From an uncultured virus (IMG/VR IMGVR_UViG_3300024999_000005) (taxonomy: Duplodnaviria > Heunggongvirae > Uroviricota > Caudoviricetes): DNA of 64,000 bases. Where the stretch lies: the IMG/VR virus record IMGVR_UViG_3300024999_000005. One strand, 5' to 3'. The position numbers and the translations under genes were made by a program. The notes under the pieces are model-generated. The model ran no database searches, was not told the DNA's origin, and saw only the letters and a program-made list of their open reading frames with translations. Numbering within the stretch: the first letter of the stretch is position 1; each line of letters starts with the position of its first letter. Below are positions 1 to 64,000 of the stretch, piece by piece.

Positions 1-9
1 AAAAACCTT

Positions 10-303
10 TTAGGAGTCTTTTTCTTTTGTTCTACCATTGCCCCACCTCATCCAATCGCTTTTTATAAATCCATGTTTCTCGTAATCCTGTTGGTATTGC
101 TCGGCTAACTTTGGATCTAATTCAAGCATGTCCTCATATTCGGCCTCAACAGCAACCGGACATGAATATGAATGACATTCTCCCTCGTTGTCTTTAATAT
201 TTTCAGGATGAATGCAGCCGTAGCCGTTATTTGCGTCACTGTCACTGTCAAAATAACCGCATATACGTGTTAAATCATCCAAATCAATCAATTCGTCAGT
301 CAT
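10..303 (-). CDS. Hypothetical acidic phage protein
   Basis: 97-aa ORF preceded by an AAGGGTG RBS; co-oriented with the early operon. Confidence 0.6.
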   Translation of the reverse strand: MTDELIDLDDLTRICGYFDSDSDANNGYGCIHPENIKDNEGECHSYSCPVAVEAEYEDMLELDPKLAEQYQQDYEKHGFIKSDWMRWGNGRTKEKDS

Positions 304-558
304 ATCATCACCCTTTCAGGCTTAGTCCACACTAGCTACCCAAGCCTCATATGCCTTAGCCACTAAATCAGGGTCATAACCCGAAAACTTGAGTTTAAGA
401 TGGTCTAGATTAAGGGACATAGGCTTTATCCTTAAGATGGCACTGTTTGTATTGCAATATCTGATTATTGTATCTGTCTGACGGTTTTCTTCCTCCATCC
501 TGCGTCCACCTCCAGACTATCTATTGACCGACTCGGCACCGGTCGGCTATGTATTTTG

Positions 559-852
559 TTACAGTCCAACGAAACTATCAGTTCTGGTGTCCATAAACCA
601 CTCCCGAACTCCTACGGGAAAGCGGTTCTGTCTAGTCCTCGGTCTAGGCTTTTGCTTTACTTTTCTGACTTTCCCTCCGGCAATTTCCGACTCTAGGATG
701 CCGTTGTCGTATCTCCACTTTCTGAGACATTCCTTGCTCCTCGTAAATCCTGCCGCTTGATAGATTTTATAAACTTCCTTAATCGGCAGTTTTAGGCTTG
801 CTATGCGCTTTTCCTCAGCAGAATAGCTATTGTTGTATTTTCTAGCCATCAA
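559..852 (-). CDS. Hypothetical basic phage protein
   Basis: 97-aa ORF in the tightly packed minus-strand operon. Confidence 0.55.
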   Translation of the reverse strand: MMARKYNNSYSAEEKRIASLKLPIKEVYKIYQAAGFTRSKECLRKWRYDNGILESEIAGGKVRKVKQKPRPRTRQNRFPVGVREWFMDTRTDSFVGL

Positions 853-1007
853 ACAGCCAACTTTCTGTTTCTCATTCTTCTAGGCATTTCCGGGTCAATC
901 TTTGTATTAGCCCTTATCCACTGCCTCCGACATGATACACAGAGAAAGTAACCAAAGGACTTGTCCAGGCTAACTTGTTCGGTACCGCCACAGCAATGAC
1001 ATTTCAT
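849..1007 (-). CDS. Small Zn-finger protein (MKCHCCGG...CVSC, 52 aa; below ORF-track cutoff)
   Basis: Hand translation; start and stop overlap the neighbouring genes. Confidence 0.55.
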   Translation of the reverse strand: MKCHCCGGTEQVSLDKSFGYFLCVSCRRQWIRANTKIDPEMPRRMRNRKLAV

Positions 1008-1243
1008 GAGACAGCCCTCCTGACCTTCTCGACCAGTCTGACAACATCGCTGTACTTCCTAATCCCGTAGCGTTCTATCTCCCGATACAAACAGAACAAT
1101 ACTTTTCCTTTTGCTGTTCTGTTTGCCATCTTACGCTGTACTATTTCCTCAATTTGAAGGCTAACTTTGCCCGGCTCAGAAGTCCCTGCCTCATGGATGG
1201 CCTGCACAACCAACTCAATAGGGTTAACTTTGGGTCTAGGCAT
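1004..1243 (-). CDS. Hypothetical protein
   Basis: 79-aa ORF coupled to its neighbours. Confidence 0.55.
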   Translation of the reverse strand: MPRPKVNPIELVVQAIHEAGTSEPGKVSLQIEEIVQRKMANRTAKGKVLFCLYREIERYGIRKYSDVVRLVEKVRRAVS

Positions 1244-1643
1244 CCTTAACCACCCTCCTCTTAGGCCAGCTAAACAGTTTTATGACGGGGTTTGTTTCGA
1301 GTGCGGCAACCCTGTCGATAAGTCTGAGCATATGCCTTGTATTAATCTTGCTCTCTGAGTTAAGCTTTCTCTCAAGGGCAGATAGTTGAGTTTGTATTCT
1401 GAGATTCTCCTGGGCCCGAGACTCACGGTCAAAAGTAGCGATGTCTATATGGTCATTCAAGGTATTTGTCAGTATTCTGTTGGCAGTTGCAAGAGTTCTT
1501 ATCTCAGAAGTTAACCTTTCTATTTCTTCTTGGTGGTAGTCATAGGCACCACTCAGCACGGAAAGTTTAGTTTGTAAATTACTTACGTTTTGCTTTAGCT
1601 CAGCTATTTCCTGGGCTCTCTTTATTGCGCTTTTTCTGCTCAT
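1236..1643 (-). CDS. Coiled-coil hypothetical protein
   Basis: Heptad-rich 135-aa ORF with an AAGGGG RBS. Confidence 0.6.
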   Translation of the reverse strand: MSRKSAIKRAQEIAELKQNVSNLQTKLSVLSGAYDYHQEEIERLTSEIRTLATANRILTNTLNDHIDIATFDRESRAQENLRIQTQLSALERKLNSESKINTRHMLRLIDRVAALETNPVIKLFSWPKRRVVKDA

Positions 1644-1800
1644 ATTTCTCTTTTCCCCTTTCTCTTCTCGCTGCCCTTATGCAGCTTTTGCAACGTTTCT
1701 GGTTGCCGGAAAGTGGTTTATATGGTCTGCCGCAGTCCGGGCAGTTCCTCATTGGATGATTCGGGAATAAGCCGCGTGTACCAGGCATGTCCATCATCAC
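1600..1800 (-). CDS. Small Zn-finger protein
   Basis: CPDC...CKSC motif. Confidence 0.5.
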   Translation of the reverse strand: MMMDMPGTRGLFPNHPMRNCPDCGRPYKPLSGNQKRCKSCIRAARRERGKEKYEQKKRNKESPGNS

Positions 1801-3547
1801 CGCCGGGCTGTACCCATATTTCCTGATTACTTAGTTCCCATTCGTCAAGTTTGCTCAGCAATAGTGTCCTTAATATCTGTTCCCCAATAGCTCTTGCTGT
1901 CGGCGGCGGAACTGCATTGCCAATTCTCTCCCGCCACCTTGCATCACTTTTCCCTGACAGCACTACTGGCGAACCATCTGGCACATAAAGCGGAAATCCT
2001 TGTAGTGCAAGCAGTTCCCACGTTGTCAAGGGTCTATGCCAACTACCGTCTAGAGCTATGATTATCCAAACTCCAGATTCGTTATCTTTTGGTATCCTGG
2101 GATCCGCTACTGCACAATTACCGCTGTGGATGTCAGCACCTGTTACTGTTTTAGCTGGGCCTAACCAATCCTGCACTCCGTAACTGCCTGACCTGCACTT
2201 ACAGTTAAGTCGTGGGTCCGCTATGGTTATTGCCCCGTTATTCGGCCTCATAGCACCTGTAACTGTATTGGCCGATTCATCCCACTTACTGACACGGTAT
2301 ATTGCGTGATGTGTGCTGTCCTTAAAACCGGTTCGCGGATCCGATATAGCTGGTGCGCCACTCCCAAACCTTGTCCCTGTCACGCATGGTCCCGGTTCTG
2401 TCCAATTAACTACTTGGTATACTGCAGGGTGCCTAGTGCCTCTTTCGTTAAGCCTTGGGTCTGCTATGCAAGCTGCGCCATTCGAGACGTTTACCCTTGC
2501 ACTACCAGTTACGGTTGTACTTGGTTCTTCCCAATCCTGCACCGCGAAAACGCCACCACGCGGATTATGTCCAAGTCTTGGGTCTGCAATATTGGCAGCA
2601 TTTGAACCGTTTACTTTGGCGTTTCCTGTTACGGTCTTAGAAGGTTTATCCCAATCTTGTACACCGAACGAACCGCCACCCCTTGGGAGATATTCAAGCA
2701 TGTATTCCTCAGGGGCTATCTTTTCGAGGTCCCTCCAATCTCCGCCGGCCGGTATAAGTGCTAACCTTACCCACGTTTTCCACTGCAGTTTTGGTAGTCT
2801 GTGCATAGGCCCACCAGCTGGGCTATCCGGCATGGGCAGTGGTCCTAAGATTTCACCGATCGACCTAACCTGCAGTTTTGGCGGCTGATAAACGAAGTTT
2901 TGTACCTTGGCCGGGTTCCGGGCTATGAGGAGGTACCGCTTTCTGTGTTGCCCTAGGCCTCCAAGTTCCCCGCAGTCGTGATAGCCTTCGTGAAATACAT
3001 ATCCGGTACCACCCAACAGACTTTTCATTTCCTGTAGCAGTTCCTTGCCTCTGGTCGTTATCCTTGGCACATTCTCAAGGAGAATTATTCCCGGCAAGTC
3101 ATCGGCAAAAGCTTCAAGAGTTAACCGCAAACCACGAACTGTAAGTCTGTTTAACGCCTGGTATTTCTCACTTGCCGCTGATTTACTGGGCAGTAATCCA
3201 GAAAATCCTTTGCATGGTGGTGAAGTGATAACTGCGTCAGGTGCTATGCCTCCTGCTGCTTGCCTTATATCTGCAGGTGTCACCTCTCGCCAACCTTCAG
3301 GTGGTTCTTGACCATGAAAGGCAATATAGTCATCCCGGCCAAACAAGTCCATTTGCACTGCCGGGGCTCCGGTAAACATCTCAAAATCTTTGCAGGCGTC
3401 CGGGTCGCAGTCGATCCCGGCAAGCGTGATGAAGTTGGCCTGCACTCCACGGTATTCTGTTGTTGCCTCTTGTGCTCCGAGTGCGAACCCGCCCGAACCG
3501 CAGAACAAATATACGGCTGAATATGTGTGCTCTATATCATTCACCAC
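1718..3547 (-). CDS. DNA (cytosine-5)-methyltransferase with five tandem repeats in the variable region
   Basis: Motif I LFCGSGG, catalytic SPPCKGFS, ENVP, QHRKR, terminal IGNAVPP. Confidence 0.92.
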   Translation of the reverse strand: MVNDIEHTYSAVYLFCGSGGFALGAQEATTEYRGVQANFITLAGIDCDPDACKDFEMFTGAPAVQMDLFGRDDYIAFHGQEPPEGWREVTPADIRQAAGGIAPDAVITSPPCKGFSGLLPSKSAASEKYQALNRLTVRGLRLTLEAFADDLPGIILLENVPRITTRGKELLQEMKSLLGGTGYVFHEGYHDCGELGGLGQHRKRYLLIARNPAKVQNFVYQPPKLQVRSIGEILGPLPMPDSPAGGPMHRLPKLQWKTWVRLALIPAGGDWRDLEKIAPEEYMLEYLPRGGGSFGVQDWDKPSKTVTGNAKVNGSNAANIADPRLGHNPRGGVFAVQDWEEPSTTVTGSARVNVSNGAACIADPRLNERGTRHPAVYQVVNWTEPGPCVTGTRFGSGAPAISDPRTGFKDSTHHAIYRVSKWDESANTVTGAMRPNNGAITIADPRLNCKCRSGSYGVQDWLGPAKTVTGADIHSGNCAVADPRIPKDNESGVWIIIALDGSWHRPLTTWELLALQGFPLYVPDGSPVVLSGKSDARWRERIGNAVPPPTARAIGEQILRTLLLSKLDEWELSNQEIWVQPGGDDGHAWYTRLIPESSNEELPGLRQTI

Positions 3548-4388
3548 CTAACCAAACAATGTTTGCCTCTGGCTCTTTGCGGCCACAGGATTTAGCCATA
3601 GCACTTCCTCACGTTCCCGACCGCCTTCTGACCTGGCTTTTGCTGATTTACGCTCCCAGTGCTGCAACTTGGAATCATACAGCTTGCAGGCATACCCGGA
3701 TAACAAAACCGGTCCAGAATGTCGGTCTAAAGCCTCAAGCAACTCCTCATGATCTGCGTCGGTCATCTCGTTGGCATACATGCGCTTTGACCTGGTACTC
3801 AGCGGATATGGCGGATCCGCATAGATTAATACTTCTGAAAATCGGTATCTCTCGATTAGTTTTATGGCCGGTTGACATTCTATCTGTGCTAATTTTAGGC
3901 GTTGGGCTGCTTTCACTATCCTTTCCGGCAACTTTAACCACTCTCGCGCACAGTTAGATCCGTTACGGCCCTGTATATCGTGTCGCCATCCTGTTCTGTC
4001 GGACGTTTTACTACCAAAGCCCTGCCACATACGCACTAAAAACCTTCTAGCATCTTCCAGTGAATCACCAGTTTTCAAGAAATATTCATCATGCCGGGCA
4101 CTTGTCAGGAGTTCGGTGTATTCCTGTCTGCTCCAGGGTGTGAATTCAATCAAATCGGCCAACTCACTTGGCTTATCTCTTAACACCTTGAAAAAGTTAA
4201 CTATGTTGCCGTCAATATCGTTTATCGTTTCAACCTTCGATGGAACCTTCAAGAAAAATACTGCTCCACTCCCGAAAAAAGGTTCTAAATAAGTCGTATG
4301 GGGGGAGATGACTTATTATCCAGCTGGCCAAACGCCACTTTGCGCCTGGGTATTTTAATGTTGGTCCTATATCCTCGCCCCTCTTCAC
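3548..4388 (-). pseudogene. Dam/D12-class DNA adenine methyltransferase, frameshifted at a G6 tract (4300-4305)
   Basis: N-terminal LKYPGAKWRLASWII is in one frame; HTTYLEPFFGSGAVFF...NDID...YADPPY is in another. Confidence 0.85.
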
Positions 4389-4618
4389 GCCGTCCCTCGC
4401 ATAGGCAGCGCCCTATCGTCAAAAGCTTCCTGCACCATATCGCCTGTAACGGAGAAGCTCCGGCCTATCGTAAAACCCTGCATTTCCCCGATTTTACCGC
4501 AGTTACAGCAAGTAACTATAGCCCGTCCTGGTGTTTTCCAGGAGTTCACATCAACCCTGTGACTACCACAGCCTGTGCAGAATAAAATCCCTGCCGTGCA
4601 TAATTTTTTACCCGGCAC
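4385..4618 (-). CDS. Zn-ribbon protein
   Basis: CTGC...CCNC motifs. Confidence 0.6.
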   Translation of the reverse strand: MPGKKLCTAGILFCTGCGSHRVDVNSWKTPGRAIVTCCNCGKIGEMQGFTIGRSFSVTGDMVQEAFDDRALPMRGTA

Positions 4619-5933
4619 TACTCTCCACCTCTCTTATACTTAGGCCTACAAACGCAGTGCATTCCTTCAAAAACGCCACTTCAACGATACCGGTCGGACC
4701 TTCGCGCTGCTTAGCTATAACAAGTTCAGCAATGCCTTTTTTCTCAGTGTCCGGCGTGTAATATTCCTCGCGGTGAACGAACATTACTACGTCGGCATCC
4801 TGCTCGATATTGCCACTCTCCCTCAGGTCTGTTAGTTGTGGCTTTTTGTTGGCTCTACCACTGACTTGTCGGTTCAACTGACACAGCAGCACCACCGGAA
4901 CGTCAAGTTCTTTGGCTAGACCTTTCAGCGCCTTGGTCATGAAACCAATCTCAAGGCTTCTGTTTTCGGCTTTTTTGTGTGGGTTTATTAAGCCAAGATA
5001 ATCAATCACCACCAGGTCAAGACCTGTTTTCTGCTTCATCCTCCGGCATCGAGAGCGAATATCCATAACTGTTACATTGCTGTTGTCATCGATGTGTAGG
5101 CTTGATTTGTATAGCTCTCCCGCATAATGATTAGCCATACTCCAATCGCGTTCAGACAGACTACCAATCCTCATCCGCTGGCCATCAATTTTTGCCTGCT
5201 GCATAATCATCTTGTCAAGGATCCGCTCTTTTTTGCTCTCAAGGCTAAAAATTGCAACGTGCCCGCCTTTCAGAGCAACCCCACAGGCTAACTGTACGCC
5301 ACAACTGGTCTTACCCATTGATGGGCGACCGGCAATAATAATCAAGTCTGAGCGCTGTAGGCCATTGGTCATATAATTTAAGTCGTCCCAGGGAGTTTTA
5401 ATTCCTGTTATTCCAGGCTTTCTGTTCTCCATGTCCTGCAGGTGTGCCATGATCAAGCTTTTAACCGGTACCAAACCGCCACTGTGCTGCTTGCTGTTTA
5501 ACTCTAAAATGTCAGCTTCAGCCTGGCTTATAAAGTCCTCGATGTTGTCAAAGTTACGGTCATACGCCTTGCTAATAATACTGCTTGACTTGCTGATTAA
5601 CTGCCTAAGTACGCTGCATTCGCGTACTATTTTTGCGTGTTGCGTTACGGTAGCAGTGGTTGCTACCTGACCGACCATTTCAGCCAAATACACAACGGTG
5701 ACAAAATCTATCTTGTTGTCTTTTCTTAGATTCTCCGAAACAGCTAAGAGGTCAGGAGTAACACCGGCAGCCTCCAAGTCCACTATGGCCTGATAAGCCA
5801 GGACATTTCTTTCCTCGTAGAAGTCGCTGGCAGTCAAGATTTCAGTCACATCAGGGATAACCATTTTGTTTTTAATCATGGCCCCAATGACTGCCTGTTC
5901 AGCTTGCTGGTTATACGGTGGCGGTTGCGTCAC
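4608..5933 (-). CDS. dnaB: Replicative DNA helicase, DnaB family
   Basis: AEQAVIG N-terminus, GRPSMGKT Walker A, IDYL, QLNR, LRESGNIEQDAD, KQREGP. Confidence 0.97.
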   Translation of the reverse strand: MTQPPPYNQQAEQAVIGAMIKNKMVIPDVTEILTASDFYEERNVLAYQAIVDLEAAGVTPDLLAVSENLRKDNKIDFVTVVYLAEMVGQVATTATVTQHAKIVRECSVLRQLISKSSSIISKAYDRNFDNIEDFISQAEADILELNSKQHSGGLVPVKSLIMAHLQDMENRKPGITGIKTPWDDLNYMTNGLQRSDLIIIAGRPSMGKTSCGVQLACGVALKGGHVAIFSLESKKERILDKMIMQQAKIDGQRMRIGSLSERDWSMANHYAGELYKSSLHIDDNSNVTVMDIRSRCRRMKQKTGLDLVVIDYLGLINPHKKAENRSLEIGFMTKALKGLAKELDVPVVLLCQLNRQVSGRANKKPQLTDLRESGNIEQDADVVMFVHREEYYTPDTEKKGIAELVIAKQREGPTGIVEVAFLKECTAFVGLSIREVESSAG

Positions 5934-6216
5934 TATTCTTCACCGTCTTTCAAGACCATGAATTCCCGGTATGTGTCTGTTTTTTTATAGTCGTCATACA
6001 TGGGTCTGTTCTCGGCCACAGACTCACGAATATCAGCGACCGTTGGAATAAAGCGACTGGTCTTAATATGCTCTTTGACAGCCTTTTGAGCTGCCTCATA
6101 ATCAATATCGCTAAGAAGTTCATGCCATAAATCTATTTTTTCACTGGTCAGTTCTGGCAGATTCGGATAAACCAGAATTATAAGTGCAAATACTTTCTTG
6201 ATATCTTCCCTGGTCA

Positions 6217-6217
<1 letters not shown>
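5933..6217 (-). CDS. Helicase loader/inhibitor, SPP1 G39P-like
   Basis: MTREDIKKVF..I..VYP...W...L.D.DY....AV..HI.TSRF.PTVADI pattern; lies between initiator and helicase. Confidence 0.8.
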
Positions 6218-7068
<851 letters not shown>

Positions 7069-7191
7069 CCGTAAGCTCCCCCTGATTTAATGATTACTTA
7101 TAAAGTTCTTATGTTTTTCTTATTTTTAAAAATCCCCGGAACCGGCACATCGCCGGCCCAGGATATAGATAGGAGGTCTAAGGCGTATGCC

Positions 7192-7335
7192 TTATGCTGA
7201 AAGTCTCTGATACTCGTTAATAAGCTCGTCCAACTTCTCAGAAGTCTTTAAAAGCTTCTCTGTCGGACAGTTATATAACTTATTCCGTAGTCGCTCAATC
7301 CTAAGTCTTAGCCTAGCTTTTCGTATCTCGTCCAA
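7192..7335 (-). CDS. Spo0E-like aspartyl-phosphate phosphatase (47 aa; below ORF-track cutoff)
   Basis: MDEIRKARLRLRIERLRNKLYNCPTEKLLKTSEKLDELINEYQRLSA; SEKLD resembles the SQELD signature; GGGGGAG RBS with TTG start. Confidence 0.7.
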   Translation of the reverse strand: MDEIRKARLRLRIERLRNKLYNCPTEKLLKTSEKLDELINEYQRLSA

Positions 7336-7721
7336 GCATTGCTCCCCCAATCTAAACTGTCACCCCAAGCACTCCAACCATTTCTAATACGACGGGCAAA
7401 CAATTCTAAATATGGCCCACCTGGTACCATTCGTTCAGCCTTTACCCAGGGTATTGCCGTAGAATACTTAAATCCCCAAGCTTTCATGACCGGCCAAGGG
7501 TGGGTCTCTTTTATCGGGTGGGTACTCCACAGCAGCAGGATCGCGTCCTGTGCTGTGATAAACTTTACCCACTCACCTAAAGCGCATATTTCTTGAAGGC
7601 TCATAGTGTCGTAGTGCTTGACACTCTTGCGCTGTTTGCCCTCATACTGAGGACTGAGGCGCGTTCCCTGGTCGTTGTAGCGCCAAGGAGGATCCGCGAG
7701 AATTAACTGATACTTCTGCAT
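7308..7721 (-). pseudogene. MT-A70-family N6-adenine methyltransferase with an apparent in-frame internal deletion
   Basis: ADPPW, HYDTMS, AWGFKY..IPWVK joined almost directly to YLELFAR; the usual intervening segment with the HSxKP motif is missing. Confidence 0.7.
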
Positions 7722-7723
7722 CC

Positions 7724-8491
7724 TTAATCCTCGTCTTGAGTAGTTTTTATGGAATCGATAATGCTTTTAATCTCGGCAAGGTTATAAATAATAATCTCAA
7801 CGTCCCGCAACATAAAATCATCCTCTTTAACAAGACAATAATTTTTCCATCTGATTATTTTTATGCTTGGGAAAGTTGTCTTTAAAAGTTCTGTTATTTT
7901 ACTTCTGTTTATCTGGGTATCAAGCAAAACATATTCATGCTCACCTTCAGGCTTAATAAACTCATAACCATCCTCAATCATCTGCTGCAATTTATCTTTT
8001 CGTTCTTTCTTCTCTGTAACTGGCTTTCTTGAATAAATACTGCTACTGTTAAGGCCCAAACCAAACCTTCCTTTGTAGCCGAATGAACCAAAATTATCAT
8101 TAGTTACTAAACTAAATCCCTGCCTATTCCACCACCGATACAGTCCATCATGCATAGCATAGAGCAACTCTTTAACTCCAGATACCGGGCTGTTATTGGC
8201 CAATTGTTGCTCTAATTCGCGTATTCTCACATTGGCTTGCCTTATACCTCCAAACATATCATCAATCCTGTTAGCGGCCTGCGAATCATATTCGAGTATC
8301 TTAGAAAATTCCGCTGTATGGCTTTCGATGATACTTATGAGGGTATTTTTCACTTCAACTGACAACTCATCTTTTGCAAGCCATTCGTGAAGTTGTTTCG
8401 ATGCAAAGAACATATCTTTAATAGACTTAAGGCAAACAGCCTTATCGTCCTCATTCAGCACAACCATTTTTTCTTGTATAATTTCAGTCAT
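7724..8491 (-). CDS. Hypothetical phage protein
   Basis: 255-aa ORF coupled to its neighbours. Confidence 0.7.
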   Translation of the reverse strand: MTEIIQEKMVVLNEDDKAVCLKSIKDMFFASKQLHEWLAKDELSVEVKNTLISIIESHTAEFSKILEYDSQAANRIDDMFGGIRQANVRIRELEQQLANNSPVSGVKELLYAMHDGLYRWWNRQGFSLVTNDNFGSFGYKGRFGLGLNSSSIYSRKPVTEKKERKDKLQQMIEDGYEFIKPEGEHEYVLLDTQINRSKITELLKTTFPSIKIIRWKNYCLVKEDDFMLRDVEIIIYNLAEIKSIIDSIKTTQDED

Positions 8492-9258
8492 TATTTCACC
8501 TCCGGATCTAGCATCGGCATTATCATAGCGGTTGTCTTGGCACCCCTAAAAACTATAGGAGTAATCCCGCCCTTGGTGCATATCTCAAATACCTCATCCT
8601 GCATAGCCATTAAAGCAGTATCGAGGTATTCCTTATTGACTAAAATACAAGCCTTAGCAGTGCTTAAATTAACCGCATAGTCTAGTTTCTCAGAAGGATA
8701 TGCCTGAACCAATATACTAAACATCTCAACTGTGCATCCTCTAACTATTACCTTTGTTTCGGCTGTTACTTCCAGAAGTCTTTTAATGTCTATCGCCCGG
8801 ATATTAGTGTCAATGTGTTCCTCAAAATTATCCCTGGCATCCCACTTAATTTTTGTATTTTTAAGGTTGTCCGGGATATAGTCAGACTTTATGAATACCG
8901 CCATCTTTCCGCTATCACAGGCTATTAACTCCGTCTCGGTGATGTTGATGTAATAATATTGAGACGGTAAGTCACCTTCCTTGGCCGCAAAATACGACGC
9001 CCTGATAAAGTCATTTACAAACGTATTATTTGTAAATTTATTAATATTTTCAACCTTAGACTGCAGCAGTTTTTTCTTTATATCGCTAATCCTTAATTCT
9101 ACTGTGTCCATTTTTCTATTAATACCGTCTTTCTCGTATTCAAGGTCATCTATTTGTTCTTGTAGTGCATCGTATTGACTGGATAAATTGTTGCGTGCCT
9201 TGGTTAATTCTATGAGTTTTTCATCTAACTCCAGGTTATTATTTATCAAACAAAACAC
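8491..9258 (-). CDS. Coiled-coil protein with a beta-clamp-like C-terminal region
   Basis: LIACDSGKMA...VNKEYLDTAL...TPIVF...MIMPM resembles DnaN domains II-III. Confidence 0.45.
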   Translation of the reverse strand: MFCLINNNLELDEKLIELTKARNNLSSQYDALQEQIDDLEYEKDGINRKMDTVELRISDIKKKLLQSKVENINKFTNNTFVNDFIRASYFAAKEGDLPSQYYYINITETELIACDSGKMAVFIKSDYIPDNLKNTKIKWDARDNFEEHIDTNIRAIDIKRLLEVTAETKVIVRGCTVEMFSILVQAYPSEKLDYAVNLSTAKACILVNKEYLDTALMAMQDEVFEICTKGGITPIVFRGAKTTAMIMPMLDPEVK

Positions 9259-9396
9259 CTCACGATCTGTCCGAACATATATAAAAAAGTCAGTGCAACA
9301 ATCCCATACCCAACGGCCTTAGAGGGCAGTTTGTCCTCACCCTCCAACCACTCCTGCACCACAGTAACCATTCGTTCAACCTCAACAACTAACTTC

Positions 9397-9942
9397 CTAG
9401 TTAGGGAAACTTTCCCGAAACTCCTTAGCCGCAAGAGACAGTGCACTATCATCCTCCTCCTCCCGCTCCGTTTCATCATCCTCTAACCCATGATCCAGTA
9501 GTGAGGGTAGTTGATGTTGTTCTATCGCCCGCGCAATTCTCTGCACATCTTCCGACCATAAGCCATGCCTTTTTATAACCCCCACAAAATCTTCGATGCT
9601 ATGTGAAACTTCATACCACACCGGGTTGCCGTCATCGTCATCGTCCGCCTTTCGGCCACAATGACTTAATTCATGGTCTACGAGTGCAACTTATTGGTGA
9701 TATTCGATCGCCTTCCACACCTTAGTATTTATCACTATACAAAAGTCATTTCCGGTCAGGTGCCTTTCTCGCGCAGTCACCTTAATAGCACGTCCCCAAG
9801 TGGTTCTGTCTTTGCTACTCCATGGACCATCCCTGAAAAGGTATCTGATATTAGCCTCCACCAGGTGTTTATGATGTGTAGCTATGCACTTTCGCGCAAT
9901 ATGTTCTACCTCGTAAGCGTTTTGAAACTCTATATGTGCCAC
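9397..9942 (-). pseudogene. Putative phage metallopeptidase interrupted by an in-frame TAA at 9691-9693
   Basis: Reading through gives HQ*VALVDHELSHC...HSIEDFVGVIKRHGLW; both track ORFs share the frame. Confidence 0.85.
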
Positions 9943-10149
9943 CTAAATCACCTTCTTGCGGTTTTTGGGTGGTCTAATACTTCTTCCGTCAGCACACAAA
10001 CCAACACCTCTCCGCCTGACGTTACGACCGCTTACACAAGACCGTTCTCCGTAATACCCAAAAGCACAGTCTATGCAATCAGTTTGCTGTTTAGTCTCGG
10101 TTAGTTTTTGAGTTCCAACCGGTCTTTTTGTATTATTCCGAGCCATCAA
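9943..10149 (-). CDS. Small Cys-containing basic protein
   Basis: 68-aa ORF with CIDC and a GAGGGAG RBS. Confidence 0.5.
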   Translation of the reverse strand: MMARNNTKRPVGTQKLTETKQQTDCIDCAFGYYGERSCVSGRNVRRRGVGLCADGRSIRPPKNRKKVI

Positions 10150-10336
10150 ATCACTCCCTCAAATAAACTTTACTGTCCCTCGTCGTGTATTCATGTAGTT
10201 TTATGCGTATACACAGTAAAACGCTTTTCGCATTTATTACACTCTATTGTTAATAGTCGCCTGTCTTTCTTAATAACAAAAAGCACATATTGTTCAGTTA
10301 AACAGTGAGGGCACTTCAATTTTTATCCCCCCAGAG

Positions 10337-11113
10337 CTACTCCGGTAGCATTTTTAAATCTTCCGTTGGTTCCAAAACAACACCTTGCCTTTCAGCAGTA
10401 AGGAGAAGTTGCTTGACTTTCTCCTTATAGCTTGCCTGCAGTTGCAATGCTTTATCTTTATATTGCCGCTCCAGTTGTTTATATAAAGCCTGATTCATAC
10501 GCAACCCCAACATAAAATCATCGTAAGCACTTAACAAGGCGCGGCACTCTACAATTAATCTGGTTTCCTCCGGTAACTTTAGACCGTTGGCTTTGTCGTA
10601 GAGCGAATAACAAAAACCCGGATAAGGCGTTATGTGTATCTCTTTCCCTCGCGCTTGCATTACCACGTTGAACGCCCTAATCATTTCCCAGTTGTCAAAG
10701 CGACTAGACTCCCCAAGTTCAGCAGCGTATTCCTCAATAATCTCGGCATATTCCGACTTGTCTCCGCCTAACATTTTATCTGTAAAGAGCTTCTTAAAGC
10801 CCAGTCTCTTTGCTAAATCCGCGTTTTGCAAAGCTTCGTATACCGTGTCATGGATTTCTGCTTTATCAACCTGCAACACGGCTAAATCCATCACCCACAT
10901 TTTATTTCCATAATCGCTTAATTCTTCAAACTTTTCTTTAAGGCCACTGCCCTTATCAGTGTAGTAGTAGGTTTGACTATCATAGGACACGTCGGGAAAA
11001 ATATCTGACAGTATCGCCATTTCCTCGGTTTGCGTAAGTTCACACAACGCCTCGTAAATACTGGTTGCTGTTGTGTACTTGGCTATGCCAACTTCAAACG
11101 GATCACCATTCAT
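10337..11113 (-). CDS. Hypothetical protein
   Basis: 258-aa ORF with RBS. Confidence 0.7.
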   Translation of the reverse strand: MNGDPFEVGIAKYTTATSIYEALCELTQTEEMAILSDIFPDVSYDSQTYYYTDKGSGLKEKFEELSDYGNKMWVMDLAVLQVDKAEIHDTVYEALQNADLAKRLGFKKLFTDKMLGGDKSEYAEIIEEYAAELGESSRFDNWEMIRAFNVVMQARGKEIHITPYPGFCYSLYDKANGLKLPEETRLIVECRALLSAYDDFMLGLRMNQALYKQLERQYKDKALQLQASYKEKVKQLLLTAERQGVVLEPTEDLKMLPE

Positions 11114-11135
11114 TCCTTCCCGCTCCTTACTTTAA

Positions 11136-12275
11136 TCAGGATAAACTAAACGAAAACGCCAACTGCTCCCCGACAAAAGTTGTATATTTAAAAAATTCAG
11201 GCTGCTCAAGAGACTTGATAAACTTAATGGTTCTCTTAATGCGCTCTATGACACTCAGATCCGGCCTCTTTACTTGACCACCAGCAGTTAAGACTACAGC
11301 TCGTTCTTTCCTCCGACTATTGAGCCATGTAGTGCTGTCCACACTAAAGAAAGAATAGTTCTGTATGATATCCGCCTGCGTAATTCCTAAACCGTGAAAG
11401 GCTACCTTAGGGTACTGCATGAAAACCTCTTTAAGAAACTTCTCCTTGTCCTTCCTTCCGACAGTTCCGCCTAACCCAACTACCGGGTATTCCTTGACCA
11501 GCTTATCCAACTCCGATAAGCTAGTTCCCATATGAAACACTGGTATAGGCGTTAGGCCCTGCCTTTCCATCTCTCGAAAGTTTTCCATTGTCCCTTTATG
11601 GTCGCCAATCACATCTAGGACAAAATAGTGATCTATAATTTCAAGGTTGTTTTTTATGAATTTGATATACTCCTCTAGGATGATGGGTTTTATGTCCTTC
11701 CCGTCTTTCCTTGCTGTCCATTCTGAGTATGCGCCACTGTCAAGTATGCAGCGGAGCCCAAACCTTTTGAGGTAGTCCTTCCATGCTTTACGCTCTCTCA
11801 GATAGTAGTATGAGAATAAAACATATTTAGCCCCAGCCTTAGACGCTGCTTCCAGGTCAGAAGGGCATCTTTCTCCACCTGCCAGGAATATTCGGACCCC
11901 TATTTTTATTAATCTTAGAGCTTTTCCGATTTTGCTTATTTTTGTTTCTCCGCTGAATAACTGATGAAGCAATCCGAACATGATGCTGTTGTATGAATGA
12001 AAGGCTTCGAGTTCTTTGCGCTCAGCTATTCGGATTCGGTTGAAATAAGCAACCATCAGTTGAATATTTGAAATAGGAATCTTGACTGTAGTGCCCTTAT
12101 CCCTGGAATAAATATAAACATGGCTTGCTGTCTTTTGCTGTATCTTGTGAAGCTTACCTGTCCCAGTTCTAAAGAATTCACCGGGCTTAAGCTTTTTAAT
12201 TAAAAGCCTTTTGGCTTTTCTCCGCTCTCTCCGATTGGAGGTAGTCGCAAATCTACGAATAGCAGACTTGTCCAT
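11136..12275 (-). CDS. DpdA/queuine tRNA-ribosyltransferase-like transglycosylase with a basic N-terminal extension
   Basis: ILDSGAYS, LDVIGD, IPVFH, GLGG, FHGLG, SVDSTTW TGT-fold motifs. Confidence 0.8.
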   Translation of the reverse strand: MDKSAIRRFATTSNRRERRKAKRLLIKKLKPGEFFRTGTGKLHKIQQKTASHVYIYSRDKGTTVKIPISNIQLMVAYFNRIRIAERKELEAFHSYNSIMFGLLHQLFSGETKISKIGKALRLIKIGVRIFLAGGERCPSDLEAASKAGAKYVLFSYYYLRERKAWKDYLKRFGLRCILDSGAYSEWTARKDGKDIKPIILEEYIKFIKNNLEIIDHYFVLDVIGDHKGTMENFREMERQGLTPIPVFHMGTSLSELDKLVKEYPVVGLGGTVGRKDKEKFLKEVFMQYPKVAFHGLGITQADIIQNYSFFSVDSTTWLNSRRKERAVVLTAGGQVKRPDLSVIERIKRTIKFIKSLEQPEFFKYTTFVGEQLAFSFSLS

Positions 12276-12294
12276 TTATTTAACAGCTCCAGAC

Positions 12295-13221
12295 TTAAAA
12301 AGGCATGGTTCCTTCCTCAATCAAACCCTCTTTAATTAACATGTCCTCGTATAGCTTGACTTGCTTTCTTAGTGTCTTAATCTCAGTCTGCAGGCTCATG
12401 TTTTCCGCGCTAAGCCATTTATTCTTAGTTAATACGTCTGATTCCTCAATGCCCAAAGTACCTTCAATGGCACCGTTAGCAGCGTCTATAGCCTCGTTAA
12501 ACTTAATCATGTTCTTAGGCGCAGTGCATCTATCATCAGACTGCTTGCACTCTTCCGGACATTCAGAGCATCTTGCCTCGTCATAAGAGTCAACATCCTT
12601 CTGCCCGTAGGGTTCCATCCAGCACAGAAGGTCTCTGATTATGCCCTTTAAACTGACAACCTCTGCCTTTAACTGCTCCATTTGATCCAATATTGGTTTT
12701 CCCGCGTCAGACGAAAGAGCTTCAGTAACTAATCTCCTAGCGTAATTTCCACAACACGCTATTGCATCACCTAGTAAGTTTTGGTCTATGCCGGGCAAAT
12801 GCCATCTTGCTATAGTTGCCAATGCTTGGCGTAAATGCAACTGACGCATATACATAAGCTCGTGATGTTTTATAAATTCCTCATTTAATGTCTCTGCTGC
12901 AACGGCTCGGTTAAGTGCCTCTTCAAAACCCATAATAGCTGTATAAACAAAATTTTCGGCTATTTCATTGGTTTTAAATGGCCCATGCTCTTCTTTAACA
13001 AGAACTCTATAATTCTGACCTTTAACGCCTTTAATAATCTCCAAGTCAGCAACCAGATCCCGCTTTTGCTCTTTCTTTTGTTTTACTAATTCAGCAACCC
13101 GAGCATCTATCTTTTTCAGTGTTTCCGGCTTAATGCCACACTCGGAACATTCTCCGCTTAATTCTCCAGCACCGCCGCATGTCTCACATTCAAAGCAGTA
13201 AATGTCTGTGTCCTCGCTCAT
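12295..13221 (-). CDS. Hypothetical protein with Zn-finger and coiled-coil segments
   Basis: CETC...CSEC motifs; 308 aa. Confidence 0.65.
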   Translation of the reverse strand: MSEDTDIYCFECETCGGAGELSGECSECGIKPETLKKIDARVAELVKQKKEQKRDLVADLEIIKGVKGQNYRVLVKEEHGPFKTNEIAENFVYTAIMGFEEALNRAVAAETLNEEFIKHHELMYMRQLHLRQALATIARWHLPGIDQNLLGDAIACCGNYARRLVTEALSSDAGKPILDQMEQLKAEVVSLKGIIRDLLCWMEPYGQKDVDSYDEARCSECPEECKQSDDRCTAPKNMIKFNEAIDAANGAIEGTLGIEESDVLTKNKWLSAENMSLQTEIKTLRKQVKLYEDMLIKEGLIEEGTMPF

Positions 13222-13583
13222 ACTATCAACTCCAACTTGTCAGGCATTCGCGCAATTATATTAGAATCGTGGTCAGTAATAATTATTCTAATCTCACCGT
13301 TTTTAATCTCCGCACCTACGCTACAGTTGTTTTCAATAAGCATACTGTTTAACGCATTAGCAACCTTTTTCAGCTTTTCCTTGGCAGTGTCGGTCCTTCT
13401 ATGCTCGTTCTGAGTGTCTATATTAAACTGCTTAATACTGTCCTTAACCGATTCAACCAACTCGGCACGGCTAAGTTTTGAATAACCCTTAACCTTGCTT
13501 TTTTTGCAGCACCTCCGAAGTTCTGCAGTAGTCCAGTCCTCAACAGCAGGTATATCTATTTTTACTTCCTTCCGTGCTTCCAT
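13218..13583 (-). CDS. Protein with a Rho-N/HeH-like nucleic-acid-binding motif
   Basis: WTTAELRRCCKKSKVKGYSKLSRAELV; start moved to ATG 13583. Confidence 0.6.
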   Translation of the reverse strand: MEARKEVKIDIPAVEDWTTAELRRCCKKSKVKGYSKLSRAELVESVKDSIKQFNIDTQNEHRRTDTAKEKLKKVANALNSMLIENNCSVGAEIKNGEIRIIITDHDSNIIARMPDKLELIV

Positions 13584-13818
13584 CCGCTTCCACCGTCCTT
13601 TCCCGATATTTCTTAATCTTTCTGTAAACAGTGTTAACCGACACTCCGTAGTGCTTTCCAAGTGCTTCATATGACATGGTTTCCTTGAGTCTCACCATTT
13701 CCTCGATAACATCGTCCATTAGGCTGATATTCTTCCCCCTAGGCTTCCGCACTGGTGCTATAAGTTGAAATGATTCTTCCGGCGTTCTATTGGTTAAGAT
13801 GCAGACAACCAGCGCCAA
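13540..13818 (-). CDS. Small HTH DNA-binding protein
   Basis: MSYEALGKHYGVSVNTVYRKIK. Confidence 0.7.
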   Translation of the reverse strand: MALVVCILTNRTPEESFQLIAPVRKPRGKNISLMDDVIEEMVRLKETMSYEALGKHYGVSVNTVYRKIKKYRERTVEADGSTEGSKNRYTCC

Positions 13819-13974
13819 TAACGAACTTCTTCCCTAATTATTAGCTCAGGCATTTTATTCATCATCCTCACATACCAATAACTAGATAAATATTGTTCCA
13901 GTTAGGTATAAACCGTCTAATATTAGCTAAAGATAAATAAACCAAGTTAACAATAAGCAGGAGGCTCTATAAAT

Positions 13975-14448
13975 TTGGATTTTTTAGCAAAATGGATAAA
14001 CCCAATCTTTGCTATTCTTACATGGGTTGTGGTATTTGCTTTAATAAAGCCTAAACGAGTATTAGAACTGTTACCCATCGGTATAATTGCAGCAATCCTT
14101 CTATTTGCAGTGCAGTTAGTTTTAATTTCATTAAACCTTATTAAATTCAATAAAGGTTGGATTTTAGTTTCCAGCGTTCCGTTATTTAACCCTATTTGGG
14201 GTGCTGTTGCTGGAATCATTATTATGAATTACATGAAACAGGATTTTAGTAAAAAGATACCGCTACTGATATTCTTTTCAGCAGTGTCAGAAATTGCTGC
14301 ATACATTGCTATTGCTGTTGGCAATATGTCTTTTATTGGGCAATATAGCGTGTTTTATGATTACATTTTGTCTTTTGCAATGTTGCTGATATTAACCCAA
14401 ATCTCAGAAGGTCTTTTTGGTAACCGGATTTATAAAACTCATATTTAG
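13975..14448 (+). CDS. Polytopic membrane protein (CBO0543-like), an opposite-strand moron
   Basis: About five hydrophobic helices; AGGAGG RBS; AT-rich insert in the early operon. Confidence 0.65.
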   Translation: MDFLAKWINPIFAILTWVVVFALIKPKRVLELLPIGIIAAILLFAVQLVLISLNLIKFNKGWILVSSVPLFNPIWGAVAGIIIMNYMKQDFSKKIPLLIFFSAVSEIAAYIAIAVGNMSFIGQYSVFYDYILSFAMLLILTQISEGLFGNRIYKTHI

Positions 14449-14488
14449 AATATAGGAATATTGTTCCAATGCAGGAGATTAAAAAAAT

Positions 14489-14674
14489 TTATCCAATTGC
14501 TTTACTCTCCGCTACGCTTAGTACCCATCGGGCAAGTACCGGCTTTTGCCTAGCAGATTTAGCCCCGTCGCGATAACCCACAAGGTAAATCTGTCTTTCG
14601 TGCTGGCCTTTGGGAGGCAGTCTTTTCCTACCCAAAAACCCAGACTTAAACCCCTGATCGTATGGATTTTCCAT
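14489..14674 (-). CDS. Small hypothetical protein
   Basis: YDQGF..G...Y..GY.DG pattern; GGGAGG RBS. Confidence 0.55.
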   Translation of the reverse strand: MENPYDQGFKSGFLGRKRLPPKGQHERQIYLVGYRDGAKSARQKPVLARWVLSVAESKAIG

Positions 14675-14687
14675 TACACTGCCTCCC

Positions 14688-14771
14688 TTGCATATTGCAC
14701 AAAGTATGTGTATAATTATTCAGTATGTTTATTTAAGCGGCGGGAGTTGACGGCTCCCGTCTTTATTTTTT
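14688..14771 (+). promoter_or_regulatory. Sigma-A promoter immediately followed by an intrinsic terminator (tiny antisense-orientation RNA)
   Basis: TTGCAT(14688)-17-TATAAT(14711); stem cgggag/ctcccg followed by a T-rich tract. Confidence 0.6.
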
Positions 14772-14935
14772 AGTAGGTCTTATTTCTTCCCGACCTTGCT
14801 TTCTTAACTCCCTATTAGCGCAATCCAAACATAACGCAACACTGGCTATTCCTCTGTCAATCGAAAACTTAGCATCTGCAGTTTTGCAGTCAGCACATTT
14901 AGTCGTCTTCATTACTCATTACCTCCCAGTTTTTT

Positions 14936-16780
14936 TTATATCTCACTAAAATACTGACTTGGCTCCCCTGGAACAGGATTTCCCCTGTAGTCTGAATAAG
15001 TCAGTGATCGGCATAGTATTAAGCGTTCCCTTGCCCGCGTCAGTGCTACATAGCACAATCTTCTTTCCTCTTCCTCATCCTTGTTGCTTTTGGATGGGAA
15101 AACTCCCTGTATAAGACCAAGGATAAAGACTGTGTCGAATTCCAAGCCCTTACTTGCGTGAATGGTCATCAGCTTCACAGCAGGCTTTTCCTCGATGAGC
15201 TTCTCCTGAATATCGCGGTATTTCAGAAACTTCAGGAAGCTTTGAACGCTATCACTCTCTCCAAGATTCCGCTTGCCCTGCTCCCAGTTCTCCATGGTGG
15301 CTATGGCCTTTTTAATATCATCTACCCTGTTCTGCTGCCCATGACTGGAATATAGTTCAGTTATTCCAAGCACAAGGTCGATACTCTTGAAATACTGACT
15401 TGCTTTTATATATTGTCCTTGCTCAACTACCATTTCTATATCTTCAACAATCTTCTTAAAAGGATAGATTGAGCTATTTTCACTACACGTATAAGTAGCT
15501 TCATGGAGACTGCAACCATTATCCAAAGCGAATAATTCAATTTCCTGCAGTTCTATTTCGCTATATTTCCGTAGCGAGAAGTCCAGGCACTTTTTAAATG
15601 TGTAGTTATCCTTTTTGTTGTTAAGGAATTCCATAAACTCAAGCATACCGCGGACACCATTTTTCTTAAACGGATCATCACTGCCAGAAACTATTTGAGT
15701 AGGTATTTTCATTCCGCCAAGATATAATGCAGCGTTTTCAATCTGCCGGTTAGTCCTGGCTAGTATTGCTATGTCCTGAGGTCTGGTGCCTTTGTAAATG
15801 AGTTCCTCAATATTTTTGCCGACAATCAGTGCCTCTTGTGCGCTTGACTGAGTTACTAAAATATCAATTTCCGGCCCTTCTTTGTGTGCTATCAGTTTTT
15901 TCTCAGTCTGATTTACATTGAAGGATATGAGCCTATTGGCAGCTGCTACAATCGCACCGGTAGACCTATAATTATCTTCCAGCTTGATAACCTCACAACC
16001 CGGATATTCTTCCGGGAATCGAAGTATGTAGTCAACCCTGGCTCCGCGCCAGCCATAAATTGCCTGGAAATCATCTCCAACTACAAAATAATTCTTAGGT
16101 GCTAACAAGTTAATCATTTGTTTCTGGTCGTCGCTGGTGTCCTGGAACTCATCCACGAAAACATGAGTGTAGTTATTCTGGTATTCCTTTAGAGCTTCTG
16201 GATACACTGCCCACAAAATATTTACAATACTTATGAGTTTGTCTAGGTCTACAGCGTTATTCTGTTTTAACCTGTACCCGTACTCTTTAAGGACTCTATC
16301 TATTTCATGTTTCCTAATTGGTATTTCTCCGCTCTCGTAACACTCCAAGCATTTTTTAAGCGTTACTTTGCCACCAAATTCCTCAATAATGGTTTTTAAA
16401 ATGCTCTCCCTGTCCTCTTGGTCGTAAATGGTAAAGTTAGGTTCTAAGCCTACCTTGTGGCCCCACCGACGTAACACTGAAACCGAAAAAGCATGGAAAG
16501 TATTACTGAATAGCTTCTTACCCTGCTCCTCACCTATGAGTTTAATGATTAGCTCCTTCATGCCCTTTCCCGCCAATCTCGTAAAGGTTAAGCAAAGCAT
16601 CTGCCCTGTACCTACCCGGCATTCCTGGTTTAAGTGAGCGACTCTGTGCGTCAGTGTCCGTGTCTTTCCGGTACCGGCCCCGGCTAATGTTAAAATAACC
16701 GGGGCATTTGATATTACTGCTGAGCGCTGATTGTCGTTTAAACCGTTAAGGAGTTCCATTTGCATTTTCCTCCGACTCAT
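14936..16780 (-). CDS. UvrD/PcrA-family SF1 helicase
   Basis: AGAGTGKT, TFH, VDEFQD, VGDDFQAIYGWRGA, NYRS, TIHASKGLEF, YVALTRA; true start probably 16765. Confidence 0.96.
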   Translation of the reverse strand: MSRRKMQMELLNGLNDNQRSAVISNAPVILTLAGAGTGKTRTLTHRVAHLNQECRVGTGQMLCLTFTRLAGKGMKELIIKLIGEEQGKKLFSNTFHAFSVSVLRRWGHKVGLEPNFTIYDQEDRESILKTIIEEFGGKVTLKKCLECYESGEIPIRKHEIDRVLKEYGYRLKQNNAVDLDKLISIVNILWAVYPEALKEYQNNYTHVFVDEFQDTSDDQKQMINLLAPKNYFVVGDDFQAIYGWRGARVDYILRFPEEYPGCEVIKLEDNYRSTGAIVAAANRLISFNVNQTEKKLIAHKEGPEIDILVTQSSAQEALIVGKNIEELIYKGTRPQDIAILARTNRQIENAALYLGGMKIPTQIVSGSDDPFKKNGVRGMLEFMEFLNNKKDNYTFKKCLDFSLRKYSEIELQEIELFALDNGCSLHEATYTCSENSSIYPFKKIVEDIEMVVEQGQYIKASQYFKSIDLVLGITELYSSHGQQNRVDDIKKAIATMENWEQGKRNLGESDSVQSFLKFLKYRDIQEKLIEEKPAVKLMTIHASKGLEFDTVFILGLIQGVFPSKSNKDEEEERRLCYVALTRARERLILCRSLTYSDYRGNPVPGEPSQYFSEI

Positions 16781-17084
16781 TGATAAGTCTATTCAGTAGA
16801 TTGAGATTTTTTTGTTGTGTTGTCATTTCTATTGCCCTCGACTCAATCTGTTCTTTAGGCGACTCCACTTCAATCAGAATCCGCACTGCTGAACCCAAAG
16901 GCATACTATTAAGCATAACTTTAATTAATTCAGAAATATCCTTAACCTTTAATGGTGCTGTTGTCGTTTTTCTTAACTCAGAAGCTCCAGAAACCACTCC
17001 AACCATATGACTATTTGCAGGATAATCTTTCACCAAAGAAGTTATTCCCTCAATAATAATCTCACGCACTCTGAGCCACCTCAC
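16746..17084 (-). CDS. Hypothetical protein
   Basis: ORF coupled between the SMC-like ATPase and UvrD. Confidence 0.5.
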   Translation of the reverse strand: MRWLRVREIIIEGITSLVKDYPANSHMVGVVSGASELRKTTTAPLKVKDISELIKVMLNSMPLGSAVRILIEVESPKEQIESRAIEMTTQQKNLNLLNRLINESEENANGTP

Positions 17085-19221
17085 TCACAGGGGCACTCAG
17101 ATCCCAAACCTTCCAACCTTCAGCCTCGAATTCAAACCCAATTGCTCCTGCCAGAATGATGTTATCCAGTTTGTGCGCTACTTTCCTCAGGCCATCGGTG
17201 AACATGTGAAAGTTTTCTTTGTCCAGGTGATTGATATTGTCCATCACCAAGATCCTAAGTTTCGGATTTGCTCGGTCCAGGATGGTGACCATCATTGCCG
17301 CTAAAAACACTGTCTGCTGGCCCATGCTCAGAGCATCGAAATTTACTGTATGGCCCTTCTCGTTCACCCATCCGAATTGGAATATTTCCTTGCCGGTGTC
17401 GCTCTCGGTCTGGAAGAACGGCGTCTGGTTAAATCCCATTAGCTGCAGGTTACCGCCTATATCTGACCGTATCGGCTCTAAAATTTCCTTGACCAACTCA
17501 CCCTGTATACCCTTAGGACCTAATGCCTGACTCAGCGATTTTAGCCCAGCGCTCATGTACTCAGCTTTAGTATTTTCGATCATTGACTGCTGCAGGAGAA
17601 GGATTGTCTGCCGCGCTTTCTCTTTTTCAGCCACGGACTGATTTAACCCTGCTATCTGCAACCGAATACCCTCAGCCTGCTTCTCCTGCATGTCCACAGG
17701 TGCAAAGCTTTCTGCCGGTTCGTTCATCAGACTAATTAACTCTGTTTTGTGCAGGTTAAGCTGATTTGTATACTTTTCAGCCTCGGACAGGACTTTATTT
17801 TTATTCCGTTCTAGAGTAGTTATTTTATTCTGCAAATCAGCGTTTAGGTTATTAGCCTTTTGTGCTTGCAGTACAGCTAAATCACGCTTGTCTTCCAGTG
17901 CTTCAGATTCTGTTTCCAGGGTTTTTATTTGGGCGTTCAGCCCATCAATCCCCTCAACTTCCTCCGTTAAAGCTGCAATCCTATTTTCACCGTCAGCCTT
18001 TTTCTTTTCTGCAAAACTATCTAAGCCTGTCCAATCCTTCGGGCAACTAATCTGTTGGTGTAGGGTGCATTTCCCGGTAAGTTCACCGGTCTTAGCCACT
18101 GCATCTTGAATTGTTTTTATCTGTGTCTTAATGACTGTTATTTGACTGTTTGTATCCATCCGCTGAGCGGTTAAGGCTTTAAGCTGTTTCTTTATCTCAG
18201 ACAGCCTTTTCTTTATTTCTGCCGTCTCAGCCTCGTTATCCACCGGAGGCGTAATCTGCCCCTGCAGTTCCACTATCTGAGTATCTAAGGAGGCAGTATC
18301 AGCACTAACAGGTGCTTCCTCTAACTTGCTGATAGTAGACTGCAGTTCGACTATCTTTGAGGTTCTCTTATCTACAGCCTTCTTTTTCTCAATCCCTGTG
18401 GAAATCTGTTTTTCTACTGTGATAAGTTGTTGCTGCAGTTCTTCAAGTTCGGTTTTGGCCTGAATAATATTCCGGTCAGTCTCCTCGAGTTCGTTTTTCT
18501 TTTCGGCAATCTGCCTGACAGCTCCCTGAGCGTCCTTCTGCTTGCTATTCCAATAGGAAGATTGAGTAGAAGTCCAATCCAGCATTGACTGTAGCCCTGC
18601 GTGTATGTCAGCGTCCTGTGGATACTCTGCCATAGCGAGCCCGATAATTTCTTTATTTGCGTTATATCTATCAGGGTTATTGGCCTCTATCTCAGATGTT
18701 AAAAGCTGTTCTGTGATGTACTTTTCAACATCTTCCCTGGTCCAAGTATTTGATGTAATCGGACTAAGAGAATAAACGAAATCCCTGCGCTTGGCGTCCG
18801 ACAACCCAAGAAATTCTGAGAAATCCAACATCACCGGAAAGCTTCCAATCTCGTCAAGAATACGGGCTTTCTTTGCAGTGTCGTTTTTCTCGCCCTTGCC
18901 AGGTGATACTAAAATTGACTCGCTGACAGTGACCTTTTTGGCACCAGTCTTGCCATCCTCGGTTTCCTTTTTGGTGAAGGTTCTGCTGAATTTAAAATGG
19001 TCTGTCTGCAGCCCCACCGTCATAACACCGTTGGTCGAAAGCTTAAAAGTATCTTCTGCCCTCTTCCCGTTTCCGGGCACGTAACCCATGATGGCAGCAC
19101 CAACAGCCTGCACTCTGGTAGTTTTTCCGCTGCCGTTCCTGCCTACGAATATGTCCATGCCAGTTAGTGTCTGTACTCCGGTCTGCCCCTTGACGTTTTT
19201 TATTTCGATTTTGTTAATCAA
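17062..19221 (-). CDS. SMC/Rad50-like ATPase
   Basis: GRNGSGKT Walker A, long coiled coil with a central CTLH..ISCP hook-like motif, LSMGQ signature, VMDN Walker B. Confidence 0.9.
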   Translation of the reverse strand: MINKIEIKNVKGQTGVQTLTGMDIFVGRNGSGKTTRVQAVGAAIMGYVPGNGKRAEDTFKLSTNGVMTVGLQTDHFKFSRTFTKKETEDGKTGAKKVTVSESILVSPGKGEKNDTAKKARILDEIGSFPVMLDFSEFLGLSDAKRRDFVYSLSPITSNTWTREDVEKYITEQLLTSEIEANNPDRYNANKEIIGLAMAEYPQDADIHAGLQSMLDWTSTQSSYWNSKQKDAQGAVRQIAEKKNELEETDRNIIQAKTELEELQQQLITVEKQISTGIEKKKAVDKRTSKIVELQSTISKLEEAPVSADTASLDTQIVELQGQITPPVDNEAETAEIKKRLSEIKKQLKALTAQRMDTNSQITVIKTQIKTIQDAVAKTGELTGKCTLHQQISCPKDWTGLDSFAEKKKADGENRIAALTEEVEGIDGLNAQIKTLETESEALEDKRDLAVLQAQKANNLNADLQNKITTLERNKNKVLSEAEKYTNQLNLHKTELISLMNEPAESFAPVDMQEKQAEGIRLQIAGLNQSVAEKEKARQTILLLQQSMIENTKAEYMSAGLKSLSQALGPKGIQGELVKEILEPIRSDIGGNLQLMGFNQTPFFQTESDTGKEIFQFGWVNEKGHTVNFDALSMGQQTVFLAAMMVTILDRANPKLRILVMDNINHLDKENFHMFTDGLRKVAHKLDNIILAGAIGFEFEAEGWKVWDLSAPVSEVAQSA

Positions 19222-20249
19222 AACATATCACCGCCCAAGGCGTTCAGATCGGCTTGTCCATTCCCATTACTACCGTTACTGAACATGTTATTTCCTGCGT
19301 CCTCCGGTTCATCTGACGCGGCTTTATTTAAGTTCTCTTCGTCGTCCACATCAGTATTGATATCATCGGCAGATGCCTCGGCTTTAACGTCGATAACTTC
19401 GGCCTTTTGATCTCCGATTACTATCTCTTTACCTTCCTCAGCCTGCCCGGCCATATCTAAGAGTTGATCCTGAGTGAAATCGTGAACGTAGCCTACCAAA
19501 GTAACTTTTGCGGTTCGATGATATTCTTTCCCGGCGGCGTTAACATAGGTGATATGTGAAAGTGCCGGATGTTGACCCATCGCCAACCTGGTGGCTATAG
19601 TCTGAGCGTTACGCTCACAAAATTGCTTTTTATTAACAAAGGTATCAATGGCCTTAAGTATATCCTTGTGACCAAAGTCAACCCATATACCTAATGCTCC
19701 GTCAATCTTATAAAACATGCCGACTTGTTTCTCTTTGTCGGTTAGCATGCTCTCCATGCAGACCCGACCGGCACCGGCACTACCGGTTACTTTTTTAAGT
19801 AAATCTTGAATGAAGTACATGTTGATGTCATATAGCAAGGTGGCGGTCGTAATAACCAAATTTCCTATAGGACCGTAGCCAACGGCCATTTTCTTGGCCC
19901 AAACTTTGCGGATAGTCCCTGATTCTTCATCAATAATAGGATAAGGATTTACTACAACCTGACCTGTTGGTAAGGTAAGTTTGTCAGGTGTAATGATACT
20001 AAGAGAGGTTATTTGATTTGCACGATAAAAGCCTTTTCCAGTGACCATGGCCTTACCCTTGATTACAGCAATGTCTCCGTTAGTCTCGTCAAGGGTAACC
20101 GTACCCTTGACTGACCTTAACGTTCCGTTCTGATTTCTCTTGATAAAAACTTCACCGTCACCCAAACAAGCTATATGCTGTTTTCTGAGTGCCGCTATTT
20201 CCGTCTGCATATTCTGAACTAATGTTATACTCTGCTCTGCTACTGCCAT
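19218..20249 (-). CDS. Putative recombination / single-strand annealing protein (family not recognised)
   Basis: Next to the SMC-like ATPase; acidic tail ending GGDMF. Confidence 0.45.
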   Translation of the reverse strand: MAVAEQSITLVQNMQTEIAALRKQHIACLGDGEVFIKRNQNGTLRSVKGTVTLDETNGDIAVIKGKAMVTGKGFYRANQITSLSIITPDKLTLPTGQVVVNPYPIIDEESGTIRKVWAKKMAVGYGPIGNLVITTATLLYDINMYFIQDLLKKVTGSAGAGRVCMESMLTDKEKQVGMFYKIDGALGIWVDFGHKDILKAIDTFVNKKQFCERNAQTIATRLAMGQHPALSHITYVNAAGKEYHRTAKVTLVGYVHDFTQDQLLDMAGQAEEGKEIVIGDQKAEVIDVKAEASADDINTDVDDEENLNKAASDEPEDAGNNMFSNGSNGNGQADLNALGGDMF

Positions 20250-20489
20250 CTATATTTCCCCCATTTCTCTTAGCTTGATTCGGTTATAAAAACTACTCAC
20301 AAGCTGGTAAAGCTCGTCCGATATGCTATTGCACGATTCTTCCCTGCACCTGTCACCGCAATAATTCCTACTTGCTCCGATGTTCAGTTCGTGCGAATAA
20401 ATCTGTTTCTTGCATGTCCGGCAAATCCCGACTACAGGGTTTGCGTTAGTGCCGGCCTTGCCTTCCATGTCCTCCAGCCAACCTGGCAT
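20250..20489 (-). CDS. Small Zn-finger early protein
   Basis: CRTC...YCGDRC. Confidence 0.55.
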   Translation of the reverse strand: MPGWLEDMEGKAGTNANPVVGICRTCKKQIYSHELNIGASRNYCGDRCREESCNSISDELYQLVSSFYNRIKLREMGEI

Positions 20490-20498
20490 ATTATCACC

Positions 20499-20885
20499 TC
20501 AATCCGTCAAGGCTCCATAATTAAAACCGTTATCGTATGGAAAATTATTGTCACATAAAGCATGAATATTCCAATAAGACCACATATACTGATCTGTTCT
20601 GATAGTCCAACCAGTTTCATTCTGATTAAATTTATGTGAGAAGTGATAAACCAAAAGGTCTTTATGGTTGTGCTCCTTCTCTTTAATAGTTACAGTAATC
20701 GGCACTATCTGACATTTGCGACCGTGCTTGTTGAAATCAACAGCAGCGTCTTTTGCATCTTCTATGTTGCGGTATTTTACTAACCTTTGAATGTCGGTTT
20801 GCGGCAATGATAACGGGTAATTTATTGTGCGATACGTCCCATCATCAAACCTAATTGCGAAAAAATCCTGTTCAAATATTGCCAA
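20499..20885 (-). CDS. Hypothetical early protein
   Basis: 128-aa ORF with a GGGAG RBS. Confidence 0.55.
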   Translation of the reverse strand: MAIFEQDFFAIRFDDGTYRTINYPLSLPQTDIQRLVKYRNIEDAKDAAVDFNKHGRKCQIVPITVTIKEKEHNHKDLLVYHFSHKFNQNETGWTIRTDQYMWSYWNIHALCDNNFPYDNGFNYGALTD

Positions 20886-20898
20886 TCATATCAACTCC

Positions 20899-21084
20899 CT
20901 AAAACGGTAAATCATCCTTCTCCTCGCTACGCGGGATGCACTCATTCGGACAAAACTCCATATCGTCCATGGTGTCTCGCTCAATCAAGTTGCCTGCAGC
21001 GTGGTCATATGCCGTGGTGGGCACCCAAGCCCATTGCATTTCGGCCCCGCACATATCACATTTACGCTGCTGCTGTGCTGTCAC
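20899..21084 (-). CDS. Small Zn-ribbon protein with a DDLPF tail
   Basis: CDMC...CPNEC; SSB-like DDLPF C-terminus. Confidence 0.55.
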   Translation of the reverse strand: MTAQQQRKCDMCGAEMQWAWVPTTAYDHAAGNLIERDTMDDMEFCPNECIPRSEEKDDLPF

Positions 21085-21253
21085 TAGCCTCAGCCTCCAC
21101 CGCCTTGATAGCTCTTTCCATGTCCCCGACTATCCCGCCTAGGCTTGACGCTAAACCAGCGTCTATCGCCCACAACGTACCATTCTGAAAAAGTCTCAAT
21201 CTGGACATGATTTCCTTTAGCTCGTCCAATTGATTTTCACCCCGCTTTGGTTC

Positions 21254-21556
21254 TCAGAGAAATAAACCATTAACTTGTACCACTTCAACCTCGTCCACCT
21301 CCTCCTCGTCTGTATCCCCGATAAGTAGGCTCCAGTACTCGTCATACTTCTGGATCAAACCCTTTACACCGTACCTAACGGCCATTAGCTTCCAAGCCTC
21401 AATCCACCCAACGGCTAAGCCCCTGTAATACTCTCTATCAAGCCAATTAGCTCCGGCCCGATGATACTCTGCTACGCTGCTCCTGATTTTCTGGTCTAAC
21501 TTGTCTAGAATCTTTCTGTTTCGCCCTCTCCTAGCCCTCAGACAAATCACCTCCAC
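21254..21556 (-). CDS. Hypothetical early protein
   Basis: 100-aa ORF. Confidence 0.55.
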   Translation of the reverse strand: MEVICLRARRGRNRKILDKLDQKIRSSVAEYHRAGANWLDREYYRGLAVGWIEAWKLMAVRYGVKGLIQKYDEYWSLLIGDTDEEEVDEVEVVQVNGLFL

Positions 21557-21574
21557 TCAAAATAATTTCAAAAG

Positions 21575-21613
21575 TGTGGCGACGTTCACATTGTTTTTGT
21601 GGCGACGCTCACA
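21575..21613. repeat. Two 16-bp near-identical TGTGG-N6-TCACA boxes (regulator sites)
   Basis: tgtggcgacgttcaca 21575-21590 and tgtggcgacgctcaca 21598-21613. Confidence 0.7.
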
Positions 21614-21652
21614 GACTTATTTTTTATATTGTGATAAATTGTAGTCGTGAGA

Positions 21653-21958
21653 CTACTCTGACTGAGCTTCCCACAGCGCACGATACTCGCTGTAGATTTC
21701 TTCTGTGTTGGGTAGCTCGAAGTGATTTGCCGCAGCGTACCATGACCGCACCGAGCCTATTAGTTCGCCGCGATGGACATCGTCCATTGATTCAGATTTT
21801 ATCTTGGCCCAACTGTCGGCACTTAACATAATGGTGAAATGCAACATATCGAATAATCGTCTGGTTTCAAAATCTAGGGTGTTATTTTCAATCGAATAGC
21901 CTGTCCTATCGAATATGCTAGTTTGCACTACTTGCGGTATTTGTGGCAATGTCTGCAC
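21653..21958 (-). CDS. Hypothetical early protein
   Basis: ORF with an AAGGAGGTG RBS. Confidence 0.6.
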   Translation of the reverse strand: MQTLPQIPQVVQTSIFDRTGYSIENNTLDFETRRLFDMLHFTIMLSADSWAKIKSESMDDVHRGELIGSVRSWYAAANHFELPNTEEIYSEYRALWEAQSE

Positions 21959-22130
21959 CTCCTTTCGCCCTCATAGCTAGAATTTGCAGGTGCTCCCTAG
22001 CTAGTGCTTGTCCGACCATTTTTTCAAACCGCCGCCACCTAGCGTTAAGCTCGGGGTCGGTAGCCCTGGCCTTGCGCAAATCTTCCTTAACCTGGGCAAG
22101 ACCTTTTTCTGAATTGAAAGTTGGTCTCAA
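21918..22130 (-). CDS. Hypothetical early protein
   Basis: AAGGAGGTG RBS with TTG start. Confidence 0.6.
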   Translation of the reverse strand: MRPTFNSEKGLAQVKEDLRKARATDPELNARWRRFEKMVGQALAREHLQILAMRAKGGADIATNTASSAN

Positions 22131-22208
22131 ATTAGCACCTCCTTTTTAACTGGCAACAGGACCACTATTTACAGCTATTATCCTGATACCAGTAGTGCTA
22201 CAATTTAA

Positions 22209-22385
22209 TTACATTACTTTTTCTGGTTCGCCACCTCGGTAAAGTATAAATATCGAGTAAGGATACTCAGCCCCGTCAGTGGCGTACTGTATGAATCTAA
22301 TGACCGGCTTTGTATTAACAATCCAATCATTTGCTTTGCGTTCCAGTTCTGCTGCGGTTTCAGCAGTTATGATTTTAACTATGAT
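22209..22385 (-). CDS. Cse60/DUF2758-like small protein with a non-canonical (ATC/ATA) start
   Basis: IIVKIITAETAAELERKANDWI...IRFIQYA...YSIFILY; GGGAG RBS 5-8 nt before ATC/ATA. Confidence 0.55.
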   Translation of the reverse strand: MIVKIITAETAAELERKANDWIVNTKPVIRFIQYATDGAEYPYSIFILYRGGEPEKVM

Positions 22386-22405
22386 GTCAGCTCCCGTGGG
22401 GCCGA

Positions 22406-22666
22406 TTAGATGGAGGTGCCAGTTGCGCTGTGGTCGCTATTTAATTTACCCTGTAAAACATGTTGAACGAGAGTGGTAAAAAAAATATCCTCCACTTTCA
22501 TATTAAAAAAATCTGCAATAGATACCATTAGCTCATCAGAAGTGCGCTTAACATGGCCTTTTTCAATGGATATAATGGTTTGTCGTGTAGTACCTATTGC
22601 TTTTGCTAACTCTTCCTGTGTTACATCTTTTGACCGTCTAATCTGACGGAGCCGGTTTCTTAACAT
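22406..22666 (-). CDS. Cro-like XRE repressor
   Basis: NRLRQIR...TQEELAKAIGTTRQTIISIEKG; divergent from CI. Confidence 0.9.
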   Translation of the reverse strand: MLRNRLRQIRRSKDVTQEELAKAIGTTRQTIISIEKGHVKRTSDELMVSIADFFNMKVEDIFFTTLVQHVLQGKLNSDHSATGTSI

Positions 22667-22797
22667 TGCCTGTCACCTCCATACCAGTATTGTAGCACAT
22701 GTTTAACAGTATGTAAAGCATGTAGAACAGATATTTCAGTCTAAACAGCTTTATTTTTTATGTCTTTTGATTTACAATTAGTAAAGCAAGGTTTACA
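22452..22797. promoter_or_regulatory. Four 18-bp operator-like imperfect palindromes of the CI/Cro switch
   Basis: tgtaaaacatgttgaacg 22452, tgtagcacatgtttaaca 22691, tgtaaagcatgtagaaca 22712, agtaaagcaaggtttaca 22780. Confidence 0.75.
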
Positions 22798-22814
22798 AGG
22801 AAGGAGGACGCATT

Positions 22815-23387
22815 ATGAGCCGATTAAGTAAACTATTGCGTGAATTACGGGGAACTACTCCCTTGCGTGATATAGCGGACAGGGCAGAGATTAGTCATAC
22901 ATACTTAAGTCTATTGGAAAAGGGTCACGATCCCCGTAGTGGAAAAGAGATAAAACCATCTGCCGACATCCTGCAAAAATTGTCAAATGTATATAATTAC
23001 CCATACGAAACACTGCTAAAAGCGGCAGGATACATACCAGAGATAGATAATAATAGAATAGACCTCTTAGATATCTTTGAAGGAAACCCAAATAATATTA
23101 CGGTAGCCGGAAAACCTATCGCTCCTGACAAGAGGCTAAAAATATTAAAAATACTGGATGAAGAAAAAACAGACAATGTATGTGTTGCCGAAAAAGGAGT
23201 TGCATACAATCCTACAGAAGTTAAACAACAAAGAAAAAAAGTAGATCTCAGCGACATGGTCATAGCTGCAGAAGCCGAGGGCTACATAGAAATGACGCCT
23301 ATCTCCGACGAACTAAGGGAAATACTCGAAAGAATCGTTGGTGACGTGATAGACCAGCGAGAAAGAGAAAGAAATAATAAGACCTAA
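22815..23387 (+). CDS. CI/ImmR-like XRE immunity repressor
   Basis: LRELRG...LRDIADRAEISHTYLSLLEKG...KPS...L. Confidence 0.9.
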   Translation: MSRLSKLLRELRGTTPLRDIADRAEISHTYLSLLEKGHDPRSGKEIKPSADILQKLSNVYNYPYETLLKAAGYIPEIDNNRIDLLDIFEGNPNNITVAGKPIAPDKRLKILKILDEEKTDNVCVAEKGVAYNPTEVKQQRKKVDLSDMVIAAEAEGYIEMTPISDELREILERIVGDVIDQRERERNNKT

Positions 23388-23480
23388 AATAACTACCCTA
23401 CACGGTAGTTATAATATTTTTAGGATCATTCGACAAAATACGAGTTTTTGTGACTAAATAACACCTGTGAGGATATTTAT

Positions 23481-24002
23481 ATGCACAAAAAAATGCTATT
23501 TATCTGGGAAAAAATCAAAGAAGAAAATATAGTAGTAAAACACGACCATATTAAGCACACCAAGGAAGGCTTAATTGGTGTTTACATATACAGGTCCGAC
23601 GCTGGACCCCTGATTGTTTTAGATAAAAGCCTACTATCTAATACGCGTCAATATAACTGCACCTTAACCCATGAGGTTGCCCACCACTTCACCGGCGCGA
23701 GGACGAACTTTCTTTATGCCAGCGTTGGTTATACGACTGAAATAGAAAGATCCCGTGATGAACGCCGAGCGATGAAGTGGGCTGCTAATGCATTAATGCC
23801 GAATGCAGAAGTATACGCCGCAATCAAAAGGCACGGCATTAAAAACCCGCAGGAATTAGCAGAATTTTTTGAAGTTACAGCCTCTTTTTGTATGGCGAAG
23901 TTGACATTTCTGAAGCAGGAGCTTAGGGAATACGGGATTAGAATAAAGGGAAGGCAGGTGTTTAATCTAGACCTGTGGACTTCAAGTATGTTAGAGCAAT
24001 AA
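23481..24002 (+). CDS. ImmA/IrrE-family metalloprotease (anti-repressor)
   Basis: LTHEVAHH, E.RA..WAANALMP, ELAEFFEVT. Confidence 0.9.
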   Translation: MHKKMLFIWEKIKEENIVVKHDHIKHTKEGLIGVYIYRSDAGPLIVLDKSLLSNTRQYNCTLTHEVAHHFTGARTNFLYASVGYTTEIERSRDERRAMKWAANALMPNAEVYAAIKRHGIKNPQELAEFFEVTASFCMAKLTFLKQELREYGIRIKGRQVFNLDLWTSSMLEQ

Positions 24003-24021
24003 TCAGGAGGAAGGTGCTACC

Positions 24022-24606
24022 GTGCTTAAGAATTGCTTAAAGACTGTCACCCTTTTAATTATTTTGAGTATGGCTATTTTGCTTACTGGGTGCGGCGAGG
24101 AGTCAAGTATAGATACCAAACTAACTCAGGAAAAGTCCATTAAAGAAACCAAGGAACAATCAGCTAAATTTGTTAGGTCATTTATTTTAGTAGACAAAGT
24201 GCTATCTAAGCAACAGAAGCAAGTAACCGAAGTTGTTCAAGCCATCGCCTCCGGAAGCGTATCGTCAACAAAAGGGTACCTTCTCTTGCAGCAACTAGAA
24301 GAATCCATGACAAAGCTCTACGGTGACATAATAGTCATACCGGTTCCTGGAGATGATAAAAGCCTTAGCGACATCAAAGACGCCTACCAGTACTCTACTA
24401 TTAGTATTAAGCAATTCGCAAAGGGAGTAATGGCATATATGGACGATAATAAAACAAGTACCCTTGCCGAAGCTCAAAAATCCTTTGAAGACGGTTCAAA
24501 GCTAAAACAAATGGCAGTCATATCATTAGCAACAAAAGCCGTAGAATTAAATATAGACATAGGTCAAAATAATTCAGGAGGCGAAAATAATGAACAAAAT
24601 CAGTAA
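24022..24606 (+). CDS. Lipoprotein (possible superinfection exclusion)
   Basis: LLTGC lipobox; lies in the lysogeny operon. Confidence 0.7.
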   Translation: MLKNCLKTVTLLIILSMAILLTGCGEESSIDTKLTQEKSIKETKEQSAKFVRSFILVDKVLSKQQKQVTEVVQAIASGSVSSTKGYLLLQQLEESMTKLYGDIIVIPVPGDDKSLSDIKDAYQYSTISIKQFAKGVMAYMDDNKTSTLAEAQKSFEDGSKLKQMAVISLATKAVELNIDIGQNNSGGENNEQNQ

Positions 24607-25459
24607 AAGTAAAATTTCACTTGTTTTAATCCTCTCGCTTTTTATGCTTTTTCTGTCCGGCTGCAGCTCTACCAGCGCACCAAAAGCCGAAATCACTGAA
24701 AATATTCAGCAGACATCAGCGCAAACCAAAGACACAGATCAGTCTACTGGCAATGTGCAGATAAATAAATCCACAGGAGAACAACAAGAAGTTAAGTCAC
24801 CTATTCAACTAATCGAAACACAAGTTACCCGTGTAGTTGATGGTGACACGATCCACGCCATGGTAAACGGCAAAGATGAAGCTATACGGCTCATAGGTGT
24901 TGATACCCCAGAGACTGTAAAGCCCAATGCCCCTATTGAACCATATGGCCCGGAAGCGTCGTCCTTTACAAAGGCGCAACTAACAGGCAAAACCATTTGG
25001 ATTGAAATGGACGTTCAGGAGCGGGACAAGTATGGCAGAATGTTGGCTTATGTTTGGACTGAGCAACCAACCGAAATAAATGATACCGAAATCCAGGCAA
25101 AGATGTTCAATGCCAAACTGCTGTTAGATGGCTACGGGCAGTTGTTGACCATTGCGCCGGATGTAAAGTATGTTGACTACTTCACCAAGTACCAGACTGA
25201 ATCGAGGGAAAACAATAAAGGGCTTTGGGGAATACCAGTTACCCCGGTAGCACCAACAGTAACAAAAGATAATAAAAATGGTAGCAGTATAGTAACTAAC
25301 ACAGATAGTAAATACATGGGCAATTCCAATTCCCATAAACTGCACTTTTCTGACTGTCGTTGGGCAGAAAAAACCAGTCCAGCTAATAGGGTCTACTTTA
25401 ATACCCGAGAAGAGGCTATAAATGCTGGATACGTGCCATGCAAGGTATGTAATCCCTAA
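24590..25459 (+). CDS. Lipoprotein thermonuclease (SNase-like) with a C-terminal Ada-like Zn domain
   Basis: LSGC lipobox; RVVDGDT, IRLIGVDTPE, DKYGRMLAYV, KGLW; H..DC...GYVPCKVCNP. Confidence 0.92.
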   Translation: MNKISKSKISLVLILSLFMLFLSGCSSTSAPKAEITENIQQTSAQTKDTDQSTGNVQINKSTGEQQEVKSPIQLIETQVTRVVDGDTIHAMVNGKDEAIRLIGVDTPETVKPNAPIEPYGPEASSFTKAQLTGKTIWIEMDVQERDKYGRMLAYVWTEQPTEINDTEIQAKMFNAKLLLDGYGQLLTIAPDVKYVDYFTKYQTESRENNKGLWGIPVTPVAPTVTKDNKNGSSIVTNTDSKYMGNSNSHKLHFSDCRWAEKTSPANRVYFNTREEAINAGYVPCKVCNP

Positions 25460-25514
25460 TTCAATAAAACAGTTACCCGGTACCGACGCCGGGTATTATT
25501 TTTGAGGTGAAAAC

Positions 25515-26999
25515 ATGAAGCGCGGAGCAGTTTATATTAGGGTTTCCCACCTAAAGGATGACGGAGTAAGTCCGGAAACGCAAATGGAAAAGGCGCAACT
25601 ACAAGCAAGTCTATCCTCCATCGACATCGTGAAAGTCTATGAGGACTTGGACATATCAGGCCGATCCGCAACTAAAAGAATAGGCTTTCAGCAACTAATC
25701 GAAGACGTAAAGGGCGGTAAATATGATGTTGTCTTAGTCTACCGCCTTGATCGCTTTGCCCGAAACGTCCGCGACTTCCACCACTACGTCGAAGTCCTAG
25801 AAAAAAATAATTGTAGCCTAATATCTATCAGTCAGAGCATTGACACTGGCTCCCCCACTGGTCGCTTGCTCAGAAATATTTTGATAGACTTTGCCCAGTT
25901 TGAGTCTGAAATGATTTCCGAGCGTGTACGTGATAACATGGTCCAAAACGCCAGGCGGGGATCCTGGAACGGTGGCCAAAAGGCTTATGGCTATGACTGG
26001 GACGATGAACAAAAACTTTTAGTACCAAACGACAACGCAAAATGGGTACTGCTTATGTTCGAAGAATACGCTTCAAATCCGGGTGCAAATCGCATTCGTA
26101 ACCTTTTATATCAGAATGCCGTACAAGCCCCCTCTGACGGCAAATGGTGGGCTCCTACAACAATTCGATATATACTTAGGAACTCTGTTTACATCGGTAA
26201 AATAGAATACGCCGGTGAGGTTGTGGACGGCAAGCATCAGCCTATTATTTCTCAGGATATTTTCGATCGGGTGCAGCACCTTTTAAGCAAGAACAGCGAA
26301 ATGGCACCGCGCAGCAGGGATAGTCAGCACCTACTTTCCGGACTTTTAATTTGTCCTTACTGCGGTCGCCATCTCCAAGCTAGATTTAACGGCAAGAAAC
26401 GAATACGCCGGTATATGTGTTATACCAGGATTAACATGGGAGTTAATGAGTGCAAATGTAAAATACTTGACGCTGATAGTTTGGAAACAGAAATAATTAA
26501 TACTGTACTTACACTTGGCGATTCATTAGGCTATTTTGAGGATGCCAAACAGTCGCTAAAAGAAGTCGCGACAGCTGCAGCAGAAGAAAAGCCTATTATA
26601 GATAAAATGGAAAAAGAAAAAAGGCTTAAGAAAATAAGATCTGCCATGAAAGACTTATTTAAAGATTATTATGAAGAAAAAATTATACCACGGGAGCAAT
26701 TTATGGAAATCAATAAGCAATATCTTGAGGAAGAAAGTCAGTTAGTAAACTATTTAGAAAAGTTAGATCAGATAGATAACCATTTCGCCGCCCAAGCAGC
26801 CGACATAGATCTACTACAAAGACAGCTATCTGCTTTAAGAACAGCTTGGACGCTAATGACCTTCGAGGAAAGGAAAATGTCCCTGAGGGATATTATTAAA
26901 TCTATTTCGCCATATACTGATTATATTGAAATGGATATATTTTTTAGAAAGATAGAAATAATCCCTCAAAAGAATACTGAAACAACTATGAGCTTTTAA
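25515..26999 (+). CDS. Large serine recombinase (phage integrase)
   Basis: YIRVS catalytic motif, DLDISG, RLDRFAR, recombinase domain, LLSGLLICPYCG Zn ribbon, coiled coil. Confidence 0.96.
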   Translation: MKRGAVYIRVSHLKDDGVSPETQMEKAQLQASLSSIDIVKVYEDLDISGRSATKRIGFQQLIEDVKGGKYDVVLVYRLDRFARNVRDFHHYVEVLEKNNCSLISISQSIDTGSPTGRLLRNILIDFAQFESEMISERVRDNMVQNARRGSWNGGQKAYGYDWDDEQKLLVPNDNAKWVLLMFEEYASNPGANRIRNLLYQNAVQAPSDGKWWAPTTIRYILRNSVYIGKIEYAGEVVDGKHQPIISQDIFDRVQHLLSKNSEMAPRSRDSQHLLSGLLICPYCGRHLQARFNGKKRIRRYMCYTRINMGVNECKCKILDADSLETEIINTVLTLGDSLGYFEDAKQSLKEVATAAAEEKPIIDKMEKEKRLKKIRSAMKDLFKDYYEEKIIPREQFMEINKQYLEEESQLVNYLEKLDQIDNHFAAQAADIDLLQRQLSALRTAWTLMTFEERKMSLRDIIKSISPYTDYIEMDIFFRKIEIIPQKNTETTMSF

Positions 27000-27000
27000 A

Positions 27001-27034
27001 AGAAAAGCCCTCCTTTAACCAGGAGGGCTTTTCT
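27001..27034. terminator. Bidirectional intrinsic terminator between integrase and tRNA
   Basis: agaaaagccctcct-ttaacc-aggagggcttttct, perfect 14-bp stem. Confidence 0.9.
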
Positions 27035-27040
27035 AATGAG

Positions 27041-27115
27041 TCGGGATGACATGATTCGAACATGCGACCTCACGGTCCCGAACCGTGCGCTCTAGCCAAG
27101 CTGAGCTACATCCCG
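27041..27115 (-). tRNA. tRNA-Pro (anticodon CGG), CCA not encoded
   Basis: CGGGATG/CATCCCG acceptor stem, D-arm, CACGG-TTCGGGA-CCGTG anticodon arm, GTTCGAAT T-loop. Confidence 0.95.
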
Positions 27116-27121
27116 GGGAAT

Positions 27122-27169
27122 GGTGTCTATCGGGTGCAAATGCTCTACCAAGTCAACCCAATAGACACC
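27122..27169. other. Candidate attP of the serine integrase
   Basis: 48-bp imperfect inverted repeat (13/14 outer pairs), central dinucleotide at 27145-27146, next to the integrase. Confidence 0.7.
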
Positions 27170-27286
27170 TAAAGATCCCTTGTTTTGTGCCGCTTCCGAC
27201 GGTACTCTTATTATATCATAAATAATTTTCTCTATACCTTCCTTACCTGAACATATTTTAAGACAAAAAAAATAAACCCTTTCGGG

Positions 27287-27643
27287 TTATTTCAAGTGCT
27301 CCAATTTTTCTTTTATCTCGTTGTATGCCGATCCGTTCTCGCTGTCTGGTTTCATATCCCAGCCACGGTCATAATTTATCTCTTCCACTCCGTCCTTAGT
27401 GATCGTCAACTTTGAGATTCTTCCGTCGTCAATGCCCATGTCGCTCGGATTATCAAAAACTTTGCCTGAGAATTTATAGTCGCCATAATGACCGTTAACG
27501 TAACTATTTCTCTGTTGCTCAATTATTACCTCATTATTATCAGTAAACACGCTAACTACATTGCCGGCCGCGTTCCCCAGCGTCAGAACGCCGCAAAGTA
27601 TTAATCCTATAATTTTTGTCGCAGCGGGTACTTGTATGAGCAT
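27287..27643 (-). CDS. Secreted or membrane-anchored protein
   Basis: N-terminal hydrophobic segment; C-terminal INYDRGWD motif. Confidence 0.6.
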   Translation of the reverse strand: MLIQVPAATKIIGLILCGVLTLGNAAGNVVSVFTDNNEVIIEQQRNSYVNGHYGDYKFSGKVFDNPSDMGIDDGRISKLTITKDGVEEINYDRGWDMKPDSENGSAYNEIKEKLEHLK

Positions 27644-27645
27644 TA

Positions 27646-30288
27646 TTAATCCCCCTTTTTATTTTTCTTTTGGGCTTTAGCTTCTTCCTTTCGCTCCTCT
27701 CGCCAAGCTTCATCCCGTAGCGTTATTTTCCGCTTGCCCTGGATGTAGTCAGTAACCTCCTTCCAGTGCCGGCCGAAATATTCTGAACATTGCGATCGCC
27801 GATAACTCCGATCCTTAACCGGCCTTGGTGGCGCTGTCATATGGCAAATAAACGCTGGCAAACTATCAGCACTCGGCAACTCCATCTTGCAAGCAGCAAC
27901 CCAACGCTTTGGCAGTTGTTCGTATAGCTTTCTAGCCTCCAAGGGGGTTAACTTTTCCGCATGGTCGATGAAAGTTTTCTGGAACTCAGTTTTAAAGAAG
28001 TTGAAAAACGGCCCGCCTGCATAAATACCAGCCTTGTATTTTCCAAACTGCTCTGCACTGTGAGCAAGAAAAATCATCTTGTTTCGATACTTCCGGGCCT
28101 CCACTCCTATTTCACCGTCCAGGAGTGGCCCAGTACCCTCTAGGCAGTTGTGCGGTTCGTCGATGATTGTATAAAACGGCCTGCGTTTGCTCTGTGGAGT
28201 ATCCAAACGACTTAAAGTAGCTAACCATATTTTAGCCATCAGGAAACTTGCCACGCGGTTAACTCCGTCCTTGCCAAGCTCAGCTTTGGGTATCCTGAGC
28301 CCTACGAAGTACCCACCCTCATCCATCATTTTGCGGAAATCCAAAACAGGCTTGCCATCCTGACCTAACTTTTCCTGCTGTAAAAATATATTTACTAAGG
28401 TTCGCTTACCAGCCAGCAAATTAAGCCGGTCTAAAATGGGCTGTACTAAAGTTTTGTCGGAGCCCTTGACGGCTTTTTGCTGTAACTCCCGCAAAACATC
28501 AACAACCTCCGACTGCTGCTGAATAGTCTGGTCCTGCAATAACTCCTCTCGGTAAACTGGTGATGATAAAGCCAGCACTACATCTAGCAACCCACGGCGC
28601 GGATCTGTCAGCACGCCTTTTCCGACAGGTGATAGAAAGTATTCCATCCTATCTGAAAACTCGCTGCTGGCTAGTTGGTTTATAAACGTATATATGTAGT
28701 CAGTCATTCGCTCTGCAGCGTCCAAAGCGGCTAGTTCGTCGCTCTCCCCCTGCATCCCACGCAAAGCAACATCAGTCAGTGTCAAAGGTATCGGCCAGTG
28801 CTTGCAGCCAAAATCTAAGTCAAGTATTTTGTGATCAGGTGTATCGCTTGGTAGACTATCCCTGACAGCGTCAATAGCGGCACCATCGGCCATGTCGAAA
28901 AGGAATACCGTTCTGTTATTTTTAACACCTTCGACAGCAAGCACAATCCCCCTCCCTGTTTTACCACATCCCATATTTCCGTAGTCAATCTCTGTTTTGC
29001 ACTCAATATCTGGGTCGCTGATAGGTAACATGGCCTGTCGTGTTACTCCCCTATCTGTAACTTTCCCTAATGGTATACCAACAGTACCGAACAGTTCTGC
29101 AGGCAGGGTAATTTCCTGGAGCTTAATCCCGTTGATCTGCGGATAGTCCTCCTGGAGTTCCCGGCCGGGTATTTGTATCAGTTTCCCAGACTCTGCAGTC
29201 GATAAAATACTGTAGTTAAATTTCAGCTTTGGCAGTCGCTTGGTCGTCATGGCTTCGATAGCTGCAGCTTTCTTTTTCCGGTTTTTTACCTCCCTTGCTT
29301 CAAATTCATTATCCCCTACAAGGTCAGCAAAAGCTCCTGCCAGAGTGCGGGCAGTTGATTCTCTGCTACCTCTATCGTCAGATTGTGCCACTATCCAAAG
29401 ATAGGTACGCATGGCACCCATCCCACCCTTACGCTTTGTTGCCGATGTTAAATTTTCTATCGCAAACAGCCCTGCCTCCGGGTCTACTTCTTTTTTGGCG
29501 TAACGGTTCTCTTGTTTGTCGGATTTGATCATGTCGCCAAGCCCCACCATAACCTCCTGCATCAACTGCCCTGTGCAGGTCAATCCTGAACGTAAATAGC
29601 CGCTAGCATCACCGTTCCGTTTCAGCGGTTGCCGTCCGTTCCTGAGCATCTCCCAGGCCTCTTGATAAGTAGCGTTCCAATCAAGGCGGCCCACAGGATC
29701 AAAAAATATAAATACTTTTGCCTTGTCGGTGCCGTGCAGGGTCTTAACTGCCTGCAGTAGGGACGGCAAAGGCAGGTTGTTTTTACTGTCAGCAAGTAAC
29801 GAATACATATCATGCTTACGATAGACTAACTCATATACAGTAGCTTTGTCGGGCTCCCAGGCTTCGCGGCAATCACCGTCAACAGTGATAGTTGACTTAT
29901 CCCATATGCCACTTAACCTGCGTATCCAACTATCAACACGATCTCCCGGCACTGTCAGGAGGAAATCAATACTGCCCTGGGTGTAGTCAATCTCCCATGT
30001 TGCGCGGTCAGACTGCCGGTATCTTAACTTCCATCCGTCCTCAAAATAAAACCTATCCAGAGGTATTTTAAAAGCGTCTGTTATGGATTTAGCTATGTCC
30101 TCCGTGTGCCAGTTCCGGGCCGATGTGTCCGGACGGACGCGGATAACCCTATGTGCAGGAGCGACTATCTGGTAATGACTACGGAGGTTAAAACGCTGTT
30201 TTTGCTCATTCTCGTACCATTCAGCGTCTATGTAGTCAGTCTGATTATTTTTCGGTACCAGGGCAGTTGACTGAAAAAACTTTTTCAA
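27646..30288 (-). CDS. VirB4/TraD/HerA-FtsK-superfamily ATPase (~880 aa)
   Basis: GNMGCGKT Walker A, IIDEPH Walker B, EARKY, LAHS; start moved to TTG 30288 after an AGGTGA RBS. Confidence 0.8.
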   Translation of the reverse strand: MKKFFQSTALVPKNNQTDYIDAEWYENEQKQRFNLRSHYQIVAPAHRVIRVRPDTSARNWHTEDIAKSITDAFKIPLDRFYFEDGWKLRYRQSDRATWEIDYTQGSIDFLLTVPGDRVDSWIRRLSGIWDKSTITVDGDCREAWEPDKATVYELVYRKHDMYSLLADSKNNLPLPSLLQAVKTLHGTDKAKVFIFFDPVGRLDWNATYQEAWEMLRNGRQPLKRNGDASGYLRSGLTCTGQLMQEVMVGLGDMIKSDKQENRYAKKEVDPEAGLFAIENLTSATKRKGGMGAMRTYLWIVAQSDDRGSRESTARTLAGAFADLVGDNEFEAREVKNRKKKAAAIEAMTTKRLPKLKFNYSILSTAESGKLIQIPGRELQEDYPQINGIKLQEITLPAELFGTVGIPLGKVTDRGVTRQAMLPISDPDIECKTEIDYGNMGCGKTGRGIVLAVEGVKNNRTVFLFDMADGAAIDAVRDSLPSDTPDHKILDLDFGCKHWPIPLTLTDVALRGMQGESDELAALDAAERMTDYIYTFINQLASSEFSDRMEYFLSPVGKGVLTDPRRGLLDVVLALSSPVYREELLQDQTIQQQSEVVDVLRELQQKAVKGSDKTLVQPILDRLNLLAGKRTLVNIFLQQEKLGQDGKPVLDFRKMMDEGGYFVGLRIPKAELGKDGVNRVASFLMAKIWLATLSRLDTPQSKRRPFYTIIDEPHNCLEGTGPLLDGEIGVEARKYRNKMIFLAHSAEQFGKYKAGIYAGGPFFNFFKTEFQKTFIDHAEKLTPLEARKLYEQLPKRWVAACKMELPSADSLPAFICHMTAPPRPVKDRSYRRSQCSEYFGRHWKEVTDYIQGKRKITLRDEAWREERKEEAKAQKKNKKGD

Positions 30289-30358
30289 AAAATCACCTAC
30301 TTTTTTTAAAAATAGTGTTTGACAAGCGGTAACGCTTAAACGAAAGGGGATTAAACAA

Positions 30359-30556
30359 ATGCTAACAATAGGCATGTATGAAAACGGGATGTTCAACTGG
30401 GAAATTGAGTTTGACGATGATTTTCTGGATAATCCATATTTTGCCGCTTCGCTTGACAATCGCTTTACTCACGATGATAGCGGACTTTACTTCAGCGGAT
30501 CCGAAAAAGAATACCGCGAAGTAATAGAAAAAGCTATTAGGGATTTTGGTAACTAA
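30359..30556 (+). CDS. Small acidic protein
   Basis: AAGGGGA RBS; 65 aa. Confidence 0.6.
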   Translation: MLTIGMYENGMFNWEIEFDDDFLDNPYFAASLDNRFTHDDSGLYFSGSEKEYREVIEKAIRDFGN

Positions 30557-30557
30557 T

Positions 30558-30722
30558 ATGCACGAAATACTTGACAAAATCATGGGAGTTGAAGACGCCT
30601 CCAAGCTTTGGGGCCTAGCTCCCAGCACGGTTAAAGACATGTGCGCTGCTGGCAAAGTCACTGCCGTAAAAATCGGGAAAACTTGGGTAATACCCAAAGA
30701 CCACCCGAATCCAAAAAAATAA
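30558..30722 (+). CDS. HTH_17/excisionase-like DNA-binding protein (54 aa; below cutoff)
   Basis: MHEILDKIMGVEDASKLWGLAPSTVKDMCAAGKVTAVKIGKTWVIP. Confidence 0.75.
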   Translation: MHEILDKIMGVEDASKLWGLAPSTVKDMCAAGKVTAVKIGKTWVIPKDHPNPKK

Positions 30723-30737
30723 GAAGGAGGAATTTTG

Positions 30738-30968
30738 ATGCTTAAACTTATTGGACCCGCCGCTTTTCGTGCAACTACTGTATGCCCCGGCACTATCAAA
30801 ATTGGTATTTCAGAAGTACCCTGCAGATCTACCATGATAGTAGGGACTGTTTGTAGGATGCCGGACGGCACCCCTTATGCCGACGCTGTTTGTGCTACCT
30901 GCGGTTATTACCTTGACAGTACCCCGTCTGAGGACGATCTCAGACGACTGCATATTAGAAGCGTATAG
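30738..30968 (+). CDS. Small Zn-ribbon protein
   Basis: AGAAGGAGG RBS; CATCG. Confidence 0.55.
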   Translation: MLKLIGPAAFRATTVCPGTIKIGISEVPCRSTMIVGTVCRMPDGTPYADAVCATCGYYLDSTPSEDDLRRLHIRSV

Positions 30969-31028
30969 CGGATATCAAAAAAATCCGGTTTGTGGTCAAC
31001 CGTTAAAACCACAGAAGGAGGAATTTTG

Positions 31029-31283
31029 ATGAAAGATGCAATTTTAACTTTAGTCGTTTATGTGCCATTGCCAGACCGTAAATATAGGAATCATGTTTAC
31101 TCTGTGGATTGGGCGGGCCACACAGCAACCTGCAAAAGCTCCACGGAAGCCGAAAATGTAATCAGGGAAGAACATTTAAATATTGTCACCAGACAGACGG
31201 AAGTTTACTGGGAAGACGATATTTTATCCCACAGAGAGTCAGGCATACGGTCTGCCATGATTCCTTTTTGGAAAGAATGGTAG
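31029..31283 (+). CDS. Small hypothetical protein
   Basis: AGAAGGAGG RBS; followed by terminator aaccgcc/ggcggtt. Confidence 0.6.
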   Translation: MKDAILTLVVYVPLPDRKYRNHVYSVDWAGHTATCKSSTEAENVIREEHLNIVTRQTEVYWEDDILSHRESGIRSAMIPFWKEW

Positions 31284-31322
31284 AATCGTCTATTAATTAA
31301 CCGCCTACGGGCGGTTTTTATT

Positions 31323-31448
31323 TTACCAGCCCTCGCGCTTCAAAGACTGCAGTTCTTTTACTTTCTTCTGGATTTTCTTTTTATCGGCGTCAGACTTAGG
31401 CTTTAATCCTTTTAGACAGCTTATAGCATCGTCAATATTTCTGCTCAC
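31323..31448 (-). CDS. Small basic protein
   Basis: GGGAGG RBS with GTG start. Confidence 0.5.
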   Translation of the reverse strand: MSRNIDDAISCLKGLKPKSDADKKKIQKKVKELQSLKREGW

Positions 31449-31534
31449 AGTTATTCCTCCCTCTCTTTTAAAATGTGTATAATACACGCTCATCCTGCGC
31501 AAAATATAATCAAACACAAAAAGGAGTGCTGGAA

Positions 31535-31768
31535 ATGATAAATCTTAAACACATTAAAACTACTGACGGCATCGTGCCGATTATAAACAGAACTCTTGAA
31601 GTATTAACGGGTGACAAAACAAATAAATCGTTCGTTATTGTTGAAACTAAAATTGGTAAATGGATAAGTTTCTTTATGGATGAACTAGATAATGCTCTTT
31701 ATAGTGGCAGTGATCTGAAAGTTGCTTACCACGATAATCATATTGATGCTATTAAGTTTAGAGCATAG
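31535..31768 (+). CDS. Hypothetical protein behind a sigma-G-like promoter
   Basis: AAGGAG RBS; GTATA(31477)-18-CAAAATA(31500). Confidence 0.6.
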   Translation: MINLKHIKTTDGIVPIINRTLEVLTGDKTNKSFVIVETKIGKWISFFMDELDNALYSGSDLKVAYHDNHIDAIKFRA

Positions 31769-31778
31769 GACGCCGTTT

Positions 31779-32015
31779 TTATTTTAATGATGCACCAACA
31801 ACCTGCACCACCACATACAACGCCACCGAAAACAGCACACCCTTCCGGGCCAGAGAAAAGCCAAACATCGAGAAAAGCAACGACACCATAGCGCCCATAA
31901 GGCAAAATTCAAACGAATAGTAGTAAAACGCTGTCCCGACTCCAGTAATAACAGTAACCCACCCAGTCAGCTTTTTCAGTCCCATCCCGACCAACCAAGC
32001 AGCCATTCCAGGCAA
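31779..32015 (-). CDS. Small membrane protein
   Basis: Hydrophobic ORF directly after the pilin-like gene. Confidence 0.6.
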   Translation of the reverse strand: MPGMAAWLVGMGLKKLTGWVTVITGVGTAFYYYSFEFCLMGAMVSLLFSMFGFSLARKGVLFSVALYVVVQVVGASLK

Positions 32016-32588
32016 TTACGCCACCCCCAGCAGTCCCATAGCGAGAGGCATAACGCTGAGCGCCCCCTTGATCTGGTAGAAGAAAAATGGGATAATAAAC
32101 ACCCCGATGTAACCAAGCATGGCATACTTGATTTTGTCCTTGCCTCCGGGATTGCCGATTATAATTTCAATTAATCCCCAAATAGCCATGCCGATACCGA
32201 CAGGTAAAGCTAACTCCTGCAACATCGAGATAACGGGCTGCAATGCCGGAGCAATGCCGATGTAGGCCGTATTTGCGACTGGTACTGCCTGATTTGCTAC
32301 GCTGTACTGCCCTGTCATGGCTGAGATTGGAGCAGTAGCCAGGAGGTTTATGCCTGTAGTCAAAGGTAGTATGTGGCGCTTGGCAGCCTCACGAATGCGG
32401 GCCAGTCTGTCGCGCAAAGTTTCGGTTTTTGGTTGTGGTTTGGTAACTGCTACCGGGGATGATTCGGGTCTGACTTGGATATTGGTTGATTTTTTAACTT
32501 TGGTCTGCCATGTAAAAGCTTCGTTTTTAACTGGTTTTTCTGCTGACTGTCTATAATTTAATGGTTTGCCGTTGATTTTTATGATCAT
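32016..32588 (-). CDS. TrbC/VirB2 pilin-like membrane protein with a long basic leader
   Basis: ISMLQELALPVGIGMAIWGLIEIIIG...GKDKIKYAMLGYIGVFIIP two-TM pattern. Confidence 0.6.
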   Translation of the reverse strand: MIIKINGKPLNYRQSAEKPVKNEAFTWQTKVKKSTNIQVRPESSPVAVTKPQPKTETLRDRLARIREAAKRHILPLTTGINLLATAPISAMTGQYSVANQAVPVANTAYIGIAPALQPVISMLQELALPVGIGMAIWGLIEIIIGNPGGKDKIKYAMLGYIGVFIIPFFFYQIKGALSVMPLAMGLLGVA

Positions 32589-32698
32589 TCGATAACCACC
32601 TTTCAAAATGTTAAACCGTTCTGTTTAATATGTGTTACAATTTTATGTCTTATTGCTTGTCCACTATTCCAATAAAAATAGAGCCTACCGAAGGTAAT

Positions 32699-33088
32699 TT
32701 ATTCCTCAATAGGTTCTACATAAAATAAATCGTCTGTATTGCATCCCGTAGCCCTTGCCAGCAGGACGGCAGCAGTTACAGTAGGCTCGTGGTGACCGTT
32801 CGCTATTTGGCTTATGTATGCCCTGTTAATGCCTGTTTCCAGTGCTAATTGTGCCTGAGTTTTGCCGGATAACCGCATTGCATCCTTTATGTTATTTCTT
32901 AGGCGTATTGTCTTTTTTGTCGCTGGTTTGTCAGGTTCCTTATCCCGGTTATACGGCTTCAACCAGTCATCAATTATTTGCTGGATAAATAGCTTTTCGG
33001 TCAGTCCTAGATCTATTTTTCGCGCTTTGGCGTATATGGTACATAAAATCTCTGCCATGTCCGAAGGCAGGTCTAATTGTCTAAACAT
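32699..33088 (-). CDS. XRE HTH regulator
   Basis: LRNNIKDAM...TQAQLALETGINRAYISQIANG...DDLFY. Confidence 0.85.
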   Translation of the reverse strand: MFRQLDLPSDMAEILCTIYAKARKIDLGLTEKLFIQQIIDDWLKPYNRDKEPDKPATKKTIRLRNNIKDAMRLSGKTQAQLALETGINRAYISQIANGHHEPTVTAAVLLARATGCNTDDLFYVEPIEE

Positions 33089-33156
33089 TAAAATCACCCC
33101 TTTGTTATGTATATTCAACATTGACTCGGGAAATAATACTGCCAGAGGTGATTGTT

Positions 33157-33291
33157 TTGTTATCAGTATTAAAAACATCAAAACTTATAGGCAAGGAATA
33201 CGACCGCGACAGCTACGACATCAACAGAGCTGCCAAGGATATAGCCACTAAAACCCTTAAAAAAGGTACCCAAACAAAAAAACCCTCTTAG
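33157..33291 (+). CDS. 44-aa basic peptide behind a sigma-F-like promoter
   Basis: AGAGGTG RBS with TTG; GTATA(33109)-15-GGAAATAATA(33129). Confidence 0.5.
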   Translation: MLSVLKTSKLIGKEYDRDSYDINRAAKDIATKTLKKGTQTKKPS

Positions 33292-33516
33292 TTTAATCTA
33301 AGTTGGGGTTTTTTGTTGCCCTCAACGCTGTGTACTGCGTCTCTTGGGTATTCTCCGCATCGCGCACCACATAAGCAGAAGCGAAACGGAACCAGTATAA
33401 CTTGTTTATTTGGCCTGCCGCACTTCACAACGGATTGGTACAGCAGGCACTCATCAAGTTTTTAAATTAATGTCCTCCCCTGGTACGCATTATTAAGAGG
33501 CGCGGGAGGATCTGTT
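33273..33516 (-). ncRNA. Putative ~240-nt structured small RNA
   Basis: TTGACT-17-TATAAT promoter (33551-33523), three hairpins with G-U pairs on the minus strand, terminator 33273-33317, no credible ORF. Confidence 0.55.
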
Positions 33517-33846
33517 AGGCCTATTATAGTCAAAGATAATAAATTAGTCAATGGGACGCCAAAACCCCGTCAACCCTATGTACATAATACCAAGCATAGC
33601 TGGGCTTCGGTTTGACGAGGTACCGGACATGTCTGCCAACATGCTTATTTTACTCTTATTTCGGATATATTTCAATAGTGCCGGAAATGCCCTACTGCTT
33701 TTTTGCGTTACTCTTAACTTCGTTAATGCGTTACTCAAAAGCTATTCCCTAATAGATTGAAATATGCTAGTTTTGAGTAAAATAATCTGATGGGAAGTTT
33801 AGGTAGTGCTGTATGGCGAAAAAAAATAAGCACCACCAAAGGAGTG

Positions 33847-34206
33847 CTATAATATTTTTTTGACTGCCAACCAAAGAGCGTCACAAAGCTTTCCGTCAAG
33901 TACGCTCAGGTAAAAATCTTCCCCCAAAGCCCAAAAATAACTTGGCTCACACGGATCGTATTCAACCTTGCCGGAGTTCTGCAGTATCTCAATCATCTGT
34001 CCGACGCTCAGTAGAGGAATAGCAGAATTCAGATTGAGATATTTAATATTTTGTTCGGTGACAACAAGAGCTTCACCGTGAGTGCAGTTAAATGTAAAAT
34101 GCTTTACATAAAAGTCGCCTGCGCGCACTTCCCATAACTCCCGAAGTCTGACCTTCTGCTCTTCAGCTAGTCCCTGCAAATCTTGCGGTTCTAGTCGCTG
34201 TTTCAT
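33847..34206 (-). CDS. Conserved-looking phage protein
   Basis: MKQRL...PLLSVGQMIEIL...LCDALW.AVK.IL pattern; GGAGGTG RBS. Confidence 0.7.
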   Translation of the reverse strand: MKQRLEPQDLQGLAEEQKVRLRELWEVRAGDFYVKHFTFNCTHGEALVVTEQNIKYLNLNSAIPLLSVGQMIEILQNSGKVEYDPCEPSYFWALGEDFYLSVLDGKLCDALWLAVKKIL

Positions 34207-34354
34207 TCGGCACCTCCATGACGTCCCAACCGTTTTCCCATGCCCAGTCCATAGCCTGGTCGCAGGAGTCAAGGGATTTTACGGTTTTTCCGTTTTCAAT
34301 AGAGACTACTTCCCACTTGCCTCCTTCCAGAATGACTTTTGCTAATTTATCCAC
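34163..34354 (-). CDS. Small hypothetical protein
   Basis: GGGAGGG RBS with GTG. Confidence 0.55.
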   Translation of the reverse strand: MDKLAKVILEGGKWEVVSIENGKTVKSLDSCDQAMDWAWENGWDVMEVPNETATRTARFAGTS

Positions 34355-34531
34355 TCAATTTCCCTCCCTTCTTATTAAATTCCGCATCACCTCAGAAGCG
34401 GTTATTTCCTGTTTTTTCGCTAACTTCTCCAGTTTTTCTATGTCCGACTGAAGAAGTCTGTAGGTCTTGGTAATCAATTTGTCTGCTATTTCCGGTCTCC
34501 CGGCTCCCTCGCGCTTTCCGCCCTTGGGCAT
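34355..34531 (-). CDS. GGxRxGAGRP-motif ribbon-helix-helix regulator
   Basis: MPKGGKREGAGRP...LEKLAKKQEITASEVMRNLI. Confidence 0.75.
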   Translation of the reverse strand: MPKGGKREGAGRPEIADKLITKTYRLLQSDIEKLEKLAKKQEITASEVMRNLIRREGN

Positions 34532-34580
34532 CAACTCAACTCCTTTCCCCACTCACCAACTAGACAAGTGGGATTTTTAT

Positions 34581-34859
34581 TTATGGTAATTTTCTTTTTC
34601 TGTCATGCGGTAGGTACGTCTGACAGATAAGATGTACCATTGACTTGTGCCTGATGCGCCTTGGTGAAGCCAAGTAATCTCCACCAACATCCTTGTTACC
34701 GAAAACCTCTTTGTCGTACTTCCAACCATGGCTGAACCATGCGGCCATGCCGTTTGAAGCGTTTTTTCCAACATGAATTTTCATAAGCTGTCTGGCGTAC
34801 GCTGGTTCAATAGCTTTTGTTCTAACCAGGCAACGCAAAGTTAAAAACATTTTTCTCAC
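34581..34859 (-). CDS. Small basic hypothetical protein
   Basis: AGGGGG RBS with GTG. Confidence 0.5.
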   Translation of the reverse strand: MRKMFLTLRCLVRTKAIEPAYARQLMKIHVGKNASNGMAAWFSHGWKYDKEVFGNKDVGGDYLASPRRIRHKSMVHLICQTYLPHDRKRKLP

Positions 34860-34886
34860 TAGAATTCCCCCTAAATTATTTTTTCG

Positions 34887-34914
34887 TTAGGCCAGGCAAC
34901 CCGCCCGACCTAAC
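34887..34914. repeat. 28-bp hairpin repeat, copy 1
   Basis: ttaggccaggcaacccgcccgacctaac, identical to 46806-46833. Confidence 0.95.
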
Positions 34915-34924
34915 CTTTTTTTGA

Positions 34925-35284
34925 CTATGCTAATAATTCCTTTTCCCAGATACCCTTCCAGAAGTAGTACCACCACGTGCTTTGTCCGTTAGTGTTCCTT
35001 TCCTCTGTTTCTGCGTTCGGCACTAACTCCAAAACTGCCACACCATCCGGGAACATTTGCATCCACTCTTCCCTAGTTACCCCGTTTTCCAACTTAACCT
35101 GCATCTCAGTATCCGCAAAGTCTGTACTGTCCTGCGGGTAGGTAAAAACCTTGTCTCCGTCGAAGTCAATATCTTCTGACACTTGACGACTGAATCCCGC
35201 CTGACGACTCAGTCCGTCTCCTGCTATAATATTGTATTTACATGTTCCTTCAATGAATGGTGCTATCTGTGCGAATAATTTCAT
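34925..35284 (-). CDS. Acidic hypothetical protein, first gene of a small operon
   Basis: AAGGGAG RBS; promoter TTGCAT-16-TATAAT with extended -10 TG at 35372-35345. Confidence 0.7.
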   Translation of the reverse strand: MKLFAQIAPFIEGTCKYNIIAGDGLSRQAGFSRQVSEDIDFDGDKVFTYPQDSTDFADTEMQVKLENGVTREEWMQMFPDGVAVLELVPNAETEERNTNGQSTWWYYFWKGIWEKELLA

Positions 35285-35612
35285 TATTTAATCTCCCTTC
35301 GGCTCTGTGACCGTTTTGTTTTTTATTTGCTTTCCTTAAATATAATTATAGCAGATCCATAGAATAATGCAATACATAAATCAAAGAAAGTTAAAATATA
35401 TTTTTTTGCGGAAAATAGTATTTAAGCGATTTTATTTATTTGTGAAAGCAATGAGTCATTTTTATATGCTCATCCATTATATGCATCACTCATTGATCAA
35501 TAAAATAGCCAATAATATTAAAGGAAACTTTTATGTTTATAACGAAATATCTAAATAAAATATTTTACCAAGGAGGTGACTTTACATTTATCAGAAAATT
35601 AAAAAAATTGCA

Positions 35613-35894
35613 ATGTTCCTAAGAAGAATTTCTATTGCATTTATTGGACTCTCTGGACTCATTATTTTTATATATCTTTTAATTACTATTACGCTTTCAT
35701 TGCAAAATAAAAAGTTAATTCAGGATACAGTGCATATGGGAGTTATCACTTTATTAATAATGATGCTCTCTCTGCCTGGCATTATAAGTCAATTCTATAA
35801 AGAAATTTTCAATGAAAAGGGAAGATTCAAGGGCACAATGACATGTCCCTGCTGTGGAAGTAAAGCAGATATTGAAATAGAAGAGGTTAAATAG
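35613..35894 (+). CDS. Membrane protein with a C-terminal CPCCG motif (AT-rich moron)
   Basis: Two TM helices; terminator near 35914-35946. Confidence 0.6.
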   Translation: MFLRRISIAFIGLSGLIIFIYLLITITLSLQNKKLIQDTVHMGVITLLIMMLSLPGIISQFYKEIFNEKGRFKGTMTCPCCGSKADIEIEEVK

Positions 35895-35948
35895 TATATA
35901 AAGAAAAGGAAAAGGAGCTGACTATGGGTGACAGCCCCTTTTTTTGTG

Positions 35949-36059
35949 CTATTTTATTTTGCGTCCTACAAAGAAAAGCATGGCACCTAATACAACCAGT
36001 CCCATAATCGGAACTCCTATACCCTTTCCACCATAAGCAATACCTATTTTCTTCAACAT
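35949..36059 (-). CDS. 36-aa single-TM peptide
   Basis: MLKKIGIAYGGKGIGVPIMGLVVLGAMLFFVGRKIK; AAGGAGGGG RBS. Confidence 0.55.
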   Translation of the reverse strand: MLKKIGIAYGGKGIGVPIMGLVVLGAMLFFVGRKIK

Positions 36060-36232
36060 TTCCCCTCCTTTCCTAACAAACATATATTCTCATAATAGCA
36101 TGTAGATAAATTTAATCAAATTACAGTAAAGTAAAATATGTTCTAATTTCTATTATTTAATTTCATTATCTGCCATTATCATTAAGTTTTTAAATTTAAT
36201 GAAAAAACCAGGTCTTCACCTGGCTAGTTAAT

Positions 36233-36430
36233 CTAGTAATTGGTATGATTATTTCCGATTCGTTCAGAGCATGTTAGGCATCCTGCTTCCCCGTTATACC
36301 TGCAATAATGATTAGGTCCAGGAGTGCGACACATTCTTATTTTCTTAAACAATTCACCCATGGGATCGATAACGGTGTTATAGCAACCCCAAGAAACGAT
36401 AGTCTCCAGTTTTTCTGAGTCTGAGTGCAC
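36233..36430 (-). CDS. Small Cys-rich protein
   Basis: AAGGGAGG RBS. Confidence 0.5.
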   Translation of the reverse strand: MHSDSEKLETIVSWGCYNTVIDPMGELFKKIRMCRTPGPNHYCRYNGEAGCLTCSERIGNNHTNY

Positions 36431-36434
36431 AAAA

Positions 36435-37841
36435 CTAACCTCCCTTGTAGTTGCGCCTTACAGTTTCTAAAATCCTATCTATATTAGTTTCCTTGACAAA
36501 AAATATAGGCTTATCTTGCTCGATCGCTTCTTCTTTCAGCCACCACATGGCTTGATGGCTAATAAAGCGGGTGAGCACAACAAATATATCTGCCTCAGTG
36601 GTCAGGGTCTGCAGTTTCGCGTCAACGCTGTCACCGTCATGCCAGATTGTCCGGCACTCACCGTCAACCGTTTCCCTTGGCCAGCCAACGACCAGGACTG
36701 TCTTTCCGCTCAAATCTATTGCAGGCTCCTGTGTCTCAGTTCTGGTTTCTTCTATTATAGTAGATGTGTCATTGATCATAACTTCTGCCGGAAGCAGCCC
36801 TGCAAGCCTCTCCATCTCAGCACGCAACTCCGCAACCAAACCTTTTAGAGATTTAATCTTTCTTACATCGCTCGGGTCCCGAATAACCTCTGTAGGTCTA
36901 TTTTGTAATGTAGCATTATCCTGCTTCAACTTTCCAATCTGCTCAGTCAATGCAGCACTCTCCTGTCGGACTTCCGACAATTGGCTACCAAGCACCATCG
37001 ATCGGTTACGCTGCTTGTCCAGCTCCTTGCCCAACTGACCGATCCGCTCGAACAGGACACCAGTTTCCCCTGATTTCTTTTTGATTACCTTGGAGATAGC
37101 CTTTGTGCGCCAGGGCTCCAACTCCTCCGGCAAGGGAACATGTAAGGCCAGATATGTAATCCGCTCCCTGCCATAGATTCTGATCCACTCTTCCATAGGC
37201 CATTGTGCAATTGGGGCCCAAACAAATTCCTCTTCTACTATATACGTGTTAGTCGAACGCCAAAACTCTAACTTTTGTTCATCAGTCCGGGTCCGCTTCT
37301 CGGCATCCTTGCGCCATGCAGCAACACTGATGGCACCATAGTTCAAAGGTGCCGGAAATCCAAGCTCTAGATAGGCAAATTCAAACTCTTTGTCGGTCAG
37401 GTCTTTGAGTAAACTTGACCACTTTTCAAGCGCAAACCTGCAGTAACCAGTCCAGAACTCTTCTGAATTTGCCTGGTAGTTGTCCTTCGCCTTTGCCAAA
37501 CCCCGGTTATATTCGGCCTCTTCCTCAAGTGAATATGTAACAGCATATGGCGTTTCAGTGCCTCCTATAACAGGCATATCTTCCGAACCTAATTTGGTCT
37601 TAACCACCTGCTCCATTTCCTTGCCAAGCATGTTGTACATAGTTGTAAATTCCGGCCACTCTTCGATCCCGCAATTTGGGCATCTGACTTTAACGATCTG
37701 ATACAAACTTTTATCCAGCTTCTCGTCTAGCTCCTCCCAGTCTGTTACTTCGCCGTAATCCTGCACTCTCACCGACACATTTATTTTACACCGCTTGCAA
37801 CGCCTCTCCAGGTGCGTAACTACATGGACTGTTTTGTTCAT
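36435..37841 (-). CDS. DUF2325-domain protein with N-terminal Zn ribbon and coiled coil
   Basis: CKRC..CPNC; C-terminal LSGKTVLVVG...HDG...ADIFVVLTRFISH...K..A...KP. Confidence 0.75.
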   Translation of the reverse strand: MNKTVHVVTHLERRCKRCKINVSVRVQDYGEVTDWEELDEKLDKSLYQIVKVRCPNCGIEEWPEFTTMYNMLGKEMEQVVKTKLGSEDMPVIGGTETPYAVTYSLEEEAEYNRGLAKAKDNYQANSEEFWTGYCRFALEKWSSLLKDLTDKEFEFAYLELGFPAPLNYGAISVAAWRKDAEKRTRTDEQKLEFWRSTNTYIVEEEFVWAPIAQWPMEEWIRIYGRERITYLALHVPLPEELEPWRTKAISKVIKKKSGETGVLFERIGQLGKELDKQRNRSMVLGSQLSEVRQESAALTEQIGKLKQDNATLQNRPTEVIRDPSDVRKIKSLKGLVAELRAEMERLAGLLPAEVMINDTSTIIEETRTETQEPAIDLSGKTVLVVGWPRETVDGECRTIWHDGDSVDAKLQTLTTEADIFVVLTRFISHQAMWWLKEEAIEQDKPIFFVKETNIDRILETVRRNYKGG

Positions 37842-37895
37842 ATGTTGCTCCTTCTTTTTTAATGGATTCCACCAGCAATATTATAACTAGCTGAG

Positions 37896-38189
37896 TCAGT
37901 CTGGAATAACTGTGGCCGCTACTAATTTATTTTGCCCACCAGCACTATGCCGGATCCTAAAGTACTCTCGACATTTAGAGCAGTAGGTAATTTTGTTCTT
38001 GGTGCGGTGGGTGGATGTAGGGTAATCCATCTCTCCGCCGCACTGAGGACACAAACCAGCAAGTTTGCGCTGTAGTCTAAGCATCTGCTGTCTCATCCTA
38101 TACCGACATTGGGTGCTATGGTAAACATGTCTTTTGCTTTTTGGAGCAAAGCTGATACCACAGCCGAGACAATTCCTCATCTCTTCCAT
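37896..38189 (-). CDS. Double Zn-finger protein
   Basis: CLGC..HSTQC..CPQC..CSKC. Confidence 0.65.
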   Translation of the reverse strand: MEEMRNCLGCGISFAPKSKRHVYHSTQCRYRMRQQMLRLQRKLAGLCPQCGGEMDYPTSTHRTKNKITYCSKCREYFRIRHSAGGQNKLVAATVIPD

Positions 38190-38277
38190 TCTTGCATCAC
38201 TCCCTAACCAGTTTCAATCTACCATGTTATTCTAAAAAGTTCAAGGCATATTTAATTTAAAAATAACCATGTTTAGT

Positions 38278-39216
38278 TTATTCCTGGTTATCGTCGTCTT
38301 TGTTGCTAAACAGCTTGTCTCCAGGGCCACATCTCCGATGCTCTTCCTGGATATCTTCGGTAAGCATATTCACGTAACGACGAGTCATGTCAAGAGTGGA
38401 ATGCCCCAGTATCTTTTGCAGGGCAAATACTTGTCCACTATTTCGCAAAAACATAAGCGCGAAGGAATGCCTAAAAATATGAGGCCTGACCGATACTTGT
38501 AGACCAGCCAGCTTACCATATTTTCTGAAGCTTGTCCTAATTGATGCAGTTGATATACTTTCCGCTCCTTTTGCAAAAAATATTTTGTTTGTATCGGTCA
38601 GGGTCTGAGCGATAATCCACTGCTTGAATAACTTTTTAGTGTTTTTGCCAAAAGGTACTTGGCGTTCTTTGTTGCCTTTGCCCACCACCTTTATCAAGGA
38701 TTTATTGAAGTCGATATCCTTGATACAAATACTTAATGACTCTGATATGCGCAGGCCAGTGTCGATAAGCAATTGAATAAGCATACTATTTCGTTGGCCG
38801 GCAAAGGTTTCCTGTGAAATAACTGATAGTATTGCCTGCACTTGCTCACCAGTATAGCTGTTGATTATGGCATGTCTGACCTTCAGTGCTTTTAACTTTC
38901 GGGCTGGGTTATCCGGTATCGTTTCAACGACTTCATGGAGATACCTAAATAAACCTCTGATTGACTTTATGGAGTTATTTATAGCTGAAATACTTAGCTT
39001 TCCTGGCTTGCCGTCCATTTTCGGACGGTTGCGCAGATAGAGCAGGTAGTCATATATGATTTGCTGGGTGATTTCTTCAATGGTTAGTATTCCAGCGTCG
39101 GTCAGAAACTTTTTGAACTGCCTAAGTGAAACGCGGTACCACTCCAAGCTGTTGACGGAGTACCCTTGTCCTCCAAGGTACGTCATTAGATCTTTCATAG
39201 CCTTTTCTATGTCCAT
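38278..39216 (-). CDS. Tyrosine recombinase (XerC/D-like)
   Basis: TGLRISE, GKGNKER, PHIFRHSFA, LGHSTLDMTRRY. Confidence 0.95.
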   Translation of the reverse strand: MDIEKAMKDLMTYLGGQGYSVNSLEWYRVSLRQFKKFLTDAGILTIEEITQQIIYDYLLYLRNRPKMDGKPGKLSISAINNSIKSIRGLFRYLHEVVETIPDNPARKLKALKVRHAIINSYTGEQVQAILSVISQETFAGQRNSMLIQLLIDTGLRISESLSICIKDIDFNKSLIKVVGKGNKERQVPFGKNTKKLFKQWIIAQTLTDTNKIFFAKGAESISTASIRTSFRKYGKLAGLQVSVRPHIFRHSFALMFLRNSGQVFALQKILGHSTLDMTRRYVNMLTEDIQEEHRRCGPGDKLFSNKDDDNQE

Positions 39217-39357
39217 ATCACCCCTCCTTGAATTTTGGAAGGGATCCCGATATACTATATTCGGAACCCCTAGCGGTTTCGGTAGTCGCTCAGCGATATG
39301 TCTGCCAGGACGGCCTGAGCGACTACGTAATAATTAATTTACCATGCCTCCTTTTAT

Positions 39358-39867
39358 CTATATCCATGATTTTGAATATTCCCTGTTCTTGAAAAGCGCA
39401 GCCAGACCGGTAATTTGCTTTAGCCTCAAAAGCTCATCTACATCCATACCGAGATGCTTAGCAATCCAGGAATCAGATTTGCCCATTTCAACAAGCTCGG
39501 CCACGATATTGCTCATCAAGTCAATGTTATGCGTACCCCTAGCGCGGTTGTGGCGTATTGTTGAAGCCATCCTATCACTGATTGGTTTATCGATCACAGA
39601 TACAGGCAAACAGCCATTCTCGCGATCATAAATATCCTTATGTTTCAACATAACGCTGTAGCGGTGAAACCCGTCAACAATCTCATATGTATCATCAGAC
39701 GGATTAAAGTAACAAACTATTGGCATTGTATAGCCATCTTCTTTAATTGAGTCATAAAGAAGTTTCATTTCGGGTGGAGCTACGGCATTAGGATTCCAAG
39801 CATTTGCCCTAATATTTTTAATTGGCACGGCAATAACATTGTAAACTGGGCTCTTAAACGCTTTCAT
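39358..39867 (-). CDS. ParB-like nuclease-domain protein (IbrB-like)
   Basis: ANAWNPNAVAPPEM.LL..SI..DGYTMPIV, IVDGFHR, STIRHNRARG. Confidence 0.9.
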   Translation of the reverse strand: MKAFKSPVYNVIAVPIKNIRANAWNPNAVAPPEMKLLYDSIKEDGYTMPIVCYFNPSDDTYEIVDGFHRYSVMLKHKDIYDRENGCLPVSVIDKPISDRMASTIRHNRARGTHNIDLMSNIVAELVEMGKSDSWIAKHLGMDVDELLRLKQITGLAALFKNREYSKSWI

Positions 39868-40267
39868 TTGAACCATACTCCTTTGCATACTCAGTAAAGC
39901 TACCTCTCTTCTTACTCTCCATAAAACCTTCATCAGCTATCATTTCCATTAAATATTTATTCTTCGTTGTCATAGTAACAACGCCTTTAATATCCTTAAT
40001 TGCACTGTTAAATAGCTGGCGAAAAACACCTTGTTGCCGGTACTTTTCAACGACATAGCAACTACCGATCTGATAATGTGCTTTTGTTTTCTCCCAAAGA
40101 TAACAAAACCCCACGACCTTTTTTAATTCAAGAGCAGTAATCCACACTTTTCCGTCATCGTCGTATATCTTGTAGCCAATTTCGCGCTCAACGTCACGAC
40201 GGGCCAGAAACGGCCCCAGTGTGGAGTAAAAGCTTTTGTCCTGGTTTGTTAGTCTAATTATCTTCAT
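39854..40267 (-). CDS. GNAT-family acetyltransferase
   Basis: VVGF...IGSCYVVEKYRQQGVFRQL acetyl-CoA motif. Confidence 0.75.
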   Translation of the reverse strand: MKIIRLTNQDKSFYSTLGPFLARRDVEREIGYKIYDDDGKVWITALELKKVVGFCYLWEKTKAHYQIGSCYVVEKYRQQGVFRQLFNSAIKDIKGVVTMTTKNKYLMEMIADEGFMESKKRGSFTEYAKEYGSNESV

Positions 40268-40279
40268 GGACGGTACCCC

Positions 40280-41575
40280 CTACAAATTTCGGTACTTTTC
40301 TATCAGCTGTCGTTGCCGCTCTGCCTGGTTCTTGATTTGGGCAAACGACAATCCTTTGCACAGGTGGTCATTTTTAAGGATGCACATGGCCATCCTACGC
40401 CAAGTAGGAGCATAGTGTTTGCTTTCAATATCGCCGTCAAGGCTATCTTCTATTTTCCTGTACCTAACGACACGTTTATCCTTATTCCCTCTGGTAGCTA
40501 TCTTATCCGTTACAACAGCGGAAGGGGGCAGTTTGCTAAAGCATTCACTTGGCAACCCACACCCGTTTCTATTCCAATATCTCATAAAACGGATAAACCG
40601 GCTAACATAGTTCTCCCTGGTTTCGGGTGGAAGTGATGCAAGTAAAAGCTTTGTGTAGCTTTTCCACGTATGCCCGGCCGGTAGCTGTACCTGACGATAC
40701 CCTAATGCCTTAGTACCACAATAAATATTACCAAAGTTTGCCCCGGATACACGATTAACTACCCTGGCCCATGTCTCGGGTTCGATAACCCGGAACAGAT
40801 TCAGCCCGATCCGTTGGTCATCACCATAGGGCTGGCAAATCCGCATATCGTGGATGCCGACACCGGCCTTGTAAAACAGATCATAGAGTTTGTTATATTC
40901 CCACCCGTTTTTACCATTGGCGGTCCAAATATCTTCAGTTCGCCAATCGTAAATTGGATAGCAATTGTAAAGATTCTCGTCTATCTTCGTTGTCCAGTTT
41001 ATGCCGCTATAAGTCTCTTTACTGTCGCTTACAATTGTTCTGAATCGGTTAAGGCTTTCATCGGAACGTATGCCTACCAGGCAAGCAGTCTTTTCTCCAC
41101 CAGAAAACCACTTGCCGAACTTCGGAACGAATTCTTCAAATTCCATTCTGTACTGATAGAACGGAAAGAATTCCTGATCTTTTATAACCGGATAGTCAGG
41201 AAATTGCCTAATCCATCTATCTTCTAGTCCTGGCTCCCAGCAACACCAGAACGGCTGATAGACTGACACAGCATTGCGCAGATTTAGCGGCAAGCATGCC
41301 CAGTATGGTTCTATCAAGTCAGCATTGTCCGTAAGCATGGTATGTATGTAATTTATGGTTTCTTGATACTGACCTTCCAGATCAACAACAAGAACCCCGA
41401 TTTTATTCGTTATCCCGTTTTTACGCATATAATCAAGGACAAGGTTCAAAACAACCCCGCTGTCCTTGCCGCCGGAAAAGGAAACATACACCTTTTCGAA
41501 CTCTTCGAAAATAGTTTTGACGCGTTCCAGTGCTGCTTCATACACGTTCTTTTTGAGATACTTTTTCTTACTCAC
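40280..41575 (-). CDS. PAPS-reductase/DUF3440 protein (IbrA-like)
   Basis: SFSGGKDS PP-loop, GIRSDESLNRF, PIYDW, MRICQPYGDDQR, ILKNDHLCKGLSF. Confidence 0.92.
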   Translation of the reverse strand: MSKKKYLKKNVYEAALERVKTIFEEFEKVYVSFSGGKDSGVVLNLVLDYMRKNGITNKIGVLVVDLEGQYQETINYIHTMLTDNADLIEPYWACLPLNLRNAVSVYQPFWCCWEPGLEDRWIRQFPDYPVIKDQEFFPFYQYRMEFEEFVPKFGKWFSGGEKTACLVGIRSDESLNRFRTIVSDSKETYSGINWTTKIDENLYNCYPIYDWRTEDIWTANGKNGWEYNKLYDLFYKAGVGIHDMRICQPYGDDQRIGLNLFRVIEPETWARVVNRVSGANFGNIYCGTKALGYRQVQLPAGHTWKSYTKLLLASLPPETRENYVSRFIRFMRYWNRNGCGLPSECFSKLPPSAVVTDKIATRGNKDKRVVRYRKIEDSLDGDIESKHYAPTWRRMAMCILKNDHLCKGLSFAQIKNQAERQRQLIEKYRNL

Positions 41576-43008
41576 AGCGACATAATCAACTCCTTTAGAC
41601 GGTCTTTTTTATATTTGACCTTTTCAACCTCCCTCCGGAAACTATTTACAGTATTGCCCTTTTGGGCTAAGTTTTCAGCGATTCTTTCGTCAATACTGTT
41701 CGAACAGCGAATATCAATATAGGTTACCTTATTGGTCTGGCCAATCCGGTGATTCCGATCTTCCGACTGCAGTCGTTCGCTGTATTTAAACGAGTTATTA
41801 TAGAAAATAGTATAATGTGCCTCATTTAAGGTTAGTCCATGCCCGCCGGTCTTGGCGGTACCAACAAAGAATCTATTTCCGGCATGAAATCTAGCTTCTT
41901 CGGCGTTACGTTGCTTTTCTGATAACCCACCATGATACAAACTAAACCCCTGGTCGGCAAAATTGGCCTGCAGCATATCGGCGATCTGTTGGATGTCATA
42001 TGTATATTTTGCCCAAATAATAAATCTTGTGTCACGCGGTACGCTATAGATCGTTTCGAGTAAGGTGCTCACCCGGTCATGCTCAAACCTCATTTTCTGA
42101 TAATGACCCCGACTAATCCTCCGATTCCAAAACCCGCAGACGATACCCTGCAGAGCAGTGAACAGTCTAAAGATCGGAATAGAATCGTCATCGTCCTCCA
42201 GGAGATCGGCAAGGATTTCCTCCTTTGCCCACTCATAATGCTGCCGCTGTTCGTAACTCATACTGAAATACCTAGTTTCGTAAAGTTTCGACGGAAGATC
42301 AAGGCATTCCTCCTTAGTAACCTGGTAAATGTAAGGTTTTATTTTCGCGGCCAGGTACTCAACATTGTGAGCACGAACAATCATGCCCGGATACTTTTCC
42401 GAATACTCCAGGTGATTCGCCGCGAAAGAGTAAAACGACTCGTAACCCAAAATCTTGGGAGATAAAAAACGCATTTGCGCAAATAGATCAACTACTCCCT
42501 GAGACAGCGGAGTACCGGTTAAGATGAGTCGGTACCGTGCGCGTTTGCATAATTCCGTAATCCGCAACGTCCGCATTGAGCGGTGACCCTTGATGTATGA
42601 CGATTCGTCCAAGATAACCATCGTACTCTCGGTAATAAGCTTATTTACAGTCAAGACCACGCGGGTACTGCTACTCATTGACTCAATCCCTACAACATAC
42701 CAAGGCACGCTTGGGACGTTGCTCTCATTTGTCCTGTCTCCAAATACGCAAATGTCACTGTCTATACAGTCAGTATGCTTGAGTATCTCCTGTCTGACCG
42801 TTTCCTTTAGGCTAACCGGGCAAAACCAGATTACCTTGTCAATTTTGGTTTTGCGTCGGTCAACCAGTTCAATTGACATGCGCGTTTTGCCAGTACCCAT
42901 GTCGCAGAATAGACCGCCAATACGAGACGGCAGCACTTTCTCAACAGCAGGTACTTGGTGCGGCAACAGTTCGGTTCTAAGATTCACACTTAACATAGAC
43001 CAGATCAA
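41572..43008 (-). CDS. SNF2-family helicase/ATPase
   Basis: DMGTGKT, LDES, LTGTP, GGHGLTL, QSEDRNHRIGQ. Confidence 0.93.
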   Translation of the reverse strand: MIWSMLSVNLRTELLPHQVPAVEKVLPSRIGGLFCDMGTGKTRMSIELVDRRKTKIDKVIWFCPVSLKETVRQEILKHTDCIDSDICVFGDRTNESNVPSVPWYVVGIESMSSSTRVVLTVNKLITESTMVILDESSYIKGHRSMRTLRITELCKRARYRLILTGTPLSQGVVDLFAQMRFLSPKILGYESFYSFAANHLEYSEKYPGMIVRAHNVEYLAAKIKPYIYQVTKEECLDLPSKLYETRYFSMSYEQRQHYEWAKEEILADLLEDDDDSIPIFRLFTALQGIVCGFWNRRISRGHYQKMRFEHDRVSTLLETIYSVPRDTRFIIWAKYTYDIQQIADMLQANFADQGFSLYHGGLSEKQRNAEEARFHAGNRFFVGTAKTGGHGLTLNEAHYTIFYNNSFKYSERLQSEDRNHRIGQTNKVTYIDIRCSNSIDERIAENLAQKGNTVNSFRREVEKVKYKKDRLKELIMSL

Positions 43009-43177
43009 GTTTGATACGAGGGTGATCTGGTCTAATTAAGCAAAAGCAGGTGACTCCTATTCTTCCGATGTTCTGACAACCGCTAAATTTACCGACGGTT
43101 TTGTATTTATCGCAGGTTTTAGCTAAATTGCACTCTTCGTGCGCGTCATAAAGTCCGCCGTCTTCTTTTATGAGCAT
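42977..43177 (-). CDS. Small Cys-rich protein
   Basis: GGAGGGG RBS; 66 aa. Confidence 0.45.
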   Translation of the reverse strand: MLIKEDGGLYDAHEECNLAKTCDKYKTVGKFSGCQNIGRIGVTCFCLIRPDHPRIKLDLVYVKCES

Positions 43178-43189
43178 GACTTACCCCTC

Positions 43190-44326
43190 CTAATCCCTAA
43201 ATTCATCTGCAATATTCATATCAATAGGAACCTCCAAGACGGGAGGCTTGCCGATGGCAACCACGCAATCTTTTTCCGCTGGCGGCGCGACAATTACGGT
43301 AAGTATGCTCTCCCATGCCTGCCGTGCTAAATCTATTGCCTTCTGCGCACCTGACGAGATCCTAAAGTCATACATTTGTGCGAAGTCCAGTACCTCGGCA
43401 AAATGCTCGGGGGGAACCACAACATCGGGTTTGTCATATCGACTACCGTTAATACCCTTTGCAGCACGGTAGAAGTCTTCTTTCTTGCTCCACCGTACCA
43501 CTAGGTGACCAGCATAACCGCCTGTAGTGCGGCACATAATCCAGCGGGTATGCTCTGGCTCATATGTGCCGTCGATGGCCTTCTGCCGTGTCTCATCGTC
43601 AAAGATTCTAACAGGGAACCCAGCAGCAAGCAGTCTGTGCCCTGCCTCAGATGCACGATCTGCCGGAGTGCCGTTGTGCTTCGCTATTTTTCTTCTCCAG
43701 CACAGCCCGGTCCAATCCATACTCAATTTTTCCTTTACAATTTCCCGAAAGTCGTCGCGCTTCTCGGGAAAATATATTTCCATGCTTTTTTCAAGTGCTC
43801 GGATTTCCGCTACAGTTTCGGTGACGGTGTTTTCAGGCCTGACAGTCGCCTCTATTTTAACAGCGTCGGTAAGCACCTGTGGCGGCTTATCCTTCTGCTG
43901 TTTGGCAGTGTTGAGCAGTAGAGTTTCAAGCATCCGCAATGACATATCACGGCGGTCAATCCACCAACTCGCTGACTCGATCTGTTGTAGGTGGTCAAGT
44001 CCGGTCATTAGATCAGCGCGTTGCTCATCGGTGATATTTCCATGCAGGAATCCTTCTGCCCGGAGCAATATCTCCTGGCGTATTCGCTCTGCCCAGGCCA
44101 CTTGTTTTTCAGTTCCATCGAGTGCTGGCAACTCCATTTCTTTCGCTGCCTCGATAGCTTCGGCGGTGGCCTTTTCACGCTGGCGTTCAAGTTCCGCATG
44201 GTAACAGGTGTGGCATAACTTGTTTGGTTCGACGTTCTCCAGTCGCCACTCCCGTAGTTTGTGCTTACCAATAAGGTTAACTGTTTCCTCATGCCCGCAA
44301 GCACGGGTAACGTTGTATTGGGCCAT
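43190..44326 (-). CDS. Zn-finger plus LxGxEKQxxWA protein with possible HARP-like C-terminal domains
   Basis: ACGH...CHTC; LDGTEKQVAWAERIR; GGAGGTG RBS. Confidence 0.75.
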   Translation of the reverse strand: MAQYNVTRACGHEETVNLIGKHKLREWRLENVEPNKLCHTCYHAELERQREKATAEAIEAAKEMELPALDGTEKQVAWAERIRQEILLRAEGFLHGNITDEQRADLMTGLDHLQQIESASWWIDRRDMSLRMLETLLLNTAKQQKDKPPQVLTDAVKIEATVRPENTVTETVAEIRALEKSMEIYFPEKRDDFREIVKEKLSMDWTGLCWRRKIAKHNGTPADRASEAGHRLLAAGFPVRIFDDETRQKAIDGTYEPEHTRWIMCRTTGGYAGHLVVRWSKKEDFYRAAKGINGSRYDKPDVVVPPEHFAEVLDFAQMYDFRISSGAQKAIDLARQAWESILTVIVAPPAEKDCVVAIGKPPVLEVPIDMNIADEFRD

Positions 44327-44353
44327 GCTTGACACCTCCAACGAACTCTAAGA

Positions 44354-45211
44354 TTAAATATCCCCAAACCTTAAGGTCTGCTTAAAATTAATCGGCAGTA
44401 CAAGGTAGTCATTGCCAGCTCCGCCGCCATTTGATTTGGCAACGCGACGGTATAGACTTCCTTCGGGCCAACTTCTAAACCCACGCGAACTATCAAAAGC
44501 ACCGCCCCAATTTATTTTGATGAGCATATGCGGGGCTTTATCGCGATCCATTTCCTCAAAGCAGTTAGTGCCTTTCTTGCTCTTAAAGAAACGACCAAAC
44601 TTAAACCCCATGTTGCCAGAAAAAGAGACATTAAGACTGCCTTGAAGTTCGGTATCGGCTGCATAATCAAATGCTTTTAACAACCTGTCCTCAGTGAAAA
44701 TTAGAGACAGATTGGGCCTGTACTTGCCGCCGTCGTTAACGAGATACTTTCCGTCATCAAGCTTGAAAGTATTCTTGCCTAAGTGGAGCCCTTTTGACTC
44801 CAAAAACAACGGTATGGACAGTTTTAAAATCTGCTCGTAAGCATCCTGAGCGTCCAAATCGACAGGAATGCCATAGCGGTTTAAGTGGCTTATGACGGTT
44901 TTTTTGGAGTAATAATGACCGAAAGAATTAGTAAAATAGTGGTGTACTTTACCTGTTCGATATCCTTCATACACCTTTTTGCGAAGCTCTTCAAAGGGTG
45001 CCAACTCAACGAACAATCCTTTTGAAACTTCACAAATTTTTTCATATACATCTGTATCATCCAAGTTGAACTCAAAACCGTAATTTTTGAGGATCTGTTC
45101 AACACTATCTCTCCCAAATCCTCTTTCTCTGAAGCATTCGTTGATGTAGTAGTGGACTTCTCCGGCTTCAAAACCAGCGAATACCCTGACACATAATTCA
45201 TCAAAATTCAT
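44354..45211 (-). CDS. Hypothetical protein with an internally duplicated N-terminal unit
   Basis: G.VH.Y...F......V...L..YG....LD..D.YE.I occurs twice. Confidence 0.7.
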   Translation of the reverse strand: MNFDELCVRVFAGFEAGEVHYYINECFRERGFGRDSVEQILKNYGFEFNLDDTDVYEKICEVSKGLFVELAPFEELRKKVYEGYRTGKVHHYFTNSFGHYYSKKTVISHLNRYGIPVDLDAQDAYEQILKLSIPLFLESKGLHLGKNTFKLDDGKYLVNDGGKYRPNLSLIFTEDRLLKAFDYAADTELQGSLNVSFSGNMGFKFGRFFKSKKGTNCFEEMDRDKAPHMLIKINWGGAFDSSRGFRSWPEGSLYRRVAKSNGGGAGNDYLVLPINFKQTLRFGDI

Positions 45212-45277
45212 AATTACCCCTCCCCTATTTTCAATCCCACCACCCCCGCCCGTATCTAAACGGGCAGAGATAGTAGA

Positions 45278-45463
45278 CTAAAGTTTCATAATGGCCTCAC
45301 GAATCCATAATATTGCCACATCCAGGTTGGTAAAAATAAGTGACTTTTCTCTACCAACTGGAAACTCAGCTTCAATTGCCACATAAAGAGCATTCAGCGC
45401 TTTTTTGGTTTCGGGAACTTTTGCCAATTGTTCTTCTGTGGGTTTAATATCTAGATTAATCAT
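45278..45463 (-). CDS. Acb2/Tad1-like helical-hairpin protein (candidate cyclic-nucleotide sponge)
   Basis: PTEEQ...L...I...FPVGREKSL.FTNLD.A..W...AI pattern; AAGGAGGTG RBS. Confidence 0.6.
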   Translation of the reverse strand: MINLDIKPTEEQLAKVPETKKALNALYVAIEAEFPVGREKSLIFTNLDVAILWIREAIMKL

Positions 45464-45494
45464 ATGTATCACCTCCTTAGCTTAATCTTGCGGA

Positions 45495-46226
45495 CTAAAA
45501 CGGCCAGTCCACAGCGACAATCTGCCTCTCCTTCCAATTGGCGTTGTGTGTTGCTACTACCACCGCCCCAATCTTTGGATCAAAGGTGGCTGCAGCACCG
45601 GCAGCGGATCCGTGCGCTTGATGTAGGGCTAAGCCATACCTCCAAATAGGTGCCCGTCCACCGATGACCAACAGGGATCCGCGGGGAATTTCCGGCATGA
45701 CTGGCAACGGATCTGATGGTGTACAGGGGCCATCTACGCCAATACTCCAAAATACGGGACCTTCTACTGTAATCGGCCTGGTGGGATTGAATTGCTCTGC
45801 AAGTTCCCAGCGTGCTCGGGCATCGGCAACGCTCTGTTTAAATCTGTCTGTGGGATTCGGGATGTTCAAAAACCCTTCCACGATAGCATCCCAGACATGG
45901 TATCCAAGAGTAAAACCGGCAGGCATTTTTGGGTATTCGTCTTGCTCCGAGACTACGCCCATGACAAATATGCTGTCCTCCTCCACATTATCCGCGACAA
46001 TGTGGGCATAGCGCAGATTGTTGGCACTGCTGTGAGTAGACATATGCTTAATTAAGACAATGCCATCACACAGGGAAACGCCACCTTCGGTATAGCTCCA
46101 CTTTCCGTTCTTGTGGTATTGTCCTTCCCAATTGATGTAGTCGATTTTCTCTACAGCAGGTTGTCCGTTCAACTTCAGTACTGCGACAACAGCAGTTCCG
46201 TCAGCGTCGTTTACGCTTAATTTCAT
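45495..46226 (-). CDS. Csx3/Crn3-like ring-nuclease domain fused to an unknown N-terminal domain
   Basis: LLVIGGRAPIWRYGLALHQAH...TFDPKIGAVVVATH matches the Csx3 pattern VVISGRGPIW...H...YDPRLGAVVV.SH. Confidence 0.8.
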   Translation of the reverse strand: MKLSVNDADGTAVVAVLKLNGQPAVEKIDYINWEGQYHKNGKWSYTEGGVSLCDGIVLIKHMSTHSSANNLRYAHIVADNVEEDSIFVMGVVSEQDEYPKMPAGFTLGYHVWDAIVEGFLNIPNPTDRFKQSVADARARWELAEQFNPTRPITVEGPVFWSIGVDGPCTPSDPLPVMPEIPRGSLLVIGGRAPIWRYGLALHQAHGSAAGAAATFDPKIGAVVVATHNANWKERQIVAVDWPF

Positions 46227-46290
46227 AACTATTCCTCCTTTTTATTTTTTCCTGGCAGGGCTTTTTCGGCTAACCCCAAGCCTGGGAAAA

Positions 46291-46776
46291 CTAAAAGACC
46301 GACTCTGCTGCTGTTTTGCCGTCCGGGTAGTAGAAAATCAAGCGTTTCTCACTGTTCGGGCACTGCTTTTTCAAACGCTTCCAGTCCTCCTGACACGTGA
46401 TATTCCAATGGATCAGGCGGATGTGGCCTCCATCGTTGTACCCTGCGACAGCGTGGACTTTGACTACATTAACAAGCATTTCTTGAAAGGTAAGTTCCTT
46501 CGTAAGAAAGTAAAACTGTCCGGATACCTGATATTCTTGGCATAATTCTCCCTGATAGTTGAAATCAATACCGTCCTTGTGGACATATGCCTGGTATGCG
46601 CTGGTTTCCTCGATGAAATCACAATGGAAGTAGGGCGACAGGTTTGGACTGTCATTCCATTCTGTACGATTAAATCCACAGGAAAACTGGAATCCTGTAG
46701 CTTTTGGGTATTCTTTTAAAATGGCATCTATGACCATTTTTTTCTGCCAATCTTGACTGATTTGCGCTGTTAACAT
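46291..46776 (-). CDS. Hypothetical protein (Acr-like context)
   Basis: AGGAGG RBS; 161 aa. Confidence 0.7.
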   Translation of the reverse strand: MLTAQISQDWQKKMVIDAILKEYPKATGFQFSCGFNRTEWNDSPNLSPYFHCDFIEETSAYQAYVHKDGIDFNYQGELCQEYQVSGQFYFLTKELTFQEMLVNVVKVHAVAGYNDGGHIRLIHWNITCQEDWKRLKKQCPNSEKRLIFYYPDGKTAAESVF

Positions 46777-46805
46777 TTCTATTCCTCCTATATATTTATT
46801 TTAGA

Positions 46806-46833
46806 TTAGGCCAGGCAACCCGCCCGACCTAAC
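46806..46833. repeat. 28-bp hairpin repeat, copy 2
   Basis: Identical to 34887-34914. Confidence 0.95.
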
Positions 46834-46844
46834 TTTTTTGCGTT

Positions 46845-47477
46845 CTACCAGGTGTGGTTCCAGGATTTCTTTACTCTACCGTCTGGCATTGCGTGCTCAT
46901 AATGGTTATCCCAGGAGCATTCTTCCCGTGGGTCACAGCATGGGGCACTCCAACTACTCAACAATACGGGCTTACCAGTTTCTCTAGCTTGGTCAAATTT
47001 CTCTTGACGTTCAGCGTATTTCTTCCGAATAGCCTCTGTTTTTGCCTCAATCATCGGACTTGCATATAAAGCGGCCTGCGGGTAGGTGAACTCTTCGCCC
47101 AGTGCTTCAACGGCTTTAAGGTCTACATGACAACCCCAACCGCTAACATAATTTGCAATCCCTAAACCCATTAGAACCTCTGCTGCCTGCCCAGTAGCAA
47201 AGTGACCACTCAGATGCTCGCCATCATGATATTTCAGGTGGATGGCTTTTTCTCCAGCAAGGATAGCCTGTTTCTCTGCTTCTTTCTCCGCCAGTTCCCT
47301 GGCTTTTAGTTCAGCCTTCTCCTGTTCCCGACGTTGCAATTCTGCAATGATTTCCGGCTTTGCTGCTACGAGCATGTCGCGTGTTTTCTGAGAAAGCTTC
47401 TTTGCGTTCGAAACCCTGATTTGACCTTCAATGTGTAGGGTGATGTTGTATTTTTTAATTAATTCAGTTGCTGTCAT
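46845..47477 (-). CDS. Hypothetical MGE protein with a Cys-containing C-terminal domain
   Basis: KPEII.EL N-terminal motif; ARETGKPV...CCDPREECSWD...AMPDG...HTW. Confidence 0.7.
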   Translation of the reverse strand: MTATELIKKYNITLHIEGQIRVSNAKKLSQKTRDMLVAAKPEIIAELQRREQEKAELKARELAEKEAEKQAILAGEKAIHLKYHDGEHLSGHFATGQAAEVLMGLGIANYVSGWGCHVDLKAVEALGEEFTYPQAALYASPMIEAKTEAIRKKYAERQEKFDQARETGKPVLLSSWSAPCCDPREECSWDNHYEHAMPDGRVKKSWNHTW

Positions 47478-47562
47478 TTTCATATCCCCTTTCATATTTT
47501 CAACCCTTGAACTGGGGAGGCTTTTAGCCTCCTGCCGGGATTCTCGGCATTCCCTTGGCGGG

Positions 47563-47850
47563 TTAATTATTTATTTGCCAGTCATAAACCCTCTTCCCTT
47601 CGGAAAAGAATTTTTCGGTAAGATATACGGTTGTAGTGTATTCCATGCCACCATATGCAGGGCGGCAACTTCCGTCAGTCCAATCTACGTTCGGAGAAAT
47701 TGTAACTGCTTGGTAATTTCTATGGTTGAAATTGCAGTCTGAGATCTTTAAATCATAACCTTTACTGCAATCAAGCTCCATGTTTCTAGGATTTCCATAA
47801 ATAATATTTTGCGGAACCCCAAGACTTGTCAATAATTCACTTACTACCAT
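47563..47850 (-). CDS. Hypothetical protein
   Basis: AGGAGGT RBS. Confidence 0.65.
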   Translation of the reverse strand: MVVSELLTSLGVPQNIIYGNPRNMELDCSKGYDLKISDCNFNHRNYQAVTISPNVDWTDGSCRPAYGGMEYTTTVYLTEKFFSEGKRVYDWQINN

Positions 47851-47924
47851 AATCTCGACCTCCTATTAAGTTTTCCTTGCACACCCCCGACGATTTGTCG
47901 GGACGCTCCGGCCTAAGTGCCTTT

Positions 47925-48047
47925 TTATACTCGCCGGGACGAGTTCATCATCTCTTCTATATCCTCTTGTGACAGTATCGGTTCTGGTTTCCTGCCCTGG
48001 TATCCTTCTAGGAGTCGGTCTATTTCTTCCAGAGCTAGCATTGCCAT
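47925..48047 (-). CDS. 40-aa acidic peptide
   Basis: MAMLALEEIDRLLEGYQGRKPEPILSQEDIEEMMNSSRRV; G-rich RBS. Confidence 0.45.
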   Translation of the reverse strand: MAMLALEEIDRLLEGYQGRKPEPILSQEDIEEMMNSSRRV

Positions 48048-48129
48048 GTGTGTACCCCCACCCTCGTATTTAGTTTTAACCTCTTACTCAAATCCCTGCT
48101 AATCAAGGTCCTGAGTGAGGGATTAAACG

Positions 48130-48414
48130 CTACCCCTTGTACTCTTTCTTCCACTCCTTGTATATTTCTTTGACTTCTTCTGCATCCCCCTTATGATAGA
48201 TATCATTTATGCTATCACCGTACTCCCCGATCTCCTCATATGACCATGGGCAACCCGAGAAATTGTAACCAGCTTCACTTAGGTATTTTTCTAGATCATC
48301 ACAGGCAGCCTCTGCCAGCAGAGTTGTCTTAGCCGTGAATGTTATTTGTACACTCCTACCATCTATCTTGCCGTCCAAGTCCCTACACACTAGATATTCA
48401 AATTTTGTCCTCAT
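48130..48414 (-). CDS. Small acidic protein (Acr-like)
   Basis: GGAGGT RBS; D/E-rich. Confidence 0.65.
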   Translation of the reverse strand: MRTKFEYLVCRDLDGKIDGRSVQITFTAKTTLLAEAACDDLEKYLSEAGYNFSGCPWSYEEIGEYGDSINDIYHKGDAEEVKEIYKEWKKEYKG

Positions 48415-48429
48415 TCTCTCGACCTCCAA

Positions 48430-48600
48430 CTACTCTACGACCTTTACATACAGGTCAGCAAGTTTGATTTCAAGTTCCTTTTCGCCGGCAAATCTGGCAA
48501 CCCGTATTAGCTGCGAGACTCTGCCTGCTAGATAGCTTTTAGGTGATTTGCCTATATCGGCTGTGATGTCGGCCATTTGCTGTTGGATAAATTCTTGCAT
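48430..48600 (-). CDS. 56-aa first gene of the accessory operon
   Basis: AAGGAGGT RBS; hand translation MQEFIQQQMADITADIGKSP... Confidence 0.6.
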   Translation of the reverse strand: MQEFIQQQMADITADIGKSPKSYLAGRVSQLIRVARFAGEKELEIKLADLYVKVVE

Positions 48601-48636
48601 CCGTTTTGACCTCCTTTGATTTCTGTCTACACCCTT

Positions 48637-48676
48637 ATCTTACAGCATTCTATGATATATGTCAACACCATAATCA
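48637..48676 (-). promoter_or_regulatory. Strong sigma-A promoter of the 48.6-39.4 kb operon with an adjacent 12-bp operator
   Basis: TTGACA(48665-48660)-17-TAAGAT(48642-48637); ACACCATAATCA at 48665-48676 recurs at 48947-48958. Confidence 0.75.
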
Positions 48677-48716
48677 AAGATTTTTTAAAATTGGGCAAAA
48701 AAATGCCCCGGAATCT

Positions 48717-48905
48717 CTAGGACTCCAAGGATTTTTTACGAACATATTCGCTCGCTGAAATATTTTCTTTTTTCGCTTTCTCCAATACTATCTCCCACTC
48801 AGGATCGGTGTATTTAATATGATGGGATTTATATTTTTCTTCCGGTGGTTTTGGCGGTCGGCCGGATCCCGTCCTGGCTCCACCGCGCGGGGAACACATA
48901 AGCAT
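48717..48905 (-). CDS. GGxRxGSGRP-motif ribbon-helix-helix regulator (Aca-like)
   Basis: RGGARTGSGRPP...YTDPEWEIVLEKAKKENISASEYVRK; own promoter TTGTAT-17-TATACT. Confidence 0.75.
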   Translation of the reverse strand: MLMCSPRGGARTGSGRPPKPPEEKYKSHHIKYTDPEWEIVLEKAKKENISASEYVRKKSLES

Positions 48906-49285
48906 AGAATCACTCCTTTTCATGATAGTATACATGAAAATAGTATACACCATAATCATAAAAGATACAAATAATGATTTCCTAGCCTTTGATGAGCTTT
49001 TCGTTTGGCTAGGAAAAGGGCAGGCAATGCATTGACAGGACAATCTGATAAGTGATAATATAGCCAAGTCACTCTTTGAGGGGAGGTAAGAACATTGACT
49101 AAAGAATAGATAGATGAGATTTTGGAGAGCATTGGTTTAGAGGAAATTAGAGGGGAAGAATAAGCCTGAGGCGGATTAACCCAACGCCTTTGGTTTATTT
49201 TTTTCCTAAAAATAAAAAAGCCCCGGCAACCGTCAACATTTCTTTGACAGTTCCGAGGCACAAAAGTAATTCGCGTTATGTTATT

Positions 49286-49759
49286 TTAACCTAATTTTTT
49301 CAAAATAACCCCTGCAGAAAAGTTAGCTATTTGTTTCTGCAACTGTTCAATTGACGCCTCTACCCCTGATTTTAGCTGATCGAATTCAGCAGTAACAACC
49401 ATGTCGGTAGTTTGCGCTGTGGCGGTGGTAGTGTCTGTAGTGTTCCAAACTTTCTTCACTTCGGCCAGGGCATCATGTATAAGGCTGTCCCATTTATCGT
49501 CCGACAAATTAATTCCTGCCTGCTTGCCTAGACCACGCGCCCTTAATATGGCCTCGCTTAATTTATCTTCTCCCTTAATACCCTTTAATGCTGCGTATTG
49601 CTCAACTGCAGAAATAGCAATACTGGCAATATCTTTTGCATCTTTAATCTGTTTCGCGGTAAAGTGCTGGCGTAGGTAGTACATACCCATTGTAAGTAAT
49701 ACGCTGATTAACGACTTTACTGCAGTACCCATATCGGGAGTAAACTGACTTTGATCCAT
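49286..49759 (-). CDS. Holin, LL-H-like
   Basis: One N-terminal TM, A..AVEQ...G.DK..EA motif; next to the lysin. Confidence 0.75.
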   Translation of the reverse strand: MDQSQFTPDMGTAVKSLISVLLTMGMYYLRQHFTAKQIKDAKDIASIAISAVEQYAALKGIKGEDKLSEAILRARGLGKQAGINLSDDKWDSLIHDALAEVKKVWNTTDTTTATAQTTDMVVTAEFDQLKSGVEASIEQLQKQIANFSAGVILKKLG

Positions 49760-49834
49760 TTACGCATACCTCCACTTTTAATTTTAAAGCCAACCCAGCA
49801 CATGGCCAGGGCTAAACTCTATTTAAACGTAAAA

Positions 49835-50647
49835 CTACTTTGAATAATACTTCAGCATTGCCACCATAACAGCGTCCACAATCCGCGAACGATATGTCGG
49901 ATCGTGCAGCTTAACTTCTTCGCCTGGGTTAGTGATAAAACCAGCCTCTATAATTAGTGTCGGTATGCCGGTTTTTCTGAGTAACCACAGTCCGGGACGC
50001 TCCCAGGTGCCCTTGCCATGCAGCGGGATCCCTGTTGCTTGTACTTCATCCCGAATCATCTCGGCTAATTTCCATGCCTGACTACTCTGACCATATGACA
50101 GATCTTCAAACCCACTGGCTTTTGCATCTCCAGCGTTGTTATGCCAACTGGTGAACAAATCGGCATTCGGGTATTTTTGTTTAATCAAAGCCGGCTGTTT
50201 GGAGTAATCAATTGACTGCTCAATCCAGATCACCTTTGCGCCCTGGGCTTCAAGTTTTGCTTTATGCTCCAGAGCAAAAAGCAAGTTGATGTCCTTTTCT
50301 AGAGTATATAAGGTATCCCCTTCTGCCGGGTTAATCCCGTCCACTGCACCAGGGTCCCCACCCGCACCATGACCAGCTGCAATAATGAATGTGCGACCGG
50401 CTAAACTACTTCCTACCTGACTGGCTTTCTGTGGTGCGCTACCACTAATCAGCGCCCGAATTTTTGCCTGGGTCTGCGGGCCAACAACACCGTCTACCGT
50501 CAAACCGTATTTCTGCTGGAATTTTAAAACGGCATCTTCGGTTTTGCTCCCGAATATGCCGTCAGATGAACCTGGACTTAAGCCAAGTCTAGTTAAGTTT
50601 TGCTGCAGTTCTTTTACGTCCACGCCTTTAGATCCACGTGCTAACAT
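49835..50647 (-). CDS. Endolysin: PG-binding domain plus N-acetylmuramoyl-L-alanine amidase (Amidase_3)
   Basis: GSKG.DVKELQ..L...DG.FG..T..AV..FQ; AGHG, EK, SWHNNA, IEAGFITN. Confidence 0.93.
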   Translation of the reverse strand: MLARGSKGVDVKELQQNLTRLGLSPGSSDGIFGSKTEDAVLKFQQKYGLTVDGVVGPQTQAKIRALISGSAPQKASQVGSSLAGRTFIIAAGHGAGGDPGAVDGINPAEGDTLYTLEKDINLLFALEHKAKLEAQGAKVIWIEQSIDYSKQPALIKQKYPNADLFTSWHNNAGDAKASGFEDLSYGQSSQAWKLAEMIRDEVQATGIPLHGKGTWERPGLWLLRKTGIPTLIIEAGFITNPGEEVKLHDPTYRSRIVDAVMVAMLKYYSK

Positions 50648-51063
50648 TTTTTATCCTCCCCTTTACCATCTTTGTTTTTTAGTACCTCCAATGTGTTTTT
50701 CAAAACTGCAGGTAGAGGAATGCCCACCCTGCCCGCATTCTCCAGTATGGACAGACCTTCTATGCCCAAATAAAAGCCGACTACAGAATTACGCATTAGC
50801 TGCGTACTAGTTAGTTGATCAACCTTAAAGGCCACAGCCACAAGCATAAGTATTAAAACCTTTTTAGCCACACCCTTAAAGCCTACCCGACTACTCAACC
50901 TGCCCTCTATGCCTGATGCTAGTAACCCGCTGGCATAGTCCAGCACGATAAAAAACACTAATGCCCTTAGTAGCGCGTCCCACCCGCCCAGTGCTTGGCA
51001 AAGGGAACTGCCAACTGCAGTTCCAAGCACTCCCGCGCATACTTTTATTCTATTGAAATCCAT
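50641..51063 (-). CDS. Holin (phage holin 4_1 / toxin-secretion family)
   Basis: LGGWD...DYASG...SSRVGFKG..KK...EGLSILENAGRVGIPLP. Confidence 0.9.
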   Translation of the reverse strand: MDFNRIKVCAGVLGTAVGSSLCQALGGWDALLRALVFFIVLDYASGLLASGIEGRLSSRVGFKGVAKKVLILMLVAVAFKVDQLTSTQLMRNSVVGFYLGIEGLSILENAGRVGIPLPAVLKNTLEVLKNKDGKGEDKKC

Positions 51064-51222
51064 GAAATCATCTCCCGGTAACCAAATAAAAATAACCTCC
51101 GAAGAGGTATACATAGGTATACTTGTATACTTTTTGTATACCTCAAATATTACGCGTAAAAACAATTAATGATTATGTAAAGGAGAGCCTTCGCCCTCCT
51201 TATAATTAAGCAACTAGATAGA

Positions 51223-51903
51223 TTAGATAGACCAGTTGCCTGCCTCGTCTTGCACAAATACCTTAATGACGTTAACACCCTCAGCACCAGCAGTCTCTAA
51301 ATCTGCGCCGTCTAAGGTGCATTCAATGTCAGTGTCTGCAGCATACCCGCCTGCACTACCTGACATATTCACAGAGCCATTTACTACTCCAATCAAGGTA
51401 CCAGAGGCATGTCCATCACCGGCATTAGCTACTACCATAACCTCGTAAGCCTCAAACCCTTCGTCAGAGCGGAAGCTGAAGGTAGTTACGCGCTTACCGG
51501 TTACCTTGGAAATCTTGGCCGGAGTCGGGCCACCAGTAATCGTAATAATGGGTGAAGTAGTGTCCAAGATAATGGTGTCGGTTGCGACAGTTGATTCGTT
51601 TAAAACATCGTCACGCAATCTTAAGTTAATAGTCTTAGTACCGTCACCGGCAGACCACTTAATTTGCTGAGACGTGCTGAAACTTATCCATTCAGAATCT
51701 TCCTCAGCAGTCTGGATATTTACGTTTTCAGACTCGTCAACGTCTCCCCAAAGCTTCATTTGGTACCCAGTCGTAATTACATCGTCAGTGCCAATAGTGC
51801 TGTTGCATAATAGAGATGTTGAATAGGTTGCTCCACCATCAAGAGAAATACTTGGATTTGCCGGACCACTCATGTCTAAATTCACCTCAATACTACTTGC
51901 CAT
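51223..51903 (-). CDS. Virion-associated Ig-like protein
   Basis: LDTT.P, D.AGN.S Ig-fold motifs; acidic and beta-rich. Confidence 0.65.
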   Translation of the reverse strand: MASSIEVNLDMSGPANPSISLDGGATYSTSLLCNSTIGTDDVITTGYQMKLWGDVDESENVNIQTAEEDSEWISFSTSQQIKWSAGDGTKTINLRLRDDVLNESTVATDTIILDTTSPIITITGGPTPAKISKVTGKRVTTFSFRSDEGFEAYEVMVVANAGDGHASGTLIGVVNGSVNMSGSAGGYAADTDIECTLDGADLETAGAEGVNVIKVFVQDEAGNWSI

Positions 51904-51948
51904 TTTAAATCCCTCCCCTATTTAGTTATATTAATTGACCCTTACGGA

Positions 51949-52695
51949 TCAAATTATGAACACTCGAACTTTCATTCTGAGCAAAACAGACCTTGCTATA
52001 TTGACACTTGACGTTTCGGTAGCGTCGTTATGCACCTCATCGCGAAAACTAGCAGTTACCAGGGCAGTACCGACAGACAGTACAGAACTGCTAATCATGC
52101 CCTGCCACGTTCTCTTGTTAACGAAATAACCAGTGACGACATGACTATTACCGGCAGAATCTTTAATGACAACCTCCTGCCAGTTATCCAAATCCTCACT
52201 GCTCGTAACATGAACCGCAATATCCTCGCCTTTTACCACGCTGACAGGCGCAGTAATATTCAGAACAGGAGCTATAGTGTCAAGATAGACAGAAAGAAAA
52301 CCAGATGCAATAACGTCAATACTGAAACTAATTTCTGCACTATTCGAGTATGGCACAACGAAGCCAGTTTCTAGACATAGGGCCTCACCAACCTCAACTG
52401 TGAAAGCTGTTTCAAGGGACAGGACATTGCCTGTCTTAAGCGATACCTCAGCGTCATTTAGCCATGGTACTGCAAAAGCAGTTTCTAGTCCTAGAGCTTC
52501 GCCGACTTCAACAACAAATCTAGTCTCTAGTGCCAGAATCTTTCCGACAGCTAAATCTATTTCCCCATTGTTTGTCCATGGCACAACGAAGCCAGTTTCT
52601 AGACATAGGGCCTCACCAACCTCAACTGTGAAAGCTGTTTCAAGGGACAGGACATTGCCTGTCTTAAGCGATACCTCAGCGTCATTGCTGTACAC
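51949..52695 (-). CDS. Tail-associated protein with 38-aa tandem repeats and an Ig-like end
   Basis: Three NDAEVSL...LETGFVVP units. Confidence 0.65.
   Translation of the reverse strand: MYSNDAEVSLKTGNVLSLETAFTVEVGEALCLETGFVVPWTNNGEIDLAVGKILALETRFVVEVGEALGLETAFAVPWLNDAEVSLKTGNVLSLETAFTVEVGEALCLETGFVVPYSNSAEISFSIDVIASGFLSVYLDTIAPVLNITAPVSVVKGEDIAVHVTSSEDLDNWQEVVIKDSAGNSHVVTGYFVNKRTWQGMISSSVLSVGTALVTASFRDEVHNDATETSSVNIARSVLLRMKVRVFII
52350..52686. repeat. Exact 109-bp direct repeat (52350-52458, 52578-52686)
   Basis: Identical copies 228 bp apart with a diverged middle unit. Confidence 0.9.
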
Positions 52696-52699
52696 AGCA

Positions 52700-55231
52700 T
52701 CACGCCCCTATCACTTCTTCCACTCTGACCTTGACTACAGACGATGGAGCAGTAACAGTCTGCGCCAACACAACACGCATATAAAAAGTAGCACTTGCAC
52801 CGTCCACAAGCTCTTCCTCAATCAACAAATCATTTTCCGCTACAAACGGAGTTGCTGTCCTGCTGAATTGATAGGTCTGTCCCTCATTGACTGTATCAGT
52901 CCAAATGCGTACACCTGCCAGCGTCTTTCCGGTCATGTTCTTGGCCATAAGCTCCAGAACGCTTGACATACCACCGGCTTTAACAATGCCTAGGTCAGGA
53001 CGATTCAATACATTCCTCATGTCATCTGACATATACAGACCGTTATTTAAAAGCATTATATTTTGATAGGTAGGCGTAAACGGCATTGCCCATGATCCGG
53101 CACTACCCAAAGAGTCCTCAAATTCAATTAGCAGTGTATTTTGCTCATCAATAATAACGTCTGAGGCATTAAATCTGTAGCTAATGTCAATAGGAGTCGG
53201 CAAAAAGTCGGTAAAGTCACTCTCAGGATATACCTGCACACCATTTACTTTGAGCTTGTACCGCGTCGTGTCTGACTCCGGGTCAGTTATATTAGCCGTT
53301 AATGTCATATGACTGGTAGACGCTGTAACGCTCGGACGCGTGTTATTTTTCGTCACAAAGCCCTGCCACGAAGCAGTTTTTCCAGCAGTATTCTTGACTT
53401 CAAGCGTTATTGTGCTTACAGTAGCGACAGTAAATAGATTGTTTGCCAATGCCTTGTCTATGTTTACAGGAGAAGTAACCTGCTCCCAAGGGTATATCTC
53501 CACCCCGTCTTTCAGGACGCGGTAAAGCATTTCTCCCTTGTCGGTTGTTAATGTAGCGGTAAGCTCTGAGTCCCCGATGTGTATATTAGATACCACTGCC
53601 GGATTTGTAATCACAGCGTCAGGAATAACAGGGTCAACTATCTGTGCAGTAACCGCCCCGATTTCATCAGTAGTAGTGATTTTAATCCGATCTCCGACAT
53701 AAAAGTCAATGGATGATAGGTCAATAAAAATATCTGTATCTAGTTCTGCTATTCTCTCTCCGATAATAGTGCTCAAAACTACTCCATCGCTATCTAAGCG
53801 CTCTATCTTGTACGATACACTGTCGGCGTCAGCGTCTAATATTCTGACAACTAAACTTGTGATCGTATTCGATATTGCACTTATGGTTGGCGCTATATTG
53901 GTTTTAGTTACAGTGGTTGATGCTGAGACTGCTTCAGACATCGCGTTCATTACTGTTACTTGAACCGTGTTAGTCCCAACAATAAACAAGGAGTTATCTA
54001 ATGTTAAATTAACACTAATTGGAGAAGATGCTAATATCCCATAAGGGATCACAACCACGCCGTTTACAGAAACCTGATATTTGACTTGAGTTTCTGCTGT
54101 ACATGTGCAGGTTAGTGCAATATTAGAATTGTGCACTAATGACGGAGTAGTCATTAAGTTATTAACAGATATCGTTGATTCAACCAAAAGTACAGGTCTA
54201 AATCCTGCTACATTAGACGCAGTGCTAGGATTTTGAGTTGTGTAAAAAGAAACGTCATTAGTTCCGTAGACAGTACCAGAGTAGCTGTACTCTCCTCTGG
54301 TAACCTTGTTGGTGTTTGTCGTAGTATTAACTGTCCATGTTGCTGCTAAAGAACCACGCCAATTCCACACATTTGTATCGCCGGGAGTAATAAGTCCCCC
54401 AAGTGACGAGCCAGCGACTATATTATCCCATTCATTATCCTTATCGGTACTGCTAGATCCGCCTGTCGGTAATTGTAGAGTACATTTCACCCCGGGACTA
54501 TCTAGTATCGAAATGCCCGTAGTTATGCCAGCAGCATCTAGGGTGGAGTAGGATATGCTATGCTGAATATTTCTATCTGCTATAAATAATTTACGCCCTT
54601 CAGAATCATATCCACAAAATATCAGGAGAAATGAACCATCTGGCGTGGCAGTCCCAGAAGGTAATATGGCTGGCTTAGTGCAATTACCAACTTCGAATAT
54701 TGCCCCAAATGCACCACTCAAAGCAGCATACCTAGCTTTTAAATAATCTCCAATAACACTCACATCTGCAAAAGCAGTTCTCATATTTGCTAATGCAGGA
54801 TGAAATATCTCGCAACCACTATCTATGTCGACGCAGTCAAAACCCATATAATTCGCAACATTCAGAGTTATTAGTACAGTATGTTTTGTATTGGGAAGTC
54901 CAGTTTTTTCAAAGAACACAGTCTGAGGGGGACCCAGATTAGCTAAAGATACTGTTTGACTTACTCCGTCAATTGATACCGATACATCATAAGCCCTGTA
55001 CTGATCTCCCACATCAAGTAATCTTATTCTAGTTCCAGTAAATAGGAACGATATTCTAGCTCCTATAACCGCTGAGTATCTATCTTCACCATTATAATAT
55101 TGTGCATTAGCGTCTGATTTCCATTGATTTACTGCCGCAGAAGAGGGAGCAATAAAAACCACCCTAGGATCTGACCCGTCAAATCTAACCCACCCAGCTT
55201 CGGGAGCTAATAATTGTTGCCCAACTGACAT
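52700..55231 (-). CDS. Large tail/receptor-binding protein (lectin-like and Ig-like domains)
   Basis: ADRNIQ..NEWD..GFRPVL segment, then beta-rich repeats. Confidence 0.65.
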   Translation of the reverse strand: MSVGQQLLAPEAGWVRFDGSDPRVVFIAPSSAAVNQWKSDANAQYYNGEDRYSAVIGARISFLFTGTRIRLLDVGDQYRAYDVSVSIDGVSQTVSLANLGPPQTVFFEKTGLPNTKHTVLITLNVANYMGFDCVDIDSGCEIFHPALANMRTAFADVSVIGDYLKARYAALSGAFGAIFEVGNCTKPAILPSGTATPDGSFLLIFCGYDSEGRKLFIADRNIQHSISYSTLDAAGITTGISILDSPGVKCTLQLPTGGSSSTDKDNEWDNIVAGSSLGGLITPGDTNVWNWRGSLAATWTVNTTTNTNKVTRGEYSYSGTVYGTNDVSFYTTQNPSTASNVAGFRPVLLVESTISVNNLMTTPSLVHNSNIALTCTCTAETQVKYQVSVNGVVVIPYGILASSPISVNLTLDNSLFIVGTNTVQVTVMNAMSEAVSASTTVTKTNIAPTISAISNTITSLVVRILDADADSVSYKIERLDSDGVVLSTIIGERIAELDTDIFIDLSSIDFYVGDRIKITTTDEIGAVTAQIVDPVIPDAVITNPAVVSNIHIGDSELTATLTTDKGEMLYRVLKDGVEIYPWEQVTSPVNIDKALANNLFTVATVSTITLEVKNTAGKTASWQGFVTKNNTRPSVTASTSHMTLTANITDPESDTTRYKLKVNGVQVYPESDFTDFLPTPIDISYRFNASDVIIDEQNTLLIEFEDSLGSAGSWAMPFTPTYQNIMLLNNGLYMSDDMRNVLNRPDLGIVKAGGMSSVLELMAKNMTGKTLAGVRIWTDTVNEGQTYQFSRTATPFVAENDLLIEEELVDGASATFYMRVVLAQTVTAPSSVVKVRVEEVIGA

Positions 55232-55235
55232 ATTC

Positions 55236-55691
55236 TCACCTCTTTAATTCCCATTTCATGCAATTGACCCGCACCTGACTTAATGTCACGCCATTTCGAG
55301 CAACAAAAAAACTGCTCTCGTCGGCAGTTTCAGCTTTTAAATAAGCGGGATTCCCTGTTGTCGGAACACACAACAGCACTTTGGCATCATTGCAGCTAAA
55401 TCCAATATTGTGCTGAATAATCCTACTGCCCGCACCTAAAGCAAAAGCAGAGTGCTTATACTGCAGTATCTCACCAGGCGTAAACCTATGTCCGTCACGT
55501 CCCACCTCAAACCTCTGTCCTTGCACCCAAAATGTCCCGGCCATATCAAAATAGTTTCTAAAGCCGTTACCTTCCAAACCAAAAGAAATTAGCTTTGATC
55601 TATCGACTAGGCTAAAACTTACCCCTTCACGCTCAGATAACTGCTTCCCATCAGCGTATTGAGCCAACCAAAACAATCTTTGCCTAGACAT
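55236..55691 (-). CDS. Hypothetical tail-region protein
   Basis: W.A.Y.DG..L.E motif. Confidence 0.55.
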   Translation of the reverse strand: MSRQRLFWLAQYADGKQLSEREGVSFSLVDRSKLISFGLEGNGFRNYFDMAGTFWVQGQRFEVGRDGHRFTPGEILQYKHSAFALGAGSRIIQHNIGFSCNDAKVLLCVPTTGNPAYLKAETADESSFFVARNGVTLSQVRVNCMKWELKR

Positions 55692-56175
55692 GCGTATATA
55701 CAAAAACCGTCTGCATGACGTGATCCCCAAAGTCAATACAGTCAGCAGGAACGTCTAACCTCAGGGAAATGTCCGCATAATTTGCAGTGTCAGCAAGAGT
55801 CATGCTTGCACCAGCAGGCTTTGCGCCACTCAATACACCAGGAGTGCCAGCAGCTCCGATTACATGATCGACACTGCCACCTACTGCAGTAAATTCAGTG
55901 TCTCCAAGTGACTGACAGCGGACATTTAGCCACTTGCCAGTAACCGGAGGCTTAACCTCGTTGAAACTCAAATCATCGTAAGTCGTTACCGTCAAGTCGT
56001 GGGCGTCCGTAACGCCGTCCGCACCGTCAAAATTATTGCAAATCAAAAGTCTCTTTTCTTCCGATTGACCACCTGCCCGCACAATACCGGGATTAAAGCC
56101 ACCGGACGCTGCAAGTGTCAGCGGTATTTCTTGCAAAGTAACCGGATCGCGTAAAGTTAAAATAGGTGCTCCCAC
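55684..56175 (-). CDS. Hypothetical tail-region protein
   Basis: GGAGGGG RBS; beta-rich. Confidence 0.6.
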   Translation of the reverse strand: MGAPILTLRDPVTLQEIPLTLAASGGFNPGIVRAGGQSEEKRLLICNNFDGADGVTDAHDLTVTTYDDLSFNEVKPPVTGKWLNVRCQSLGDTEFTAVGGSVDHVIGAAGTPGVLSGAKPAGASMTLADTANYADISLRLDVPADCIDFGDHVMQTVFVYTHV

Positions 56176-56186
56176 AGAATCCCCTC

Positions 56187-56579
56187 CTAAACTAAGATAA
56201 CTACCTCAACCGACAAACCTTCCAGGCCTGCAACTTCATCCAAGATGTTTAGTCTAAAGTAATCCCTTTCCATGATAGGGTCACCTCTTGGCGTTGCAGG
56301 GTCACTTACTTTGCTGCCGCCTTGAAGTAGAATTGGACTAATGGTTATGGACTGCCAGCCTGTATTTGCTGCAAAGTCTGTCTCAGTAGTCTTTTCTACT
56401 GACAAACTAACTAAAGTACTGCTTGGCACATGGCAACTTGCAGTAACCTGGATAATACGTCCCTTTGTCGGAAACATGATCGGAACATCGACCACACCTG
56501 CCTCAATCGGGCCAGAGACTGCAAATACAAGCACTCTTGTTTTTTGCGCTGTCGTAATCGGTGGTGGAGTAAAAAACAT
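56187..56579 (-). CDS. Hypothetical tail-region protein
   Basis: Coupled ORF; beta-rich. Confidence 0.6.
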   Translation of the reverse strand: MFFTPPPITTAQKTRVLVFAVSGPIEAGVVDVPIMFPTKGRIIQVTASCHVPSSTLVSLSVEKTTETDFAANTGWQSITISPILLQGGSKVSDPATPRGDPIMERDYFRLNILDEVAGLEGLSVEVVILV

Positions 56580-56580
56580 C

Positions 56581-57228
56581 TCAACTCACTCCTTCAGCAC
56601 GGAAAGCAACATTTGTAGTTATCGTCACAGTTGTAAAAGGTTCGAGGTTAAAATTCCAACCCTCATATGGCAGTATCTCCCGCGTATCACCAGCAGAAAG
56701 GCCATCGTCGATAGTAAATGTCAGCGATTCTTCGCCGTCATTTTTAATCATTAAACCACGCATTGTCTGGCTAAATACGTGTGTAACCGTCTCACTACCG
56801 CTAAACGGTTCTTTAAATACGCCGGCCGAAAAACCAAAACCGACTGCTTGGTAAAGATACATCTCACCCTGAGCATCGGCATTGTTTTCGTATCTAAACC
56901 GATACAATTTTTTAGTTAAAGCCACCCAACCAGTGTCTGCTTGTACGCTTGCCAATACGTCTACTTGCTTTTTCGCTTCCCAAATACCGTCTCCTGACTG
57001 TTCTTCGACAAACAGTGTGCCGCCCTGGTCAGTATACACAAAGCCCCGCACCCGGTTAACAAGCACACTTCCAAAGCGGTTTTTGGGTTTCTGCTCATAT
57101 AATCCACTAGCTAATAAAGGATCATTTGTCAGTAGAAATGGCGTGTCCGCCACATCAGCGACAATTGTCATAAAATCACTTGCCGGGGTTAATTCATTGT
57201 TAATGTTTAATGGTGAGGAAAATTTCAA
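56581..57228 (-). CDS. Hypothetical tail-region protein
   Basis: GGAGGTG RBS with TTG. Confidence 0.65.
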   Translation of the reverse strand: MKFSSPLNINNELTPASDFMTIVADVADTPFLLTNDPLLASGLYEQKPKNRFGSVLVNRVRGFVYTDQGGTLFVEEQSGDGIWEAKKQVDVLASVQADTGWVALTKKLYRFRYENNADAQGEMYLYQAVGFGFSAGVFKEPFSGSETVTHVFSQTMRGLMIKNDGEESLTFTIDDGLSAGDTREILPYEGWNFNLEPFTTVTITTNVAFRAEGVS

Positions 57229-57240
57229 GAAATCACCTCC

Positions 57241-58437
57241 TTATCTGATTTGACCGCCATCCACAGTAGCTTCAGGCGTAGTTCCAGAGGGTTGACCAAG
57301 CCTTTTTGCAATACAGCCAGTTGAATATGCGCGCAGTCCTATTACATTATTAACGCCGCTATTGCCGTCACTAAATACCTGAGAACCTTTATGTGCATCT
57401 ATCGCACTGTCACCGCAATTTGATATTGTTGTGATGTATATTCTAGCGTTTGAGTTCTCTATACTAATCCCATTAGACAAATACGGTTCCGTGGTATTTA
57501 TAGAGCAATACTCCACATTGACATCAACACTATTATCTATGTCCACTTTTCTAATTATTAAATTCGACAACACAACTTCTAAATGGCACCCCATAATATT
57601 AATAATTCCATTAATATTTACAATGTCACTAGAAAGCCTCTTGATATTAATAGTACCACTACCAGAAAAACCTTTGACATACACATTCTCGTCATAAGTA
57701 CCAGCACTTATAGTAATATTAGCGGTGACATTAATTCTCGGAGGAAGTTTGTTTATAGCTGCAGTTATTGTTTTTAGTGGACTTCCACTGCTGCTTCCGT
57801 CGTTATCGTCATTGCCAGTAGCAGCGTTTACATAATATGTTATACTATTGGTAAGAGTGTGTGCATTAGGGTTTAATAAATGCTCTCCCATGCCATGTGC
57901 TGTCGTATCTGCAATATGTGCACCTAACCCGTGGGCAGTATTGTCCTCTCTGTGTGTTCCAAGTCCATGTGCGGAAGCGTCATCAATGTGCTGCACTACC
58001 CTGCTCCCGACATTACTTAAAATGCCCCTTTTGTCCCTCTTGGACAAAGACGATAAACTCTGACCTACTACAATCTCCCACAACAACAGGCTATCTGCCG
58101 GAATATCACCAGTATCCGTGTTAATAGTTCCGTCACTCTTAATGCAAACATTATAAATAGTATTAATGACCGGATTTACTATATTACAAGCAGTGTCCAC
58201 GCTCAGCGAGGCACTTACAACCTCACTTCCCACAATCTCCACAAAGCCAGCACCGAGAACAAAACTTATTACACTTCCCGTTTCGTTATAGCTCAGCGAG
58301 TCAAGATAAAACTGATCTCGCGTTACTAACCTGTCGATAATATCAAGATTTTCATTATATGCCGCCCTGGTTACTTTATCCGTCCCAAGCGGCTTTTTAA
58401 GCCCTAATTTATCCGTTACGGTTGGAATAGCGTCCAC
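57241..58437 (-). CDS. Tail fibre/spike with His-repeat shaft and pectate-lyase-like beta-helix
   Basis: T..LGL.KP N-terminus; (H..D..AHG)x4; YYVNAATGND.NDG...PLKTI..AI; GTY.ENV. Confidence 0.8.
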   Translation of the reverse strand: MDAIPTVTDKLGLKKPLGTDKVTRAAYNENLDIIDRLVTRDQFYLDSLSYNETGSVISFVLGAGFVEIVGSEVVSASLSVDTACNIVNPVINTIYNVCIKSDGTINTDTGDIPADSLLLWEIVVGQSLSSLSKRDKRGILSNVGSRVVQHIDDASAHGLGTHREDNTAHGLGAHIADTTAHGMGEHLLNPNAHTLTNSITYYVNAATGNDDNDGSSSGSPLKTITAAINKLPPRINVTANITISAGTYDENVYVKGFSGSGTINIKRLSSDIVNINGIINIMGCHLEVVLSNLIIRKVDIDNSVDVNVEYCSINTTEPYLSNGISIENSNARIYITTISNCGDSAIDAHKGSQVFSDGNSGVNNVIGLRAYSTGCIAKRLGQPSGTTPEATVDGGQIR

Positions 58438-58440
58438 CCC

Positions 58441-59079
58441 CTAAAACCACAATATTTTGCTTTCGTACCCGTCCCAACTATCGTCATCCGTTTGATCCCA
58501 TGTCAAGTCAAGCGCGTCTTGTTCGTCCCATGTCCTGCCATCTACGTCGAAATCATTCCACACAAAACGTTCTATCTCATCCCAAGACAGATTTAAGGCA
58601 TCTAGGTCATCCCATGTAGTACCGCAGTAACGGTATCCAAGCATTAAGTGTGCTGGCTTCATAACGTCGACTGCTTTCAACATCGCCATAACATTTTGCA
58701 ATAAAGCAGTCTCGGAAGATTCAATAATCAGTTGATAAAGATATACATTGCCAGCCTCAACTACTCGCGCATTTTTGATGTATGCCCTCGCCACGTTAGT
58801 AATTTTGGCAACTGTTGGTGCACCAAAACCCCTGATTCGCGAGAGTATAATCGAACGCCGCTCCTCGTAAGTCATAGCGGAATTAGACGGAAGATTAAAT
58901 ATTGTTTCCCATTCGCTTAAGCCTACAGTGGCACTTGCAACAAGTAGTTGCTGGCGAAACTCTTCGAGGTCACTGTCTAACAGATCGAACTCTGCGCCAA
59001 GAGCAGTTATAATCGCAGAATCCCCTGAGTTAAACCACCTGCGCGGGAAAAAGTTTCTTAGTACAGTACCAAAATTCAT
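58441..59079 (-). CDS. Baseplate wedge / tail protein I-like (YmfQ/DUF2313)
   Basis: GLSEWE..F.L......ERR..I; KPAHL. Confidence 0.85.
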   Translation of the reverse strand: MNFGTVLRNFFPRRWFNSGDSAIITALGAEFDLLDSDLEEFRQQLLVASATVGLSEWETIFNLPSNSAMTYEERRSIILSRIRGFGAPTVAKITNVARAYIKNARVVEAGNVYLYQLIIESSETALLQNVMAMLKAVDVMKPAHLMLGYRYCGTTWDDLDALNLSWDEIERFVWNDFDVDGRTWDEQDALDLTWDQTDDDSWDGYESKILWF

Positions 59080-59088
59080 AGCATCACC

Positions 59089-60156
59089 CTACCCGACATT
59101 TATCGTACCAGGAACCGCCACATCTGTATTGCCTAGAGTCACATTTGCCCCAGGCGCAATAATTGCATAATCCAACACGCCGGGCACATCAATAATGGCA
59201 TTGCCAATACCCGTCAGGCGCACCACATCACCTATCGTCACGCCGCTAATATAACTATCTATTGCATCACGAACTGGTTCGATTAAATCAGCTACCAGAT
59301 AGCCAGGTTTGGCCTGCAATGTCACGCTTACATCAACAGTTATAGGGTTAGGCGCTACCACGTCCACGTCTGCACCAATCGGACGCACAGTCTCAATATA
59401 TTCGGCAACCGCTTGTAGCAAGCTCTCAGGAGGTACTCCGCTTGTGGTATTGATCAGTACATCCACAGTACCGGGCCCACGATTAAGTGGATAGCATTTA
59501 GCATCAGTCACACCAGAAACAGACAATGCCCAATACTCATAGTCCGCTTTAGTACCGCCCCTAACGGGAGTTCTTAGGAGTTCCAATACTCGCTCCCTAA
59601 AATCATCGTCACTCTCAGCGTCCGTGCCGCCCGAAGCGTGAGAGATATTACTTACCCCGTCAATTCCCGTACTGGCAGATAGGTTAATTTCACCTACCAT
59701 GACATTTCCGGCCAATCCTGCAACCGTACATTCAGCAGTAACTGGATTGGAGTACCGGGATCCAACAGGAATAATGGTTGCTTCCGTTGTAACGAAATAA
59801 ATAGGTTCGCTGCCTCCAATTGGCGTTGTTGTAACTAGAATACCTGCATTAATAGGAGTATCGATCGACACAGGACTTGCTTTCTCCAACACGCAAACTG
59901 TTACGGCTTTAGTTGCCTGCTTTCTCGTTAGTCCCCACTCTGCAGCCTTCTTATCCAAATTTTCTTCGGTTGCACCCAAAATAAAGGACTGATCAAATGA
60001 CCACTTTAGGGCAGCGTAAAACTTCTCCTGTATATCGGACATGCCCTCAATCAGAGTTCTGATAATTGAGCCTGGGTTTAGGTCAGTAATCTTGGTGGTT
60101 GCGCTGAATATCCTTTCCACTAAGGACTGCGCTATCTCAGTAAACGTCCTAGACAC
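59089..60156 (-). CDS. Baseplate J/gp47-like protein
   Basis: GGTDAESDDDFRER...GGT..DY..WA..V.GV; GPGTV. Confidence 0.93.
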   Translation of the reverse strand: MSRTFTEIAQSLVERIFSATTKITDLNPGSIIRTLIEGMSDIQEKFYAALKWSFDQSFILGATEENLDKKAAEWGLTRKQATKAVTVCVLEKASPVSIDTPINAGILVTTTPIGGSEPIYFVTTEATIIPVGSRYSNPVTAECTVAGLAGNVMVGEINLSASTGIDGVSNISHASGGTDAESDDDFRERVLELLRTPVRGGTKADYEYWALSVSGVTDAKCYPLNRGPGTVDVLINTTSGVPPESLLQAVAEYIETVRPIGADVDVVAPNPITVDVSVTLQAKPGYLVADLIEPVRDAIDSYISGVTIGDVVRLTGIGNAIIDVPGVLDYAIIAPGANVTLGNTDVAVPGTINVG

Positions 60157-60538
60157 CTTCGATCACCTCACTAAATGGGAACACTACATTAATAGGTACC
60201 TGTATCTCTATTGCCTTGAAAGTTAGATAGACTAAAATGGCTTTTGTAATTACCTCTACCTCAACTGACAGCACCCCCTCAACGCGCGGATCCTGCAACA
60301 CGCACTGCGCCACCTCGTTCTGAATATCAGATATATTGCCTGGAGTCATCGGTTTGCCCACATACTTATATATTTCACTGCCATACTCAGGGTGATGGAC
60401 TAATTCGCCTTTGTCGGCAATTAATCTGTGATACAAGGCTTGCTTTAGATTATCAATAGCGGTTACGGTCACCAAGTCTGTCCCGGAAAACAATATTTCC
60501 TCGTCAAGTGCCGCTATATCGACACCTAAAATACTCAC
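60149..60538 (-). CDS. Baseplate wedge gp25/W-like protein
   Basis: NLKQAL..RL....GEL..HPEYGS; DPRV. Confidence 0.85.
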   Translation of the reverse strand: MSILGVDIAALDEEILFSGTDLVTVTAIDNLKQALYHRLIADKGELVHHPEYGSEIYKYVGKPMTPGNISDIQNEVAQCVLQDPRVEGVLSVEVEVITKAILVYLTFKAIEIQVPINVVFPFSEVIEGV

Positions 60539-60891
60539 CAGAGCGGCCCAAGCACTATACCGCTACTAAAATCACTGTACAGCATCAGGACGATCACCTC
60601 CTGCCCTACCCAGTCATAGCTAGAAAAGTCATCCTTTTCGTGATTAAGTGCTTGGTTTTCAGCACTTGTCGTTGCTGGCGGCTCGTTATGCGTATGTGGA
60701 CTATGTTTTTTAGGTAGATAAGGCCACTTAAATACCTTAAGCCAACCAGACTCGACGCCATAAGGTTCTAGCATCACTTTTAATGCTCGGCTTGCATTGT
60801 CCTGAGAAACAACCACCCCATAACAGGAAGTTACCGTTTCCGCTTGAGTGTTCGCTATATCCTTTAGCTGTTCAATCATGCGCTGTGTCAA
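60535..60891 (-). CDS. Baseplate spike (gpV-like OB-fold)
   Basis: G.V...D.....KV.L...G.ESGWL; G.EVIV. Confidence 0.7.
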   Translation of the reverse strand: MTQRMIEQLKDIANTQAETVTSCYGVVVSQDNASRALKVMLEPYGVESGWLKVFKWPYLPKKHSPHTHNEPPATTSAENQALNHEKDDFSSYDWVGQEVIVLMLYSDFSSGIVLGPLW

Positions 60892-61985
60892 GGCGAATAC
60901 CTCCCTGCGTCCTGGATGTAGTTGTTTACAAAAGACAGTTCTGCCTCGATGCCACCGCTTAATGATGACTGAACAGTAACTTTAGTTACGTAGTAGATTT
61001 GAGACAGTCCCAATCCAACACCATGTAGGGCAATCCTTCGATCAGTACCAAACTCAGGTATCCAATCAGTCCTGAGTCGGCCAAACATCTCCTGTGCACT
61101 CAGTTCCTCCAGGATAGACCTAGCCCGCTTCTGCGCCTGTTCTCGTGTTAGTCCTGGGATAGTAAATCTCTGGGTATACTTTTCCTCAACATGTGTCCGC
61201 GATGTTGCCTTCTCCGCAATCCGTTGCTTGCCGTGCCAACTAACCACTTCAACGACAAGGTTACGCGCTGCATGCGGACCACGTTCAATCTCAAGATCAA
61301 GTATGTTTAGTCCCCATGTGTATACCAAGGGTTCGGCATTTAGGTTTGCTATGCCCGAGCGCGGGCCAAAGTAACCTATGTCGTCAATTACCCTGCAAAC
61401 AAAACCTTCTTCCTGAGACAACCAGAGCAACAAATCCCACTGGGTTGTTTCGCGCTCCATTTGCGTCTGATCTTTATTTAGGTACGTACCTATAAGGTTA
61501 TTAGTTTTCGTTACCTGCGGAGTTAAGCCATGCTGAATAAAAAACTGCTCGGCAACTTTGCTGGCAGTTAGGTTTTGGTATTTCTCAGTTGTCTTTGTGT
61601 CGATTAGTTGTCCGGTTAAATTTCGACCTATCACAGATACGACTTCCCCGTCACTACCAAAGTTCCACCGCGCAACGTCCATTTTTCCAAACATAACACG
61701 CTTTGTTGGTTCACCAGTAAAGCCCAAATAGACTTCGACAGGGATATTAGTGCCGCTCACTAACTGGCTTTGGAAGTCCGGGCCACTCGATAAAAGAGGA
61801 TCTACTTGTTTGTCGGACACGTTCCACGGCAAGGATAAATCAAAGCTATCCGCCACAGAAAAAGCGTTATTTTCTACCCGAATGCTTTCCCATTTAGGCA
61901 AATCATAACCTAACATCCTGACAGTTGCCTTTGGCTTGCCATATCCACGAAAAAAGCCAGGCTTTAGTATCTTTTTACTAAGCAT
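60888..61985 (-). CDS. Baseplate hub / late control D-like protein
   Basis: Position and ADSF.L...G.D..G.L.D...W.LL.WL..EEGF pattern. Confidence 0.8.
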   Translation of the reverse strand: MLSKKILKPGFFRGYGKPKATVRMLGYDLPKWESIRVENNAFSVADSFDLSLPWNVSDKQVDPLLSSGPDFQSQLVSGTNIPVEVYLGFTGEPTKRVMFGKMDVARWNFGSDGEVVSVIGRNLTGQLIDTKTTEKYQNLTASKVAEQFFIQHGLTPQVTKTNNLIGTYLNKDQTQMERETTQWDLLLWLSQEEGFVCRVIDDIGYFGPRSGIANLNAEPLVYTWGLNILDLEIERGPHAARNLVVEVVSWHGKQRIAEKATSRTHVEEKYTQRFTIPGLTREQAQKRARSILEELSAQEMFGRLRTDWIPEFGTDRRIALHGVGLGLSQIYYVTKVTVQSSLSGGIEAELSFVNNYIQDAGRYSP

Positions 61986-62616
61986 TTGGTATCACCATCC
62001 ATGACGTATCGTCTGTATTTTCAATGGGTATCACCAGCTCCATGCCAGGATATATCATGCTTGGATTTTTAATCTTATCCGTGTTGGCTTCGTATATTGC
62101 CTGCCATGTCACACCAAATTTATTTGCTATTTTGGATAGCGAGTCTCTGTATTGTACTACATATGTTACAGTTTGCTTTTCAGGCGGGTTAGTCTGCACC
62201 ACTGCATTTGCCGCTACAGCTAGTGCATCTAGTGATAACGTCGTCCCGATCGGAGGTTCCTGGCACACCTCCAACTTGATTGTATACGGCACGCTGTACT
62301 TGTTTTGTGGCTGATAAGTAAAACTTGCTATCACAACAGGCAGTGATATTGGTCCCCATGACAGAGTTAATTGTTTGCCCGCCCTGCGCATAGAGTCTAG
62401 CTCCGCCGCCCTGTCCATAGCGTCCTCATACAAAAATTCTCCCGGCCATTCGACAACTTCATCGAACGCTCCTAGCGCCTGAATTGACTTATAACCGCCA
62501 GGGAATTTGTGCACTGCCAGTAGTTGCTCTCCTCCAAGTGGTATCTGCTCGGGCAGTTCATGTATATCGAAGGTGATCGTCTTGGATCCGCCTTTTAGCT
62601 TCAGCTTGTAGCCCAA
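61978..62616 (-). CDS. LysM-domain tail tube initiator
   Basis: YVVQYRDSLSKIANKFGVTWQAIYEAN...IYPG. Confidence 0.9.
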   Translation of the reverse strand: MGYKLKLKGGSKTITFDIHELPEQIPLGGEQLLAVHKFPGGYKSIQALGAFDEVVEWPGEFLYEDAMDRAAELDSMRRAGKQLTLSWGPISLPVVIASFTYQPQNKYSVPYTIKLEVCQEPPIGTTLSLDALAVAANAVVQTNPPEKQTVTYVVQYRDSLSKIANKFGVTWQAIYEANTDKIKNPSMIYPGMELVIPIENTDDTSWMVIPNA

Positions 62617-64000
62617 TTAGACCACCCCCACAGACATTTTACCGGTATTGCGCCTCTTATCACGGATCATTTGCTCATATTTATGAGCTATAAGGGGCAT
62701 GGCTTTTTTGACTACCGCTTGCGCTATGTCATCTGCACTTTGTTCAGGACTTGCTTGTATGACTATTGCTCCTGACTCGATCTTAATTGAAGGTACACTA
62801 CCACCATTGCCATGGGAATTTACTGTAATGGTTTGCGCTGTCTGTGTCATTTCCTGAGCTATTGGCATATTCCCTTGATTTGCGCCCAAGATGTTTCTAA
62901 TGCTTCTTATCGGAGAGAGAGCGCCAAGAATATGACCTGTCTTCTCCCAAAGAGACAGTGCCCTGTTTCTGTTATTTGACAGTGGTATAATAGACTCAGG
63001 GCCTTCCTCACCGACATATGCCAGGTGCTTTTGATTGATTATGCCCCCGGTTGCATATCCGACGTATTTCCCACCACTCCGGAACAAGGGCGTATTATAA
63101 ACACTGCCATAACGGCCTTTGATGTAATTTATAGCAGCTGCAGCATTATGCACCGGGTTATTGATGTCACCCATGCCTGGTGCAGCGTTTGCTCTAAAAG
63201 TACTGGGCAATGTCTGCAGTAATCCTGTAGCGTGCTCCTTCCCAACAGGCGTAGAGTTGACAACAGTAGGATTTCCGCCTGATTCTGCAGCAACCAATCT
63301 TTGCAGGCCTGGCAACCATGACTGAGATGTTCCTGTTAAAGCTAGTGCCGCTGATAGCCACTGCGTAACGTTACCGCTGACTGCGCCACCACCACTAAGC
63401 ACACCGCCCAAGGCACTTGGAATATCGCCAAAAATATCAGTTGCCATGCCCTTTAAGTCATTTGCCTTTAGTCCGTTAATCAGGCCCTGAATCATATTAA
63501 TGCCGATGCCATGAAAAACGGTTGAAGGCGATTGAATACCAAACGATGCCTTAACCGTGCCGATAACCTTGTCTGCCAGACTCTTTGCTGCCGAAGTCAC
63601 ACCTTCTGAGCCACTACTTATTCCTGCTGCCAAGTTATGCGCCACACCAAGTCCAAGAGTATTCATCTGCTCCGCTGTCGGCAGGTTACTCTTAACTGTC
63701 TCTGTCACTCTTTTGACCGCGTCAGCAACCTTAGGCAGTCCACTGTCTATTCCCTTAGCGTATTCGGCAGATGTATTATTGCCAAGCTCCGGCATTTGCT
63801 TGTTGACCTGGTTAGTTAGCCCGTTAACATCAAGGTTGGCAGGAACGTTTAGGTCGGGCACTTTAGTTCCGCCTATTGCCGCTACCTGCTTATTTAACTC
63901 TTCTGTGTTAACATTTGCCGGTACCGATAAATCTGGCACACCACCGGCATTCAGTGCCGCTACTTGCTTTTCAATGTCTCCAACGTCAAGACTTGTGGGT
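62617..64000 (-). CDS. Tape measure protein, C-terminal part, with SLT lytic transglycosylase domain (5' end outside window)
   Basis: Frame open to the window edge; FGI.SPS; AESGGNP..GLLQ..STF; YI..RYG; YATGG. Confidence 0.92.
   Translation of the reverse strand, partial: PTSLDVGDIEKQVAALNAGGVPDLSVPANVNTEELNKQVAAIGGTKVPDLNVPANLDVNGLTNQVNKQMPELGNNTSAEYAKGIDSGLPKVADAVKRVTETVKSNLPTAEQMNTLGLGVAHNLAAGISSGSEGVTSAAKSLADKVIGTVKASFGIQSPSTVFHGIGINMIQGLINGLKANDLKGMATDIFGDIPSALGGVLSGGGAVSGNVTQWLSAALALTGTSQSWLPGLQRLVAAESGGNPTVVNSTPVGKEHATGLLQTLPSTFRANAAPGMGDINNPVHNAAAAINYIKGRYGSVYNTPLFRSGGKYVGYATGGIINQKHLAYVGEEGPESIIPLSNNRNRALSLWEKTGHILGALSPIRSIRNILGANQGNMPIAQEMTQTAQTITVNSHGNGGSVPSIKIESGAIVIQASPEQSADDIAQAVVKKAMPLIAHKYEQMIRDKRRNTGKMSVGVV

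Follow-up and report, generated by a model that had tools for sequence, protein, structure and literature searches.

A 48-bp imperfect palindrome at 27122-27169 of a 64-kb stretch of uncultured groundwater phage DNA (64,000 nucleotides, referred to here as the window) is very probably the attP site of the large serine integrase encoded next to it. From the sequence comparisons presented here, its target would be the D-arm of a host tRNA-Pro(CGG) gene with a short D-loop, and the tRNA gene lost upon integration would be replaced by a complete tRNA-Pro(CGG) that the phage carries beside the site. The assignment of the palindrome as a serine-integrase attP, made in the original prediction, is supported by homology to an integrated element whose integrase is 70% identical and in which the corresponding site is split at its centre.

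Organization of the att region

The window consists of phage DNA throughout, with genes for baseplate J, an amidase endolysin, DnaB- and UvrD-type helicases and DNA methylases, and with a lysogeny block comprising an HTH repressor-like gene and an IrrE-type peptidase. All three Pfam domains of the integrase, Resolvase (PF00239, 2e-36), Recombinase (PF07508, 3.2e-19) and Zn_ribbon_recom (PF13408, 9e-12), score above their cut-offs, and residues R9 and S11 of the catalytic region are invariant in an alignment of six relatives. The 290-bp gap 3' of this gene holds, in sequence, a hairpin, the tRNA, six bases (27116-27121), the palindrome, a -10 box and a terminator (Table 1).

Table 1. Features of the att region, with window coordinates and the basis of each assignment
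Feature	Position	Strand	Basis
Large serine integrase, 494 aa	25515..26999	+	Pfam domains
Perfect 14-bp hairpin between the converging integrase and tRNA genes	27001..27034		Inverted-repeat scan
Complete tRNA-Pro(CGG) with 'long' D-loop (GGCTA)	27040..27115	-	ARAGORN and Rfam
Predicted attP half-site P' (would stay with the tRNA and integrase gene on integration)	27122..27144		Match to Desulforadius junction
Predicted central crossover dinucleotide, AG on the minus strand and CT on the plus strand	27145..27146		Symmetry centre
Predicted attP half-site P (would come to lie beside the host 3' tRNA part, at the far prophage end)	27147..27169		Match to Desulforadius junction
Extended -10 box TGATATAAT, pointing across attP into the tRNA	27210..27218	-	Read from the sequence
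Terminator of the upstream minus-strand gene (27287-27643), bounding the att region	27275..27288	-	Terminator-like site

The tRNA-Pro(CGG), predicted from the outset to lie intact six nucleotides from the palindrome on the same strand, is called by ARAGORN as the sole tRNA of the window and is matched by the Rfam tRNA model at 62.5 bits (E 2.2e-12). Bacterial tRNA-Pro(cgg) genes from the class containing Desulforadius share 96% identity with it. The repeat scan likewise recovered the 48-bp palindrome, whose 14-nt arms (27122-27135 and 27156-27169) are 93% complementary (13/14) around a 20-nt spacer, and the whole site is mirrored about the central AG at 17 of 23 positions. As had been noted, its centre reads as a tRNA D-loop on the minus strand (...ACTTGGTAGAGCA..., compared with GCTTGGCTAGAGCG in the D-arm of the tRNA). 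When the whole window was scanned for inverted repeats with 14-nt arms, at least 13 matches and a 0-30 nt spacer, only two places were found, namely the integrase terminator (in three overlapping registers) and the attP palindrome. First-order Markov simulations of the window gave a mean count of 0.45 such repeats, 16 of 20 containing none, and the position of the palindrome, in a 290-bp gap right after a serine integrase gene, makes a chance origin very unlikely.

The hairpin between the converging genes is fully complementary over its 14-nt arms, with a 6-nt loop, and resembles Rfam leader terminators at sub-threshold scores only; it is likely to be a two-way terminator for the integrase gene and the tRNA. 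The predicted extended -10 box is present in the sequence. It is absent from the output of the promoter scan, which demands a -35 hexamer, and no such hexamer is found here.

Copies of the same phage, 99-100% identical, occur in viral and metagenome contigs, as does a second phage whose integrase is 86% identical. The tRNA-Pro(cgg) of this second phage is placed as in the window, and beside it lies a diverged palindrome in which the centre TGGTAGAGCATTT (tRNA strand) is kept, with a TGCTATAAT box beyond the palindrome at a position like that of the -10 box in the window. This palindrome went unreported by the inverted-repeat scan at the settings used for the window; a symmetry scan placed its best symmetry centre at the same AG, with 13 of 20 mirrored positions.

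An integrated relative in Desulforadius tongensis

The integrated relative was found in one bacterial genome, that of Desulforadius tongensis DSM 29799 (G002), which encodes an integrase 70% identical to that of the phage across all 494 aa. The contig that carries this gene (C52, locus L003) ends 105 nt past the integrase stop, within the 3' end of a group II intron (4527-4597 of L003, minus strand; Rfam RF00029, 45.5 bits), and the start of a second contig, C25 (L133 1-90), was taken by eye only as the 5' end of the intron. In this element a group II intron lies between the integrase gene and the carried tRNA, breaking the assembly there.

Beyond the intron, C25 contains a hairpin and an intact tRNA-Pro(cgg) at 124-201 and, about 85 nt from this gene, the first 21 nt of a second tRNA-Pro, ending ...TTTGGC. 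In the sense of the tRNA, this 5' fragment continues through AGAGCAT into an arm resembling P' of the window (15 of 23 positions identical). Upstream of the fragment is a promoter, TTGACT...TGCATAAT, which is kept before intact tRNA-Pro genes in two other genomes. On a third contig, C12, an arm resembling P (14 of 23 positions identical to the window) is fused to the 3' 57 nt of a tRNA-Pro. A search of the Desulforadius DNA with the tRNA gave two matches at E <= 1e-8, the element copy and the fragment, and no other. The predicted destruction of the host gene by a crossover in the tRNA D-arm, and the arrival of a whole tRNA-Pro(CGG) behind the host tRNA promoter, are thus both seen in the Desulforadius element, and apply to the phage by homology.

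ARAGORN called only the element copy at the C25 junction and no tRNA gene at the C12 junction with the 3' fragment. The latter (L135 1510-1568) still scores as a partial tRNA in Rfam, at model positions 8-63 only (32.2 bits), owing to the likeness of the P arm to a D-arm. An annotation pipeline might report such a junction of P arm and tRNA as a tRNA or a pseudogene.

Genes for TraG/VirD4, topoisomerase III, RadC, SSB and a ParM-like protein lie beyond the C12 junction, so by its gene content the Desulforadius element is conjugative in type and is not the window phage. When the 91 ORFs of the window were compared with the element contig C52, only the integrase and an IrrE-like peptidase had relatives there; one further ORF of the window, with a DnaB_2 domain, hits a gene of the C25 host flank (L184). 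The outer flanks of the two junctions carry FeoB genes on one side and TusA, an AIR-synthase-like gene and a penicillin-binding protein on the other.

The empty site and the point of crossover

An empty site is present in genome G062, where a single 3-kb locus contains both flanks around an intact short-D-loop tRNA-Pro(cgg). Its feoB-side flank is 69% identical to C12, its tusA/AIR-synthase-side flank is 72% identical to C25, and the last 60 nt of its tRNA are 98% identical to the C12 fragment. Since flanks and tRNA match both Desulforadius junctions, the element has inserted into this tRNA gene.

The attP and attB sites were rebuilt by script from the two Desulforadius junctions and two models of the crossover were compared. 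Placing the crossover on the AG of AGAGC gave an attP with 20 of 23 mirrored positions, matched by the arms of the window at the 14/23 and 15/23 positions given above, and an attB that forms a valid short-D-loop tRNA-Pro(cgg); the core common to attP and attB in this reconstruction is 5 nt, AGAGC. A crossover at GC, 3 nt upstream, in a host with a long D-loop was rejected, with a symmetry of 8/23 and window arm matches of 5/23 and 7/23. AG is the symmetry centre of the window palindrome, of its counterpart in the 86% relative and of the rebuilt Desulforadius attP, and the rebuilt sites and the symmetry of the window agree on the crossover originally predicted at 27145-27146 (plus-strand coordinates). 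The AG reading needs a lost host tRNA with a short ...GGCAGAGCG D-loop, a form that is present in G117 and G120; the nearest empty site, that of G062, has T at the D-loop position where Desulforadius has C.

Geometry of attP and attB

For the A118/LI integrase, the motif for the zinc-ribbon domain occupies half-site positions 16-24 of attP, whereas in attB it is displaced 5 bp towards the centre (PMC3783163). We set positions 13-23 of attP against the tRNA half-sites at 12 shifts. A shift of 5 bp inward was the best of the 12 in all five attP/attB comparisons (22, 22, 20, 17 and 17 of 44, where about 11 of 44 are expected by chance), that is, the outer motifs of attP recur in the tRNA 5 bp nearer the centre. 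Each score combines four half-site pairings, which are not independent. For the window pair, 50 of 5000 shuffles reached its score at a shift of 5, and 502 of 5000 did so at any of the 12 shifts.

D-loop forms and a possible role of the additional base

Two natural forms of tRNA-Pro(cgg) occur in the class of Desulforadius, a long form (GGC-N-AGAGC) and a short form (GG-Y-AGAGC). All 30 of the host tRNA-Pro(cgg) genes most like the phage tRNA have the long form, in a set biased towards that form because the phage tRNA was the query. The short-form D-arm motif gave 45 pattern matches in 43 of the 162 genomes of the class. In 44 of these matches the next base is G, as in an intact tRNA; the remaining one, the Desulforadius fragment, has A there, as in attL. 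Thirty loci fetched for this motif comprised 27 intact short-form tRNA-Pro(cgg) genes, the Desulforadius locus and two loci without a tRNA call (contig edge or N in the sequence). No integrase relative was found in any of the fetched loci.

In Desulforadius the destroyed gene is of the short form and the carried gene of the long form. More generally, all three elements of the D-arm type (the window, the 86% relative and Desulforadius) carry a long-form tRNA and have attP centres that fit the short form. The attP of the window has an exact 11-nt run around AG in common with short-form GCTTGG genes (G063 and G067), compared with a shared run of only 6 nt with the phage's own tRNA; genomes with a GCTTGG short-form tRNA are candidate hosts. 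The extra D-loop base lies directly 5' of AG, which shifts the left half-site by 1 bp, and in the AG register the phage tRNA keeps 5 of 20 target positions in the left arm and 17-20 of 20 in the right arm. At shift 5, the left half of this tRNA scores 2 of 22, as against 11 of 22 for the short form. It is plausible from these comparisons that the extra base keeps the phage tRNA from serving as attB, and this is the weakest link in the proposed scheme. The 'altered' D-loop of the original prediction is indeed one nucleotide longer than that of the target, but it is an ordinary natural form, found in every one of the 30 best-matching host genes.

A less probable reading, with about one chance in four, would retain attP and the tRNA-Pro(CGG) target and deny the D-loop base any protective role, the carried tRNA being the allele of a former host; self-recombination would then be blocked otherwise, for example by sites only ~50 bp apart, or be tolerated. 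The prevalence of the long D-loop among the best-matching host genes and the 96% identity of the phage tRNA to long-form host genes are in keeping with this, and the AG of the phage tRNA, at 27093-27092, is about 53 bp from the attP centre, presumably too close for intramolecular synapsis. However, a short distance is no bar to recombination between two phage genomes, the long form is carried by all three elements although their attP centres and the one destroyed host gene fit the short form, and the left arm of the phage tRNA is out of register (5/20 in place, 2/22 against 11/22 at shift 5).

Folding of the palindrome as RNA

As RNA, the attP palindrome (27118-27173) folds more strongly on the tRNA-sense strand, where mismatches become G-U pairs, and the same is observed for the 86% relative. 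A second role of the palindrome in the leader transcript of the tRNA is possible. That it is chiefly an RNA hairpin in the tRNA leader, for processing or stability, or else a repressor operator, and not a recombination site, is very improbable. In keeping with such a hairpin are the G-U pair that the arm mismatch forms on the tRNA-sense strand, the predicted fold of -25.9 kcal/mol (z -6.2) on that strand as against -20.0 (z -4.7) on the other, and the corresponding values of -28.6 (z -5.7) and -15.2 (z -1.7) in the 86% relative, and the promoter-like box would transcribe it. The strand bias nevertheless amounts to two or three base pairs, the hairpin has no T-run after it and matches no Rfam family, and in the integrated relative the break in the corresponding sequence falls precisely on its centre, with each half joined to half of a tRNA gene.

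Search for a lysogen of the phage

The junction of this phage with its host was sought in several collections. With a pattern for the 14-nt arm, 119 stretches were found in viral contigs; among the 125 loci screened, only six matched beyond the 14-mer, all in the attP form, and these are copies of the same phage. A megablast search of the phage collection with the window found no match. In public contigs of four groundwater metagenome runs only the attP form was seen, with one contig spanning the whole stretch, and none of the loose ends listed lay at 27145/27146; contigs cannot show rare forms and so are uninformative on integration. Junctions of the kind by which the original prediction was to be checked are present in the Desulforadius relative, as a split tRNA-Pro(CGG) with an AG centre, and no lysogen of the phage itself was recovered in these searches.

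In two of the runs (X2 and X4), compared over 26400-27900 of the window, the phage contigs break inside the tRNA, near 27065-27094. The tRNA-Pro genes of the community share words there, so att regions that carry a tRNA are prone to assembly breaks.

Occurrence in the integrase clade

The breadth of the arrangement was assessed in 12 integrase relatives, 30-100% identical and with at least 150 nt of downstream sequence. In nine of them a complete tRNA gene lies on the opposite strand, no more than about 170 nt away, which suggests that the layout is a habit of the integrase clade and not a one-off. The converging tRNA is tRNA-Pro(cgg) in the window, the 86% relative, Desulforadius (across the intron) and G090; tRNA-Val(gac) in G281, L222 and L224; tRNA-Val(tac) in L226; and tRNA-Gln(ctg) in L229. 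It is absent in L227, G208 and G029; in G029, whose integrase is 44% identical, the nearest tRNAs are separated from the integrase stop by about 840 nt, and no clear junction can be made out. Four further loci were uninformative, as their sequence stops at or within the integrase gene or within the tRNA. A 5' fragment of the same tRNA species lies beside the whole copy in four of the nine (Desulforadius, G281, L226 and G090), and G095, outside the integrase-based count, likewise has a 5' tRNA fragment. The tRNA is broken in the T-arm or T-loop in G281, L226, G090 and G095, and a palindrome follows the tRNA directly in L224 (15 + 20 + 15 bp) and, in a longer form, in L222.

These counts bear on the scarcely credible alternative that the phage has another host target, its tRNA being an ordinary codon-supply phage tRNA and the likeness to the D-arm coincidental: many phages do carry tRNAs for other reasons and the window also encodes a tyrosine recombinase, but against it stand a converging whole tRNA in nine of 12 relatives, a fragment of the same species in four of those nine, and the 11-nt run shared with short-type tRNA-Pro genes, which has its centre on the axis of symmetry.

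It is about an even question whether this clade of serine integrases, in phages and conjugative elements, specialises in tRNA genes, with a spare tRNA kept near attP, the host promoter taking over its expression and small changes at the crossover, in the window the single extra D-loop base, protecting the spare from its own integrase. The targets under such a specialisation would be the D-arm of tRNA-Pro, the T-arm of tRNA-Pro, the T-loop of tRNA-Val and perhaps tRNA-Gln.

Two groups of loci show variants of the layout. In G090 (L173 1281-1466) and G095 (L174 1156-1341), with serine integrases 33-34% identical, a tRNA-Pro(cgg) with a long D-loop is cut in the T-arm, and about 50 nt further is an entire tRNA-Pro(cgg) whose D-loop is short and whose acceptor stem differs; the layout is that of the window with the roles of the long and short forms swapped. 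Integrases that are 40-47% identical have a whole tRNA-Val adjoining (L185 2435-2612, L222 2974-3119, L224 2976-3116 and L226 2995-3160), followed by a palindrome with a T-loop-like centre (L222 and L224) or by a 5' fragment of the host tRNA-Val (L185 and L226).

Proposed mechanism

By homology with the Desulforadius element we infer the same target for this phage, whose tRNA would be expressed and needed. In the proposed scheme, attB would be the D-arm of a short-D-loop host tRNA-Pro(CGG) gene (...TTGGTAGAGCG), and the integrase would cut attP and attB at AG, where the D-loop meets the D-stem. As AG is non-palindromic, the orientation of integration would be fixed, and as attP and attB match only in a short core, the tRNA would be rebuilt at neither junction and the host gene would be destroyed. 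The integrated order would then be the host tRNA promoter, ~21 nt of the host tRNA, AG, the P' arm, 6 nt, the phage tRNA-Pro(CGG), the hairpin and the integrase gene. Placed behind the host promoter, the phage tRNA would be transcribed from it with a longer leader and so replace the lost gene. Before integration, it would probably be served by its own promoter, the extended -10 box on the far side of attP. Because each arm of a serine-integrase attP has to be read in the attP mode, such a site presumably could not hold half of a tRNA, and a complete tRNA gene would have to be carried separately.

Relation to known systems

The closest parallel is the tRNA-dependent lysogeny of actinobacteriophages (Fionnbharth, Cluster L and Gaia; Guerrero-Bustamante and Hatfull 2024, PMC10865867). 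These phages use tyrosine integrases, have a core of only about 10 bp in common with the host tRNA gene, and supply a cognate tRNA that is needed for lysogeny. The present system is similar in that attB overlaps a host tRNA that is rebuilt at neither junction, as found in the Desulforadius relative, and in that the carried tRNA has the anticodon of the disrupted gene, being tRNA-Pro(cgg) in the window, the 86% relative and Desulforadius. The integrases described there are lambda-like tyrosine integrases with arm-type sites and the attB lies in the anticodon loop and 3' half, whereas here we find a large serine integrase, a simple 48-bp attP, a D-arm crossover and a spare tRNA 6 nt from attP, a distance that would land the spare directly behind the host tRNA promoter. 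The term 'serine integrase' is absent from the text of PMC10865867. With its serine recombinase, the present system would work like tRNA-dependent lysogeny without being a member of it as originally defined.

Compared with the integrases of the A118/LI, Bxb1 and phiC31 type (Rutherford et al. 2013, PMC3783163), the present one has the same three domains, an imperfectly symmetric attP of ~50 bp, a non-palindromic central dinucleotide and an outer motif that in attB sits 5 bp further in towards the centre. Those integrases target protein genes or intergenic DNA, whereas here the target would be a tRNA gene whose loss is mended by the carried copy. A mark of serine systems, attL and attR joined at the attP centre with few shared bases, is found in the 70% relative and is expected for the phage by homology.

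Classical attP sites of tyrosine integrases, which restore the tRNA, are reportedly treated by Williams (2002). The present system resembles them in that a tRNA gene is targeted and a displaced tRNA fragment marks one end (Islander, PMC4383910). Theirs, however, hold the 3' (rarely the 5') part of a tRNA and rebuild the gene at the junction (PMC4383910), whereas here the longest exact run shared with a tRNA is 11 nt and there is a separate whole gene instead.

Serine integrases have been viewed as enzymes that leave tRNA genes alone, a position stated outright in the Islander paper (PMC4383910), and the word 'tRNA' is absent from the main text of a large survey of serine recombinase targets (PMC10083194). 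In the open-access literature we found no paper on a serine integrase with a tRNA D-arm crossover or a replacement tRNA; the supplements of large surveys (Durrant 2022 and ProBord 2026) may list cases of serine integrases at tRNA genes. A figure legend of ProBord 2026 indicates that integration-site classes are split by integrase type. In the literature covered, a phage copy standing in for a destroyed host tRNA has so far been reported for tyrosine integrases only.

The present case illustrates how a tRNA gene can be used by a serine integrase, through a whole spare gene placed where the host promoter would drive it. It also offers a natural test of how strictly half-site register is read, at the level of one base, which bears on the use of these enzymes in genome engineering, and it provides predicted attP/attB pairs for little-studied anaerobic Firmicutes. 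If the specialisation of the clade is true, it would amount to tRNA-dependent lysogeny run by serine integrases, and the elements would swap tRNA alleles between bacteria.

Further observations

Contig C210 of genome G131 contains an identical pair of short-D-loop tRNA-Pro(cgg) genes, at 129421-129495 and 165482-165556 (L175 and L176), 36 kb apart, and another element may lie between them. No close integrase relative was found in this genome, the best being 37% identical and on another contig. Within the window, a tyrosine-family recombinase, XerC/D-like with SAM-type N-terminal domains, is encoded at 38278-39216 on the minus strand, 11 kb from the serine integrase; it may act in dimer resolution or at another site. 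A run of minus-strand genes at 40280-46226, between the lysogeny and lysis regions, has PAPS-reductase/DUF3440, SNF2-helicase and Cas_csx3 domains and may be a DNA-modification or counter-defence cluster.

Follow-up and report, generated by a model that had tools for sequence, protein, structure and literature searches.

A groundwater phage encodes a Csx3/Crn3-family domain fused to a rare uncharacterised module: a candidate viral ring nuclease acting against type III CRISPR signalling

The stretch of DNA analysed in this work, hereafter the window, comprises 64,000 nucleotides and derives from a large temperate phage found in groundwater. Among the listed sequencing runs, six DNA runs are groundwater metagenomes, four of which are possible sources, and no RNA run occurs. 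At positions 45495..46226 of the minus strand (stop codon included) the list of open reading frames (ORFs) contains a gene that starts with an ATG codon and encodes a protein of 243 amino acids, in which an N-terminal domain is connected through a linker to a Csx3 domain. A Shine-Dalgarno sequence, GGAGG, was read from the sequence at 46234..46238 on the same strand, 7 nt 5' of the ATG, the frame coinciding exactly with the one originally predicted, and the plus-strand ORFs overlapping the gene were found to be without support. The N-terminal domain (residues 1-146; 45789..46226, minus strand) was delimited by its phmmer homologues, by the alignments A1 and A2 and by an AF2 model. The linker NPTRPITVEGP (residues 147-157; 45756..45788, minus strand) sits between the ends of two families that both occur as stand-alone proteins, and the remaining part of the protein (residues 158-243; 45498..45755, minus strand) was assigned as a complete Csx3/Crn3 domain on the basis of PF09620, the alignment to PDB sequences, its homologues and the AF2/Foldseek analysis.

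The same gene was retrieved in other records. The fusion protein is 100% identical in a related IMG/VR record of 70.5 kb (G001), a second IMG/VR contig (L002) matches the window DNA between positions 39777 and 52226 with 100% identity, and the DNA between positions 39777 and 47515 is 99.8% identical to the 70.5-kb record (locus L003). Since identical or nearly identical DNA occurs in both records, the fusion frame is uninterrupted in more than one assembly.

The gene content of the window is that of a phage throughout. The region from 49.3 to 64 kb encodes a tape measure protein, baseplate proteins (Baseplate_J, gp25-like and Mu gp48-like), tail fibre-like proteins, two holins and an amidase endolysin, while the region from 1 to 22 kb carries the genes for a DnaB helicase, a G39P-like loader, a UvrD helicase, an SMC-like ATPase and three DNA methyltransferases. 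Next to a tRNA-Pro gene, at 22.8-27 kb, there is a lysogeny module with HTH, ImmA-like peptidase and serine recombinase genes. The lysis cassette is followed by a string of same-strand genes that includes the fusion gene, a gene for a protein of 61 amino acids and two unknown genes, together with genes for an SNF2 helicase, a PAPS-reductase/DUF3440 protein, a GNAT protein, a ParB-like protein and a tyrosine integrase, the latter being, with the serine recombinase, one of the two recombinases of the window. The window is co-linear with the 70.5-kb record over 54,218 of its 64,000 bases, with identities of 80-99%. The nearest baseplate proteins of cultured phages are less than 40% identical and belong to phages of Brevibacillus, Geobacillus, Clostridium and other hosts; the hosts of these phages and the strong GGAGG sites suggest that the phage infects a member of the Bacillota.

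A Pfam scan of the 74 other ORFs of the window (40 + 34) detected no cas domain, and neither a CRISPR-like array nor repeats were found within the window, in agreement with what had been stated from the sequence. The type III CRISPR-cas locus in or beside which a Csx3/Crn3 gene is expected is therefore missing from the window, and the location on a mobile element that is expected of an anti-CRISPR was found, the window being phage DNA. Thus, the fusion gene is phage-borne and lies outside any CRISPR locus.

The next gene in the operon (45278..45463, minus strand) encodes the 61-residue protein; its ATG at 45463 stands behind an AAGGAGG sequence and the gene starts 31 nt past the last base of the fusion-gene stop codon. 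This protein matched PF24729, the Acb2/Tad1 hairpin family, with an E value of 4e-5 and 24.2 bits, below the cut-off of 27, and phrog_1454 with an E value of 6e-6. In the ESM Atlas, its nearest clusters (score 0.90-0.91, structural TM 0.81-0.82) are viral proteins of 67-71 amino acids, 40-86% of which with PF24729. Acb2 and Tad1 are sponges. The 61-residue neighbour matches their shared hairpin PF24729 at a sub-threshold score, and its nearest ESM Atlas clusters carry the same hairpin, but no match among PDB sequences, no match among phage records and no close database homologue were retrieved. Its putative likeness to the Acb2/Tad1 hairpin is a lead, not a membership. The operon of the fusion gene also contains a self-cleaving Pistol ribozyme.

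According to the original prediction, the fusion gene would lie in a strongly promoted array of small genes. We carried out a consensus scan of the region 44000-49800 and compared it with shuffled sequence. The scan returned 16 promoter-like sites against 10.4 +/- 2.9 in the shuffles, an excess of about 2 sd which does not sustain such a description. One of the sites identified by the consensus scan, TTGACA-17-TAAGAT at 48637..48665 on the minus strand, is a candidate promoter positioned directly after a terminator-like hairpin at 48730-48706, and might possibly stand at the head of the run of same-strand genes to which the fusion gene belongs.

Csx3/Crn3 is a cellular enzyme that destroys the cyclic tetra-adenylate (cA4) alarm of type III CRISPR systems. 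The C-terminal portion of the phage protein had been recognised by its Csx3 sequence pattern, and the profile search substantiated this assignment. PF09620 (Cas_csx3) was matched with 52.3 bits against a gathering score of 21 and an E value of 5.2e-14, residues 177-233 aligning with positions 18-73 of the 78-position profile, and it was the sole Pfam family detected at E<=10; PF08960, the AcrIII-1/Crn2 family, was not matched in the fusion protein. The NCBIfam model TIGR02579, "ring nuclease Crn3/Csx3", searched with the whole protein, scored 45.4 bits over profile positions 31-82 of 83. Because this score is under the equivalog cut-off of 55.4, we file the protein as containing a Csx3-family domain and not as a Crn3 equivalog.

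Among PDB sequences, phmmer returned as sole matches the chains of Archaeoglobus fulgidus Csx3 (6vjg, 3wzi and 6yud), with E values from 1.8e-5 to 1e-4. When the domain was searched alone (residues 151-243), 416 of 427 candidates proved to be homologues at E<=1e-3. The best of these are stand-alone proteins of 87-105 amino acids that share 60-74% identity over about 91% of the domain, several being labelled by their sources as CRISPR-associated ring nuclease Crn3/Csx3. In an alignment of 20 sequences all 20 invariant columns are kept in the phage protein, and both the His and the D-P-x-x-G-A-V-V-V segment noted earlier are present and fall in the invariant columns of the family. Stand-alone Csx3 proteins start only 2-8 residues before the strand equivalent to VFWSIGVD in the phage protein, which indicates that the phage Csx3 domain is complete.

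The two domains were modelled separately, as in a combined alignment (A4) the last 45 residues or so of the N-domain homologues were placed onto the Csx3 domain. The AF2 model of residues 151-243 showed a pLDDT of 86.2 and was compared with the PDB by Foldseek. The ten best matches were all A. fulgidus Csx3 (AfCsx3) structures, with a probability of 1.00, TM scores of 0.64-0.69 and rmsd values of 2.2-3.1 A, thus providing the structural match that had been looked for; the first match outside Csx3 was the cA4-bound Cat1 filament (chain 9mud, E 0.41).

The catalytic residues were mapped by counting along the phmmer alignment to AfCsx3. H57, H60, D69 and H80 of the archaeal enzyme correspond to H202, H205, D216 and H227 of the phage protein, all four being conserved and located in invariant or nearly invariant columns, whereas R71 is replaced by a lysine, K218; four of the five residues are therefore identical. 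In AfCsx3 the H60A and D69A variants are inactive, R71A and H80A are highly reduced in activity and H57A is reduced, and R71 is described as an absolutely conserved phosphate clamp (PMC7371418). Among the 127 proteins of our collection with a D-P-x-[LIVM]-G motif, the position equivalent to R71 is occupied by Arg in 119, by Lys in 7, the phage protein included, and by Ser in one. Lys at this position is thus a minor natural variant, which may lower catalysis. Taken together, the C-terminal domain is, as judged by sequence, residues and predicted fold, a complete and orthodox Csx3/Crn3 domain.

The N-terminal 150 residues or so had been described as unrecognised, and this held in our searches, which returned no Pfam, NCBIfam or PHROG family for this region; a Pfam search with 20 members of the N-domain group also gave nothing meaningful. 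Nonetheless, phmmer against 1.84 billion representative sequences retrieved 28 homologous proteins at E<=1e-3. Most of them are stand-alone proteins of 136-147 amino acids which align end to end with the N-domain and stop at the column of F146. A few larger proteins (P0011, P0012 and P0019) contain three or four tandem copies, and two very large proteins among the matches show many short matches each. The conserved core of the domain consists of the motif W-x-G-x-Y-H-K-N-G-K-W-S-Y-x-E-G-G, an S-T-H motif and residues P99, W140 and F146.

An AF2 model of the N-domain calculated from 20 sequences reached a pLDDT of 95.4 and displayed seven strands followed by two helices. No convincing relative of this fold was detected. 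A profile search of the PDB gave a best E value of 0.68, Foldseek gave best E values of 0.096 for the PDB and 0.036 for BFVD, and VIA-align over 48,161 chains gave a best Z of 5.4 (HAT1), under the usual chance level of 7-8. The ESM Atlas provided no usable match. A complex prediction for two copies of the N-domain from alignment A1 returned a score of 0.00 (mark 0.42), a value that speaks neither for nor against self-association. Three further relationships were considered and discarded on the basis of hhalign probabilities: that the N-domain is a diverged Csx3 (0.2%), and that it is related to the N-terminus of protein P0003 (0.6%) or to that of the Csx3 ORF of locus L010 (0.4%). The sequence and model data indicate that the N-domain is an independent module belonging to a rare uncharacterised family of about 140 amino acids, mostly stand-alone.

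The distribution of this family was then investigated. Within IMG/VR the N-domain occurs only in this phage lineage. In GTDB genomes two cases were found: a 731-residue tandem-repeat protein with the N-domain in a Melainabacteria MAG (L004), and a 440-residue HD-domain protein in a Saccharibacteria MAG (L005), whose C-terminus is the N-domain. In the latter protein the HD domain was detected with an E value of 2.8e-5 and the N-domain with an hhalign probability of 98% and an E value of 1.9e-13. Metagenome contigs yielded ten matches, one being the 70.5-kb contig itself (L014). One candidate locus (L023) was dropped as a chance motif match inside a recombinase. The stand-alone N-domain genes occupy eight metagenome loci (L015-L022), and in six cases the contig measures 1.1-1.4 kb.

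Two of these loci were informative. L016 is phage-like, with genes for a large terminase, a primase/helicase, a resolvase and an O-like initiator. In L017 the N-domain gene is preceded, at a distance of about 600 bp, by an ORF belonging to PF08960 (STIV_B116-like, the AcrIII-1/Crn2 family). This ORF matched the profile with an E value of 1.5e-28 and 99.3 bits against a cut-off of 26, and its matches in the PDB were AFV3-109 (2j6b, E 5e-22) and SIRV1 gp29-type chains. A second, unrelated ring-nuclease family is therefore found near a stand-alone N-domain in one of the eight loci. The other neighbours of N-domain genes belong to no recognisable family, and an all-against-all blastp comparison of 42 neighbour ORFs gave no pair at E<=1e-3; PDB searches with four neighbours of N-domain loci identified no ring nuclease, and protein P0013 had no match in phage records. 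Judging from these sequence assignments, the N-domain recurs beside, or fused to, predicted phosphodiesterase-type enzymes, namely Csx3 in the present phage, the AcrIII-1 family in L017 and an HD protein in L005.

As to the origin of the gene, the fusion is a clean join of two families each of which exists alone, and the linker of 11 residues is as long as a short intergenic spacer would be. Since this linker fills precisely the gap between the end of one stand-alone family and the start of the other, the N-domain was probably encoded by a separate adjacent gene before the two were fused, and the protein probably arose by the joining of two adjacent genes. The Csx3 part has a GC content of 0.556 and a GC3 of 0.495, the latter being similar to that of the neighbouring phage genes; this match indicates that the raised GC is due to amino-acid composition. 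The proposal that the phage had captured the gene from its host finds no sign of a recent capture in these values.

The phage protein was then compared with the known ring nucleases. Crn3/Csx3 of A. fulgidus (AF_1864; PDB 3WZI, 6VJG and 6YUD) belongs to the same Pfam family and shows the same fold, and the phage Csx3 domain, which has the full length, shares 60-74% identity with the bacterial stand-alone Csx3 proteins. The phage gene differs from these in lacking nearby cas genes and in bearing a 146-residue N-terminal domain of another family. AcrIII-1 (DUF1874/PF08960), whose cellular form is Crn2, has the same job as that proposed here, the virus-borne destruction of cA4 against type III CRISPR; it is unrelated to the phage Csx3 protein in sequence and fold, and an AcrIII-1-family gene adjoins a homologue of the phage N-domain in L017. 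AcrIII-1 is metal-independent. In contrast, Csx3 needs Mn2+ and two dimers (PMC7371418). Csx16, Csx20, Crn4b and AcrIII-2 (viral SAVED) are cellular ring-nuclease families that occur at low frequency in phages, where they are presumed anti-CRISPRs, and differ in family from the phage Csx3 protein.

Based on the domain identities, the residues, the folds and the phage context, the reading that we favour, with somewhat better than even confidence, is that the protein would be a viral Crn3-type ring nuclease which dampens the signalling of type III CRISPR by removing cA4, and that its accessory domain belongs to a new family. The links of the N-domain with signal-degrading enzymes and the resemblance of the next gene to the Acb2/Tad1 hairpin also speak for this reading, while the Lys at the R71 position, the TIGR02579 score under the equivalog cut-off, the sub-threshold score of the neighbour and the single AcrIII-1 neighbourhood among eight loci weigh against it. 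The Csx3 domain would bind cA4, the second messenger of type III CRISPR systems that Cas10 produces, and would cut it in the presence of Mn2+, on which AfCsx3 depends (PMC7371418), to linear di-adenylate. The cA4-activated effectors (Csx1, Csm6, Can and the like) would thereby be kept off during phage replication or, alternatively, while transcripts of the prophage are targeted. In AfCsx3, cA4 is held between two successive dimers, of which one contributes its D69 face and the other its H60 face (PMC7371418). By homology, dimers of the phage protein would be expected to sandwich cA4 head to tail, with H205 (H60 in AfCsx3) on one face and D216 (D69) on the other. From the conserved Trp/Tyr/His/Lys patch of the N-domain, with residues W33, Y37, H38, K39, K42, W43 and H65, we infer that this domain might assist the nuclease by nucleotide binding, or else by bringing Csx3 dimers together. 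Of the original proposal of a phage factor directed against type III CRISPR, the Csx3 domain, the phage-borne location and the separate N-terminal module are retained, whereas the capture from the host and a second activity of the N-domain are retained as hypotheses.

A broader reading, which we regard as doubtful, would attribute to the N-domain a new fold whose role is to bind or process cyclic oligonucleotides alongside enzymes that degrade signals, making the fusion a two-headed anti-signalling enzyme with a range beyond cA4. As a further part of the same reading, tentative to a like degree, the N-domain would have been joined independently to Csx3, placed beside an AcrIII-1-family gene in L017 and fused to an HD phosphohydrolase in L005, and the Acb2/Tad1-like neighbour would represent a third tool. 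That the fusion gene and the 61-residue gene might form an anti-signalling pair is likewise a lead.

The replacement of the phosphate-clamping Arg by Lys opens a different view of the Csx3 domain, which may sandwich cA4 with little or no turnover and act mainly as a sponge sequestering the signal, possibly with the help of the N-domain. The highly reduced activity of R71A in AfCsx3 (PMC7371418) is in line with such a role, Csx15 is reported to be a good cA4 sponge and a slow nuclease (PMC13148439), and the next gene resembles the hairpin of a sponge family. However, the equivalents of H57, H60, D69 and H80 are all kept, Lys preserves the charge of Arg and recurs as a natural variant in 7 of 127 proteins, and sequestration is argued to be of little use where type III systems make cyclic oligoadenylates (cOA) in such large amounts (PMC13148439). 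We consider this role unlikely.

An even less probable alternative is that the protein is a cA4-activated effector, carried by the prophage as defence cargo serving the type III CRISPR system of its host, with Csx3 as the sensor and the N-domain as the output, in a Cat1-like manner. The architecture, a sensor-like domain joined to an unknown domain, would suit this role. The cA4-binding domain of a TIR effector has been re-assigned to the Csx3 family, and Cat1 shows that a domain of Csx3 type can sense cA4 instead of cleaving it (preprint 10.64898/2026.10.26.761840); Cat1 was the weak Foldseek match mentioned above (E 0.41), and Csx3 is also found fused to Fic (P0010) and to other N-termini. 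Against it, the C-terminal domain shares 60-74% identity with stand-alone Csx3 ring nucleases and has their catalytic residues, the N-domain occurs mostly stand-alone without a sensor and thus needs no control by cA4, and its position near an AcrIII-1-family gene points to counter-defence. Least probable of all, and in our opinion barely tenable, is a nuclease with a different substrate, acting on RNA 3' ends, in deadenylation, or on other cyclic or linear oligonucleotides in phage RNA metabolism and not on CRISPR signalling; the first description of AfCsx3 as an Mn2+-dependent RNA deadenylase, the lack of CRISPR context in the window and the Pistol ribozyme in the operon would fit it, but the family was later re-assigned to cA4 cleavage (PMC7371418) and no positive evidence speaks for such an activity.

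The recurrence of Csx3 genes on further mobile elements counts in favour of the preferred reading, that of a cA4-degrading viral Crn3 with an accessory domain. Viral ring nucleases are the main known route by which viruses defeat the signalling arm of type III CRISPR. When 28,114 phage genomes were surveyed using profiles for Crn1-3, Csx15, Csx16 and Csx20, AcrIII-1 was detected in 36 of them, Csx20 in 4 and Csx16 in 2, with no Crn3 mentioned in the available part of the article, whose supplementary tables could hold hits (Hoikkala et al. 2025, PMC12409355). Viral Crn3 is likewise not mentioned in the available text of PMC13148439 and of the preprint 10.64898/2026.10.26.761840, and is absent from the titles and the openings of abstracts retrieved by full-text literature searches. 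In their available text, the published phage surveys list AcrIII-1, Csx16, Csx20, Crn4b and a viral SAVED protein, and not Crn3. Within the literature searched, as far as these portions of the sources go, the Crn3 family appears not yet to have been reported from phages, and the phage protein stands as a credible but candidate anti-CRISPR.

If the favoured reading is true, the viral ring nucleases would gain in phage-borne Crn3 a family that depends on metal and forms tetramers, and it would follow that Crn3, a cellular off-switch, passes between hosts and viruses. While viral ring nucleases as such are known, the joining of Csx3 to an N-domain of a new family in a phage is new here. The N-domain is the most interesting part of the protein, although any role assigned to it from sequence is hypothetical. 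It combines a high-confidence predicted fold with no recognisable relative among solved structures or viral predicted ones, and keeps the company of three phosphodiesterase-type enzymes, on account of which it is a well-defined target in the search for a new nucleotide-binding or nucleotide-degrading module.

Finally, we searched further mobile elements for Csx3 genes. When IMG/VR was scanned with a pattern from the Csx3 alignment, eight loci were identified, two of which correspond to the present phage while the six others encode proteins 54-70% identical. These six genes are stand-alone and encode 88-96 residues; one of them may have an N-terminal extension and another seems to be broken. 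No cas domain was detected in their flanks, which contain HTH, RadC, pentapeptide-repeat, ThyX, Macro and DHHA1 genes. A tblastn search of the fusion protein against 50,697 GenBank phage records returned nothing, whereas a tblastn search against 72,556 plasmids returned one match, an 18-kb phage-like Pyramidobacter record. This record carries holin, Rha, integrase and LexA-type repressor genes, and the gene annotated as crn3 by PGAP is the second gene after a cro-like HTH gene.

Comparison of the locus with its counterpart in G001, a related 70.5-kb IMG/VR virus record, showed that window 39777-47515, which includes the fusion gene, shares 99.8% identity with the aligned G001 locus (L003), whereas the lysis-side DNA adjoining this block reached only about 80-83% identity between the two phages or could not be aligned. 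With this pattern the fusion-gene block looks like a cassette that was exchanged recently, with a boundary at the start of a 216-aa ORF (46845-47495).

Some 1.7 kb upstream of the fusion gene, at window 47879-47944 (-), the Rfam model RF02679 identified a Pistol self-cleaving ribozyme. The match is full-length (model positions 1-68 of 68) and scores 58.8 bits, above the gathering score of 34.5, with an E value of 3.9e-8. The ribozyme is flanked by two small ORFs (48130-48429 and 47563-47850) within the same-strand gene string. Directly downstream in the same gene string, genes for a ParB-like protein, a GNAT acetyltransferase, a PAPS-reductase/DUF3440 protein and a SNF2 helicase were found (window 39358-43008, (-) strand), a set that may represent a DNA-modification or anti-restriction module. 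Three DNA methyltransferase genes of the C5, D12-class N6 and MT-A70-like types are all located in the replication region (window 1718-4252 and 7308-7721, (-) strand), consistent with a phage well equipped against restriction.

The window also contains both a large serine recombinase (25515-26999, (+) strand), adjoined by a tRNA-Pro gene (27040-27115, (-) strand), and a tyrosine integrase located 11 kb away (38278-39216, (-) strand). The two recombinases are separated by genes encoding a 937-aa phrog_5156 protein, a DUF7678 protein and a DUF2325-like protein, and their arrangement might reflect either a single phage or the insertion of an element into a phage genome.

As for the N-domain of the fusion, a Melainabacteria MAG contig (L004, 3856-11340) encodes a 731-aa protein containing three to four tandem copies of this domain, flanked by a DEAD/DEAH helicase on one side and on the other by a 478-aa protein with weak DHH (E 0.009) and HD (E 0.003) matches. 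This locus may constitute a cellular system built on the N-domain.

Finally, further natural Csx3 fusions were identified among the database proteins P0005, P0006 and P0010. In P0010, Csx3 is fused to a Fic domain (PF02661) and a Ser occupies the position of the phosphate-clamping R71 of A. fulgidus Csx3, while the N-terminal part of both P0005 and P0006 contains an R-N-D-I-E-H stretch, presumably resembling the HEPN R-x4-H motif. On one IMG/VR contig (L013, 1861-2049), the Csx3 gene is apparently broken, since its frame stops early, after about 53 codons.
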